In this document: piece after piece, positions 1 to 64,000 of the stretch | Numbering within the stretch: position 1 is the first letter of the stretch | Layout: each line of letters begins with the position of its first letter | NCBI RefSeq assembly: GCF_006345805.1 | Contig: NC_043000.1 | Coordinates: 39,742,001 to 39,806,000 of the forward strand | Length of the DNA stretch: 64,000 bases | Source of the DNA: Octopus sinensis | Lineage: Eukaryota | Direction: 5' to 3' | Position numbers and translations under genes: made by a program | Notes under the pieces: model-generated | Told to the model about the DNA's origin: nothing | The model's database searches: none | The model's input: only the letters and a program-made list of their open reading frames with translations

Positions 1-1273
1 CAGCTCTGACCATCTCGTCGATTCATATTTACCTAACACGTCATTACTACCATTAGTAAACGCAGAATTAGAAAGATATGATGCTGATATTTTGTTTAAT
101 AACACATCCAACCTACACTCACACAGACACACACACACACATACACACACGTATATGCGCGTGAGTCGGTCTACGTGTTTATATGTGTGTCCATCTAATT
201 CTCTGGGCCTACATAATATTCACACATTAAATACAAGAGATTGATTCTATGAATTATGCATAAAACTTTTCAATGAACGCCGATATCATTATAAACTCTA
301 ATTCCGCATTCATCAATTATTAAAAGTTCCCACGTTCAAAATAATCTGAATTAATTTTACACAACTTCGACTTTTATACACAATGAGATCTGTGTATCAC
401 GTAAACACTTCACACCACAGCAAGTTTGGACTGGTACAGCTGAATTCGGTCTAATTAAATAAGTGAATTACATCCGGCTTTTTGTCCGTACAAGGAATGG
501 GTTATGCAAAGGAGCTCAGTATTATGAAAAGGCTAGTACGTTGCTGCTGGGTGGAGAGGAACATGCTTCCTTAAATTGCTTTTACGGTGATCTTCTACAA
601 ATAAATATGGATGTTTTATTTCAAGTATACAGCTTGGTTGATTACATAGTATTAGATTTAGTCCTAAGATATAGAGATGTATATAGATATATACATATAT
701 AATGCAAGTTTGTGTGTGTGTGCGTGTGCGCGAGTGTGTCTTGTTTCAATTTTGGCGGTCCGTTTGACAATATCTGTGGATTACAAGAGTGTAGATAAAT
801 AGAGAAGATCAGTGTAATGTGAAGTAATTGGAAATAATATAAAGTATTTTTAATGTCATGTGAATTTATAAAGCCTCAACATTCTCTGAAAGAATTACTT
901 TCTATAATAGGACCCGAAGTACACGTAAAGACCCTAGGGAAATATGCAAGCATTGAACCGAAAACCGGCTCTCAGAGAATTAGGTGGCAACACTCGGTTA
1001 CCGCGACCCAAAGAAGTTTCCTTAAGCCAACATCATTCCCACGTAATCCTAATTACCATGGAGAACTCGAGAATCACCTAAGAAGATGAATAAAATGTGA
1101 AAGAGATGAACAGAAACGTTAAAATAAAAGAAAGTAAAATTCGATAAAGGATCGATAGCATGGTGTGGAGTTACGATAACAATAGTGAAAGTGAACAAGT
1201 ATTGAAAAATTAAGAATTAACAATAATTGAAATATTAGTGAAGCAAAATGATGTAAATGACTAATTTAAATAA

Positions 1274-1659
1274 AAGGAGCACTCCGTCGGTTACGACGAT
1301 GAGGGTCCCAGCTGATACGATCAACGGAACAACTTGCACGTGGAATTAACGTGCAAGTGGCTGAGCATGCCACAGACACGGGTACCCTTAACGTAGTTCT
1401 CGAGAAGATTCAGCGTGACACAGAGTGTGACAAGGCTGGCCCTTTGAAATACAGGTACAACAGAAACAGGAAGAAAGAGTGAGAGAAAGTTGTGGTGAAA
1501 GAGTACAGCAGGGTTCACCACTACCCCCTGCAGGAGCCTTGTGAAGCTTTAGGTGTTTTCGCTCAATAAACACTCACAATGCCCGGTCTGGGAATCAAAA
1601 CCGCGATCCTACGACTGCGAGTCCGCTGCCCTAACCACTGGGCCATTGCGCCTCCACAA
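1274..1659 (-). mobile_element. tRNA-derived SINE, full length, with 14-bp TSD
   Basis: The minus-strand head TGTGGAGGCGCAATGGCCCAGTGG...GGTTTTGATTCC has Pol III A- and B-box-like motifs. ACTAATTTAAATAA is duplicated at 1260-1273 and 1660-1673. Confidence 0.85.
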
Positions 1660-1770
1660 ACTAATTTAAATAACAAGAATATGAAATGGAAGCAAAATTA
1701 ATGATATGAAAAATAAATATAATTGAAGTATGTAAATAATATGAATATGCACACAGATACATTTACGGAA

Positions 1771-2008
1771 CTATATATATATATATAAATATATGTATGT
1801 GTGTTGTGTGTATGTATGTATGTATGTATGTATGTATACATATATATGTACAAGACACACGCTCACATAAACAAGTTTATATATATATATATATATAAAT
1901 ATATGTATGTGTGTTGTGTGTATGTATGTATGTATGTATGTATGTATACATATATATGTACAAGACACACGCTCACATAAACAAGTTTATATATATATAT
2001 ATATATAT
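1771..2008. repeat. 120-bp tandem duplication of a TA/TATG microsatellite block
   Basis: Sequence at 1801-1890 recurs at 1921-2010 with an exact 120-nt period. Confidence 0.85.
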
Positions 2009-2308
2009 AATAGAAATATTAAAATTACTAAGTCTCTCTAAAAGAGATTACGGCAGCGTTCCTGGAAATTAATAGTTATCGCCATACTAATATGGCATTC
2101 TTATAAAAATAAGAAAAAAGCTGTCCGCTTATTAGCTCCATGAGGCCATCGCCTTAAGTTAGCTATTCGATACACAAACTGTATCCATATAACCTTCGAA
2201 CAAGGGAGGTCAGTCGCTCCACACTACTTGACCGACAGCTACAGACGCGTTTCAGGGTATTTGCCCTTTGTCAATGCAGCGTAGTCAGACCCAGTAGGTG
2301 TCGCTTCT
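2008..2308 (-). mobile_element. Hammerhead-bearing short repeat (retrozyme/Penelope pLTR-like), downstream part of the Tx1 target site
   Basis: 2008 onward is near-identical to 7721-7896. It contains the HHR motif and abuts (TA)n. Confidence 0.75.
2238..2280 (-). ncRNA. Minimal type-I hammerhead ribozyme (U3-A8 core variant)
   Basis: The minus strand reads GCUGCA-UUGACAA-AGGG(CAAAUA)CCCU-GAAA-CGCG-UC^UGUAGC. Stem I has 6 bp, stem II 4 bp, stem III is the palindrome ACGCGU, and the cleavage triplet is GUC. Confidence 0.8.
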
Positions 2309-2535
2309 AAAATCTTTATTATGATTATAAAAATCTTACAGAGATAGTACATTACAATACAAAACATAATTACAAAAAGTTTACGTTGTTCGTTTGATAT
2401 GTTGATTATTGATTATGATACTAGACTTTACTTTTCTCCTTTTTTTTTAAATTAAAAATGATTTTGGCCAGCTAGGTATATCACAGTCAGGATTCTTACC
2501 CGACAGCCTAAGAGCCCAGAGACTATTTTCTCCCT

Positions 2536-5500
2536 TCATGATGACCAAGCAGGGTTACTCACACCCACCTTTTTTATCACATCCTTCCATCGATTCACAT
2601 ACTTTTTCTGTGTCAGGTTCCTCTTCTCTAAATCCATCTTGCTCTTTAGATGGTATCTGAAGTATTTTAACATACCATATCCAGAGACAAAGGATCCTGA
2701 CACCAAACCTTCCAATCTAGTTCTCCACACACACTCTTTCAGTACTGCCACCGTACAGTGAAAACAAGCCTCACCTTCCTTTGAGAGTCCAGCTGGCGGT
2801 ATCATCTTCATTATAGAACCAGCCGATAGCTGTACTCGTCCCAGATGCGACAACACGTGTTCTACGTAACTTATTAAGCCTGAGAGCTCCTGACAATGTA
2901 CAAAAGCGTGCTGGACGGTTTCATCGTCCAACCTACATCTTGGACATGTCGGTGGCACTGACATTCCATGCCTATATAACTTATCGCGAACAGGTAGAGC
3001 ATTCCTATAGCACTGCCAAGTCAGGGATTTTTGGTAATTGTCCAAATACCCCGGCTTGAAAGTCTTCTTAAACAGGTCGGATAGTTGATCCTCATCGAAC
3101 CCCAGAGCCCCTCTTAGGATGTCGTCATTTTTTGCCTCTACCATCCTTCTATAAAATGTCGAGGTGGTATTCCCGCAGCCGGCTTTGCCTATCTTGTGGA
3201 TCAGCCAGAGTGCCTGTCGGCACTCTTTCTGCCATAATGTCAGATTCCGTCTTTTAATGAAACCGGGTTTAAATCTCTCCATAGAGTCCGGTTGCGGGAA
3301 GAAATTATCTGCCAGCGGACTCCACACCTTATCACCTTCCAGGTGAAACCAGAGATGTCTCAGTCTCAGCGCATGCCTGCGCATCATTAACCAAGGTATA
3401 CCCAGCCCACCCTTTAGTGGTTCCTGGCAACACACGGAGCGCCTTACAAGTGGCTTTCCTCCCTTCCACAAAAAGCGGAAAAGGAGTCGATCCAACTTGC
3501 TTAGCCACAAATCGGGGCAAGGCACGACAGTCAGGCGATAGGTGATTACAGATGCTATAAACACCTGTTCCACCTCCGCCCTCCCTTTCAAGGAAAGATG
3601 CCTTCCGGACCACTCCCGAACTATGGCTCCTACCTTGGTCACTACCTCGCTCCAATTTTTCTCCGTCTGGGAGTCTGAACCAAACCAAACTCCAAGCAAT
3701 TTAACAGGACCATCTGTCCAGTGTCCAACAACACTGGACGATATCGGCTTGTTCCTCCAGGTGCCGAGGCGCAAACCGGTGGACTTGTCCTTGCTAACTT
3801 TTGCCCCAGCCACCGCTTCGTATCTTCGGAGAGCACCTTCTACACGAGTTAGTTGTGCTTCGTTGGACACGATGAAGGTGACGTCATCCGCATACGCAGA
3901 AACAGACTTACCGCATCCGATTTCATTAGGATTGCATCTCACCGTCTCCAACTCCCGCAGCAATGGCTCAAGAGCCAAAACGTACAGGAGAGGGGACAAG
4001 GGACATCCTTGACGAACTGAACGCTTAATCGAAAACGGTTCCGTTAAGTAACCGTTTATGTGGACTGTGGACTTGATACCGCTGTACATAGCTGATATCC
4101 ACCCGCGAAAGTCAGGGCCTAGCCCAGCCGCTTCGAGAACCGTCGCCAGGTACTGATGATCTACCCTATCAAATGCTTTACTTTGCCGGCTAATTGCCCA
4201 ACCCTGTCTATAGTGTAGCGTAGAAGGTGAAGATTATCTTCGATCGACCTGCCTGGGATTGCACATGTCTGTGCCTTTCCCACAAGTTTTTCCATGACGA
4301 CCTTCAACCTTTCTGCTAACACCTTGGCCAAAATCTTTAACTCTACATTAAGTAGAGTTATGGGCCTATAATTACTAATATTATCCCCCTTGCTCGGGTC
4401 TTTCTGGATCAGCGTCACAACTCCCCGGCTCACAGAACTGGGAATCCTCCCATTCTGTTGCCAGTTTGCGTAGACGCTTGCCAGTATGTCCCCGAACAAG
4501 TCCGGCATACAACAATAAAACTCATAGGGCAGACCATCCAGTCCCGGCGACTTTTCCCGGGCGCATTCAGCCAAAACCCCTCTTACCTCCGCGGGAGTAA
4601 TCGGTCCTTCACAGCGTTCCGCTCTGCGTGGCAAGAGCCGAGGCCCACCAGCTAGGAAGTTCTGTAAGTCCTCTCCTCGCTCGAGTGGATCGCCCTCCCC
4701 AAACAACCGAGCGAAATGCTGTTGAAAGACCTTCTGTATCTCCTCCTGTCCATAGATTTTGCGTCCCTGTTCGTCAGTTAAAGACTTAGTAGAGGACTTT
4801 TTGCCCTTCTGACTCTCCACATGACGTGCCCATCCGGCATCATTAATACCTTCTCGTTTCACTGCACGTAGCTTAGCTCTGACTCTACATCCTTCATGCT
4901 TGGCATTGAGGTGACGGTACAAGATCGTTCTCTCTGCTAACACTCTAGATGCACAGCCAGATCCCATTGCCTCGTCTAAGTTCTTAACTAAATCGCCCTC
5001 TATTCTAGACCTATCTAAACTTAGCTGGTTGCTAAATCTAGTGGACTCCAAACGGATGGCTCTTTTGAGGGCGATCCACCATCTATTATTAATGATGGTT
5101 CCACATAATGCCCTCTGGACTAATTCCATAATCCGGTTACGGAAAGCTTCACAAGCCAAAATAGACTTGTTCATTTTCCAGTATCCGGGTCCCTGTTTAT
5201 GGCATTTATCTACATGTACCTCACACGTCACTAATTTGTGATCCGTGTAAGGCACAATACAAAATTGTGGACAGCTAATGCTATTCCTATCTCGTTCTTT
5301 AACAAATACCCTATCTATATACGATCTGCGTGAGCCGTCATTGTTACTCCACGTCCACTGTGGAATGCTCGGCTCATCCATTCGAAACCGATCTACTAGA
5401 TTAAAGCTCGTCAGTAGACCCTTGAGGCAAGAATTTCTCCCTTCTATCAGACGAGCCCACACTATCTATCCGCGCATCGATGATAGTGTTGAAATCCCCT

Positions 5501-5907
5501 ACCAATACTACCGTTTTAGACGTCACTAAAAAGTGCTCCAAGTTCCGATAAAAACCAGTCTGCCTACCCTCATTAGGAGCATAAACAGCTACCAACCTGA
5601 AGGACTGCTTACTCACGTGAGTTACATCGAGGACAACCAGCCTACCTTCTGGGTCCATAAAGACAGTACTTACCTGTAAGTCCAAGTTCTTCCTGATAAG
5701 GACTGTCACGCCTGCACTTCCTCCTCGGCTAGGAGAAATAAATTTCTCGTAACCATTGAGAAGATGCGAGAACGCTTGGGTTCCTCTCATTTTGGACTCG
5801 GTGACAATGGCTACATCTATTCTGTGTGTCCTGAGGTCGTCCAGCAAGCAAGCCTGTTTCCATTTCGACCCCATTCCACGCACATTTATACAGCCCAACT
5901 TAATCAT
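2536..5907 (-). pseudogene. Tx1-type ORF2 (EN-RT-CCHC), frameshifted twice
   Basis: Motifs: MIKLGCINVRG, LVGDFN (APE), KSPGLDG, YRPITLL, VRQGCPLSP, AYADD (RT), CPRC...HAFVHC. It is split over ORFs 5401-5907, 4161-5462 and 2536-4089. Confidence 0.92.
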
Positions 5908-5931
5908 CGATGAATGAAGAAAGTTTGTTAC

Positions 5932-7422
5932 TTACGGTTGTGAGAGGGAGCATGGCAGCTTTTGTCTGCCTGCCTCCCCCACACTCTCCGTTGTTGCTGG
6001 GCATTTAACCGGCGTTGCCACCGGGCTCTGGGATGGAGTGGCTGCCGGGCTAATATTCAATTTTCCAGCTATCACCTCTTGTGTGACATCTTTAATCAGG
6101 TTGTCCCTCACGTGTAGTTGGAAGAGTCTCTCCTTCCATTCCTCCTCTCCAACCTTCGCATACCTCCAATCCGGGTTTTTTTCCGATGATTTGAAACATT
6201 TTATGTTTGGTTTCGCTTTTATGTACCAAACTACTCTCTCGTTTTTTGTGTTATAAGCAATGCACCTATCGGTTTTTTTTAATTCTTTTAAAGTTGGGGG
6301 CTGGGGTTTAATGAAATGCTGGCCTACAAAAGTAGTGCCAGCGGGGTGGGATTGGATAATTTTTTTGTGTTGTTCTTCTGCGTTTGTTTTTCTTTTTGTT
6401 TGGGGTGGGGAGTCCGGGGTATTGGATTTCTTCCTTTTGTTGGTTACAGTCGTATATTCCATTACTTCCAGTTCTTTTCCATTTGATAAATTATTTTCCC
6501 CCTCGTTTTCGTTTTCGTTTTGTTTTCCATTCATTTTCTTTTCCTCCTTTTGACTTTCATTTTGCTTTTTCCGGGTATTCTCTTTTGTTGTTGCTGTGAT
6601 GTCTGCTTTGTTCTCCACAGCGGTTTGAATGGGGGCATTAACGGGTTTTTTCTTTTTGCACTCTGAGCGGACGTGACCCTTCTGCCCACATTTGAAACAT
6701 CTGGGCCTACGTCCCTCCACCGATACCCGCATAGTGTGTCCATCCCCCACGAAGACCCTGTCTGGCAAACTCTCCAGCGTTGCATTGTCAGCTTGAACGA
6801 TCATTTCAAGCTGCTGACCTTTCCAAAATTTTGCCTCTTTCATCCTCATGTTTAAAATGTTTAATTTCTCTTCTACGTCGAATACGACCGCTGTTGCTGC
6901 CCACATTACATCGTAACCTGTTGGTATATCCTCTATTGTTACCTTAGCTGTTCTGCGCCCTAAGTACGTGGGCAGCAACAGGATGTCTGCACTCTTCAAC
7001 GTTTGAGTTGAAATTTCCTTCGCTATGCTAGCCGACTCGAAATGCGCTTCAATAGCAGCGCTTCTCACTCCTCGGCCAACATAGCGAACCTTGTTCCAAA
7101 TTGGTGCCATGCACCGTTCTACCAATTCATTTTTTACATCTGCAATCTTTTTTTCCTTAATATTATATACCTTATAAATTACCGTCTTCTCACGGATTGC
7201 TTGTAAGGTGTCAGGGGGCGGTATTATTCTCGTTTCTTCTCCATTCCTTTGTATGAACTTTCTGAACTTGAAGAGATCCCCCATTGCTACTTCCAGTTCT
7301 ATAACATTGCCTCCAACGGCTTCCGAAAAACTTTGTTTCTCCTTTGTATCCTTTTGCTTTCCATTATTTATAACTTCTCCCATCTCGGGAAAATCAGAAT
7401 TTGACGTTAAGTCAAGATCCAT
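5932..7422 (-). CDS. Tx1-type ORF1 protein (RRM-like region plus one CCHC zinc knuckle), open frame
   Basis: First ATG is at 7422 (MDLDLTSNSD). Knuckle CFKCGQKGHVRSEC. Alignable by eye to ORF1 of copy 4. The stop is 24 nt before the ORF2 ATG. Confidence 0.85.
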   Translation of the reverse strand: MDLDLTSNSDFPEMGEVINNGKQKDTKEKQSFSEAVGGNVIELEVAMGDLFKFRKFIQRNGEETRIIPPPDTLQAIREKTVIYKVYNIKEKKIADVKNELVERCMAPIWNKVRYVGRGVRSAAIEAHFESASIAKEISTQTLKSADILLLPTYLGRRTAKVTIEDIPTGYDVMWAATAVVFDVEEKLNILNMRMKEAKFWKGQQLEMIVQADNATLESLPDRVFVGDGHTMRVSVEGRRPRCFKCGQKGHVRSECKKKKPVNAPIQTAVENKADITATTKENTRKKQNESQKEEKKMNGKQNENENEGENNLSNGKELEVMEYTTVTNKRKKSNTPDSPPQTKRKTNAEEQHKKIIQSHPAGTTFVGQHFIKPQPPTLKELKKTDRCIAYNTKNERVVWYIKAKPNIKCFKSSEKNPDWRYAKVGEEEWKERLFQLHVRDNLIKDVTQEVIAGKLNISPAATPSQSPVATPVKCPATTESVGEAGRQKLPCSLSQP

Positions 7423-7640
7423 ATTAAAATGCAAGTGACTTGTCACAAGAGACAAGATAAAAGTTAATTCCACACTGAGTTAATAGTTCATATATAAAAA
7501 GAAATTTTCTACCCCGAAGGGCGAAAATTACTTTGTTCCACAAGTTAATAATCCAAAAACTGTACGTGTAAATCCAGAACAGAACGAACTAACATAACAG
7601 CTTACAGCGTAAAATAATCCGACGTAATCCAAGGAAAAAT

Positions 7641-7896
7641 CAGTAGGTGTCGCTTCTGACTATCTCTGTTCGAAGGTTTTATTTACCTAGTTTCTGTGGA
7701 ATACATCCACTTGTTTTCAATAATAGAAATATTAAAATTACTAAGTCTCTCTAAAAGAGATTACGGCAGCGTTCCTGGAAATTAATAGTTATCGCCATAC
7801 TAATATGGCATTCTTATAAACATAAGAAAACAATTGTCCGCTTATTAGCTCCAGGAGGCCATCGCCTTAAGTTAGCTATTCGATACACAAACTGTA
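7641..7896 (-). mobile_element. Upstream part of the same HHR-repeat tandem (Tx1 target site)
   Basis: TSD, then 63 nt, then a near-identical copy of the sequence starting at 2008. Confidence 0.8.
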
Positions 7897-8060
7897 GCTG
7901 TCGGTCAAGGAGTGTGGAGCGACTGACCTCCCTTGTTCGAAGGTTATATGGATACAGTTTGTGTATCGAATAGCTAACTTAAGGCGATGGCCTCATGGAG
8001 CTAATAAGCGGACAGCTTTTTTCTTATTTTTATAAGATTGCCATATTAGTACGGCGATAA

Positions 8061-8061
<1 letters not shown>
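7893..8061 (+). repeat. Inverted partial copy of the HHR repeat, forming a long hairpin with ~7785-7896
   Basis: Reverse complement of ~2075-2243. It starts TGTAGCTGTCGG and ends at (TA)n. Confidence 0.85.
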
Positions 8062-8107
<46 letters not shown>

Positions 8108-8155
8108 ATATATGTACAGTAGTTACATGTGTGTATATATATATATACATATGTA

Positions 8156-8573
8156 GGCGCAGGAGTGCCTCTGTTGTAAGTAGCCTGCTTACCAACAACA
8201 TAGGTCCGGATTCAGTCCCACAGCGTGGCACCTTGGGCAAGTGTCTTGTACTATAGCCTCGAGCCGACCAAAGCCTTGTGAGTGGATTTGGTACACTGAA
8301 ACTGAAAGAAGCCCGTCGTGTATATATATATATATATATATATATTTGTATGTATGTATGTATGTGTGTGTGTTTGTGTGTCGATGTTTGTCCCCCAGCA
8401 ATTGCTTGGCAATCGATGTTGGTGTGTTTACGTCCCCGTAACTTAGTGGTTCTGCCAAAGAGACTGATATAATAAGTACTAGACTTACAAAGAATACGTC
8501 CTGAGCTCGATTTGTTCGATTATGGGCGGTGCTCCAGCATGGCTGCAATCAAATGACTGAAACAAATAAAAGA
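8156..8573 (+). mobile_element. tRNA-derived SINE with internal TA/TG microsatellite
   Basis: Head GGCGCAGGAGTG...GGATTCAGTCCC, 3' end CAAATGACTGAAACAA. The same family occurs at 25637, 33343 and 39330. Confidence 0.85.
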
Positions 8574-8613
8574 ATGAATATATATATATTTAAATATACA
8601 TATATATGTATGC

Positions 8614-8695
<82 letters not shown>

Positions 8696-8702
8696 TATTA
8701 TG

Positions 8703-8736
<34 letters not shown>

Positions 8737-8761
8737 TGTATGTATGATATATATATAATAT

Positions 8762-8823
<62 letters not shown>

Positions 8824-9196
8824 TAGAAGAAATGAGGTAATCAGAAGATCGGATGGTTTATATTTACAGATATTTATTTATACATTACATTTTTTATATA
8901 TATATCATATCACTTAGATCATTAGCGCTTTCTCCCATTCTAGTGGGATTTTCAAATCAAAATAAGTTCCTTTGTGGGGAATTTTAATCATTTTATAGAG
9001 TTTCGTAGTGGTGGGGGAGGAATATAAGACAGTACAAGAGGGTGAGGTGGATGAGGAGAAAGTGAGAGAGAGAACATGTGTGTATGTGTATGTGTATGTG
9101 TGTGTGTGTGTGTTTGTATCTGAGGTGAGTGCTAAAGAGAAAGAGGGGAAGGGAGAGAGAAGAAGAAGGAAAGAATTCTTTTGGTCTGCTGGGCAG

Positions 9197-9371
9197 AATA
9201 TTGACTCCAAGGGGGCTCTAAGAATTTCAGCTTTGACCACTTCACAGTGTCACTGAGTGTGTGGTGGCGGGGAGGTAGGCCATAATATTGACTCCAAGGG
9301 TGTTCTAAGAATTTCAGCTTTGACCACTTCACAGTGTCACTGAGTGTGTGGTGGCGGGGAGGTAGGCCATA
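9197..9371. repeat. 87-bp tandem duplication
   Basis: AATATTGACTCCAAGGG...GGTAGGCCAT starts at 9197 and again at 9284. Confidence 0.85.
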
Positions 9372-10039
9372 AATTATATTTCCTTTTATCATTGTGAGAA
9401 TGGTCAAATGCTTTTTGGGGTTTAAGAATTCTTTCCACTTTTTATGATCGTTTTGTGGATGTGTGTGTGTGTGTCTGTGTGTGTGTCTGTATGTGTGTGT
9501 CTGTGTGTGTCCGTGTGTGTTTGTGTGTGTGTGTGCGTGTGTGTGTGCGTGTGTCTGTGTGTTTGGAGAAGGGGAGAGAGACAAAAAAAGAAAAAGAAAA
9601 ATAAGGGAGGAAGGGGAAAAATTGTGTTGATATTTATACCACTATATACATATACACGCTTATACATGAAATATTTGAAAAAAAAACTTTTATCGGTTCA
9701 AAATGAACAACTAAATTACACCATCTTGAAATTTTATATCATAGGAAAGTTAAAATTAAAGTGACAATTAAAAAGTAAAGATGAAGTAAATTATAAAAAT
9801 ATTATAATGTATATAACATGCAATACATATATATACACATACACACATATATATATACATATACAGACATATACTAAATGTTCTACTATATCAGATTGTA
9901 AATCGAAAGATGTGTCCTTCAATGTCACTATATATACATGCTTATACATGAAATATTAGAAAAAAACACCTTCTATCGATTCAAAATGAACAATCAAATT
10001 ACACCATCATTGCACCATATATATATATAGAGAGAGAGA

Positions 10040-10282
10040 GAGGGAGGAGTGTGGTTGTATACTGTCAACTTAAAGTAACAGTAAGGGAACTACACCACCG
10101 CTGTTTAGCCCTATGAAACACCGACGCTTCCTGTCGACCTCGACACATTTCCTGTGTCCTTATATATTTACGAAGGGGAGACAACTACCCCCAACAGCTA
10201 GGCCTGCATCTAGAGACACGCATGTTTCAGGGTCTTTGCCCATCATCGATCTAGAGTAGCAGAGGCCTGCTAGCTGAATATG
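10040..10282 (-). mobile_element. Second, different hammerhead-bearing repeat remnant, flanking the 3' end of Tx1 copy 2
   Basis: Contains an HHR-like motif, ends in (GA)n/(TA)n, and its body is unlike the 2008-2308 repeat. Confidence 0.55.
10210..10254 (-). ncRNA. Degenerate minimal type-I hammerhead ribozyme
   Basis: The minus strand reads CUAGA-UCGAUGA-UGGG(CAAAGA)CCCU-GAAA-CAUGCGUG-UC^UCUAG. Stems I and III pair, but core positions 3/4 and the first stem-II pair deviate. Confidence 0.6.
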
Positions 10283-13200
10283 AAATCTTTATTAAGATCA
10301 TGCGAATTTATATAGAATTGGACATCACAGGACAAACAATTACAAAGAATGTTATGAGAGTTTTAAAAAAAAATTTTAATTTAATTATAATGTAACACGA
10401 ACGAAAACTTGTCTTACTTTTGCCTTTAAACGAAAACTTGGCTTACTTTTGCCTTTATAACGAGAACTTTAGTGCGTTTATTTAATTTTTTTTGTTTTAA
10501 AAGACATTAGAAATTATAACATATGTAAAATGAAAAGGAATGGGAAGTGCCGATTTCGAATTTTGAACCCGGCAGCCTATAAGGCCAAGCAACTAATTTT
10601 TCCTTTCTTCGATGATTAAGCTGGGTTACTAACACCCACCTTTCTCATCACATCCTTCCAACGTTTCACATACTCTTTCTGTGGCAGGCTCCTCTTCTCC
10701 AACCCCGTCTTGCTCTTCAGATGATATCTGAAGTATTTCAACAAACCGAGACCAGAGACAAAGGACCCTGTCACTAAACCTTCCATTCTGGTTCTCCACA
10801 CACACTCTTTCAGTACTGCCACCGTACAGTAAAAACAAGCCTTACCTTCCTTTGAGAGTCCAGTTGACGGTATCATCTTTATCATAGATCCAGCCGACAG
10901 CTGTACTCGTCCCAGATGCGACAACACGTGTTCAACGTAACTTATCAAGCTTGACAGCTCCCGACATTGTACAAAGGCGTGTTGAACGGTTTCATCGTCC
11001 AACCCTCATCTTGGACACGTCGGTGGCACTGACATTCCGTGCCTGGATAACTTATCGCGAATGGGTAATGCATTACTATAGCACTGCCAGGTCAGCGATT
11101 TTTGGTAATTGTCCAAATACCCCGGCCTGAAAGTCTTCTTAAACAGGTTGGAAAGTTGATTCTCATCGAACCCGAGAGCCCCTCCTAGGACGTCGTCATT
11201 TTTTGCCTCTACCAGCCCTCTATAGAACACCGAGGTGGTATTCCCGCTGCCGGTCTTGCCCACCTTGTGGATCAGCCAGAGTGCCTGTCGGCACTCCTGC
11301 CATAAAGTCAGGTTACGTCTTTTAATGAAACCGGGTTTAAATCTCTCCATAGAGGCCGGTCGCGGGAAGAATTCCTCTGCCAGCGGACTCCACACCTTAT
11401 CACCCTCCAGGTGACACCAGAGATGTCTCAGCCTCAACGCATGCTTGCGCATCATCAGCCAAGGCATCCCCAGCCCACCCTTTAGCGGTTCCTGGCAACA
11501 CACGGAGCGTCTCACAAGTGGCTTTCCTCCCCTCCACAAAAAGCGGAACAGGAGTCATTCCAACTTGCTTAACCACGAATCGAGGCAAGGCACGACGGTC
11601 AGGCGGTAGGTGATGACAGAGGATATAAGCATCTGTACCACCTCCGCCCTCCCTTTCAAGGAAAGATGCCTTCCGGACCACTTCCGTACTATAGCTTCTA
11701 CCTTGTTCGCTACCTCGCTCCAATTCTTCTCCGTCTGAGAGTCTGGACCAAACCAAACTCCGAGCAATTTAACAGGACCATCTGTCCAGTGCCCAACAAC
11801 ACTGGACGATATCGGCTTGTTCCTCCAGGTGCCGAGGCGCAAACCGGTGGACTTGTCCTTGTTAACTTTTGCCCCTGCCACCGCTTCGTATCTTCGGAGA
11901 GCACCTTCTACACGAGGTAGCTGTGCTTCGTTGGACACGATGAGAGTGACGTCATCCGCATAGGTAGAAACAGACTTACCGCATCCGATTTCATTAGGGT
12001 TGCCTCCCAACTTCCGCAGCAAAGGCTCAAGAGCCAAAACATACAGGAGCGGGGACAAGGGACACCCTTGACGAACTGAACGCTTGATCGAAAACGGCTC
12101 CGTTAGGTAACCGTTTATCTGGACTGTGGACTTGATGCCGCTGTACATAGCTGAGATCCACCCGCAAAAGCCAAGGCCCAGCACAGCCGCCACGAGGACC
12201 GCCGCCAAGTATCGATGGTCTACCCTATCGAACGCTTTACTTTGGTCTAAATGGACCAATGCCCCTCCTTTGCCGGCTAATTTCCCGACCCTGTCTATAG
12301 TGTAGCGGAGAAGGTGAAGATTGTCCTGGATCGACCTGCCTGAGATTGCACATGTCTGTGCCTTCCCGACAAGTTTCTCCTCGACAGCCGTCAACCTTTT
12401 TGCTAACACCTTGGCCAAAATCTTAAACTCTACACTAAGAAGAGTTATTTTCCCCGGCGCAACCGGCCATAACCTCTCTTACCTCCGTGGGAGAGATCGA
12501 TCCTTCTCAGCATTCCGCCTCACGTGTCGAGAGCCGCGGCCCACCGGCTAGGAAGTCCTTTAAGGCATCCCCTCGCTCGAGCGGACCGCCATCCCCAAAT
12601 AACCGGGCGAAATGCTGGTGAAGGACCTTCTGCATCTCCTCCTGTCCATAGATCTTGCGACCCTGCTCGTCAGTTAAAGACTTAATACAGGACTTTTTGC
12701 CCTTCTGACTCTGCTCACGACGGGCCCATCCGGCAACGTTAATACCTTCTCGTTTCCCGGCACGTAACTTAGCTCTGACTCTACACCCCTCATGCTTGGC
12801 GTTGAGGTGACGGTACAAGACCGTTCTCGCTGCCAACACTCCAGATGTACAGCCAGATTCCATTGCCTCGTCTAAGTTCTTCACTAATTCGCCCTCTATT
12901 CTAGTCCTATCTAAACTTAGCTGTTTGCTAAATCTAATGGACTCCAAACGGATGGCTCTTTTGAGGGCGAGCCACCATCTATTATTAATGATGGTGCCAC
13001 ATAATGCCCTCTGGACTAATTCCTTAATCCGGGTACGGAAAGCTTCACAAGTCAAATAGACTTGTTCATTTTCCAGTATCCGGGACCCTGTCTATGGCAT
13101 TTATCTACCTGTACCTCACACGTCACAAGTTTGTGATCCGTGTAAGGCACAACAGAAAATTGTGGACAGCTAACGCTATTCCTATCTCGTTCCTTAAAAA

Positions 13201-13473
13201 ATACCCTATCTATATACGATCTGCGTGAGCCGTCGTTGTTACTCCACGTCCACTGTAGAACGTTCGGCTCATCCAGTCGAAAACGGTCTACTAGATTAAA
13301 ACTCGCTAGTAGAACCTTGAAGCAAGGATTCCCTTTTCTATCGTTCGAGCCTACACTATCAACCCGCGCATCGAGAATAGTGTTGAAGTCTCCTACCAAG
13401 ACTAACGTTTTAGACGTCACTAGAAAGTGCTCCAGGTCCCGATAAAAACCGGTCTGCCCACACACATTAGGAG
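10283..13473 (-). mobile_element. 5'-truncated Tx1/L1-clade element (copy 2), close relative of copy 1
   Basis: ORF2 fragments at 13052-13465, 12507-13055, 11555-12418, 11006-11539 and 10616-11002 align to copy 1. There is an internal deletion near 12445 and the 3' end is AATAAAGATTTC. Confidence 0.9.
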
Positions 13474-13479
13474 GAAAAG

Positions 13480-14494
13480 AGAGAGAGAATGATACATAGG
13501 TTTAGAAAAAGAAGGAGATTGTGACGTGGGGCGGAAAACTAAAGAGGTAGAGGGATAGTATGAGATATAAGGTGGTAAAGAGGGAGGGAGAGAGACAAAA
13601 AGTGAGAGAGGGGGAAGGAAACAGAGATGATGTATGAGATATATGCTTTGTGAGGGTAGGAGAGTAAGAATAGGGGAAGGATGTTGTATTAATACAGATT
13701 AAGGAGGGGGAGATTTTCTAAGTGTCCTTCATTTTTATATAAAAGTCAAAACCAAACTTAAACATACTTGGCTGTTATATCTAGTATCACATTAGATCCC
13801 CAATTGGACTATATTTCTCCAGAAGCTTCTTAGAGTGCCCTTCATGATTACAATATAAAGAATAGTGTGATGAGCTGTGATTTCTAGCAAAATGCCTAAC
13901 TAACAATACGTTTTATACACGCTTCTTCACTTGTTTTCTCATTCTAGGAAGAAGTCTGACCAGATTCGGGAAAAATTTTATGAATGCTTCTTAAATTATC
14001 TTTCAGTTTTGTATGAAAAACAAAGCAACTTTAAGTGTACTGGGCGGTTATTTCTAGCATGATGTCAAACCATGTGTAGGACTATTCTTTGAATAAATGC
14101 GTCTTAAATTGTCCGTCAATGTCTTGGCTATTTAATTTCCTCAGTTATGAACTACACAGTAATTATGTAATTAATCATTAGTTAAATAATTAGCTTCTGG
14201 TAAAATGATTAGCGAGAGAGAAATTTTAAGGTAAATCTGAAAATATAATTTATTTGTAAGAAAGTAACGTTTCTTAGAAATAAAAAGAGAGGAAGAAGGA
14301 AAGAGTAAGATATAAGGAGGTGCGAGAGATAGAGAGAGAGAGAAAGGAAGAAAGAAAGAGTGAGAGAGAGAAACCCTAGGGATGGGGAGGGATATATTAA
14401 TGAATGAGGTGCTGAGAAAAATGAAGAAAGAAAACCTAGGTAAAGGGAGGGATATGTTAATGTGCGAGAGTGCAGAGAAAGAAAGGGATAGTGC

Positions 14495-14544
<50 letters not shown>

Positions 14545-15365
14545 AGAGATTTATTTATATTTTCAGTAACTGAGGGAAAGGATGAGGCGAGAGATACAGT
14601 AAGAGGGGCGGGGTGGTTAATATGAATATATAATGAGGTGCTGAGAGAGAGGAGACAAAGTAGAATAATATGTTGTGTAGGCGACAGAGAGAAAGAGTAT
14701 GAGAAAGAGAGAGAGCGTGAGAGAGAGAGAGAGTATGAGAGAACATGAGAAAGATGTGACAGGTGGATTGGTATAGCAATATATATATAGTAAGGGAAGG
14801 AGGAAGACAGAAACATAGATAAGAGGGAGAGAGAGTGTATGAGAGAGAGAGAATGAGAGAGCATGAGAAAGATAAGACAGGCGGATTGGTATAGCAATAT
14901 ATATATAGTAAGGGAGGTAGGAAGAGAGAGAGAAACTATGAGAGAGAGAGAGAGAGTATGAGAGAGAGAGAAAGAGAGAGCTTGAGAAGGATAAACAGGC
15001 GGATTGGTATAGCAATATATATATAGTAAGGGAGGTAGGAAGAGAGAGAGAAACTATGAGAGAGAGTTCTTTGTGTTTCATAAGGTAAAGAGAAATGGGT
15101 TTAAGCAAGGGAGGGGGAGAATAATTAATGAGATGGGAGACGGAGAGAGAAGAGAAAGAGACAGAGTAACAAAGAATCAGAGAGAGAGAGAACGCGTTTG
15201 TACAAAAAAAAAAAAAAATTTAGTATTAGGGGGAGGGTATGAGTTAATAAAGAAAGCAAAATGGGCGGAGTCATTCTACATTTTACAAGGTAGTGGGAGG
15301 TGTCAACGTAGAAAGGGTAAGAACTCTTATTGCATCCCTTTTTACTTTAAATTGTATTATTTTCT
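13480..15365. repeat. GA-rich duplicated block, copy a
   Basis: Shares long unique segments (e.g. TAGTATCACATTAGATCCCCAATTGG; ATGGGCGGAGTCATTCTACA) with 16866-18870, and in inverted orientation with 26020-26320 plus 31410-32240 and with 53930-55060. Confidence 0.8.
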
Positions 15366-15639
15366 TGGATCCTCGGTAACGGAAAACATGCGATTCCGGG
15401 AAAAAATACAACAATCAATAAATATCCATTTTACCGGAAGTTATGACGGAAAAATCGGATCTTGTGAATTTTCTAAAAGTCCTCTCCCCACTCCCGCAAG
15501 GTGTGTTTACGCAATTTTATTTTGTCATATTCGTTTCTACGCAGTTGTTAAACCCCAGCAGGTTTGGAATTTTTGTTTTTGTTAATCGGTGAAGATCTTT
15601 ATATTAACCCCTATTTCTTATCGTTTATTTGTTTCAGTG

Positions 15640-16860
15640 GAAAAAGTTGGGAAAGAAAGACAAAAAGAAAGAAGGAAAGAAAGGGAGAAGGAAGGAAATT
15701 AGGAAGGAAGGAAGAAAGAAAGAAAACAGGAAGGAAAGCAGGACAGAAGAAAATAAGAAAGAATTGAAGGAAAAAGGATATAAATAAAGAAAGAATAAAA
15801 TATAGTCAGTAGGAAGTAAAGAAGGAAGGAAGGAAGGAACAAGAAACAAAGAAAGCAAGAAAGAAAGAAAGAAGGAAAGCGAAGTGATTTTGTAATAAAC
15901 GATGAGATGAGAGCGGGAGAGAGAGAAATATAGTAAGAAAGATGAAAGAAAGAAATGAAAGAGATACGAGCGGGAGAGAGCGGCAAAGAGAGAATATAGA
16001 AAAGAAAGGAAAAAAGAAACAAAGCACCAGAAAGAATGAAGAAAAGAAAGAAGGAAGGAAGGAAGAAGAAAAGAAAGAAAGGGGGGAAGAAGGAAAGAAA
16101 GAGAGGAAGAAGGAAAGAAAGAGAGGAAGAAGGAAAGAAAAAGAGGAAGAAGGAAAGAAAGAGAGGAAGAAGGAAAGAAAGAGAGGAAGAAGGAAAGAAA
16201 GAGATGAAGAAGGAAAGAAAGAGTGAGAGAAAAAGGGTGAAAGAAGGGAGGAAGGAAGGTAAAGAGGAACGAAAACAATAAAGAAAAAGAAGGAAGGAAA
16301 TAAGGAAAGAATGAAAGAAACGAAAGAAGGGAGAAAGGAAAGGAACAAAAGAAGGAAGGAAAGAAAGAATGAGAAAGAAAGAAAGAGAGAGAGAATGAAA
16401 GAGAAATACAGGAAAGGCGACGTGATTCTGTAAAAAAGGATAAGGAGAGGGAGGAAAGCGAGAGAGAGAGAGAGAAAGGTAAAAAAAAAAGAGAGGGTGG
16501 GAGAAAGAGAGAATTAGAAGAATAAATGTTAAGAGAGGAGGATTATGAGTTGAGAGATAAAGAGGAAAAAGGCGGAGCGTTAATATATAATGAGGTATGA
16601 GAGAGAGAGAGAGAGAGAGAGAGAAAAGAGAAAGAGAAACAAAGACAGGCAAAGACAAAGAGACAGACAGACATACGAATGGACAAGGTGAAAGAGAGAG
16701 ACTGAGATAGAGAAAGCAAGATAGTAAAGAGAGGAAAAGACAGACAGAGAGAAATAGAGGGAGGTAGAAGGGAGTAGAAACTTAACATAAAAGGAGAAGT
16801 ATGAGGTAAGAGAGAAAGTAGGAGGGGTGTAGTAATAGAATATTATATGATGAAGTGAGA
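15640..16860. repeat. Purine-rich low-complexity tract (GAAA/GGAA/GA repeats)
   Basis: Composition and short tandem units such as GAAGAAGGAAAGAAAGAGAG. Confidence 0.9.
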
Positions 16861-16865
16861 AAAGA

Positions 16866-18870
16866 GAGAGAGAATGATACATAGGTTTAGAAAAAGAGGG
16901 AGATTGTGACGTGGGGCGGAAAACTAAAGAGGTAGAGGGATAGTATGAGATATAAGGTGGTAAAGAGGGAGGGAGAGAGACAAAAAGTGAGAGAGGGGGA
17001 AGGAAACAGAGATGATGTATGAGATATATGCTTTGTGAGTGTAGGAGAGTAAGAGTTGAGAGAAAACAAGGGATGATGGAGGCGGGGTTAAACAATAACA
17101 TAAATAAGTGACAGAGGGGGGGGAGAGAGGAGTAGAGAAGGAGAGGGAATGATGTGTGTGATAAGAGAGGGAGTCTATCATATATTAGAGAAGGGAATAG
17201 GGGAAGGATGTTGTATTAATACAGACTAAGGAGGGGGAGATTTTCTAAGTGTCCTTCATTTTTATATAAAAGTCAAAACCAAACTTAAACATAATTGGCT
17301 GTTATATCTAGTATCACATTAGATCCCCAATTGGACTATATTTCTCCAGAAGCTTCTTAGAGTGCCCTTCATGATTACAATATAAAGAATAGTGTGATGA
17401 GCTGTGATTTCTAGCAAGATGCCTAACTAACAATACGTTTTATACACGCTTCTTCACTTGTTTTCTCATTCTAGGAAGAAGTCTGACCAGATTCGGGAAA
17501 AGTTGGTTATGAATGCTTATAAATTGTCTTTCAGTTTTGTATGAAAAACAAAGCAACTTTGAGTGTACTGGGCGGTTATTTCTAGCAGAATGTCAAAAAC
17601 CATGTGTAGGACTATTCTTGAATAAATGGTCTTAAATTGTCCGTCAATGTCTTGGCTATTTAATTTCCTCAGTTATGAACTACACAGTAATTATGTAATT
17701 AATCAAATTAAATAATTAGCTTCTAGTAAAATAATTAGCGAGAGAGAAATTTTAGGTAAATCTTGAAATATAATTTATTTGTAAGAAAGTAACGTTCTTA
17801 GAAATAAAAAGAGAGGAAGAAGGAAAGAGTAAGATATAAGAGGTGCGAGAGAGAGATAGAGAGAGAGAGAAAGGAAGAAAGAAAGAGTGAGAGAGAGAGA
17901 ACCCTAGGGGAGGGATATGGGAGGGAATATATTTAATGAATGAGGTGCTGAGAAAAAAAAGAGAAAGAAAACCTCGGTAAGGGAGGGATGAGGGATATGT
18001 TAAGGTGCGAGAGTGCAGAGAAAGAAAGGGATAGTGTGCGTGGAGAGTGTGAGGTGAGAGAGAGAGAGAGAAGAGAGATGAAGAGAGAGATTGATATATA
18101 TTTTCAGAACTGAGGGAAAGGATGAGGCGAACGATACAGTAAGAGGGGCGAGGGGGTTAATTGGTCGAGAAGGTGGTTTAATATGAATATATAATGAGGT
18201 GCTGAGGAGAGAGAGAGGGAGGAGACAAAGAGAGAAAAGTAGAATAATATGTTGTGTAGCAACCAGAGAGAGAGAGAGTATGAGAAAGAGAGCGAGAGAT
18301 CTGAAAGAGAGAGAGCATGAAGGAGATGAGAGATCATGAGAGAGAGAGCAGAAAGAGAGACAGAGAGTGCATGAGAAAGATAAAGGACAGGCGGATTTGG
18401 TATAATAGAGAAATTATATAAGTAAATGGAGGGAGAAGGGGCCAAGGGAGGAAGAGGAGGAGAGAGAGAACATATGAAACTATGAGAGGAGAGAGAGAGT
18501 GATTGATGAACAAATGCTTTGTTTCGTAAGGTAAAGAGAAATGGGTTTGTTTGTTTAAGCAAGGGAGGGGAGAATAATTAATGAGTGGGTGGGAGCGGTG
18601 GGAGACGGAGAGAGACAGAGAGGAGAGAAGGAGAGAGAGGATAAGAAAGAGACAGAAGAGTAACAAAGAATGAGAGCGAGAGAGAGAGAGAGAACGCGAT
18701 TTGAACGATATATATATAGTATTAGGGGAAGGGTATGAGTTAATAAAGAAAGCAAAATGGGCGGAGTCATTCTACACCTTACAACGTAGTGGGAGGTGTC
18801 AACGTTAAAAGGGTAAGAACAATAACTCTTATTCGATCCCTTTTTACTTTAAATTGTATTATTTTCTTTT
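16866..18870. repeat. GA-rich duplicated block, copy b (direct repeat of copy a)
   Basis: GATACATAGGTTTAGAAAAAG...GTGACGTGGGGCGG occurs at ~13491 and ~16877. Confidence 0.8.
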
Positions 18871-21059
18871 GTGTTAAAATCTGTTTTACTGCGCAGAATT
18901 GGAAGATTTCCAAATATGATTTAATGTAAATAATAGATCGAAGTGTTTATAAAACAATATCAATAAATATCGAACATTTCTCCACATCACTGATTCGTTT
19001 TCATTTCACATTTTTTAATATAGCAATTCTTACCACTTAATTTCGTCCCCGTAATCTCCACACGGCACCTATTGTGGATGCAGCTGCTAGAAATAGCAGC
19101 CAAACCTCGCATACTAAATGAACCCTCTTATTTTTTTAATTGCTTTAAAATTTATTTATTAAGTTGAGGAAAAAGTTCGTGCGCTGTGTTTGGTCTTTAT
19201 TTTGAAGAATAATTGTTGCTTTTGAATAAATTCTTGCATAAAATATCATTATTTCAACACGACGCATGGACATTTCCCTCAATCTAATATTTTCTATTTT
19301 CTAATTGGCATTTGGTCAGATAACTGCAAAGATAAGCCATTGACTGTGTACTACAAAGAGAATGGAGCAAGAATATGCAATGAAAGAGCAGTTTAGTGCA
19401 GCCGTGCACTGGTTGTCGTCCTATTTTAAGCTGCAAATTTGTGAAAGTAAACTTCAAGAACGAAAGGGATCAGACCGGAAGTGATGAGAATAGAACAGGA
19501 AACAAGTGAATGCTATCAAAAGGAGAAAAATTCAGCTCATAGTGACGACGCCTCTACCACCGAAACATCTCGACACACTGTTTTTACTCATCGTAGGCCG
19601 GTCTCATGGATGTGTGACGGAGCTGTTCCGGGGAAACAGCTACGAGAAAGGAAACCGACGGAAATTGACGCATCTCGACGGTTATGAAGGAGTTCAGTGT
19701 GAAGATATTAAATGCCTTTCGGTATTGCTTCAGATGTTTGACACCCGAATTTCCTGCCTCAGAGCTTCCAGAAAATGGAGATTTTAAATTATATTTTCTA
19801 AAACTGAGCTTCTGATGCTGTAAATTGCGATTATATCTTTGGGGTGAGGAGTTTGGGAAAATTCACAGAAGATGTCTTGCTTTTTTCATAACTTTCAGAA
19901 AATTAGTAAATTTGTAATGGAATTTTCTATAAATGCCTTTCAGAGTGTGTCGATTACAATTATATCGGAAATGAATATGAGAAAATTAATTTGGTGGATT
20001 ATTACACATACCTAGTACAACAGGTCACATATCGACAAAAGGAAACTTGAAATTTCGAAGAAAATTGTGATGTGCGTCAGTGTGTGTCTCTGTGTGTGTG
20101 TGTGTGTGTGTTCTCATTATTTTTTCTTTCCACATTAAATTCCAATATAATCGCATTTTACACACTCTGAAAGGTATTTTTAGAAAATTACATTTGAAAA
20201 TAACCCATTTTTGCTAAAGTTCTGAGCAAACACAGACAATTCGCGTGAATTTTACGAAACTCTTCTTTCCGCCCCCAGACAAATTTGTTTCACTACAAAT
20301 TCCGATATAATCAGAATGATCACCATCTGTAGCGTATTTACAGAAAATTTAATTAAATAATGTCCCTTTGGCGGGGAGTTATGAGGAAACAAATCCGGTG
20401 CGTCGCACACTTCTGTGAGAATGGCTGCCTTCCCAACACGGGTCTTCTGCTGGAAATCGCTGTTCCAGTTGGAAAGCTATTCGGCTGTCCTCTCCCACAT
20501 CTCTGCGTGTCGGTGAGACATTACCGTCAAATCCAAACACCATCTGAGTCATCTCTTTTCCTCACTAACATTTCTCTCTTTCTTTCACTCTCTCTCTCTC
20601 TCTCTTTCTCTAATTCTTTCTTTCTTTCTTTCTTTCTCTCTGTCTCGCTTTCTCTTTCTCTCTTAGTGTTATGTTGCAGCCCTACACAACCATCAGAATC
20701 ATCCTCACCTGACCTAAGACCGACAATGTCAAAGAAGGTAGTTGTCCATCTGCAGCTGACATGCACCCTAAGCCTCGACTCCTTGAAGCATCAACAGCTT
20801 AAAGTGTGTAAGAAGCCGGTTCCCATTGTTAACAGCATGTAGGTCGATGGCAGAAATATCTGGTCGGTGGTGGAAGATTGAGACAGATGCACAGGTATCT
20901 CGACGAAATTCAGCTGCGAGAAAGTGGCATCTGTCTTTACGATCAACCATGTGTTTCATTTTTCTTAAATGAAAGCTTGAATCTTTTATTTAAATAAGAA
21001 ATTTCAGTGTTTTTCCCTTTTGTACAGACATATTACGTTTATTAAGTTGTCCAAAAATG

Positions 21060-22205
21060 TCTGACAAATAGAATAATTTGTATAACGAATCTTCATTGTG
21101 AAACAACTCTGAATTTAATCCCAGCATGAATATTATGTCTTCATTTTCTTAAAGTTCTAACAATTGTTTCAAAGCTTCTCCATTTCAGATCCATCACACT
21201 TCTGTTCTTCATAAAACTTTGCTGAAATTGGATGCCATTTTCTCACAGAAGAGGAAACTATTGAAAACAAGAATTTTTATAACGTTAATAATTTTAACCG
21301 CTTCTTGTAATATTGCAAAAGTATCTGGAAATATTTTCTGAGAAACAAACACCTCTCAGTGAAGATTGCAGTAAGTGACAGAAATAGGATTTTTATTTTA
21401 AAAATTTAACTTGAACCCCAGTTTCCCTCCTTATCATAGCTGTTGCATCTTTATTACATACTACATTACATGTATACCATTCAAGGCCTACTTCTCAGAA
21501 ACGATCGTCTACTTTTATCTACAAAGTCTCCATCTAACGAACCAATCTTCCTGGACCCTATTCTATATTACTATAGTTTGTAATTTTAGTTGCTTTATCT
21601 AATTGAATTGCATGTTTAGAGACGTTGTTTAAAAACCTTCGCATAATTTATTCCAATTAATCATTATTAATTTCTGAAATACAAATACTAACATGATCAT
21701 TTGACAGACTAACTTTGATTCATATGCATGTTATTTCAATGTATAATTCCTGATGTTTTCATTGCTGCTGCTAATGCAAGTTCTTCGTATTTGGGGTTTC
21801 TTTTATCTCTTGCAATTAAATAAGCAGCTTCAAAAGATGTCCTTAAGTATTTAACTCTGTCTATTGAGTGAATAACTTGCTCAAGAGATTGCTTCTGTGT
21901 ACTGATAGCCTTTCAAGACAATTCTATAGTCTTATTATTATAAAGGAATGTCTTGAATCAAAACGTTTTTAATTTTTGTGGGCTTCATATTTTCAGACAC
22001 CAAACAATTCTTACAAATAAAGCTGACCGAAATTCTTTCAATATTTGTCCAAAGTAAAAGTAAATCCATTATATTTCCTCCTTTGTCTTTCTGAGAGAAT
22101 TACTTATTTCTAAATTCATGATACTCTTTCAAGTTCTTCACTCAGTTATATCATCGTCGTTAGTTTCTGTAGTTTTTATTCCTCGATAGATTTGACCATT
22201 TCTCT
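21060..22205 (-). pseudogene. hAT (Buster/Charlie-type) transposase fossil
   Basis: Hand translation of the minus strand gives ICKNCLVSENMKPTKIK, SFEAAYLIAR, VSLSNDHVS, HAIQLDKAT, GLEWYTCNVVCNKDATAM, QEAVKIINVIK and RTEV*WI. These are in Buster-transposase order, with many stops. Confidence 0.75.
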
Positions 22206-22244
22206 ATAGAGAATATATTTTGTCTTTAATTACAATATGCCCCC

Positions 22245-25200
22245 ACAGAAACAAAAATTCCCACTCCTCTATCTGTGGTGCCCGCCCCCAAACACGACAC
22301 CCAAACCCCCAGACCATGCTTACACCAGTCCCGACAACGTCAAAAACACTCACCCCCTCTAAAGTGGCACCAGAACATGTAACTCCCCCGGACGACACCA
22401 TGGAGGTGGTTGAGGGGGAGTTCACAGCAAAAAAAAAACGAAAAAGGAAGCACCACACCATAAAAACAAAAGAAACGAACCCGTCCCCTTGTCCCACAAA
22501 GAAAAAAAGGAAAACACGAAAGAGTACGAACAGAAAATCCTGGTAAAATACGACACCAGAGACAAATACATTGAGGACATTGTAATAGACCACAACCCCA
22601 CCACGCTGTTTGAACAGCACAAGGACTTAAGATAAAGATGTGCCTGGATATGGGAAGGCCTTTACAGGCAACTGAAGGTCAGGCGTCCAAAGACCATCAG
22701 GAGTATCCTGGACTTTCCAGGATATTTGAAGAAGGGCGAGGCGGAGGCGGAGTAAAGTGCTGCCTCATGTGTTGTGAGGTCAGCCCTAACATCACTAGTG
22801 AGGGGTAAGTAGAACCCTTGTATTTTTTTCCTTGTTTTGGCTACACTTAATCTTGGGTGTCTGAATGTGCGTGGTCTGAGCTCGAAATGTAAGCAAGCTT
22901 GTTTCCTCGACGGCCAGAATAGAAGGGCAGCTATTTAAGGACCTAGAAGAGGCGATGAGATTGGATTCTGCATCACATGTCTTGGCAGCGACAACAGCCT
23001 TGGACCGTCACCTCAAAGCCAAACATAAGGGGTGCAGAATTTGGGCTAAAGTGCACGCATTGGGCCGTGAGGGAATTAATGTTGCCGGATGGGCCCGTAC
23101 AGTACAAACCCAGCGTGACAACGATGTCACAATTAGGTCTCTCGTTGATGACAATGGGTGTTCGGTCGACGGACAAGACGAGATGTGTGAGGTGCTTCAC
23201 AGGGCGGGGTGCTTGATCATGGTGAGGCCCTTAGGGACTTCCTGTCTGGTGGCTCGCGTCTCTCGGCACGGGAGGCGGAGTGCTGTGAAGGGACAATTAC
23301 AGCCGAGGAAGTGATCGAGGTACTGGGCGAATGCCCCGGGGAGAAGTCGCCGGGGCTCTGCCTTATGAATTTTACAAAAGTATGCCAGACTTGTTCGGAC
23401 ACCTGCTGGCCAGCGTCTACGCCAATTGGCAGCAGAATGGGAGAATTCCTAAGTCTGCGAGCTGTGGGGTGGTGACGTTGATTAGGAAGGACCCGAGCAA
23501 GGGGGATAAATTAGGGAATTTCAAGCCCATAACTCTGCTGAACACAGAATTAAAGATTTTGGCCAAGGTGCTAGCGAAAAGGTTGGCGCGGGTTATAGAC
23601 AGACTTGTAGGGGAAGCGCAAACGTGTGCTATCCCGGGCAGGACGATCCACGACAATCTCCACCTTGTACGGTACTCTTTAGAGAGGGTGGGGAAGCTTT
23701 CTGGCGCGGGGGGGGGGCACTGATACAATTAGACCAGTCTAAGGCATTCGATAGGGTCGACCATCGGTACTTGGCGGCGGTCCTCGAGAAGGCTGGCCTG
23801 GGCCCGACCTTCCGCGATTGGATTGCTGCGTTGTACAGCGACATCGAGTCCGTCGTAAAAGTGAATGGTTTCCTTTCGAAGCCATTCAGAATCGAGCGCT
23901 CAGTGCGTAAGGGGTGTCCCCTGTCTCCGCTTTTATATGTGTTGGCTCTCGAACCATTCTTGCGGATGTTGGAGACACTAGGAGGCGCACCGCGTTCTCT
24001 ATGGTGTGTCATCATATGCGGATGACATCTCCATCACCATGGCGGATGAGAGCCAGCTTCCAGTGGAAGAGGCTGTCAAAAGTTACGAGGCGATGGCAGG
24101 AGCAAAGGTTATCAAAGACAAGTCGGTCGGTTTGCAACTTGGCACTTGGAGGGGCAAGCCGATACCGTCCAATAACGTCGTGGGGAGTTGGACGGAAGGT
24201 CCTGTTAAACAGCTCGGAGTCTGGTTCGGGCCAGACCTCCAGATAGAGAAAAATTGGAGTTAGGTGGCCAGCAAGGTGACTGCTCTAACCCAGACCTGGT
24301 CTGGGCGGGCGTTGTCCTTCCTGGGAAAGGCGGAGGTGGTGCAGATGTTTATAGCGTCGGTTATCACCTACCGTCTGACCGTGGTTCCTTGCCCCGATTT
24401 TTGGCTGAACAAGTTGGAGAGAATCTTTTTCCGCTTTTTGTGGAAATGAGGAAAGCCACTTGTGAAGCGCTCTGTCTGCTACCAAAAACCGCTAAAGGGT
24501 GGGCTAGGGAAGCCTTGGCTGAGGATCCGAAAACTCGCGTTAAGGTTGAGGCACCTCTGGCTTTACCTGGATGGAGAGCAGGTGTGGTCACCGCACGTCC
24601 AGTTCTACCTTCCAGAGTTAACGTCCTTACCGGATATGGTAACTGGATCAAGCAGAGACCTAGGCTGAGGGACTGGCAATTGGAGTGCTGCCAGGCACTT
24701 CAGCTACTCTCTCGGGTGGGCAATGCCGGCAATAGGAGCTCCATCTCGGATTTTTATAGTGGGTTAGTGGAAATTATGTCCGAATACACCTTGGGGGAGA
24801 CTCTGGGCTACGATGAAAATCAGTTGATCGACTTGTTCAGGAGAACTTTCGGGCCGGGGTACCTGGATAATTACCAGAAATCCCTGGATTGGCAGTGCTT
24901 CCGTGTGGCATTACCTGTTCGTGATAAACTCAAGGCACGGAAGTGCCGTCTCGCCGACATGTCCGAGGTGCGGGCGGGACAAGAAAACCGTCTTGCACGC
25001 ATTTGTAGAATGTCCGGAATTAACGGGACTGATAGCTTTCACAGAACAACTGTTGTCATCGATGGGAAGAGTACAGCTATCAGCTGAGTCTATCATCGAG
25101 ATTGTGCCGCCTCCTTCCTTTAACAGGGAAAGGAAGGAGGGCTTTTTCTGCGTAGTAGCCATACTAAAAGAAACAGTATGGAAAACGCGTGTGAGAGGCA

Positions 25201-25639
25201 TAGTCACGGGTACCTTTGTATTCGGCCAGGGGTTGGTTAACTATTTTAGTTACCACCTCAGTTGTAAGATCAGGCTGGAGAAGAGGCACCCGTCACGAGA
25301 TAGATTCATGAAAAGATGGAAGCCTGTGGCAACGAAGTTGGGAGCAATTGGCACCAGGTAAATAGAGTCCAAAAAAAAAAAGAAAAAAAAAGAGGAAAGA
25401 TAAAGAGAAAGCAAGGATTCTACCCTGGTGATCGGATGCCTTTCCTTCGGGGATTCGCAATGAGTAACAGGTTATCATGTAATTATTGGTAATTAGTAAT
25501 TTGTAATTTTTAAATTGTATCATAAATTTATCATCATAAATTTTTAAACGTTATAGCAGCTACTACACTTTTTTATGTTTGCCTGTCCTTGTTTGTCCCC
25601 ACTTTGTAATGACTTCATGGCAAATTTTATGAAATAAAG
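22245..25639 (+). mobile_element. Degenerate Tx1/L1-clade element (copy 3)
   Basis: ORF1 C-terminal remnant, then ATLNLGCLNVRGL near 22840, then most of the EN domain deleted near 22910. RT motifs DQSKAFDRVDH, RKGCPLSP and SYADD, then CPRC...HAFVEC and a 3' AATAAAG. The 5' boundary is approximate. Confidence 0.85.
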
Positions 25640-26019
25640 TAGCTTGCATACCAACCACATGGTTCCGGGTTCAGTCCCACTGCGTAGCATCTTAGGCAAG
25701 TGTCTTCTGCTATAGCCTAGGGTCGACCAAAACCTTGCGAGTGAATTTGGTAGACGGAAACTGAAAGAAGCCCGTCGTATATATGTATATATATGTGTGT
25801 GTGTGTGTTGTGTGTGTGTGTCTATGTTTGTCCTCACAATTTCGCTTGACAACCGATGCTGGTGTGTTTACGTCCCCGTAACTTAGCGGTTTGGCAAAAG
25901 AGACAAATAGAATAAGTACTAGGCTTACAAAGAATAAGTCCTGGGGTCGATTTACTCGACTAAAGGCGTTGCTCCAGCATAGCCACAGTCAAATGACTGA
26001 AACAAGTAAAAGAGTAAAA
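25637..26019 (+). mobile_element. SINE lacking its first ~17-19 nt, fused to the 3' end of Tx1 copy 3
   Basis: It starts (AAG)TAGCTTGCATACCAACC, while full copies start GGAGTGGCTGTGTGGTAAGTAGCTTGC. Confidence 0.85.
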
Positions 26020-26315
26020 CAGATTTTAACACAAAAAGGGATCGAATAAGAGTTATTGTTCTTACTCTTGCACTGTTGACACCTCCCACCACATTGTATA
26101 ATGTAGAATGACTCCGCCCATTTTGCTTTCTTTATTAACTCATACCCTTCCTCTATTACTGAATATATATATCGTTCGAGAGCGCAGTCACTCTCTCATT
26201 TTTTCTCACACTGTCTCTTTCTCTGCTCTGTCCCTCTCCGACCTCATGATTTATCCTCCCCCTTTTTTGCTTTCTGTCTTAAACCCCACCCCTTTCGAAA
26301 CAGCATTTCGTTCAA

Positions 26316-26467
<152 letters not shown>

Positions 26468-26626
26468 CGGTCGTGTTATTCTTTGCTCCGCAGTGAAGGA
26501 TTGTTTTTGTGCTGAAAAGTTTGAAAATTTGCTGTTTTGGTCGTCGAGGCCACTTCTTTTCTGCTGTTGCAGCAGAGTTCTGCTGTTCTTTCCTCCCTTG
26601 TTTCAAGAGGGAAGTGACGAAAAGAC

Positions 26627-27670
26627 ATGAATTTACAACCAGTCTCCTCCGAGTCGGAGGAAAACGTTGAAAATTTGTTTGAAGGCATGAAGGCGAAAAT
26701 GCGGGTGGAGGAAGGTAGAAGTAAAGAGACGAAAATGTGGGAGGAGGAAGGTAAAAGTAAAGAGACGTCTCACGCGCTCGTTACAAAAGCAGATGACAAT
26801 ATGTCTAGCGAAGCTACTACACAACAGGAAAAGTCAAAAATAAATTTTGCGAGTGCAGCAACTCGCCCCTGTGAAAACATCGTAATCAACAAAGAAGGAT
26901 TAAAGAAGTACCAAAGTTTATTAAAAAAAGAAGGTGATAATGTGAAGTTGTTCCCTCCCAGTGAATTAATTTACGCGACGGAGAGAAAAACTGTCATATA
27001 CAAGACATATAATGTGAAAAATAAGAAAATTGACTTCGTGCAGAGAGAAGCCATAGAAAAATGTTTGAGGCCGATTGGCAACAAACTACTTATATAACGA
27101 GGGGTAGTCGCTTCGGCACGGTAGAGGTGCGTTTCCCTAGCGAAGAAAAAGCTAGGGAACATTCAACAAGAACGTTGAAGTCGGAAGATGTAGTTCTCCT
27201 ACCATTTTATTTAGGAATGAGAACTTCCAGAATAACGGTCACAGACATTCCTCCCGAAATAGATGTGGACTTTATCATAGCAGCGATTCTCTTAGGCAAA
27301 GAGGAAGAAATTGCCATTCTTCAGTCTAAGAGATATCGCCACATGAACTGGTATGGACAAGACTTAGAGCTTGTGATCCAAGCAAACCCCTCGGACTTGG
27401 AAAAATTACCCAGCTCCCTCACCATTGGAGATAATACCAGCATGATGGTAATAGTCGAGGGGAGAAAGCCTAGGTATTATAAATGTGGCGAGAAAGGCCA
27501 CATAAGGTCGAGCTGCAAGAAGACAGCCAAAGAAAATACTGCAGAGGCAAGCACGACGCCGAAAACAACAACTACACCGCTAGAAATAGCAGCAACGTCG
27601 CGCACCCCAGTTGCCGAAGTTCAGCCGACAACAGGAGAAAACAACAACAACAACGACGACGACGACGACG

Positions 27671-27726
<56 letters not shown>

Positions 27727-28014
27727 AACAACGATGACAACAACAACAACATCCAGGAGTGGGTCACCATAGAACCTTCAAAAAGAAGACGGAAACGGAA
27801 AAATCCACCCTCTTCGGATACACAGGACTATACTCCGACACAGACAAGCACACCCACACCTACAAATACAGTCGCAAACACACGTAACCAAAAAAACATA
27901 CACACTGTAAAAAGCACACACAAACACACACACACCTACCACAAGCACACACACACACCTACAAACACCCACGCTTCTACAAGCACACACACACACCCCT
28001 CCACAATCGCCTAA
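26627..28014 (+). pseudogene. Tx1 ORF1 with one frameshift and a poly-Asn/Asp tract
   Basis: ORFs 26627-27097 and 27061-28014 align to copy-1 ORF1. The knuckle reads YYKCGEKGHIRSSC (first Cys lost). Confidence 0.8.
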
Positions 28015-28365
28015 CAAAAAAAAAGAAACACCTTCACGGCGATAAATAAAAACAATAACCCATTAAGAGGAAAAATTATTTTAATGAAATCGGCGAAAAA
28101 ATATATTGTAACAGATATAAATAGTACTATTTCTGAAAATGTCGAATTTTATACAATAGATAACACTGATTATTTTGAAATAAAAAAATCTTTTGCGAAG
28201 GACGTCGGCCCGTTACAGATGAACTTTTCGAGCCATCTGTACAGGCAATTCGCAAAAACCTGACCTCGCAAAACACAACACTCACAGACAGAAAAGAGGA
28301 GGGTGAAACTACACCCTCTCTTCCGTTAAAACAGTAAGTTTTAAATTTTCGACTAATTTTTCACA

Positions 28366-31149
28366 TTCTCGTTTAAACTCGGTTGTATAAATATTCGCGG
28401 CCTGGGGTCGTATTGGATGCAAGGCTACCTCCTTAACGACCTTAGGTCGCATCGTTTGGATGTAGTGGTAATTACCGAATCCAGACTGAGTGGGCTGCAG
28501 GCCTTTACGCCCCTTCTAAACGGCTACGAGAAATACGTTTCTCCCTGTCGACCTGGAGGGGGCGGAGGAGTGGCAGTGCTGGTCAGGAAAAACCTGGATT
28601 TAGAGATTAGAACTGTCTTTATAGATCCGGAAGGCAGGTTGGTCGTTTTGGATGTGACGCACAGCAGTCGTAAAGTGTTCAGGCTGGTCGCTGTCTATGC
28701 TCCCTGCGAAGGAAAAGCCGGGCAGAAAGAGTATTTCAAAAGCCTAGACCAACATCTCAAAGCTAAACATGAAGGGTGCATTGTCAGGGCTAAGATCCGT
28801 GCAATGAGACAGGAAGGGATCAACGCAGCCGGATGGGCCCGGGTGGTAGAGGGCCAGCGTGGCAACAACTCAACCATTCGTTCCTTGACGGGCCCAAATG
28901 GTCGATTAGTAAACGAACCGAGGAGATGTGCAAGGTGTTTCATGATCATTTCGCCCTGCTATTCGGGAGGAGCGGCGGGCTGGAGCGCGGGGAGAAGCTC
29001 GCAGACTCCTAGCCGGTTCGCCGCGTCTATCGGGGCCGGACGCAGAATCTTGTGAGGCGCCGATCACAGCCAAAGAAGTCGAGGATATGTTGGCAGACTG
29101 CGGCGGGGACAAATCGCCGGGACTCGATGGTCTGCCTTACGAACTCTATAGTAGCATGCCAGACTTGTTTGGGCACCTACTTGCATGCGTGTACACCAAC
29201 AGGCAGCAGAACGGGAGAATTCCTAAGTCTGTGAGCCGAGGGGTGGTAGCGCTGTTAAGAAAGGACCCAAACAAGGGGGATTTAATTGATAATTTTCGGC
29301 CCATCACTCTGCTTAACGCAGAGTTGAAGATCTTGGCCAAGGTCTTAGCAAAAAGGTTGGCGCGGGTCGTGGGTGAACTTGTTGGCGAGGCGCAAACTTG
29401 CGCCATCCCTGGAAGGACCATCCACGACAATCTCCACTTTCTACGCTATGCCTTAGAAAGGGTAAATAGGATTCCTGGCAAGGGTGGGGCTATGGTCCAC
29501 TTGGACCAATCGAAAGCGTTTGATAGGGTGGACCATCAGTATCTGGCGGTGGTCCTCGCGGCGGCTGGCTTCGGCCCGACCTTCCGCGGATGGATCATCG
29601 CTTTATACAGCAACATCGAATCGGTAGTTCGGGTAAATGGTTTCCTTTCGGAGCCGTTCAGCATTGAACGTTCGGTACGTCAAGGGTGTCCTCTCTCCCC
29701 GCTTCTCTACGTTTTGGCCCTCGAGCCGTTGCTGAGGAGGCTGGAAACTATGAGAGGCACTCCGCAAGATCTAGCGTGCGGAAAGTCAGCTTCGGCGTAT
29801 GCGGACGACATCACCGTCATCGTTTCCCGAGTCGAGCACCTACAGTGGGTGGGTGAGGCCTTAAGGGACTACGAAGCGGTGGTAGGAACGAAAGTCAACC
29901 GGGATAAATCGGTCGGCTTGCAACTCGGCACCTGGAGGGGCAAGTCGTTGTCTTCCGACAGCGTCGTAGGACGTTGGACGGAAAGACCGGTGAAAATGCT
30001 TGGAATCTGGTTAGGTCCAGATCTCCAGATAGAGAAGAACTGGAGCGAGGTGGCGAGAAGGGTGGCTCTCCTAACTCAGACATGGTCTGAGCGGAAGCAG
30101 TCCTTGAAAGGGAGGGCGGAGGTTGCAGAGGTGTTTATCGCCTCTGTAATCACTTACCGCCTGACCGTAGTGCCTTGCCCCGATTCGTGGCTGAACAAAC
30201 TGGAACGCATGCTCTTTCGCTTTTTGTGGAGGGGCAGCAGACCTCTTGTAAGGCGCTCTATTTGCTGCCAAAAGCCGCTGAAGGGTGGGTTAGGGATGCC
30301 GTGGCTAAAAATGCGCAGACATGCGCTCAGGCTTAGGCACCTCTGGATTTACCTGGACGGTGAGCAGGTGTGGTCTCCGTTCGTCAAGCTGTTATTTCCA
30401 CAGTTCACATCGTTTAACGAATTGAACCCATGGATCAAGTGTAGACCGAGGTTGGGCATGTGGCATGCAGAGTGCTATCAGGCACTCGTGCTTCTCTCCC
30501 AGTCGGGCAACGCCGGTGGCGGGGGTACTACCTCGTTCTTCTATAGAGGGTTAGTAGAGTTTAAGTGTGACGACGTCCTAGGAGAAACTCTGGGCTTCGA
30601 CGAAAATCAACTGGCCAGCCTGTTCCAAAGAACATTCGGTCCGGGGCCTATGGATAATTACCAAAAGTCCCTGGCCTGGCAATGTTACAGAGGAGCTTTA
30701 CCGGTTCGAGATAAGCTCTTTAGACATGGGTGTGCACCTTCGCCGGTTTGTGCAAGATGTGAGAGGGACAGTGAAACTGTCCTGCACGCGATTGTGCAAT
30801 GCCCCAAGGTGACTGAACTATGGGCTTATGTCGAACACCTGCTGTCGCATTCGAGAAGAGTACAACTGTCGAGCGAATCTGTAATGAAGATAGTTCCGCC
30901 GACCTCCTGAGTAGGGAGGAGCGAGCCTGTTTTCTCTCGGTAGTTGCTATGGCGAAAGAAGTAGTGTGGAAGACGAGAGTAAAAGGAATTGCAACAGGCA
31001 TGTTTATCTCCAGTCTCGAGCTAATCGACTTTTTCGTTTTCCACATGAAACGGAAAATAAGGCTGGAGAAGAAATGCCTGTCGCAAAGTGTGTTTCATAA
31101 AAGATGGAAGTCTATAGCAAGTATGTTGCGAGTGAAAGAACCTGTTTAA
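28366..31149 (+). pseudogene. Tx1 ORF2, C-terminal EN deleted and frameshifted; RT block open (29087-30910)
   Basis: KLGCINIRGL; deletion junction EYFKSL|DQHLKAKH near 28745; HLDQSKAFD, QGCPLSP, AYADD, CARC...HAIVQC. Confidence 0.88.
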
Positions 31150-31366
31150 TCAAGAATGTGAAAAAGGAGAAAGCAAAGACTTCAGTGTGAGTATGTGGTT
31201 TGTGGGGTCAACTGCGTCCTCCGATTCATTTTTTTGTTATTCACTCATTATCGTTTAATTGTATATATTTTAATTGTTTGTTTATTCATATGTTTCGTCT
31301 CATTCGATACCCTGGCCCCAACGTTTGTTTTGTCCCCTCTTTTTCTCAACCTTATGGTGAATAAAG

Positions 31367-31412
<46 letters not shown>

Positions 31413-32471
31413 GCACTCACTCACACACTCTCTCTTTCTTTCTCTGCTACCTCATATATTAATATATCCCTCCCCTTCCTTAGGTTTTCTCTCCTTTTTC
31501 TTTCTTTCTCAGCACCCCATACATTATTGTATCCCTCCCCTAGATTTCCCTATCTCTCTTTTTGCTTTCTTTCTCTCTCCCTCTCTATCTCTCTCTCTTC
31601 CTCTGCCACCTAATACATTAATATATCCCTCCCCTTCCTTAGGTTTTCTCTCTCTCGATCATTTTCTTTCTCTTTTATCTCCTCCCCCACCTCCTTATAT
31701 CTTATCCTTTCCCTCTTCCTCTCTTTTTATTTTCCAGATAAATTATATTTTCAGATTTGCCTTAAAATTTCTCTCTCGCTAATTATTTTACCAGAAGCTA
31801 ATTATTTAACTAACGATAAATTACATAATTACTGTGTAGTTCTTAATTGAGGAAATTAAATATTAAGGCATTTACGGACAATTTAAGAAGCATTTATTCA
31901 AAGAATCGTCCTACAAATAGTTTGACATCATGCTAGAAATAACCGCCCACTACACTCAAATTGGCGTTGCTTTTCATACAAAATTGAAAGGCAATTTAAG
32001 AAGCATTTATAAAACTTTTCCTGGATCTGGACAGACTTCTTCCCCGAATTACAAACCAAGTGAAGAAGCCTCTATAAAATGTATTGGTGGTCTGGTATCT
32101 TGCTAGAAATAACAGCCCATCACACTATACTTTACATTGTTTTCACGAAGGACACTTTAAGAAGCTTCTGGAGTCCAATTGAGGATTTAATGTGATGCTA
32201 GAAATAACAGATCCTCAACAATTATTGTATTTGTTTCCATGGTGATTTTCTATTTCATATGCAAGGAATATCGACAGTAAACTGTGACTCTATGCTATAA
32301 AAAGCAGGGAAGAGGTTGGCGTCGAGAAAGGTTATTAAACTACAAACTATAAACACTTTAAAGAATGGAGCCACAATGAATGGATTAATTGTTGCTGGGG
32401 ATAAAAGCTACAAATCAACATAAAGGGAGATAATTAGATTTAACTGACGTAAATATTTCAGGAGAGGAGAT

Positions 32472-32516
32472 ACACATGCGCATTGAACGTGATTCCTACT
32501 TGACGTTGACTTCCGG
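32472..32516 (+). promoter_or_regulatory. Putative ZNF-cassette promoter: NRF1-like plus ETS motif
   Basis: CACATGCGCA...ACTTCCGG, homologous to 42487, 51914 and 57335. Confidence 0.45.
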
Positions 32517-33342
32517 TTAAATGTCCCGTGCGTGAATTTCTCTTAATCAGCTGATAATAACAATAATACGTTTATAATTCTTTTAATGCATTTCTCATCT
32601 ACCACACATACACACATATATAAACAACACTATCCTTTATAAAACATTTGCGTAAGTATTAAACAATGAAAAGATTCAATGTTTTTAATTCTGTAGACTT
32701 TCGGTGTTTGGCGCGTCAATTCGTTTTTCCTCTTCCGTGTCTTATGAACGATAGATGTCTTTGATTGTACAGGATTTGGCTGCTATTTCTTGCTACAAAA
32801 GACATATTCTATTATTTGTGCGATATTTGGTTGATATTACTCGCTATGGAAGTGAGATGTTTATTATTTGTTCGAGCTTTGGCTGCTATTTCTAGCTATG
32901 GAAGTCAGATGTAGCGGAGGTAAAGATCATAGACCGCCCCGCCCCCTTTGCGATTTTTTTTTTTTTTTTACAGGGACACACTGTATCGAGTGCGGAGATT
33001 CCGAACCTGCCAAAAAATCTACATTTCAAAATTTTAATTCCCCACCAAAAAAAAAAAGTATGATAAAAATTCTTTAAAAATGTGTTTTTTGGCGAAATAC
33101 GGAGATTAGATTCTGAAATAAAAATTCTGTGAAATTTCAGTTTTTCAAAAATAAATAAATAAACAGCCTCTCCCTTCCGCCATTTGACAAGAATTGAAAT
33201 TAAAGTGTTTTCTCTCCTAATGTTTCATGACGAACATAAGCCAACATGTTGTGGTTGAGGGTCTTTGGGAATTAAGAGACGGAGGTAAAAATTAGATTTT
33301 TTTGCATATTTTTCCACGTATTTCACCAAAGAAATTTCTTTA

Positions 33343-33551
33343 GGAGTGGCTGTGTGGTAAGTAGCTTGCTTCCCAACCACATGGTTCCGGGTTCAGTCCC
33401 AATGCGTGGCACCTTGGGCATGTCTTCTACTATAGCCTTGGACCGACCGAAGTCTTGTGAGTGGATTTGGTAGACGGAAACTATATATATGTGTGTGTTT
33501 GTTCCCCCAACATCGCTTGACAACCGATGCTGGTGTGTTTACGTCCCCGCA
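33343..33551 (+). mobile_element. SINE, 3'-truncated
   Basis: Head GGAGTGGCTGTGTGGTAAGTAGCTTGC...GGTTCAGTCCC. Confidence 0.85.
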
Positions 33552-34399
33552 ATAGTGATTGTTATGTTTTCCTGCAAATGTGATTGTTTCCATCTTATAT
33601 AAAATACATGTACAGTTTACATATTTTGTTAATGATATTTACGTTTATGTATTGGATGCATTAGTTATAATAACATACATTGTTTACATGAAATTCCAGG
33701 ATGTCATTGCTGTCAACCACAGGTTTCTCTCACAGTATGTTTTTATTTTTTTAGGGGCAATTTACTTTCATTATTTTTTGAGAGTAAACTACATGTTAAC
33801 CCAATTTTCTTCCCCAGTTTCATTTGCAAATGAAACATGTAATTTAAACTTTTTTCCATTCAACACAAACAAAAGAAATTAATGAATCTAAAAATAACAA
33901 TGGAACCATGATTACCCTGTATTTATTATTTTCTTTTTACCCTGTAATCATAATTACAGAGTAAATATTGTTCCACTATTGTTTTTAGATTCAATTATTT
34001 TTTTTCTGTCAGATAAAGACTGAAAAAAAAAGTTATGTTTCTGATCTACTAGAAATAACAGCACAATTCCCTTCAATTTTCCCTTCTAGTCATGAATATT
34101 GAAGACTGTATTGGATTATGTAGTTATAGCTATAGAATGTTAGAGAAATAGACAGGATGTTCATGGATGGAATGTCTATAATCACATGTCTGCTCCTGTC
34201 AGAACTGACCTGGATCTAAACAACAATGTCAAGTTATATTTCTGGAGAAAGACTAATGTTAGTGTCCGCCATTCTGTAATTTTATTTTAAAACTGTTACA
34301 CAATGTGAAGGTGTCGGTGTAGTTTACAAATATCTAAGCTTCACACAAGATTCTATGATGTAAATTTTAATAAATTAAAATGTTAAGTTCATCACCCTT

Positions 34400-34790
34400 T
34401 AATGTCTGTTGTCCATGCTGGCATGGGTTCGGTGGTTTGAGTAGGGCTGGCAAATTGCAGCACACTCCAGTCTGATTTCTTATGGTTTTTACAGCTAGAT
34501 GCCCTTCCTAGTGCCAACCACTTCTCAGTGCACAGAGTGTGTTTTTACATGGCACTACAGATCTGCTTTTATGAGCAACGGTCACAAATGCTTTTGGCCA
34601 CCAGTGGGATGAGTCTGCTGTGGAGTATAGGACTTCTTGAGTATGGCGAGATACCAAGCATCTTGGTCTTTATCTTATCACCTGAAGGGTTAGCATCCTG
34701 AGTTTGCGCATCAGCAATTCTTACTATGTCTTCCACTTCTTCCATCTTCTTTGAGAGATTGGCACTTCTTTATGGAACTGTTGGCATCCA
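34400..34790 (-). mobile_element. RTE-like LINE 3' remnant shared by the paralogous cassettes
   Basis: Homologous to 40370-40790 and 58805-59165. The last translates on the minus strand to GTPKKTWDGVLMSKIRMLNLSGDMTK, resembling the RTE C-terminal GRPxKTW motif. Confidence 0.55.
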
Positions 34791-34804
34791 ACTGAGTTGT
34801 CAAG

Positions 34805-34886
34805 GTAAATGTTTATTTCCATAAAATTGAATCTGTATTTTTTAAGTAGCCTCTACATTTTACACTTTTGTTCTCTATAATTTCAG
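34805..34886 (+). other. Predicted short 5'-UTR intron (82 nt)
   Basis: Donor AAG|GTAAAT and acceptor CTATAATTTCAG|AACATC. The same pair bounds 40797-40892, 46442-46537 and 59174-59270. Confidence 0.65.
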
Positions 34887-35256
34887 AACATCAGATGACA
34901 GAAGAAGAATCCTCAATATCTACCATGTTTTAAAGATTAAAGGAAAATATTATATAAAACAAATGAATAACATTGTTTCTACAAATCTGTTGAAGAATTC
35001 CTGTGAAACATTTGCCCTGAAATATTAATATTAACCAAATTTTTGAACGTCAATGACTGGAGTGTCAAGAAGTGAAGCCTGTGTTCTGATTGAAGTTGGA
35101 TAAATTTATGAAAGTGTTGCTAAACAAAGATAACACTGGACAGAAATACAGTAGTAGAAGTGTATATAAGGAATAAAGTATAAAAACGAAAGCCAGAAAA
35201 ATATATTAACTGGGATTTGAGAGGAAAAGTAAGAGAAATTGATTTCCCATGAACAC

Positions 35257-36462
35257 ATGAGAAAAGAGATGACATCATATGACTGTAATATCTGTACAAA
35301 GTCCTTCTCTCGAAAAAGTAACCTAATTATGCACAAATGTATTCACACAGGAGAGAAACCATATCATTGTGAAATCTGTGGTAAATCATTCTCTGAAAAT
35401 AGTGACTTATCTAAACACATACGTATTCATACAGGAGAGAAACCATATCATTGTGATATCTGTGGTATATCATTCTCTGTAAGAAGTAAAGTTGGTGCAC
35501 ACAAACGTACTCATACTGGAGAGAAACCATATCATTGTGATGTCTGTGGTAAATCATTCTTTCAAAATAGTGACTTATCTAAACACACACGTATTCATAC
35601 GAGAGAGAAGCCATATCACTGTGATATCTGTGGTAAATCATTCTTTCAAAATAGTCACTTAACTAGGCACATACATAGTCATACAGGAGAGAAACCATAT
35701 CATTGTGATATCTGTGGTAAATCATTCTCTCAAAATTGTGAATTGTCTACACACATACGTAGTCATACAGGAGAGAAACCATATCATTGTGATATCTGTG
35801 GTAAATCATTCTCTCAAAATTGTGAATTGTCTTCACACATACGGAGTCATACAGGAGAGAAACCATATCATTGTAATATCTGTGGTAAATCATCTTCTCG
35901 AAGTAGTGACTTAGCAAAACACATACGTATTCATACAGGAGAGAAACCATATCATTGTAATATCTGTGGTAAATCATTCTCTCGAAGTAATAACTTAACT
36001 AGACACAATCGTATTCATACAGGAAAAAAGCCATATCATTGTGATATCTGTGGTAAATCATTCTCTCAAAGTGTTCAATTATCTACACACAGACATATTC
36101 ATATGGGAGAGAAACCATATCGTTGTGATATCTGTGGTAAATCATTCTCTCAGAGTGGTCACTTAACTGGACACAAACATATTCATACAGGGGAGAAACC
36201 ATATTGTTGTGATATCTGTGGTAAATCATTCTCCCTAAGAAGTCAAGTTGCTGTGCACAAACGTATTCATACAGGAGAGAAATCATATCAGTGTGTTATC
36301 TGTGGTAAATCATTCTCTCGAAGTAATAATTTAACTAGACACAATCGTGTTCATACAGGAGAGAAGCCATATGACTGTGATATCTGTGGTAAATCATTCT
36401 CTCAAAGTAATGACTTAACTAGGCACAAATCTATTCATACAGGAGAGAAAGGAAATGAATAG
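35257..36462 (+). CDS. C2H2 zinc-finger protein, 14 tandem fingers, no effector domain
   Basis: Regular 28-aa CxxC...HxxxH units with TGEKP linkers. First ATG is at 35257 (MRKEMTS). Confidence 0.92.
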   Translation: MRKEMTSYDCNICTKSFSRKSNLIMHKCIHTGEKPYHCEICGKSFSENSDLSKHIRIHTGEKPYHCDICGISFSVRSKVGAHKRTHTGEKPYHCDVCGKSFFQNSDLSKHTRIHTREKPYHCDICGKSFFQNSHLTRHIHSHTGEKPYHCDICGKSFSQNCELSTHIRSHTGEKPYHCDICGKSFSQNCELSSHIRSHTGEKPYHCNICGKSSSRSSDLAKHIRIHTGEKPYHCNICGKSFSRSNNLTRHNRIHTGKKPYHCDICGKSFSQSVQLSTHRHIHMGEKPYRCDICGKSFSQSGHLTGHKHIHTGEKPYCCDICGKSFSLRSQVAVHKRIHTGEKSYQCVICGKSFSRSNNLTRHNRVHTGEKPYDCDICGKSFSQSNDLTRHKSIHTGEKGNE

Positions 36463-37049
36463 TTTGTTTGCTATATCTATAAAACACAGGATGTTTGTTT
36501 GTCCTGTCATTAAAACTCAAGATTCACAAAATTGATTTGAATGAAATTTTACACATGCACTCCATAGTGTTCATGGAGTGTCATGAGCTAAAACAATTTT
36601 CAACTTCTTGCCTCATGTTGGCCCAGGGGCAGATAAATTGCATTTTCATAGTGTTAAGGCCCATAACTTGAGTATCCGGTCACTTTCCTCCAAATTTGCA
36701 ACAAACATTAATCAGGCCCCTTGAATTGCTGTTGACTTCAAAAAATTTCCGACTCTGACTATGGGCTCCCCCAGTAATGCAGATTAATCAGATTTGAGTA
36801 TACTGCACTTGGTTTTATCTTTGTTTTAGGCCATTTTCCAATGAAAAAATATTAACACTGCTTATGCACTATAAGTAGCGTATATTTCATGAAAACCTTT
36901 TTATCCAGTTTGGCAGTGGAAATGAGAACATTAAAACTTTTGTCGGCGCCCTGTTGATGCCTCATGTTTCCATCCTGTGCAGCTGGATAAAGGCATTGCA
37001 AATCTATTCTCCAGAAGTGCCCTGTTGATGTTTCACATTTCTAATCCTG

Positions 37050-38290
37050 CATAACGCAGCATGACCCAGTAGCTGTCTGGTAACATTTTGTCACAGGTGG
37101 TCTCAAAGATTCACAATTCACTTTTAAACATTTTTATGATCCAGCTTGAGGAAACAACAGGTGTTGCCAACTTAGCCCAATTTTGCGTCTATGTACGTTA
37201 TGTACATAACAATCACCTGAAAGATGAATTCCTGTTTTGTGAAACCCTCAGCACCAAAGCAATCGAAAGTGAGATATTTAATAAAGTGGACAAATTTTTT
37301 GAGACCCATGATATCAACTGGGCGCATGTCATTGGTACGTGCACCAACGACGGTCCGGCAATGCTTGGCTGCTGTTCTGGTTTTGAGACTTTGGTGAAAG
37401 AAAAATCTCCAGCTGCTATTAGTACACTCTGCACAATTCATCAACAACTTGAGGAGTTTAAAAAATGTTAAAAAACCATGCATGGACAGTTACAAAATGT
37501 TCTGAATTACGTGAATACAGCGGTGAACTTCATCAAAGCAAAGTCACTCAGCTCACTTCTGTTTACCGAGTTGTGCAAAGAAAGTGATTCTGAATTTGAA
37601 ATGCTTCTGTTGCACTCACAAGGGAGATGGCTTTCGAGATGAAAAACAATATAGAGGGTCTTCCCTCTAACGAAAAGAAGTCAATGATTTTTTTACAAGA
37701 TGCCAAGCAAGATTTGCATGCCAAATTCTCTGCTGTTCGTATTCTGATCTGCTTGGCATTTTGGTGGACATATTCGAGTCAGTGAATGCCATCAGTCTTT
37801 CACTGCAAGGAAAAAATATAACCAGGTTTCATTCTTATGAAAAACTGCTCTCAAAATGAAGCTTGAACTTTGGCACCCAAAGTTAGATAGAAAGAATTTT
37901 GCATCATTTCCTCAACTAAACATTTTTATTGATGAGAACAAGCTTCAAGTCGATGTCAATACTTAGCAGAGAAATATCAGGAACCTGTTTGTACTCTTGG
38001 TTAGGGGTCTGCCTACAGAAGACAATTTAATTCAAGAGCAATTCATTGATTTGGTCAAAGATGGAGATGCAAAATGTTTTCTACCGTGAAATGTGCTCTT
38101 CTGACTTTTGGATTGAAATGGCACAATCATTTCTTGATGTCAAAAAAATAGTTCTTAAAGTACTGATGCCATTTCCAACCATCTATGAGTTTGAGACTGT
38201 ATTTTCCACTTTCCTTGCCATCAAAACCAAGTGACAAAATCAATTGGATGTCACACCAGAAATGAGGGTTGCCCTCTCCGGAAAAGCCGA
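37050..38290 (+). pseudogene. hAT (Buster/ZBED5-like) transposase fossil
   Basis: IQLEETTGVANLAQ, DEFLFC, CTNDGPAM, CTIHQQ, LLLHSQGRWLSR, PFPTIYEFETVFS, MRVALS. Confidence 0.85.
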
Positions 38291-38741
38291 ACATAAGGGA
38301 GCTGGTTACTGCAAAGCAGCTATATCCACCACTATGAACTTGGCTGTAAATAAAGTAACAGATATGGCTGCATTTGTAAATAAATAATTTCTTATGTAAT
38401 TTTTTGTTGTCATGTTATGTATCAGGGATTCAGGAAGAGGGATGGCTACCTTCAGGGACAGAGGAGAAGACGGTTCTACTAAAATTGTGGTTTTCTGTGC
38501 ATACTAGTGGTCCAATTGGCAGCAACTTCTGTACATTTTTGGATAGTATTACAATTCTTCTGCTGAAAATAGCGAAATTGATTGAAATGCACCTCTTGGA
38601 TAATGAATATGAGGAATAACCTGCCAATGGGGAGGAATAACATCCCCAAACGTGGCAAATGGGCAAGGTGATGGCAAAAGCTTAAGAACCATTGTTATAA
38701 AATTACTATTTTTAAATCTCATGAAAGATATTCAGCAACAG

Positions 38742-39004
38742 GCCAACATAACATAGCAGTCCTGGTTTAGGACGAATGTTGCTATGATTTAGTCCCAGGA
38801 GACATCATTTCCAGCTGGCTATACGACACAATCTGTGCCCTTATATTTTCGAACAAGGGAATTGAGCTGAATGGGGATGCTAGATTCCCTTATTCAAAAA
38901 CATAAGGACACAGTTCGTGTCGTATAGCCAGCTGGAGACGATGTCTACTGGGGCTAAATTACAGCAACATTCTTCCTAAACCAGGACCGCCATGTTATGT
39001 TGGC
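38742..39004. mobile_element. Fold-back MITE-like element
   Basis: GCCAACATAACATAGCAGTCCTGGTTTAGGA... is inverted to ...TCCTAAACCAGGACCGCCATGTTATGTTGGC, with arms of ~120 bp. No TSD seen. Confidence 0.75.
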
Positions 39005-39329
39005 AAACAATCTTTACTACAACCATTGTTATGTACATGTGTGTAAGATAGCTTTGCGTCTGTGAAATGAGCACAAATGTTCATACAGGATGCTGGGATA
39101 TTTTCCAACCGTTTTTGTTTCTTGTCTTAGAACCAAATTAATCAACTGATTCCCCATATTTTCATGTGTACTTACTGTGTCCCTATGGGGTGTGGCATGG
39201 ATTAAGTTGTGGTTTTCGGGGTTGCGGTTCATAGTCTGAAAAATACAGAAATCGAATGTATGTCATTTAATTATTCTGCATTTTATAGGGGACTGGCGCA
39301 TAAAACATTTTGCAAAGTTTGAGAACGTA

Positions 39330-39848
39330 GGAGTGGCTGTGTGGTAAGTAGCTTGCTTACAAACTACATAGTTCTGCGTTCAGTCCCACTGCGTGGCACC
39401 TTGGGCAAGTGTCTTCTACAATAGCTTTGGGCCGACCAAAGCCTTGCGAGTGGATTCGGTAGACGGAAACTGTTTGTCAGTGAACAGGTCGCGATCTCAA
39501 AGCGACGAAAATATTTTGACAAATTAAATTTAAATGTTGAAGTGAATCTAACGGTTTTTGTGTGTTTCTTAAATGGCTTCTAAACACCTTCCATGCTGCA
39601 ATTGTTATATATATATATGTATGTGTGTGTATATATGTTTGTGTATTTGTGTTTTGTCTTCCCAACATGACTTGACAACTGATGCTGCTGTGTTTACATC
39701 CCCATAACTTAGTGGTTCAGCAAAAGAGACTGATAGAATAAGTACTAGGCTTACAAACAATAAGTCCTGGAGTCGAGTTGCTCAACTAAAGGCGGTGCTC
39801 CAGCATAGCCACAGTCAAATGACTGAAGCAAGTAAAAGGGTAAAAGAG
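39330..39848 (+). mobile_element. SINE with an internal insertion (~39475-39600)
   Basis: Same head and tail as the copy at 8156. Confidence 0.8.
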
Positions 39849-40369
39849 CAACCAAATATTAATTTGTTTCCTCCTAACTTTCTGAAAAATGGGTAATTTG
39901 AAATTAAATTATATGAAAGTATGTTTCTGATGGTGTAGATAAGGATTATGTTGGAATTTGTTGTGTAAAGAAAAGTGCAATGGAGGTCGTGGATAATTTA
40001 TTCACACTGACTTTATTTCCTCAACTTGTAAATTTGAAATTATAGCTCATCTACATAAGTTGGATATTATTCGTTTTGGGGGGGGGGTTTCAAATTATCT
40101 TCACCCCACATTTGAAAATGATGGAGGCGGAGTGGGGTGGGGGGCAGTTATGAAAATCTGATTTGCACCTGCTCATGAGACTTTAACTCTGAAATAATAT
40201 TATTAGCCATAATGCTGGAAAAAGACTAATGTTAGTGTCCGCTATTCTTTATTTTTAAAACTGTCACACAATGTAAAAGTGTCACTGAAGTTTATAAATA
40301 TGTAATCTTTACACAAGATTGTATAATATAAATTTTAATAAATTAACATGTTAAGTTCATCATCATCTT

Positions 40370-41600
40370 TTAACATCTTTTGTCCATGCTGGCAAGGCTG
40401 GATGGCTTGACCAGAGCTGGGAAGCTGCAGCAGACTCCAATCTGATTTGTGATAGTTCCTACAGCTTGATGCCCTTCCTAGTGCCAACCTCTTCACGGTA
40501 CACAGGATGTGTTTATGTGGTTCTGCATGGGCACTTTTATGTGGAAGCTCACTGTTGCTTTAACATGGTGACACTTTTACATGCACTGCACGTCCGCTTT
40601 TATGAGTAACTGTCACAAGTGATTTTCGCCACCAGCGGAATGAGTCTGAATACTTTTGCTGTGGAGTACGGGTTTTCTCAAGTATAGCAAGGGGCCAGGC
40701 ATCATAGTCTTTATCATATCACTTTCACGCATTCTATCTACTTTGAGAGATCAGCACTTCTCTATAGATCTGTTGGCATCCAGCTCAGTTGTTAAGGTAA
40801 ATGCTTGTTCCTACAATTTATCTCAATAGAAATGAATCTGTATTTTTAAAGTAGCTTTTAAAGCTTACATGTTTTTTTTTCTATAATTTCAGAACATCAT
40901 ATGACAGAAGAATCCTTAATATCAACAAAGTAGCCACCCTCAGCTTCCACCATGGTCCCAAGACAGCTCCAGAACCTGGCATATGTGTCTCTCCCTTTGT
41001 CCCAGGAAAGATCTTCAAACACCTCCTTGATCTTGGCTACCAGCTCATCATTTATGTTGAAACATAGCTGTTGGTGCCTTTCTCAACTGTGCCTCACAAA
41101 TGATAATCCAGGGGATTACAATCAGGAGAATTAAGAGGCCAAGAATTAGGGCTGGAGAAGTGGTAAAAATTCTCTGACAACCACTTCTGAGTCTTTGTGG
41201 AAGTATGACAAGCAGTCGAGAGATACACCCAGAGATGAGCCTGCTGATTTCTTCCTGCTGGTCATGACTTTGTAGTCTCTGTTGCTGCTGTGCATATCAG
41301 GTCTGCAAATGTTGCTTTCATTTTATCACAGTCATCATGTTCAAATCCTGTTTTCTGATTGTGTAAAATGATCAGACTCGAAACCTCTCAAACACTTTTC
41401 TGGAATGGATTAATCACAAACTGGGATTGTGTGAAAAATTACATCATTACACGAAATTTGAGCAATTTCAGTTACTTTTGAAGGTTCAAAATCTGTCACA
41501 GCAACAAAGAACACTATTTGTCTCCATTTTTCACTTCTCTCATCGTAAACTATATATTTATCTCACACTGTCTCTATATAAAAGTATACAGCTCTTGCTC
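40370..41600 (+). pseudogene. ZNF cassette paralog with the whole finger ORF deleted
   Basis: It retains the RTE exon, the intron 40797-40892 and the acceptor exon start, then joins near 40927 to sequence homologous to 62005 onward. Confidence 0.7.
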
Positions 41601-42223
41601 TTTGTGTGTGTGTAAGAAATTTTATTAGAACGATAGGGTGAATTCAAAAACGTTCACTAAAAGATAATTCATTTTAATAGCATACTTTTCTCTCTACTGG
41701 CACAAATCAGTGAATGCTGAATCTAGATACGTGTGTTTATTGATGGATAAGGAAAGCAGAGAACTCTTTTGTAAAGTAACAGAATGGAAAACAGTGAAAT
41801 TTGTGAATGTTCAAATATAGTTGGGTTTATCCCCTTCTGGGCAATAAAGAAATATAGTGGAGTGGCACATGTATGTGCTACTTTCGGAGAAACAAATGGA
41901 GAAGCAATATAAGAAAGGATAAATATTGTAGACTTAAAAAGGATAGAAAAAATATGGCTTGGACGTGTTAAAAGGAAGTAAAAAATGCAGCTTCAGGTGG
42001 GGCAAGCAGCACATTTTCTTCTTTCATTTTCATATATCATTCATATTACCATATGTCTAATTTTATTTCATTTAATTTTTATATATTTTGCGTTATGTGT
42101 CCCCACATGTATTTCTGTTGTCCTCCCTTTCTTGGCAATAAAGAAATAAATTTATGAGCATCAAGATACTAAGCCATTGAGGGATTTAAAGTGAAAAGAT
42201 AAAATAAAAAAATAAATGCACCC

Positions 42224-42449
42224 TTTTAAAGCCTAGCCAGGCTCATGGGTCCGGTTTCTTTGACGTATGTGTTCCCCAGCTGGACAGGACGTCAGTCCAT
42301 CGCAGCCTTACTCATTTTTGCCAGCTGAGTGGACTGGAGCAACGTGAAATGAATTGTTTGGCTCAAGAACACAACGCGTCGCCCGGTCTAGGAATCGAAA
42401 CTACAATCATGGTGCTGACACCCTAACCTCTAAGCTACGCGCCTCCACA
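42224..42449 (-). mobile_element. tRNA-derived SINE
   Basis: Minus-strand head TGTGGAGGCGCGTAGCTTAGAGGTTAGGG...TTTCGATTCC, related to the SINE near 51095. Confidence 0.7.
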
Positions 42450-42486
42450 ACGTGAAAGATACCTTAAATATTTCTGATAGCAGATA

Positions 42487-42527
42487 CGCATGCGCATTAA
42501 ACGTGCTTCCTACTTGTTGACTTCCGG
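42487..42527 (+). promoter_or_regulatory. Putative ZNF-cassette promoter: NRF1-like plus ETS motif
   Basis: CGCATGCGCA at 42487-42496 and ACTTCCGG at 42520-42527. Confidence 0.5.
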
Positions 42528-42975
42528 TCAAATGTCCTTTGAATGAATTTCTGTTAATCAGCTGATAATAATAATAATACGTTTATAATTCTTAAAATAT
42601 AGACTTATAATGCATTTCTCATACACACATATATAGCAACACTATCCTTTAGGAAATATTTCCGTAAGTATTCAATATATTTAATTCTGGAGACTTTCGG
42701 TTTTTGGCGCCTCGATTCTTTGTTTCTTTTCTATGTTTTATCAATGAGAAATGTCCTTGATGTGTGCAAGATTTGGTTGCTATTTCTAGCTACGAAAGCG
42801 ATATGTTTATGATCTGTTCGAGCTTTGGCTGCTATTTCTAGCTATAGAAGCTACCTTCTTCCCTCTCCGTCGTTGCAGGGTTAGATTGTTCTGTGTTTTA
42901 GTTTGAGAAATATTCTCAAATACACTCCAACCACTGAAATGTTTGGAAACCAATACTTTATTTTAATTTATCGAT

Positions 42976-43424
42976 GGGGTACTACTAACAAAGATTGGAC
43001 CCGGTGCACGCTCACGCGCAGTCGCGTGTCTGCGCTGTCTAGTTGTAAGTAGTCGATCCTACAACGACTTGCGCGTATGCAAATGAGTTGTGTTGTAGGT
43101 TGGAAGACAACCAATGGGTCTAATTAATGATCAAGACACGCACACACACACACACACATATATATATACCTGAATGATGTACCTACTATGGATGCTGTCC
43201 AAAAACTAAAAACTAGTAAAAGAATATATCACACACATTTTATTTGATTTGTGTAAAAAAATCATATACATTGTTCTAAGAAATAATTTATTTACTTTCT
43301 TTAAAGAATTATTTTATTCTGTAAAATCAACTCATTTGCATACGCGCATGTCGTTGTAGGATCGACTACTTACGACTAGCTTGCGCGTGTGCGCGCACCG
43401 GGTCCAGTCTTCGCTAGTGGTACC
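42976..43424. mobile_element. MITE with ~100-bp TIRs and ATCGAT duplication
   Basis: ATCGAT at 42970-42975 and 43425-43430. The paralogous empty site AATTT-ATCGAT-TGTTTCTCAG is at 58681-58701. Confidence 0.88.
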
Positions 43425-43922
43425 ATCGATTGTTTCTCAGTATTACTATCGATCTGTGTGCCCAACTAATTAGTAATTTGTTTCCTCATAATTTTCAGAA
43501 AAATGGGTAATATGAAATTAAATTTTCTGAAAGTGTCTTTTCAGATGGTGTAGATAAGGATTATGTTGGAATTTGTTGTGAAAAGAAAAGTTCAAATTTT
43601 TAAAAATACTGGAAAATAAGGTGGAGTGTCGGATTAACTCATCCACATAAGATGGATATTATTCGTTTTGAGGGGTATTTTTTTTTTCAAATTATCTTGG
43701 CCCCGCTTTTAAAAATAATGGGAGTTGGCGAGGTCTTATATGAAAAAGTTATGAAAATCTGATTTCCACCCGCTTACACCGTACACCATTACACTTCTTC
43801 GGTCTCATGTAAAGGATAAAATGAATGGATGATTTTGTTTTTGTTCGTGTAATAACATAAAGTTTTATTTTGGCAACATATTTTTAAAGGGCGATGTTTG
43901 TTTCGTTACAAGAACACTACAA

Positions 43923-45806
43923 ACTACGTGTATTTGTTTACATATGATCGTCGATTTCCGTAAAAAACTTTTATTTTTTTACATGTGGGCTTGCGGGAAC
44001 TTTTGAAGTAATGAAAGCGAAAGAGACTAAGAGAAAGCGATTGTATGACGAGGGAAGTTCTTTTGAAGTTACCGTGCATGGGAAGCATTGATGTGCATGT
44101 GTGTGTTTGATGGGGTGTGGGAGACAGAAAGTATGGTGTGTAAGTGAAGTGCTTCTGTTAGTGTGTGTGTGTGAAAGAGAGAGATAACTGAAATTTTTTA
44201 CTCAGTTTTTGTAGTGCGTGCGTGTGTATGCATGTATGTGTATGTATATATGCATGTATGTATGTGTGTATGTATCTCTGTATGTATGTGTGTGTGTATG
44301 TATGTATGGCCGATTCAGTGTTTACATTATTTCGAGTTAAAATGAAAGATTACCTTTGCCTGTTTATGTAACGGTCTGCTATGTAGAAAATAATGAGGTT
44401 GACTCAATGGAATAATGACAGTGATCGAAGATATAGACAAAATTGTTTTTATTTAATCGTTATATATGCCTTGTCGACTGCTACTGTGCAGCCTTAATGT
44501 CTCTGTTGAGATGACGATGGTGAAATGGTAAGAAAAAGACGGGAGAGTTATCAAATGAGGAGATATCCTTCTCATGAGAAAAGAGTTGCCTGCAAAGGGA
44601 AAAAAAGTTAATAGTCTATAGATGTGCACAGAAACTGGGTGCAAGCATGCATATATATGCATGTGTAAACATTGTGTTGTGCAGCAAAAGGAACGAACAG
44701 TACAAAATGTGTAACGAAAAGTGACAAAATCTGATTGGTAATGTCCTGCATGAAAAGTCTGTGCTGAAAAGTGAGAAAAGATTAGTTCTCTTGGTTGGGT
44801 AGCTGTCCTAAGTGTTGCATTTATGTATGGCAACTGTTTCCCTCGTGGATCTGTACATCGGGTTGCAGTACATGTGGAATGTAATTGGTGTGTGTCCATT
44901 GAGTCGGTGACTTCATTCCTTTCGTGTTGTGTTGGGCATGTGACGATGGAACTGAAAACTATGCGTCGTGAAAGTTCGTGTCCTATAATTCTTGTTGATG
45001 CGACTGGCACGGACTGTAAATGAAGCAGTAAGTCTTTGAAGCCGAGCTCACCAAATGTAATGGATAAGGTAACGAAGACTGCAGTTCTGTGGCTCGGGGG
45101 TCAGCAATTGTGGCAGGGTTGTTGTGTTCGAATCACGTTGTGGGTAACCAGTTGTATCGTTGTGGTTGATGTATTCTAATAACGTCGGTCTGTCACCAAT
45201 TGTCGATGCTCGATGCTGACAATAGAGAATGTGAAGGTGGCATTGTCACTTCTTCATTTCGCCCGACTGTAGAAAAAGAGGTATATCACTGTGACACCTA
45301 TTGTTTTCGTGTGGTGTCTGTGTAGACGCGGAAAAGTTTTAAGTCAAACGGAAAACACATCAATTGACTTAGCAAAGCCATGTGATGAAACTCGAAATAA
45401 TGTAAACACTGAATCGGCCATACATACATACACACACACACACATACATGCATATATACATACACATACATGCATACACACGCACGCACTACAAAAACTG
45501 AGTAAAAAATTTCAGTTATCTCTCTCTTTCACACATTACTCTCTCTGTCTCTTCACACACACTAACAGAAGCACTTCACTTACACACCATACTTTCTGTC
45601 TCCCACGCCCCATCAAACACACACACACACATGTACATCAATGCTTCCCATGCACGGTAACTTCAAAAGAACTTCCCTCGTCATACAATCGCTTTCTCTT
45701 AGTCTCTTCGCTTTCGTTACTTCAAAAGTTCCCGCAAGCCCATATGTTAAAAAATAAAAGTTTTTTTATGGAAATCGACGATCATATGTAAACAAATACA
45801 CGTGGT
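43923..45806. repeat. Long inverted repeat: ~416-bp arms, 1050-bp spacer
   Basis: 43923-44338 is the reverse complement of 45389-45806, with scattered substitutions and indels. Confidence 0.9.
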
Positions 45807-46949
45807 CATTTGACATAAAGTATACTAGAACCGTAAGTTTGCCTTTTACTACATGAAAGAGAAAACATTAAAAGTATAAAAGATGAAATTATCGAGAGAA
45901 TACAACGGAATTGCCTCATCAACGAAACGGAAAGAAAGAAGTGGGGCTGAATGGGTTTAATTTTTTATACTTTTACTGTTTTTTCTTTCTTTTATTCCTG
46001 CAAAAATCTGTTGTTAAATGAAAATCAATATTCTATGAAAGTAAATTGTCCTTCAAAAAGTGTATTTTACGATAGAAACCGGAATTGATGACAGTAATAT
46101 ACGAATATTTTATGAAACGTTTGATATTCAATTGGGGTGTTCCTGGGTGGGTCTCGGCAACTTGTATATCCCCATTAAATTGTCAATGATTCACTCAGTT
46201 TCTTGGACAATGGGAGATGAACTTTTATTTGTTTCACTCACTTGAATGTTGCTTCGCTGGAGCACCGCCTTGAAGGGCTTTAGAGAGAATCGACCCCAAG
46301 ACTTATCGTCGAAACCTAATACTAATTGTTAATTTATTGGGATTCCCATGTCTTCTTGGGTGTCCCACTTCTTATGTTCCGTCTTCTTTGAGAGATCGGC
46401 ATTTCTTTCTGGAACCATTGGCATCCAGGTGAGTTGTTAAGGTAAATCTTTATTTCTACAGTTTCTCTCAATAGAAATGAATCTGTATTTTTTAAGTGGC
46501 CTCTACATTTTACACCGTTGTTTCTCTATAATTTCAGAACATCAGATACCAGAAGAAGCATCCTTATTATCTATCATATTTTAATCACTAAAGGATAATA
46601 TTACACCAAAGGGATGTGTAACATTGTTTCTACAAATCAGTGGAAGACTTCTTGTGAAACATTTGCTCTGAAATAATATAATTATCCAAATTTCTGAACA
46701 GTACTGACTAGAGTGACAAGAAAAAGAGGTTGTGTGCTGGTTCAAGTTGGATAAATTTATGAAAGTGTTGCTAAACAAAGGTAACACTGGACAGAAATAC
46801 AGCAGCAGAAGTGTATATAAGGAATAAAGTATAAAAACGAAAGCAAGAAAAATATATTAACTGGAATTTGAGAGGAAAAGTAATAGAAAAGAGTAAGAAA
46901 ATTATAGAATTGGTTTCCCCTCAAGTCCTTTCAAAAAAGTAAGCTAATT

Positions 46950-47912
46950 ATGCACAGACATATTCGTTCTGGAGAGAAACCATATAATTGTGATATCTGT
47001 GATAAATCATTTTTTTACAGTAGTAACTTATCTAGACACAAACATATTCATACGGGAGAGAAACCATATCAATGTGATATCTGTGGTAAATCATTCTCTC
47101 AAAGTGATATCTTATCTATACACAAACGTATTCATACTGTAGAGACACCATATCATTGTGATATCTGTGGTAAATCATTCTCTCAAAGTAGCCACGTTAC
47201 TGTGCACAAACGTACTCATACAGGAGTGAGATCATATCATTGTGATATCTGTGGTAAGTCTTTCTCTCAAAGTGGTCACTTAACTGGACACACACGTATT
47301 CATAAAGGAGAGAAACCATATCATTGTGATATCTGTGGTAAATCTTTCTCTCAAAGTGGTCACTTAACTCGACACAAACGTATTCATACAGGAGAGAAAC
47401 CATATCATTGTGGTATCTGTGGTAAATCATTCTCAGAAAATACTTTAACAAAACACAATCGTATTCATACAGGAGAGAAACCATATCATTGTGATATCTG
47501 TGGTAAATCATTCTCTGGTAATACTACCTTAACTACACATAAACGTATTCATACAGGAGAGAAACCATATCATTGTGATATCTGTGGTAAATCATTCTCT
47601 GGTAATACTACCTTAATAAAACACACACGTATTCATACAGGAGAGAAGCCATATCACTGTGATATTTGTGGTAAATCATTCTCTGAAAGTACTGCCTTAA
47701 CAAAACACAATCGTGTTCATACAGGAGAGAAACCATATCATTGTGATTTCTGTGGTAAATCATTCTCACAGAATAATGTCTTAACAAAACACATACGTAT
47801 TCATACAGGTGAAAAGCAATATGACTGTGATATCTGTGGTAAATCATTCTCTCAAAATAGTGACTTAACAAGACACAAATATATTCATACAGGGGAGAAA
47901 GGAAAAGGGTAG
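46950..47912 (+). CDS. C2H2 zinc-finger protein, 11 fingers, N-terminally truncated relative to its paralogs
   Basis: Open frame. Finger 6 is one residue short (SENTLTKH). The ancestral start region is deleted. Confidence 0.85.
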
Positions 47913-47940
47913 TTTCTTCTTTGCCATATTTGTTCAATAG

Positions 47941-48057
<117 letters not shown>

Positions 48058-48639
48058 TTTCTTGTTTTTATGCAATGTAAATTATGACTAAAATATTTCT
48101 ATAAATTTTAGATTTTTTTATTTTGTTTTTATAATATTCATCTTTCTGGACCACTCATGCAGTTTCCTTTCCTTGGTATAAAGGTACTTTCCCTAAGTAC
48201 CTTTATACCAAATTTCATCATCTCAACAACTCTATATCACAACCTGTAATTACAGCATGTTTCTTGTATTTTAAATTCTTCACTCATTAAATATTTTTTA
48301 CAATAAGTTATGGCATTTTTTATACACCGGAATATTGTAAAATTTAAACACACAATGGCCTTAAGTACAAAACAGAAGAGACCACAAAGGAAGAACATGA
48401 GGCATAAGTACAGTTTAGTGCCCCTCACCAGACTGATTCCTTGTTAGTTTTTGATTAATGGTTTTAATGGAAATTACACTTTTCTGAGTTTATATAGGTC
48501 CAGATTAAAATTTTCATAAAATTGATTATAAACATTTTGGAGGAGAGTTTACTTCTCAACCCCACAATGTTTTTGTAACCCTAACTTCAGAAATCAAGAT
48601 AAACTACCAATCTCTTGATCAACTATAAATCTGGTGACC

Positions 48640-50160
48640 CACCAGCCAGATTGGCGACATTCTCACTAGAAAACGGGATAGGCAGATACTTGTGAATGCA
48701 CAGTTCTTCCCAGGTAAAGAATAGACTTAACAACATAGGTTGGCAGTTAGTGTTTTGAGACTTTGAGCTTTTGAATGTCTATAGAGCCAATATGAAATAG
48801 ATGTCGTAGAAACTTAGGGATCCTTAAAACAGTTGGAGATGTGATGTCGTAAACAAGCCATTGATGAAAAGGAGGAGAGAGAGGACAAGTGGAAGTTCCT
48901 ATAAGACAGCTCAAGTATAGCTGCAGAACAAATCTATGGCTGGTGCAAAATGCCAGCCAGGTGAAGGGTGACATGATGGTTGAACAGGGAAGTATACAGA
49001 GCAATAAAAGCAGAGACATCTTAAAGGGTTTGAAAGAATGGAGATAGCTTGAGGCTTGAAGAAAAGCTAGGAGACAGGTCTATTTAGCCAGGAGGAAAAA
49101 TGGGAAAATAAAAGTGGTAGGGCAATATTCTACAGCTTCAAGACTCAACATATGAAGTACTCTGTTTTGCAGGATAATGTAGCAGAAAAAATCGAGTTGT
49201 GGGATGTGTGTGCAGAAGGAGAATGTCATGGTTGCAATCCATGATTGAAAATAAAAAGGCATGGAAGTGCAAATATGAAAGGAAACTAAATATGGAGCAT
49301 GAATACAAAAAAGCCTTTGTAATGTGAACATATGAGAGGTCCAATATTCAGATGGCTTCCAGTCCTTCTTGTTGGATTAATTTTATTCAACTCTCCAGCA
49401 CCAGACTGTTCAACAATGCATGAAGTTTTTCATGAAAGGAGATGTAAAAAATATCTTGAAATGTAACTTGAACACCCTGTGTACCAATGTTTATATTTAC
49501 AAAGTTGCAGACTCTGATCTTGTGATGTGTAAAATGTTGGTTTCTTAAAGGCATCTTATAATTTTATCTCTTATATGAAGTATTTTGGGCAGCTAACTCT
49601 CATTTGTCCCTTTTATCTTTTAGTATATTGCTATCAAACACGTTATCATCATGTAACGTCTATGTTCCATTCTGGTATGGGTCAGACGGTTTGATGAGGA
49701 TCCAATGAGTCAAGGACTGCATTGTTCTCCAGTGTCTTCTTTGGCATGGTTTCCGCAGCTGGATGCATTTCCTAACCCTAACCACTTTGCACACTGTACT
49801 GTGTCCTTTACTAAGATCACTGGCACTACTGAGGGCATACTGTAGCTCGCCAGTGAACAAAACCAGGGAAGGAAGATGTTGCTGCTCTAAGGTAGTTAGG
49901 GGTAAGTCTATGAGGGAAGGGTTTGGAGTAGAGCAGGTTGTTGTGGAGGAGCTGCATGGCTAATCACATTTAGGAGAAAAAGTGAGACTGAACTAGAAGT
50001 ATTTTGAAGGATCTTATGCATCAAGGTGGCACTTGAGGCTATAGCTGGCAGTAGTCATGGTCTTAGAGTGTCTGTGGAAGGGAAGTTGGCAACATCTGTA
50101 ACAATTGAGGGAGCGGGGTACTAGAAGAGTGATGGTGACAATAATTTTGACAGTGGGGAG
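48640..50160. mobile_element. Degraded LINE (probably RTE-like) fragments
   Basis: Includes the GGATGC(A/C)(T/C)TTCCTA-type segment seen in the other RTE-like remnants. No open frame. Confidence 0.35.
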
Positions 50161-51094
50161 CCCCCCCCCCATATATATATTCGGGCATACCTCACCCTAC
50201 ATCATTAATTGGTTCCAGGAAATATGACTTCAGTTGAATTAACTTGTCTTTAGGCTAAACCGATAATAACTTTTCTCAGTTCTGTACATTATTTATGAAT
50301 ACATATTTAATAATACATGGTTAATAAAAACATATTTTAAGCTTGCAAACAAATTTTATTTTTCAATATAGTACAGTATGTACTAAAATCTTGTCCTTAT
50401 GTACAGTCATCGATACAGTTGTGTGACTCATCCCAAAAGATTGTGCAATTGCTACCGCTCTTTCACCTTTTTATGGTATTTTATCATCGCCAGTTTATCT
50501 TCCAGCACTTAACCACTTTCACTATGAATTTTCATAGGAGCCGGGGGGGGGGCAAAAAATAAAGTCACAAATGAGTGAGAAAGTAGCCAATAAACAGACG
50601 TAAACAAAACTGAATTCAAAACAGTTGCAGGAACCACGAGTGACAAAGACGCCTATGGTAGATATTGGAACTACAGTGCAATATGAGCTCCAAAAGACTG
50701 ATATATAAGACAACACAACTGATTTCAAGATTTCATTCACTAAGCTACACTACTTTATGGTGTGTATCTTAACATTTACTGTGCATATTTTAATATGGTT
50801 TTATATGCTTTTATTCTTGTTTATTTGACAGTAATGTAATTTTATGCGCTTTTAATGATTTTCTAACGATGTTACGATTCCCGTATTTATGGTGGACAGA
50901 CATAAAGTTGAGCAAAATGACTACTTCATTTTTATTTTCCCACATTATTTTTGAAAACTACGTACAATTGAGAATGACTTAAGCCGAGGTATGCTTGTAT
51001 ATATGTGTGTGTTTATAGACCTCTAAGGAATTCCATAAAAACCCTTTGTATTTAGGGAATAAAATTCAGATTACTTCGGAAGATGTGCATTTAA

Positions 51095-51412
51095 CTGTTA
51101 GAGTGGTTAGAGCGTCAAGCTTACAATGAGGTTGTGAGTTGAAATCCTAGACCGGGCTCTGTGTTGTGTTCTTGAGCAAGACACTTTATTTCGCGTTGCT
51201 CTAGTTTATTCAGCTGTAGAAATGAGTTGCGACGTCACACGTGCCAAGGTATATAGATCTTTGTCTTTTCCTTGGATAACACTGGTGGCATGGAGAGGTT
51301 TGGCTGGTATGCATGGGCGACTGCTGGTCTTCCATAAACAACCTTGCCCAGACTTGTGACTGGGAGGGTAACTTTCTAGGTGCAATCCCACGGTCAGTCA
51401 TGACCAAAGGGG
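51095..51412 (+). mobile_element. tRNA-derived SINE, degenerate
   Basis: GTGGTTAGAGCGTC...GAGTTGAAATCC head; GTTGTGTTCTTGAGCAAGACAC body shared with 42224-42449. Confidence 0.65.
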
Positions 51413-51689
51413 AGCTCAGCTCAGCATAGTGTTGATATAAGTGTTATAAAGAATCTCATTTGGGGCAAACATCTATATAGGCTTCACACACACAAAATAA
51501 ATTCAAAATCCGAAATAAATTATTTGTATTATAAATATCATGGAGGTAAGTTATCTCAAGGTGATGCTCCAGCATGGCTACAGTCAAATGACTGAAACAA
51601 ATAGAAGAATATAGATAGAGCGATGTTAAATATAGTGCAGGAAAGCAGCTATCAACAACTAATGTATTTGTTTTCATGTATGAGTAAAT

Positions 51690-53540
51690 ATAGATTCAAT
51701 AACTGGTGATTTCATATACATGGGATATCGACAGTAAACCATGTTAGTCTATGCTATAAGAGGCAGGGAAGAGGTTGGCGTTAAGAAAAAAATTTAACAA
51801 ACTTTAAAAAAAATGGAGCAACAATGAATGGATTAATTGCTGCGGATAAAAACTACAATACGTAAAGGGAGGTAATTAAGATTTAACTGACGTAAATATG
51901 TCAAGAGGAGATACGCATGCGCATTGAACGTGCTTCCTACTGCATGTTAAATGTCTGAATGAATTTCTTTTAATCAGCTAATTATAATACTTATAATGCA
52001 TTTATCAACTGCCACATACACACCTATATAAACAACACTATCCTTTACGAAATATTTCCGTAAGTATCAAACAATGAAAATATTCAATGTTTTTAATTCT
52101 GGAGACTTTCGGTTTTTGGCGCCTCGATTCTTTGTGTCTTTTTTATGTTATGTGAATGAGAGATGTCCTTGATTCGTGTGGGATTTGGTTGCTATTTCTA
52201 ACTATGGAAGAGAGATCCTTGTTTTGTGTGGGATTTGGCTGCTATTTCTAGGTATGGGAGAGAGATGACTTTGAATTGTGTGGGATTTGGCTGCTATTTC
52301 TATGTGTGGAAGAGAGATGTCTTTGATTTGTGTGGGTTTGGTGTCTTTTTCTATCTGTGGAAGCTACCTTCTACACTGTCCATCGTTGCCAAGTTTGGAA
52401 ATGGAAAAATTACATATTTCAGTTTGAAAAGACAAAGTGGAGAAAAGAATTGCAATGGCGATCTTTGTTCTAAAGGAGTGAGGAACAACGTTCCAGAATC
52501 ATGGATAGCTGTGTTCCCCACCCCGAATTTGTTGTCTCATAACTTCCAGAAAATGGATACTTTTTACTAAAACTTTCAACAAATAATCTCTTGGATCCTG
52601 TAGATTGAGTGTACCTAAAGATTTCTTCCGTGGGGTTCGGGAGTGGAGTTTTGGTAAATTCACACGACCCGACGTCTACCCCTTTATAAGTTTCAGCAGC
52701 AAACCTTTCGGAGGGTGCAGATTATGATTATTGGGTTGGTGCATAATTATTGCGGCTTTTTTTCAACAAATTTTATCCAACAAAAACATCTTTAAATGAC
52801 GGTATGACTGTCTGCCAAGCAAATGGGAAGCAGTGATTGAAAGAATCACAGAGCATCTCAAAATACAGTAACGAAAGGATTAATACAGTATATGGGGATA
52901 GGACATTAAGCATAAGCCAGCGTCAATATAATGCGGAGAAGCCGTTATCAACAAGTGTTTTATTTGTTTCCATGTACGAATAAATTTAGACTTATTGATT
53001 GGTGATGTTTTTGTTTCATATAGAAGTAATTTTGACAGTAAACCATATTTCTGCATTCTATAGGTGGCAAATAAGACGGTTGGCGCAAAGAAAGGTCAAC
53101 CAACTGTAAATAACAGCCTAAAAACCAGAGCAACAACGAATGGATTAATTGTTGCTGTGGTTAAAATCTACGAAACTAACCCCCGAATTTAGGCGGGGGT
53201 TAAAATGCCTATCGTTTTGAAGTTTCACGTTTATATAGTTATGTTCTCATAACAATACAAACATGACTAGTTAAAACATTATTTTGCGAGAATGATTTAA
53301 TGAAGACATCAAGACAGTTGAAATATTTGGGCGAATATGGCAAAGAATGATCCAATCAAGAAAGGACTGGAAGGGCATCGTGAGCAGCGACGTCTAACAT
53401 CTTAAATATTTCAGAGGGGATTCGCATTGAACGTAAATCCTACTTGCTGTTGATACCTGAGTAAATGTTATTTGAATGAATGTCTCTTAATCAGCTGATA
53501 ATAATACATTTCTCAACTACTACATACACACATATAGGCG
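51690..53540 (+). repeat. Two orphan copies of the ZNF-cassette upstream/promoter segment
   Basis: 51690-52400 and ~52990-53540 align to 32240-32900. CGCATGCGCA is at 51914-51923. No ZNF ORF follows. Confidence 0.65.
52158..52365. repeat. ~51-bp minisatellite, 4 copies
   Basis: GTGTGGG(A/T)TT starts at 52176, 52226, 52278 and 52330. Confidence 0.8.
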
Positions 53541-53929
53541 ATCCTTCGATATAACTCGGGCAAATGTCACTTTTAATCAACTGTTAAGTTACAGCATTCG
53601 CTAAATTCAGTAAAATTTATTTATTTATTTCGTAGGTGAAAACAGTCTTTGAAGGCAGCATAAAGTGAAAGAGAGAGGAAATGGACATAAACGTGTGTAT
53701 GTGTCGATGGGGGTTGCGAGACAGAAAACGTGTGCTGTGTGTTGCTAAGAGAGGCTAACTTCATACTTTTCCTTAATTTGTGTTCCCTAGAAACTAATTA
53801 AAGACTAAGAAACGAAAGTGTAAAAAAGCGAAATTGTGAGATGCCAAACGAAAAACGAATCAGTGACGTAGAAAAGTGTTCGATATTTATTGATAATGTG
53901 TTATAAACACTTCGATGTGTTATTTTCAT

Positions 53930-55060
53930 TAAATCATATTTGGAAATCTGTACAGTTTGCGCAAGAAAACAGATTTCATTAGGCTCAATAAAAAGGAAAA
54001 CAGTTTAAAGCAAAAAGGGATGTAGTAAGAGTTATTATCCTTGCCCTGACTCTGTACTTCCCCGCTCTTCATTATATATTCTTTATTCCTTACATGTTCT
54101 CTGACTCTCTCTCTCTCTCTCTCGTTAAACACTCCCACCCGATGTAATGTACACTGGCTCCGCCCCTCTTCTTACCCTTCCTTTATTAGTAAATGTATTT
54201 ATCGTTTGCCTCATTATATATTACAGTGCCCTTCCCTCTCTTGCTTTCTGTCTTTGCTGATCACTTGCCTTCTATTTCCATCTCCTTTTTTTCCTCTCTC
54301 TCTCTCGCCCACAAAACATAGCAATCGACTTCTCCCTCTTTGTCTTCTCTCTCTCATCACCTCATTATATATTTATTTTAAACCCCGCCTCCCTTGCTAT
54401 ACCGCTCACCTCATCCCCTTCCTCACTGATAATATATATCAGTTTCTCTTCCTCTCTGTAACCTCATACATTAATGTGTCCCTCCCCTTCCCTAAGTATC
54501 CCTCTCTATTTTCCTTTCTTGATCTCTATCTTCCTCCTCCACTTCGTTATATTATTACCCTCTTCTTTTATTTCTAAGAGACGCTACTTTTTAAATTTTG
54601 GTGCAGCTTAATTTAAATAATCAATTATTTAACTAATGACTAATTACATAAATACTTTGTAGTTTATAATTGAAGAAATTAAATAGTGCAAGCATTGAAG
54701 GACAATTTAAGAAGCTTTTATTAAAATAATTGTCCTCTACATGATTTCAGATTATGCTAGAAATAACAGCCAGTTGCGCTCAAATTTGCATTTGTTTTCT
54801 TTAAATAATTAAAAGGGACATTAAGAAACATTTCTAAAATCTTTTCCCATACTTGGTATTCTTCATTCTAGAATCAGAAGCCGTGTGACTTTCAATTCAC
54901 TATGTTTTTCATATAAAAATTTGAAGGACAATTAAGAAGAATTTATAAAAGAAAGAGACCAACATATTGTCTCACATCTTTCTAGAAACAGAAAGCAAGT
55001 CCTTCAAAGTTTATAGTTTTTCAGTTGTGAATGGAAGGACACTTTGAGAAGCATCTATAT
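53930..55060. repeat. CT-rich duplicated block (inverted relative to 13480-15365)
   Basis: Shared segments such as TAATTACATAA(A)TACT(T/G)TGTAGTT with 31810-31850. Confidence 0.65.
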
Positions 55061-55362
55061 AAAACACTGCTTCTTCTGCCTTCTCTCCAACCCAACATTC
55101 TCCCACACTCTTACTAAAACCTTTATATCATTATCTCTCTCTCTCTCTCTTTATATATATATATATATATAACATTTTATAAAGGGCTTAGTAAAATAAA
55201 TTACTTTGCCACATACTGAACTCATTAGAAATAGCAGCCAAAAAAAAATTTTTTTAGCCATTTCTAATACTTAAAGAAAATTTCTCTCAGATAGTGTTTA
55301 CTCAAAATAACCCACGAAGGTATGGGGGTAAAAACATTAAAAAATCACAAGTGCAAAGATTA

Positions 55363-55424
55363 TTTGAGAACGTACGTTTCTAGATCAGCCAAATACAATT
55401 CGACATTTCTTTCGTCAGCTCAAA
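55363..55424 (-). ncRNA. Type-I hammerhead ribozyme, monomer 1
   Basis: UUUGAG-CUGACGA-[A AGA AAU GUCGAA UUGUA UUUGGC UGA UCU A]-GAAA-CGUACG-UU^CUCAAA. The core is canonical and stem III is palindromic. The first stem-II pair is A-A and the triplet is GUU. Confidence 0.7.
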
Positions 55425-55926
55425 ATTTCTTAATTCGGATTTGTAAACACTGAAAGTAGGAGCATACCCTTTTGGCGACTTTTCACCTCCGAAGATCCGT
55501 TCAGACTAACAGTGCCAACAAATTCAAAATATGCAAGCGAAGAATTTCCACCCACCCTTTCCACCCACGTGGGCTAAACTAGTAAACACCATGTTTTATC
55601 GGTGAAAACCGAAGCATTAAACAGAGAGAAATGAATTATAATTTCAACAATTGAGGGTAAAATTAATTAATTATTAATCAATTTCACCAAGTATTCAGTA
55701 TGTAAAGGGACCATTTAAGGCGAATTCAAAATATTACATTTTATAAAGGGCTTAGTAAAATAAATTACTTTGCCACATACTGAACTCATTAGAAATAGCA
55801 GCCAAAAAAAAATTTTTTTAGCCATTTCTAATACTTAAAGAAAATTTCTCTCAGATAGTGTTTACTCAAAATAACCCACGAAGGTATGGGGGTAAAAACA
55901 TTAAAAAATCACAAGTGCAAAGATTA

Positions 55927-55989
55927 TTTGAGAACGTACGTTTCTAGATCAGCCAAACATACAATTCGACATTTCTTTCGTCAGTCAAA
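55927..55989 (-). ncRNA. Type-I hammerhead ribozyme, monomer 2 (1-nt deletion in stem I)
   Basis: Same motif, with 2 extra nt in loop II. Confidence 0.6.
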
Positions 55990-56484
55990 ATTTCTTAATT
56001 CGGATTTGTAAACACTGAAAGTAGGAGCATACCCTTTTGGCGATTTTCACCTCCGAAGATCCGTTCACTAACATGCCAACAACAAATCAAATATGCAAGC
56101 GAAGAATTTCTGCCCTCCCTTTCCACCCACGTGGGCTAAACTAGTAACACCATGTTTTATCGGTGAAAACCGAAGCATTAAACAGAGAGAAATGAATTAT
56201 AATTTCAACAATTGAGGGTAAAATTAATTAATATTATCAATTTCACCAGTATTCAGTATGTAAAGGGACCATTTAAGGTGAATTCAAAATATTACATTTT
56301 ATAAAGGGCTTAGTAAAATAAATTACTTTGCCACATACTGAACTCATTAGAAATAGCAGCCAAAAAAAAATTTTTTTAGCCATTTCTAATACTTAAAGAA
56401 AATTTCTCTCAGATAGTGTTTACTCAAAATAACCCACGAAGGTATGGGGGTAAAAACATTAAAAAATCACAAGTGCACAGATTA

Positions 56485-56546
56485 TTTGAGAACGTACGTT
56501 TCTAGATCAGCCAAATACAATTCGACATTTCTTTCGTCAGCTCAAA
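56485..56546 (-). ncRNA. Type-I hammerhead ribozyme, monomer 3
   Basis: Identical to the monomer-1 motif. Confidence 0.7.
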
Positions 56547-56937
56547 ATTTCTTAATTCGGATTTGTAAACACTGAAAGTAGGAGCATACCCTTTTGGCGA
56601 CTTTTCACCTCCGAAGATCCGTTCAGACTAACAGTGCCAACAAATTCAAAATATGCAAGCGAAGAATTTCTGCCCTCCCTTTCCACCCACGTGGGCTAAA
56701 CTAGTAAACACCATGTTTTATCGGTGAAAACCAAAGCATTAAACAGAGAGAAATGAATTATAATTTCAACAATTGAGGGTAAAATTAATTAATTATTAAT
56801 CAATTTCACCAAGTATTCAGTATGTAAAGGGACCATTTAAGGCGAATTCAAAATATTACATTTTATAAAGGGCTTAGTAAAATAAATTACTTTGCCACAT
56901 ACTGAACTCATTAGAAATAGCAGCCAAAAAATATGGA

Positions 56938-56968
<31 letters not shown>

Positions 56969-57334
56969 AGTGAGAGAGAGAGTATTGTAGTTCGCTTGAA
57001 GCATTGTGTATTGTTTTTTAAAAAAATAAAGTATCTTGAATGGCACAACAGTGCACTATAATAACAACTATGGACTATAATAACTGTTATAATCTAATCA
57101 TTTATAGTCTGATACAACATTTCGGAATATACTTGAAATACGACAACACGCACACTGAATGCTCTCAATATACTGATACATAAAGGTCATCTTTCATCCT
57201 TTTAGGGTCGATAAATTAAGGACCAGTTGAGTACTACACCCTCCCCCAAAATTTCGGGCTTTGTGCCTAAAATAGAAAAGAATAGGTAAAGGGAGATAAT
57301 TAGACTTTGCTGCATGGAATATTTTGGGGGGATA

Positions 57335-57378
57335 CGCATGCGCACTGAATGAGCATCCTACTTGGTGTTGACTTCCGG
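57335..57378 (+). promoter_or_regulatory. Putative ZNF-cassette promoter: NRF1-like plus ETS motif
   Basis: CGCATGCGCA at 57335-57344 and ACTTCCGG at 57371-57378. Confidence 0.5.
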
Positions 57379-57689
57379 TTAAATGTCCTTTGACTGAATC
57401 AGCTGATAATAATAGATTTATAATTCTTTATAAGGTATTTCTCAAATACCACACATGCACACATATATAACAACACTAACCTTTATGAAACATTTGCGTA
57501 AGTATTAAACAAAGAAAATGTTCAATGTTTTTAATTCTGGAGACTTTCGGTTTTTGGTGCCTCAATTCTTTGTGTCTTTTCTTTGTTTTATGAATGAGAG
57601 ATGTCCTTGATTCTTGCAGGATTTGGCTGTTATTTTACTTGCTATGGAAGACAGATGTCCATGATTTGTGCAAAATTTGCCTGTAATAT

Positions 57690-58497
57690 AATATATAATA
57701 ATAATAAAACATTGTGTACAGTGCTCAGGTGCACTACAACTCATCTAAAGTGTATGTATAGTACATAGGGAAATGTACAAGCATCAGGAAAAGAACAGTG
57801 CATGAGTCATGACATACACATATGTGTATGAGTATGGAAGGGGGACAATCAGGTGTAGTTTCGGCGGATTTCGGAAAGGATGAGGGCCTTAAAGGATGCA
57901 GTGTCATGGCAGTCAACAACTGACGCAGGCAGTTTGTTCCATGCTTCAGCAACTCTGAGCGTGAAAAAATGTTTCCGAAAGTCATGGGAGCTGTGCTGTT
58001 TTCTGAATTTGTAGGCATGTTCACGTGTGTTGGACACATGGAGATCAAAAAGGTGTTCAGTGTTGTTGTTGGTGAGGTGGTTGATAACTTTGTGGGTTAT
58101 CGCCAGACGCTGGAGCTTCAGTGAATCCATGCCCAGGGAAGCAAGGCGCTCAGAGTATGGTAGGTATCTGATGGAGGGTATGCGTTTAGTTGCACGTCTC
58201 TGAACAGATTCCAGGAGGTCAATGTTCTGAGCAAGATAAGGGTTCCAAACTGATGATGCGAATTCCAAGTGTGGTCGTACCATAGCTGTATACAGCTTTA
58301 AATAGATGGCTGGAGAGCGGCTAACAAAAGTCTTGCTGAGTGATGCCAAGACACCCTCGGCCTTCTTGACAATTTTAGAGATATGCTTTGTCCAACGCAA
58401 ATCACTGCTGACAGTGATGCCTAGGTTATGCTCGCAAGAGGATTTCTTGATATCAGTGTTGTGGAGGTAGTATGTGGACGCAGGGTTTTTTCTCCCA
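57690..58497 (-). mobile_element. CR1-clade LINE 3' fragment
   Basis: ORF 57849-58520 has NLGITVSSDLRW, LYTAMVRPHLEFASSVWNP, LESVQRRATK and FFTLRVAEAWNKLP. It interrupts the cassette 5' region relative to 42770-42810. Confidence 0.88.
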
Positions 58498-59173
58498 AAA
58501 TTTCTAGTTACGAAAGACATATCTATGATTTGTTCGTGATTTGGCTGCTATTTCTCGCTATGGAAGCTACTTACTTTCTTCTCCGTCGTTGCCTGTTTAG
58601 ATTGTTGTGTGTTTTAATTTGAGAAATATTCTCAAATACTTTCCAACCACTGAAATGTTTGGAAACCAATACTTTATTTTAATTTATCGATTGTTTCTCA
58701 GTATTACTATCGATCTGTGCCCAACCAACTAGTAATTTGTTTCCTCATAACTTTCTGAAAAAATGGGGAATTTGAAATAAAATTATCTGAAAGTATGTTT
58801 CAGATGGTGTAGATAAGTGCTTTCGTGTGGCACTGCATGGGCACTTTTATGTAGCATGACATAGTTGCTTTAACATGGTGGCATTTCTGCATGAAACTGC
58901 CCGTTTGATTTTTATGAAGAACAGTCACAAGTGCTTTTGGTGACCAGAGGGATGAGTCTGAATACCTCCGCTGTGGAGTAAGGGGCATCTTGAGTACAGC
59001 GAGGTGGCAGGCATCTTGCTCTTTGTCATATCACCTGAAAGGTTCAGCATCCTGATTTTGCTCATCAGCACTCCATCCCATGTCTTCTTTGGTGTCCCGC
59101 TTCCACATATTCCATCGATCTGAGAGATTGGCACTTCTTTATGGAACTATTGCCATCTGGTTAAGTTGTCAAG

Positions 59174-59270
59174 GTAAATGTTTGTTTCTACAGTTTATCT
59201 CAATAGAACTGAACCTGTTTTTTTTTTAGGTGACCTCTACATTTTACACTTTTTTTTTCTATAATTTCAG
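59174..59270 (+). other. Predicted short 5'-UTR intron (97 nt)
   Basis: Donor AAG|GTAAAT and acceptor TTTCAG|AACATC. Confidence 0.65.
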
Positions 59271-59630
59271 AACATCGGATGAGAGAAGAATCCTCAATGT
59301 CGACCATGTTTTAAAGATTAAAGGAAAATACACAAAACAGAAGTATCACTTGATTTCTACAATTCTTTGGGAGAATTTTTGTGAAACATTTGCTCTGAAA
59401 TAATAATATTAGCCAGATTTCTGAACATTGCTGACTAGAGTGTCAAGAAGAGAAGACTGTGTGCTGATTAAAGTTGGATAAATCTTTGGAAGTGTTGCTA
59501 AACAAAGGTAACACTGGACAGAAATACAGCAGCAGAAGTGTATGTAAGGAATAAAGTATAAAAACGAAAGCAAGAAAAATATATTAACTGGAATTTGAGA
59601 GGAAAAGAGAAATTGATTTCCCCTGAACAC

Positions 59631-61097
59631 ATGAGAAAAGAGATGACATCATATAACTGTGATATCTGTACAAAGTCCTTCTCGAAAAAAAGTTACCTAA
59701 ATGTGCACAAACATATTCATACAGGTGAGAAACCATATCATTGTGATATTTGTGGTAAATCATTCTCTCAAAATGGTGATTTAGCAAAACATATACGTAT
59801 TCACACAGGAGAGAAGCCATATCATTGTGATATTTGTGGTAAATCATTTTCAATTTGTAATGATCTGAAGATACACAAACGTATTCATACAGGAGAGAAG
59901 CCATATCACTGTGGGTTCTGTGGTAAATCATTTTCTAATATTTCTCATGTATCTGCACACAAACGTATTCATACAGGAGATAAACCATATCACTGTGAAA
60001 TTTGTGGTAAATCATTTTCTACAAGTAGTGCGTTAACAAAACACATACGTATTCATACAGGAGAGAAGCCGTATCAGTGTGATATTTGTGGTAAATCATT
60101 TTCTGCAAGTAGTGAGTTAACAGGACACAAACGTATTCATACAGGAGAGAAGCCATATCACTGTGGGGTCTGTGGTAAATCATTTTCTCAAAGTTCTCAT
60201 TTATCTGCACACAAACGTACTCATACGGGAGAGAAACCCTATCACTGTGATATTTGTGGTAAATCATTTTCTGCAAGTAGTGTGTTAAAAAAACACAAAC
60301 GTATTCATACAGGAGAGAAGCCATATCAGTGTGATATCTGTAGTAAATCATTCTCTCGAAATGATGCCTTAGCAACACACAAACGTATTCATACAGGAGA
60401 GAAACCATATAATTGCGACATCTGTGGTAAATCATTCTATGAAAGTTATCACCTAAATATACACAAACGTTTTCATACAGGAGAGAAACCATATCATTGT
60501 GATATTTGTGGTAAATCATTCTCACTAAATAATGGCCTAAAGAAACACCAACGTACTCATACAGGAGAGAAACCATATCCATGTGATATCTGTGGTAAAT
60601 CATTCTCTCAAAGTGACTATGTAAATACACACAAACGTACTCATACAGGAGAGAAACCATATCTTTGTGATATTTGTGGTAAATCATTCTCTGAAAGTAG
60701 TTCATTAACACAACACAAACGTATGCATATAGGAGAGAAACTGTATCAGTGTGATATCTGTGGTAAATCATTCTCTCGAAGTAGTGCCTTAGCAAAGCAC
60801 AAATATATTCATACAGGAGAGAAACCATATAATTGCGACATCTGTGGTAAATCATTCTCTCGAATTGACCATGTAAATTCACACAAACATATTCATACAG
60901 GAGAGAAGCCATATCCCTGTGATATCTGTGGTAAATCATTCTCTCAAAGTGATGCCTTAAAGAAACACAACCGTGTCCACACAGGAGAGAAGCCATATCA
61001 CTGTGATGTTTGTGGTAAATTATTCTCTCAAAATAGTAAATTAATGAAACACAAACATATTCATACGAGGGAGGAAGGAAAAGGGCAGTTTTTATAG
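59631..61097 (+). CDS. C2H2 zinc-finger protein, 17 tandem fingers, no effector domain
   Basis: First ATG is at 59631 (MRKEMTS). Regular 28-aa units. Confidence 0.92.
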
Positions 61098-62004
61098 TTG
61101 AGATTTTTTTGTTTTGTTGTTTCAATATTCACCTCCCACTCATGTATTTACTTTCCCTGGTGTAAGGACCTCTTATACCAAATCTCCTGACAACCCTATA
61201 TATTATTCTTTCTTGAATATCACATCCTGTAATTACAGCATATTTACTGTTTATTGTATTTTAAATGCTTCTCTCATTAATTATATTACAAAATAACTTG
61301 CATTATTATTTTTTTATACTCAAGAATATTGTAAAAATTGTCAAATATTCACGTAAACAGTGACCCCCCCCCCCAAATACAAACGGAACTGACAACAAAG
61401 GAAGAACATGTGGCATAAATGTAGTTTAGTGTCTCATACCTGGCTGATTCCTTGTTAGTTTCTCAATAATGGTCTCTTTAAATTAAACTTTGCAGAGATA
61501 GGTTTTCAAGTGTCCAAATTATTATGATTACTCATTATCCTTTGTCGACTTTGTTCCACTCTGATAAACTTATCCACTTCTTCAACATGTGAGGTTAAAT
61601 TCAGTTCAGCCTAGATAACCTATGAAATATCTTTTGTTACTGTGACCTAGCTTAGCTATGAAATTTTATAAAGGTGGAACAGTAAATAGAATGCTCTCTT
61701 TCTTTTAGTTGACACGTGTAACAGAGGCAACATACCTTGTCTCCGTAATGTCACAGACCTACAGATGTGCTTTTGGCTCTTTACTTGTTGGCTGTTACAG
61801 ATGTAACATTTCCCTCTTATCCTGTCTACTCAGAGATATTTACACGATGGACAACAACTACACCCAGTCTTTATGTATTAACAACTCGAAATAGTTATTT
61901 AGCTGATAATTCTAAACAAAAGCCAGTTCACATGTGATCTATTAAGTATATTAAAAGATCAAAAAATATCAACTAGATTATGGCTTGGAGACAGCAGTTT
62001 ACTC

Positions 62005-63230
62005 AAAGTAGCCACCCTCAGCTTCCACCATGATCCCAAGACAGCTCCAGGACCTGACACGTGTCCCTCGCTTTGTCCCTGGAAAAATCTTCAAACACCT
62101 CCTTGATCTTGGCTACAAGGTGAGAATTGATTTACTAACAGAGCAGTCAGTGTCTTTCTAGACTGTGCCTCACAAGTGATAATCCAGGTGATTACAATCA
62201 GGAGAATTAAGAGGTCAAGAATTAGGGCTGGAGAAGTGGTAGAAATTCTCTGACAACCACTTCTGAGTCTTTGTGGAAGTATGGCAAGCAGTGAAATGTT
62301 GCTGCCACACATACAGCCTTCAGGCAGTGTCCTTCTTCAGCAAGGTTTCACCACAGTCTCCAGGTTCACGTCCAGTCTGAATGTAACCTGATTCCATGTT
62401 CAAAGATGTGGTGGTGGCATGACGTCACCCTCACTGTTGACACACCCAGAGATGAGCCTGCTGTATTCCTTCCTGCTGGTCATGACTTTGTAGTCTCTGT
62501 TGCTGCTGTCCATGTCATGTCTTACATCTTTTACAATGTTCAGAAAGCATTGAGAAGCAGTCATAATGTCAGCATCTTTTATGGCCAGTGTGAATCATCA
62601 TCATACAGCTAACTCTCTTCCAATATTCAGATGATTTCCAGTCCTCTCTGTTAGCTAACGCTTTTGAAACTACATCTTTAATCTTTATACTCTCCAAGAA
62701 TATTGACAGTTCACCAATACATAAAGTGTTTTTTTTTTCTGAAAGATGACATAAAATATTGTGAAATTAAGCCTGAGCACACTCTGGACCATTGTTTATA
62801 TTTACAAAATTTCATACCCTGAATTTGTGATGTGTAAATTGTTTGTTCGTTAAAGGCATCAAATAAATGTACCTTTTATATGAATTGTATCTGACAGCTA
62901 AATGTCGTTGGCTCCCTTTGTCTTTCGGTTTATTTTATGTTTAACACTGAAACAGTGTGTTTTCAGAAAAACGAATTTCACTTTCCAAATCAGCATCCAA
63001 AGCAAAATCATCTATAAATAATAATAAAAAAAGAATGATAATTATCATCTCGAAGAGTCACCCATGGATAATAATAACAAAAAAGTATATTCTATAAGAA
63101 ATAACTCAACTTTTAGATCTGCTCTCTCTCTTTCACCATCAGCCTCTCTCTACTAATTACCACACTTTTTATGTTTCTCTCTCTCTCTCTTTCACCTTCA
63201 GCCTCTCTCTACTAATTACCACACTTTTAA

Positions 63231-63280
<50 letters not shown>

Positions 63281-63620
63281 TCTCTCACACATTTCCTTCA
63301 TTTTGTTTTAAACTTTGTCTTCTGGTGTTTGCTTCCATTTTATCACAGCTATCACGTACAAATCTTGTTTTCTGATTTGGAAAAATGACCAAGCTTTAAA
63401 CCTCTGTAACAAGTTTCTAAAATATTTCCGGAATAAATTAATCACAAACTGGGATTCAGAGTGAAAAAAGTACATCAATATTCGAAGTTTGAACATTTTC
63501 AGTTACTTTTGAAATGTTCAAAATCCGTAGGGTAACAGCAGACGCCTCTCTATTTGTCTTACTCTTTCATTTCTTGCTTTCCTAATGGCAAACTGTATAG
63601 TTACCTGTGTGTGTGTATGT
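62005..63620. repeat. Cassette 3'-flank, paralogous to 40927-41600 and partly to 49350-49620
   Basis: AAAGTAGCCACCCTCAGCTTCCACCATG and GATGAGCCTGCTG...GTCATGACTTTGTAGTCTCTG are shared. Confidence 0.7.
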
Positions 63621-64000
63621 ATGTATATATATATATATATATTACTAAAAATAAGGTACTCCGAGACCTGGATAGTTGTACATATACAAATATTTATTAA
63701 CATGTCACGTTTTTACAATTCACATATAAGCACTTTCATCTACTCTAATAGATTCTTCAGATTTAAATTTTGTGAAGGGATTTGTCTCTTTTTATTGTAT
63801 TAGTAAATAGGTTAGGGTGGGGAGAGAGGGGCGAAAGAGTAATGTGGAGTGTATAGGGTAAGAAAAGAGTGAGAGGAATGGGGAGATAGTGAAGGGAGAA
63901 AGTGAGAAAGTGTGTGTGTGAGCCTGTGTATCTGAAAGGAAGTGTTTTGAACAAGAGACAAAGACAAAAGGAAAAGAAGATATATTTTTAAGTAGGTGGC

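What the first reader, a model, noticed from the sequence alone, without database searches (positions are those of the whole stretch)
2238..10283. Candidate new system: a Tx1-clade LINE lineage that inserts just upstream of hammerhead ribozymes in retrozyme/Penelope-type repeats
Seen: both minus-strand Tx1 copies (2309-7640 and 10283-13473) end 65 and ~68 nt 5' of a hammerhead cleavage site, in the same orientation as the ribozyme. The two host repeats differ in stem I, stem III and body. They share GTTTCAGGGT(A/C)TTTGCCC (2249-2266 and 10224-10241, 17/18 identical), which lies 44 and 42 nt from the common element terminus AAATCTTTATT. Copy 1 has a 17-bp TSD, so the HHR belongs to the target and not to the LINE. 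In both cases the insertion lies at the outer edge of the extended stem I. Known: Tx1-clade APE retrotransposons are often target-specific (snRNA genes, tRNA arrays, microsatellites, the Xenopus Tx1D transposon), and R2 relies on host transcription plus a ribozyme. Inference: the LINE may parasitise HHR tandem repeats, being co-transcribed with them and released by hammerhead cleavage. I know of no report of this but could not search. It rests on two insertions.
Basis: partly seen in the sequence, partly recalled or inferred. Interest (0 to 1): 0.92.

Follow-up and report, generated by a model that had tools for sequence, protein, structure and literature searches.

The report
LINE nested in hammerhead-type retrozyme repeats
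Two related copies of an octopus-type jumping gene (a LINE) sit at the same spot, about 65 bases upstream of a hammerhead-ribozyme-like motif, in two diverged copies of a Penelope-type repeat; this points to targeted insertion into those repeats, but it rests on only two cases and nothing shows that the ribozyme is used.

Summary
The observation largely holds. There are two minus-strand APE/RT LINE copies (2309-7640 and 10283-13473). Both end in AATAAAGATTT, 65 and 68 nt 5' of a hammerhead-like cleavage site on the same strand. Copy 1 has an exact 17-bp target-site duplication.

The two junctions are independent. ORF2 is 88-89% identical with a third-codon-position excess of differences, the flanks are only 68% identical, and the outer flanks are unrelated.

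The host repeats are homologous members of one Penelope-type retrozyme superfamily. Locus 1 has the classic partial-tandem plus inverted-copy architecture inside a (TA)n tract.

The "hammerheads" are non-canonical, and Rfam finds none. Copy 1 carries the U3-A8 core covariant already documented in Penelope-like elements. Copy 2's core is degenerate.

Best reading (about 0.5): a new target preference in an L1/Tx1-type LINE lineage, comparable to Tx1L in Tx1D or Kibi in (TC)n. A relative in the same window sits in (CT)n.

There is no upstream ribozyme at locus 1, and cleavage would leave a 65-nt tail.

I could retrieve no further copies from any collection, so n stays at 2. Interest is moderate.

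The parts
2309..7640 (-). LINE copy 1, full length (5332 bp). ORF1 with CCHC knuckle at 5932-7473. ORF2 is broken into 5401-5907 (APE), 4161-5462 (RT N-terminal part) and 2536-4089 (RT C-terminal part plus zf-RVT). The 3' UTR is 2309-2535 and ends in AATAAAGATTT(T).
   Evidence: ORF list; Pfam; sequence
2292..2308 (.). Target-site duplication, 3' copy (CAGTAGGTGTCGCTTCT on the + strand)
   Evidence: 17/17 identical to 7641-7657
7641..7657 (.). Target-site duplication, 5' copy
2238..2280 (-). Hammerhead-like type I motif of repeat family 1: GCUGCA/UUGACAA/A-GGG-CAAAUA-CCC-U/GAAAC-GC-GUC|UGUAGC. It has the U3-A8 core covariant, and the predicted cleavage is between 2244 and 2243.
   Evidence: relaxed descriptor (the only hit in the window, 0 in 30 shuffles); pairs listed; no Rfam hit; U3-A8 variant documented in PMC4209133
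2010..2308 (-). Host repeat family 1, 3' part of the full unit (X), running from the insertion point to the unit end next to (TA)n
   Evidence: 97% identical to 7720-7896 and, inverted, to 7892-8064
7658..7723 (-). Host repeat family 1, 5' part of the same unit (Y). Y + TSD + X gives a 365-370 nt unit that folds into a long rod.
   Evidence: fold (MFE -121.5 kcal/mol, z = -7.1)
7724..7888 (-). Partial upstream tandem copy (X') of family 1. It starts after the ribozyme, so it carries no hammerhead.
7889..8055 (+). Inverted 5'-truncated copy (X'') joined head-to-head to X'. Its 5' end coincides with the predicted hammerhead cleavage site, within a 5-nt microhomology (CTGTA). It is followed by (TA)n.
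   Evidence: this architecture is described for Penelope-like elements in PMC8557442
10283..13473 (-). LINE copy 2, 5'-truncated inside the APE domain. It has a 191-bp internal deletion relative to copy 1 and the same AATAAAGATTT terminus.
10046..10282 (-). Host repeat family 2 (237 bp), homologous to family 1 at 68% identity. In the sense orientation it ends at (TC)n(TA)n.
10209..10255 (-). Degenerate hammerhead-like motif of family 2: UCUAGA/UCGAUGA/U-GGG-CAAAGA-CCC-U/GAAAC-AUGCG-UGUC|UCUAGA. The nominal cleavage site is between 10215 and 10214.
   Evidence: fails the descriptor; no Rfam hammerhead hit

Best explanation
An L1/Tx1-type APE LINE lineage of an octopus-like genome preferentially integrates into one superfamily of Penelope-derived, hammerhead-bearing retrozyme repeats. 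It inserts at a fixed place in the 5' arm of the long helix I, about 65 nt upstream of the ribozyme cleavage site and in the ribozyme's orientation.

Shown:
- Copy 1 is a clean target-primed insertion into a pre-existing repeat unit. The bottom strand was nicked at 5'-GCTTCT^GACTAT-3' and the staggered cut was 17 bp.
- Copy 2 is an independent junction at the homologous position of a 32%-diverged repeat family.

Inferred:
- The element's protein recognises DNA sequence or shape within the conserved ribozyme region. The 18-bp helix II/GAAAC block lies 41-43 bp from the nick and is the only strongly conserved stretch. The immediate nick sites are not alike.
- The conserved AATAAA six bases from the element end suggests that transcripts end a few tens of bases into the flank. 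That would give the RNA a short target-derived tail able to anneal to the next target, as proposed for other target-specific LINEs.
- The repeat serves as a harmless multicopy landing site. The ribozyme's catalytic activity is not needed for this.
For: 1. Both copies of this subfamily in the window adjoin the only two hammerhead-like motifs in 64 kb, in the same orientation and at 65 and 68 nt.
2. Chance estimate: the repeats cover about 1.5% of the window. Matching position within +/-2 nt and orientation within a 365-nt unit is about 0.7%. Jointly this is of the order of 1e-6 (my arithmetic).
3. Independence of the two junctions:
- ORF2 is 88-89% identical.
- Differences by codon position are 7.8/4.3/15.2%, meaning divergence under purifying selection in separate active lineages.
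- The flanks are 68% identical.
- The outer flanks are unrelated.
4. There is an exact 17-bp TSD, and the joined flanks fold into a rod with z = -7.1.
5. Relatives are target-selective:
- Copy 4 (26465-31371) lies between (CT)n tracts.
- Relative L002 ends in (ATT)n.
- All of them share the AATAAAGA(A/T)(A/T)T terminus.
6. Target preference is a published trait of the Tx1 clade, including Tx1 inside the Tx1D transposon (PMC4494074).
Against: - There are only two junctions.
- Copy 2 has no TSD, and its upstream flank is TC-rich sequence rather than the rest of the repeat. Its history is therefore ambiguous: target deletion, 3' transduction or template switch.
- The 8-10 nt next to the two nick sites are not similar, so there is no obvious endonuclease recognition motif.
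- The two loci lie only 2.6 kb apart on the same strand.
- Close relatives at 51-56% protein identity (L001, L002) do not adjoin hammerheads.
- No further copies could be retrieved.
- Placement in the Tx1 clade was not tested by phylogeny.
Confidence: 0.5

Rival explanations
1. Coincidence or a loose local bias. The LINE has no real specificity, and two copies happened to nest in a TE- and microsatellite-rich cluster that contains Penelope-type repeats. The position match would reflect a short endonuclease-preferred motif or an accessible DNA structure such as cruciform-prone inverted arms.
For: n = 2. The nick-adjacent sequences differ. The first 31 kb of the window is a dense nest of LINEs, SINEs and microsatellites. 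The site lies within a long inverted repeat that could extrude.
Against: Same orientation and position within 2-3 nt in two diverged repeat families. These are the only two such motifs in 64 kb and both are occupied. The clade is known for target specificity.
Confidence: 0.2
2. Copy 2 is not a primary insertion into a repeat. It would be a retrocopy of a progenitor LINE plus 237 nt of its downstream repeat, made by 3' transduction or by a template switch from repeat RNA to LINE RNA. That retrocopy would have landed in a (TC)n/(TA)n tract. The junction would then have been inherited from an unseen progenitor that itself sat in a family-2 repeat.
For: The composite is bracketed by TC-rich sequence upstream (sense strand; 13474 onward) and by (TC)n(TA)n downstream (10020-10045). 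There is no TSD next to the LINE. Relatives target (CT)n.
Against: No clear TSD brackets the composite either; only TCCTCC is shared. A 5'-truncated insertion with a target deletion explains the same facts. Even if this reading is true, it still needs a second LINE-repeat junction at the same position, so it does not remove the pattern.
Confidence: 0.15
3. The LINE depends on the repeat's transcription and is released from co-transcripts by hammerhead self-cleavage, in analogy to R2 and its HDV-like ribozyme.
For: - The LINE has the same orientation as the ribozyme.
- The family-1 motif has a plausible active fold with the U3-A8 pair. Helix I covaries between the families.
- The inverted copy's 5' end falls at the cleavage site, which suggests that family-1 RNA was once cleaved.
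- Co-transcription is known to reinforce targeting in other LINEs.
Against: - Locus 1 has no ribozyme upstream of the LINE, because X' begins after it.
- Cleavage would leave a 65-nt repeat tail, whereas R2's ribozyme is part of the element and cuts at its 5' junction.
- The LINE carries its own 5' UTR and an AATAAA signal at its end.
- Copy 2's core is degenerate.
- Penelope-type hammerheads cleave weakly and are dispensable for insertion in vitro (PMC4209133; PMC11167929).
Confidence: 0.08
4. Shared ancestry or a composite element. Either one ancient LINE-repeat junction was copied as DNA, or the hammerhead module is really the LINE's own 3' end.
For: The distal 3' UTR (about 70% identical) is about as diverged as the flank at 68%. 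The two loci are 2.6 kb apart on the same strand.
Against: - The TSD places the LINE boundary at 2309, and the repeat continues on the other side.
- ORF2 is 88-89% identical with a third-position excess of differences, whereas the flank is 68% identical.
- There is no similarity beyond the repeats.
- Relatives end at the same AATAAAGA.. motif without any hammerhead.
Confidence: 0.07

Closest known systems
Tx1L in Tx1D (Xenopus laevis), and other target-specific Tx1-clade LINEs: Keno in U2 snRNA genes, Kibi in (TC)n, Koshi in (TTC)n
   Same: An APE-type LINE with an ORF1 zinc knuckle and no poly(A) tail, inserting at a fixed site of a multicopy sequence. In Tx1L's case the target is another mobile element. 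A Kibi-like relative lies in (CT)n in this same window (PMC4494074).
   Different: The target here would be a Penelope-derived, ribozyme-bearing repeat, which none of my six literature searches found reported. Specificity rests on two junctions, and clade placement was not tested by phylogeny.
R2 and its HDV-like ribozyme (co-transcription with 28S rRNA)
   Same: A target-specific LINE in the same orientation as a transcribed multicopy host unit, with a self-cleaving ribozyme nearby.
   Different: R2's ribozyme is encoded by the element and cuts at its own 5' junction. Here the ribozyme belongs to the target, lies 65 nt downstream of the 3' end, and none lies upstream at locus 1. R2 uses a restriction-like endonuclease, not APE.
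Non-LTR retrozymes and Penelope-like element pLTRs with minimal type I hammerheads
   Same: The host repeat has a 365-nt unit, a partial tandem plus an inverted 5'-truncated copy, (TA)n flanks, a rod-like fold, a short palindromic helix III and the U3-A8 core variant.
   Different: No Rfam hammerhead hit. Only about 1.5 tandem units. Family 2's core is degenerate. RNA circles and self-cleavage were not tested. No PLE RT or GIY-YIG domain turned up among the window ORFs scanned with Pfam.

Membership tests
Hammerhead ribozyme (type I) | Match to the curated covariance models (Rfam Hammerhead_1, _3, _II, HH9, HH10) | tested here: not met
   No hammerhead hit at gathering score, at E<=10 on 1500-11000, or on 150-nt pieces
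Hammerhead ribozyme (type I) | Three-helix junction with the core C3U4G5A6N7G8A9 ... G12A13A14, an A15.1-U16.1 pair and H17, allowing the documented U3-A8 covariant of C3-G8 | tested here: inconclusive
   Family 1 (2238-2280) meets it with U3-A8. It is the only hit in the window, with 0 hits in 30 shuffles. Family 2 (10209-10255) fails: its core is UCGAUGA, with U4 replaced and a U.U at pair 10.1-11.1. Helix I keeps 6/6 pairs in both families, with two double compensatory changes.
Hammerhead ribozyme (type I) | Self-cleavage after position 17 | not testable with these tools
   Indirect hint only: the inverted copy's 5' end maps to the predicted site within a 5-nt microhomology
Non-LTR retrozyme / Penelope-derived non-autonomous repeat | Tandem units of about 170-400 nt, each carrying a type I hammerhead | tested here: inconclusive
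   The unit is 365-370 nt, but only about 1.45 tandem units are present and only one carries the motif. The size range is from PMC7229834.
Non-LTR retrozyme / Penelope-derived non-autonomous repeat | PLE-type insertion architecture: partial tandem (pLTR-like), an adjacent inverted 5'-truncated copy, and a microsatellite (TA)n target | tested here: met
   From high to low coordinates, i.e. in the sense (minus-strand) direction: (TA)n at about 8056-8100, inverted X'' 7889-8055, X' 7724-7888, the full unit 7723-7658 plus 2308-2010, then (TA)n just below 2010. These criteria come from PMC8557442.
Non-LTR retrozyme / Penelope-derived non-autonomous repeat | Expression as linear and circular RNAs | not testable with these tools
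   No RNA data. The strongly structured fold (z = -7.1) is compatible with it.
Tx1-clade non-LTR retrotransposon | ORF1 with zinc knuckle; ORF2 with N-terminal APE, RT and a C-terminal zinc-binding domain; no poly(A) tail | tested here: met
   Pfam hits to zf-CCHC, Exo_endo_phos, RVT_1 and zf-RVT in that order. The terminus is AATAAAGATTT without an A-tail. These features do not separate Tx1 from L1.
Tx1-clade non-LTR retrotransposon | Phylogenetic placement of the RT within the Tx1 clade | not tested
   The closest database proteins are unnamed or 'hypothetical' (56% from a JGI metagenome, 51% from Argonauta hians). No reference Tx1 sequences were available.
Target-specific LINE | The great majority of copies sit at one site of one target sequence | tested here: inconclusive
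   2 of 2 copies in the window do. No further copies could be retrieved.
R2-like ribozyme-processed co-transcript | A self-cleaving ribozyme positioned to liberate the element's own RNA end | tested here: not met
   No ribozyme lies upstream of copy 1. The downstream one is 65 nt beyond the 3' end and belongs to the target.

The most novel reading that the evidence does not exclude
The LINE lineage does exploit the repeats' biology. Read-through transcripts would be trimmed by the host repeat's hammerhead (or end just inside the repeat), leaving a repeat-derived 3' tail that guides the RNP by base pairing to other copies of the same repeat family. LINE subfamilies and retrozyme families would then co-diversify. 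That would be a hyper-parasite homing on a ribozyme-bearing non-autonomous Penelope derivative.
Probability: 0.08. Interest if true: 0.8.

Novelty: new member of a known kind. Interest (0 to 1): 0.45.

Why it matters
If a genome-wide census confirms it, this would add a new class of target to the list for site-specific LINEs: ribozyme-bearing retrozyme / Penelope-derived repeats. It would also be a clear case of one retroelement class nesting specifically in a non-autonomous derivative of another.

It would give a natural system for asking how an APE-type LINE reads a target when the nick-adjacent sequence is not conserved and a structured block about 42 bp away is.

Separately, the locus offers genomic evidence that a U3-A8 hammerhead variant was cleaved in vivo, because an inverted copy starts at the cleavage site.

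None of this bears on host genes, and the present evidence is two junctions.

Tried and rejected
1. Rfam searches gave no hammerhead hit on the whole window at gathering score, on 9.5 kb at E<=10, or on two 150-nt pieces.
2. I tried several routes to more copies:
- A protein search with the 517-aa ORF2 C-terminus gave a best hit of only 56% identity, so the source genome is not in the collection.
- Exact look-ups of window ORFs found nothing on record.
- Loci of relatives P0001, P0002, P0003, P0005 and P0006 either end in microsatellite or AT-rich DNA, or the contig ends first.
- The look-up of P0004 failed.
3. A metagenome scan for the 18-mer returned 120 stretches, none with any further similarity to the repeats or the LINE. 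From the reading-frame context they look bacterial, many resembling ssb-type coding sequence.
4. The genome contigs and viral-contig scans found no relative.
5. Segmental duplication is rejected.
6. The idea that the hammerhead is part of the LINE is rejected by the TSD and by relatives' termini.
7. I looked for 3' UTR-target complementarity as an RNA guide. The only match is an 11-nt perfect one: ACTATCTCTGT in copy 1's UTR against ACAGAGATAGT just upstream of the nick. Six of 300 shuffles score as well, the geometry is unhelpful for priming, and copy 2's upstream target is missing, so I treat it as probably chance.
8. The third exact AATAAAGATTT at 46444-46454 has no LINE context and is a chance match.
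9. CUGANGA...GAAA strings in the 561-bp tandem repeat at about 55.1-56.9 kb are not hammerheads, because no helix II can form.
10. Six literature searches found no report of a LINE targeting hammerhead, retrozyme or pLTR sequences.
Full report
**What is there.** The window looks like an octopod genome.
- It carries three C2H2 zinc-finger arrays at 35239-36462, 46950-47912 and 59595-61097.
- It carries a sequence I read by eye as a tRNA-derived SINE.
- The best named match to the LINE protein is from Argonauta hians, at 51% identity.
- On the minus strand lie two related LINE copies.

**The two LINE copies.** Copy 1 (2309-7640) has an ORF1 with a CCHC knuckle. Its ORF2 carries APE, RT and zf-RVT domains and is broken into at least three pieces. 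Copy 2 (10283-13473) starts inside the APE domain and is 88-89% identical to copy 1 across ORF2, with a 191-bp internal deletion. Both end in ...ATC(A/T)TAATAAAGATTT. Relatives share this kind of terminus:
- Copy 4 in the window ends in GAATAAAGAAATA.
- Copy 3 ends in GAAATAAAGTAG.
- The Argonauta locus L001 ends in GGCTAATAAAGAAATC.
- The metagenomic locus L002 ends in GGCCAATAAAAGAAATC.

The element boundary is therefore well defined.

**The insertion at locus 1 is clean.**
- The 17-mer CAGTAGGTGTCGCTTCT occurs at 2292-2308 and 7641-7657, directly flanking the LINE.
- Joining only the two flanks gives a 365-370 nt unit. It folds into a long rod with MFE -121.5 kcal/mol, against -84.7 +/- 5.2 for shuffles (z = -7.1). 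The helix runs straight across the insertion point.

**What the host repeat is.** Read in the sense (minus-strand) direction, locus 1 runs as follows:
- a (TA)n tract at about 8056-8100;
- an inverted, 5'-truncated copy (7889-8055, sense on the + strand);
- a partial tandem copy (7888-7724);
- the full unit (7723-7658, the TSD, the LINE, then 2308-2010);
- a second (TA)n tract.

The three copies are 97% identical to each other. A partial tandem, a head-to-head inverted truncated copy and a (TA)n target make up the insertion signature described for Penelope-like elements (PMC8557442). The unit length falls in the 170-400 nt range of animal non-LTR retrozymes (PMC7229834). A 2026 preprint argues that these retrozymes derive from Penelope pLTRs.

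The 237-bp flank of copy 2 (10046-10282) belongs to the same superfamily. It aligns to family 1 at 68% identity over 217 positions, scoring 54 against 6.7 +/- 3.7 for shuffles. It ends at (TC)n(TA)n.

**Are they hammerheads?** Not by the standard test. No Rfam hammerhead model matches at any threshold I tried, even on 150-nt pieces, and neither motif contains CUGANGA.

Family 1 reads GCUGCA-UUGACAA-A GGG CAAAUA CCC U-GAAAC GC GUC|UGUAGC.
- This is a complete type I topology with a two-pair helix III and a palindromic loop.
- U3 and A8 stand in place of C3 and G8.
- That covariation is documented for Penelope-element hammerheads in Schistosoma, with about 1,300 hits (PMC4209133).
- A descriptor that allows this variant finds this site and nothing else in the window, with no hits in 30 shuffled windows.

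Family 2 reads UCUAGA-UCGAUGA-U GGG CAAAGA CCC U-GAAAC AUGCG UGUC|UCUAGA.
- U4 is lost and the first helix II pair is U.U, so this copy is a relic at best.

Helix I keeps six pairs in both families, with two double compensatory changes (G-C to U-A, and C-G to G-C) and one single change. This argues that the fold was selected in the ancestors of both.

One further hint suggests family-1 RNA was cleaved. The inverted copy's 5' end falls at C17|U1.1 within a 5-nt microhomology, which would happen by chance about 1.6% of the time.

**Independence of the two junctions.**
- Differences between the two ORF2s fall 7.8%, 4.3% and 15.2% on codon positions 1, 2 and 3. Much of the divergence therefore arose under purifying selection in separate active lineages.
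- The flanks differ by 32% plus indels.
- Sequence beyond the repeats is unrelated.

A DNA-level duplication of one ancestral junction is therefore not tenable. The caveat is that the distal 3' UTR (about 70% identical) is as diverged as the flank, and the loci are only 2.6 kb apart.

**Chance.** The repeats occupy about 1.5% of the window. Matching position within +/-2 nt and orientation within a 365-nt unit has a probability of about 0.7%. Both copies of the subfamily adjoin the only two such motifs in 64 kb. Taken together this is of the order of 1e-6. The estimate is post hoc and rests on two events.

**Weak points.**
- Copy 2 has no TSD. Its upstream flank is TC-rich sequence, not the rest of a family-2 unit. 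It may be an insertion with a target deletion, or a retrocopy of LINE plus 237 nt that landed in a (TC)n/(TA)n tract.
- The bases next to the two nick sites are not alike (GCTTCT^ against GAATATG^). Only the helix II/GAAAC block 41-43 bp away is strongly conserved.
- Relatives at 51-56% protein identity do not adjoin hammerheads.

**Mechanism.** The best-supported reading is a new target preference in a lineage whose relatives are visibly target-selective.
- Copy 4 (26465-31371) lies between (CT)n tracts.
- L002 ends in (ATT)n.
- This matches the published behaviour of the Tx1 clade, including Tx1 inside the Tx1D transposon (PMC4494074).

The conserved AATAAA six bases from the terminus suggests Pol II 3'-end formation a few tens of bases into the flank. 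That would give a short target-derived tail that could anneal at the next target. This step is inferred.

- No hammerhead lies upstream of copy 1.
- The downstream one would leave a 65-nt tail.
- Copy 2's core is degenerate.
- Penelope-type hammerheads cleave poorly and are dispensable for insertion in vitro.

**Search for more copies.** Every available route failed:
- The protein database holds nothing closer than 56%.
- Exact look-ups of window ORFs found nothing.
- The metagenome scan for the 18-mer returned only stretches that look bacterial and share nothing more with the repeats or the LINE.
- The prokaryotic genome and viral collections hold no relative.

The decisive test, a genome-wide census of 3' junctions, therefore remains to be done in the source assembly.

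**Novelty and verdict.** Six literature searches found no report of a LINE that targets hammerhead, retrozyme or pLTR sequences. If confirmed, this is a new member of the known class of target-specific LINEs with an unusual target, not a new kind of system.

My scores are as follows:
- Real target preference: about 0.5.
- Functional use of the ribozyme: about 0.08.
- Interest: 0.45.

Noticed in passing
window 7889-8055 (+), junction at about 7884-7893: The inverted 5'-truncated copy of repeat family 1 begins at the predicted hammerhead cleavage site (C17|U1.1), within a 5-nt microhomology (CTGTA), head-to-head with the partial tandem copy. This suggests that the template RNA had been self-cleaved by the U3-A8 hammerhead variant before reverse transcription.
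   Followed up: partly
window 26465-31371 (+), flanked by (CT)n at 26319-26464 and at 31372 to about 31410: A near full-length relative (copy 4, 67-69% nucleotide identity to copy 1) with a 607-aa RT/zf-RVT ORF lies between (CT)n tracts. It ends in GAATAAAGAAATA, so it looks like a Kibi-like (TC)n-specific element.
   Followed up: partly
window 22853 to about 25641 (+), and 25642 to about 26000: Copy 3 (a 5'-truncated relative) ends in GAAATAAAGTAG, directly against what looks by eye like a tRNA-derived SINE (GGTTCCGGGTTCAGTCCCACTGCG...) followed by TA/TG microsatellites. The AATAAAGAAAT-type tail is shared by all LINE relatives seen, including L001 and L002. From memory, not tested here, it may also be the tail of octopus SINEs.
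   Followed up: no
window 2340-2350 versus 7659-7669: An 11-nt perfect complementarity exists between copy 1's distal 3' UTR (ACTATCTCTGT in the sense orientation) and the target sequence immediately upstream of the nick (ACAGAGATAGT). Six of 300 shuffles score as well. This is probably chance. Copy 2 cannot be checked because its upstream target is missing.
   Followed up: partly
window 35239-36462, 46950-47912, 59595-61097 (+): Three long C2H2 zinc-finger arrays (84-bp periodicity, 10-16 fingers each) form a zinc-finger gene cluster of the kind expanded in octopus genomes.
   Followed up: no
window about 55126-56931: A tandem repeat of about 561 bp with at least 3.3 units, 83-100% identical. 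On the minus strand it contains CTGACGA...GAAA strings that are not hammerheads, because no helix II can form.
   Followed up: partly
window 13474 to about 19000: A long purine-rich (GA-rich on the + strand, GC skew up to 0.63) low-complexity tract lies directly upstream (in the sense orientation) of LINE copy 2. It includes 118-bp and 20-bp tandem repeats.
   Followed up: no
L001 8013-8660 (Argonauta hians): The Argonauta relative is followed by a second, tandem copy of its own 3' UTR (two GGTGAAGATGAGA...AATAAAGAAAT-type ends about 340 bp apart). This suggests a tandem or nested 3' fragment at the same site.
   Followed up: no
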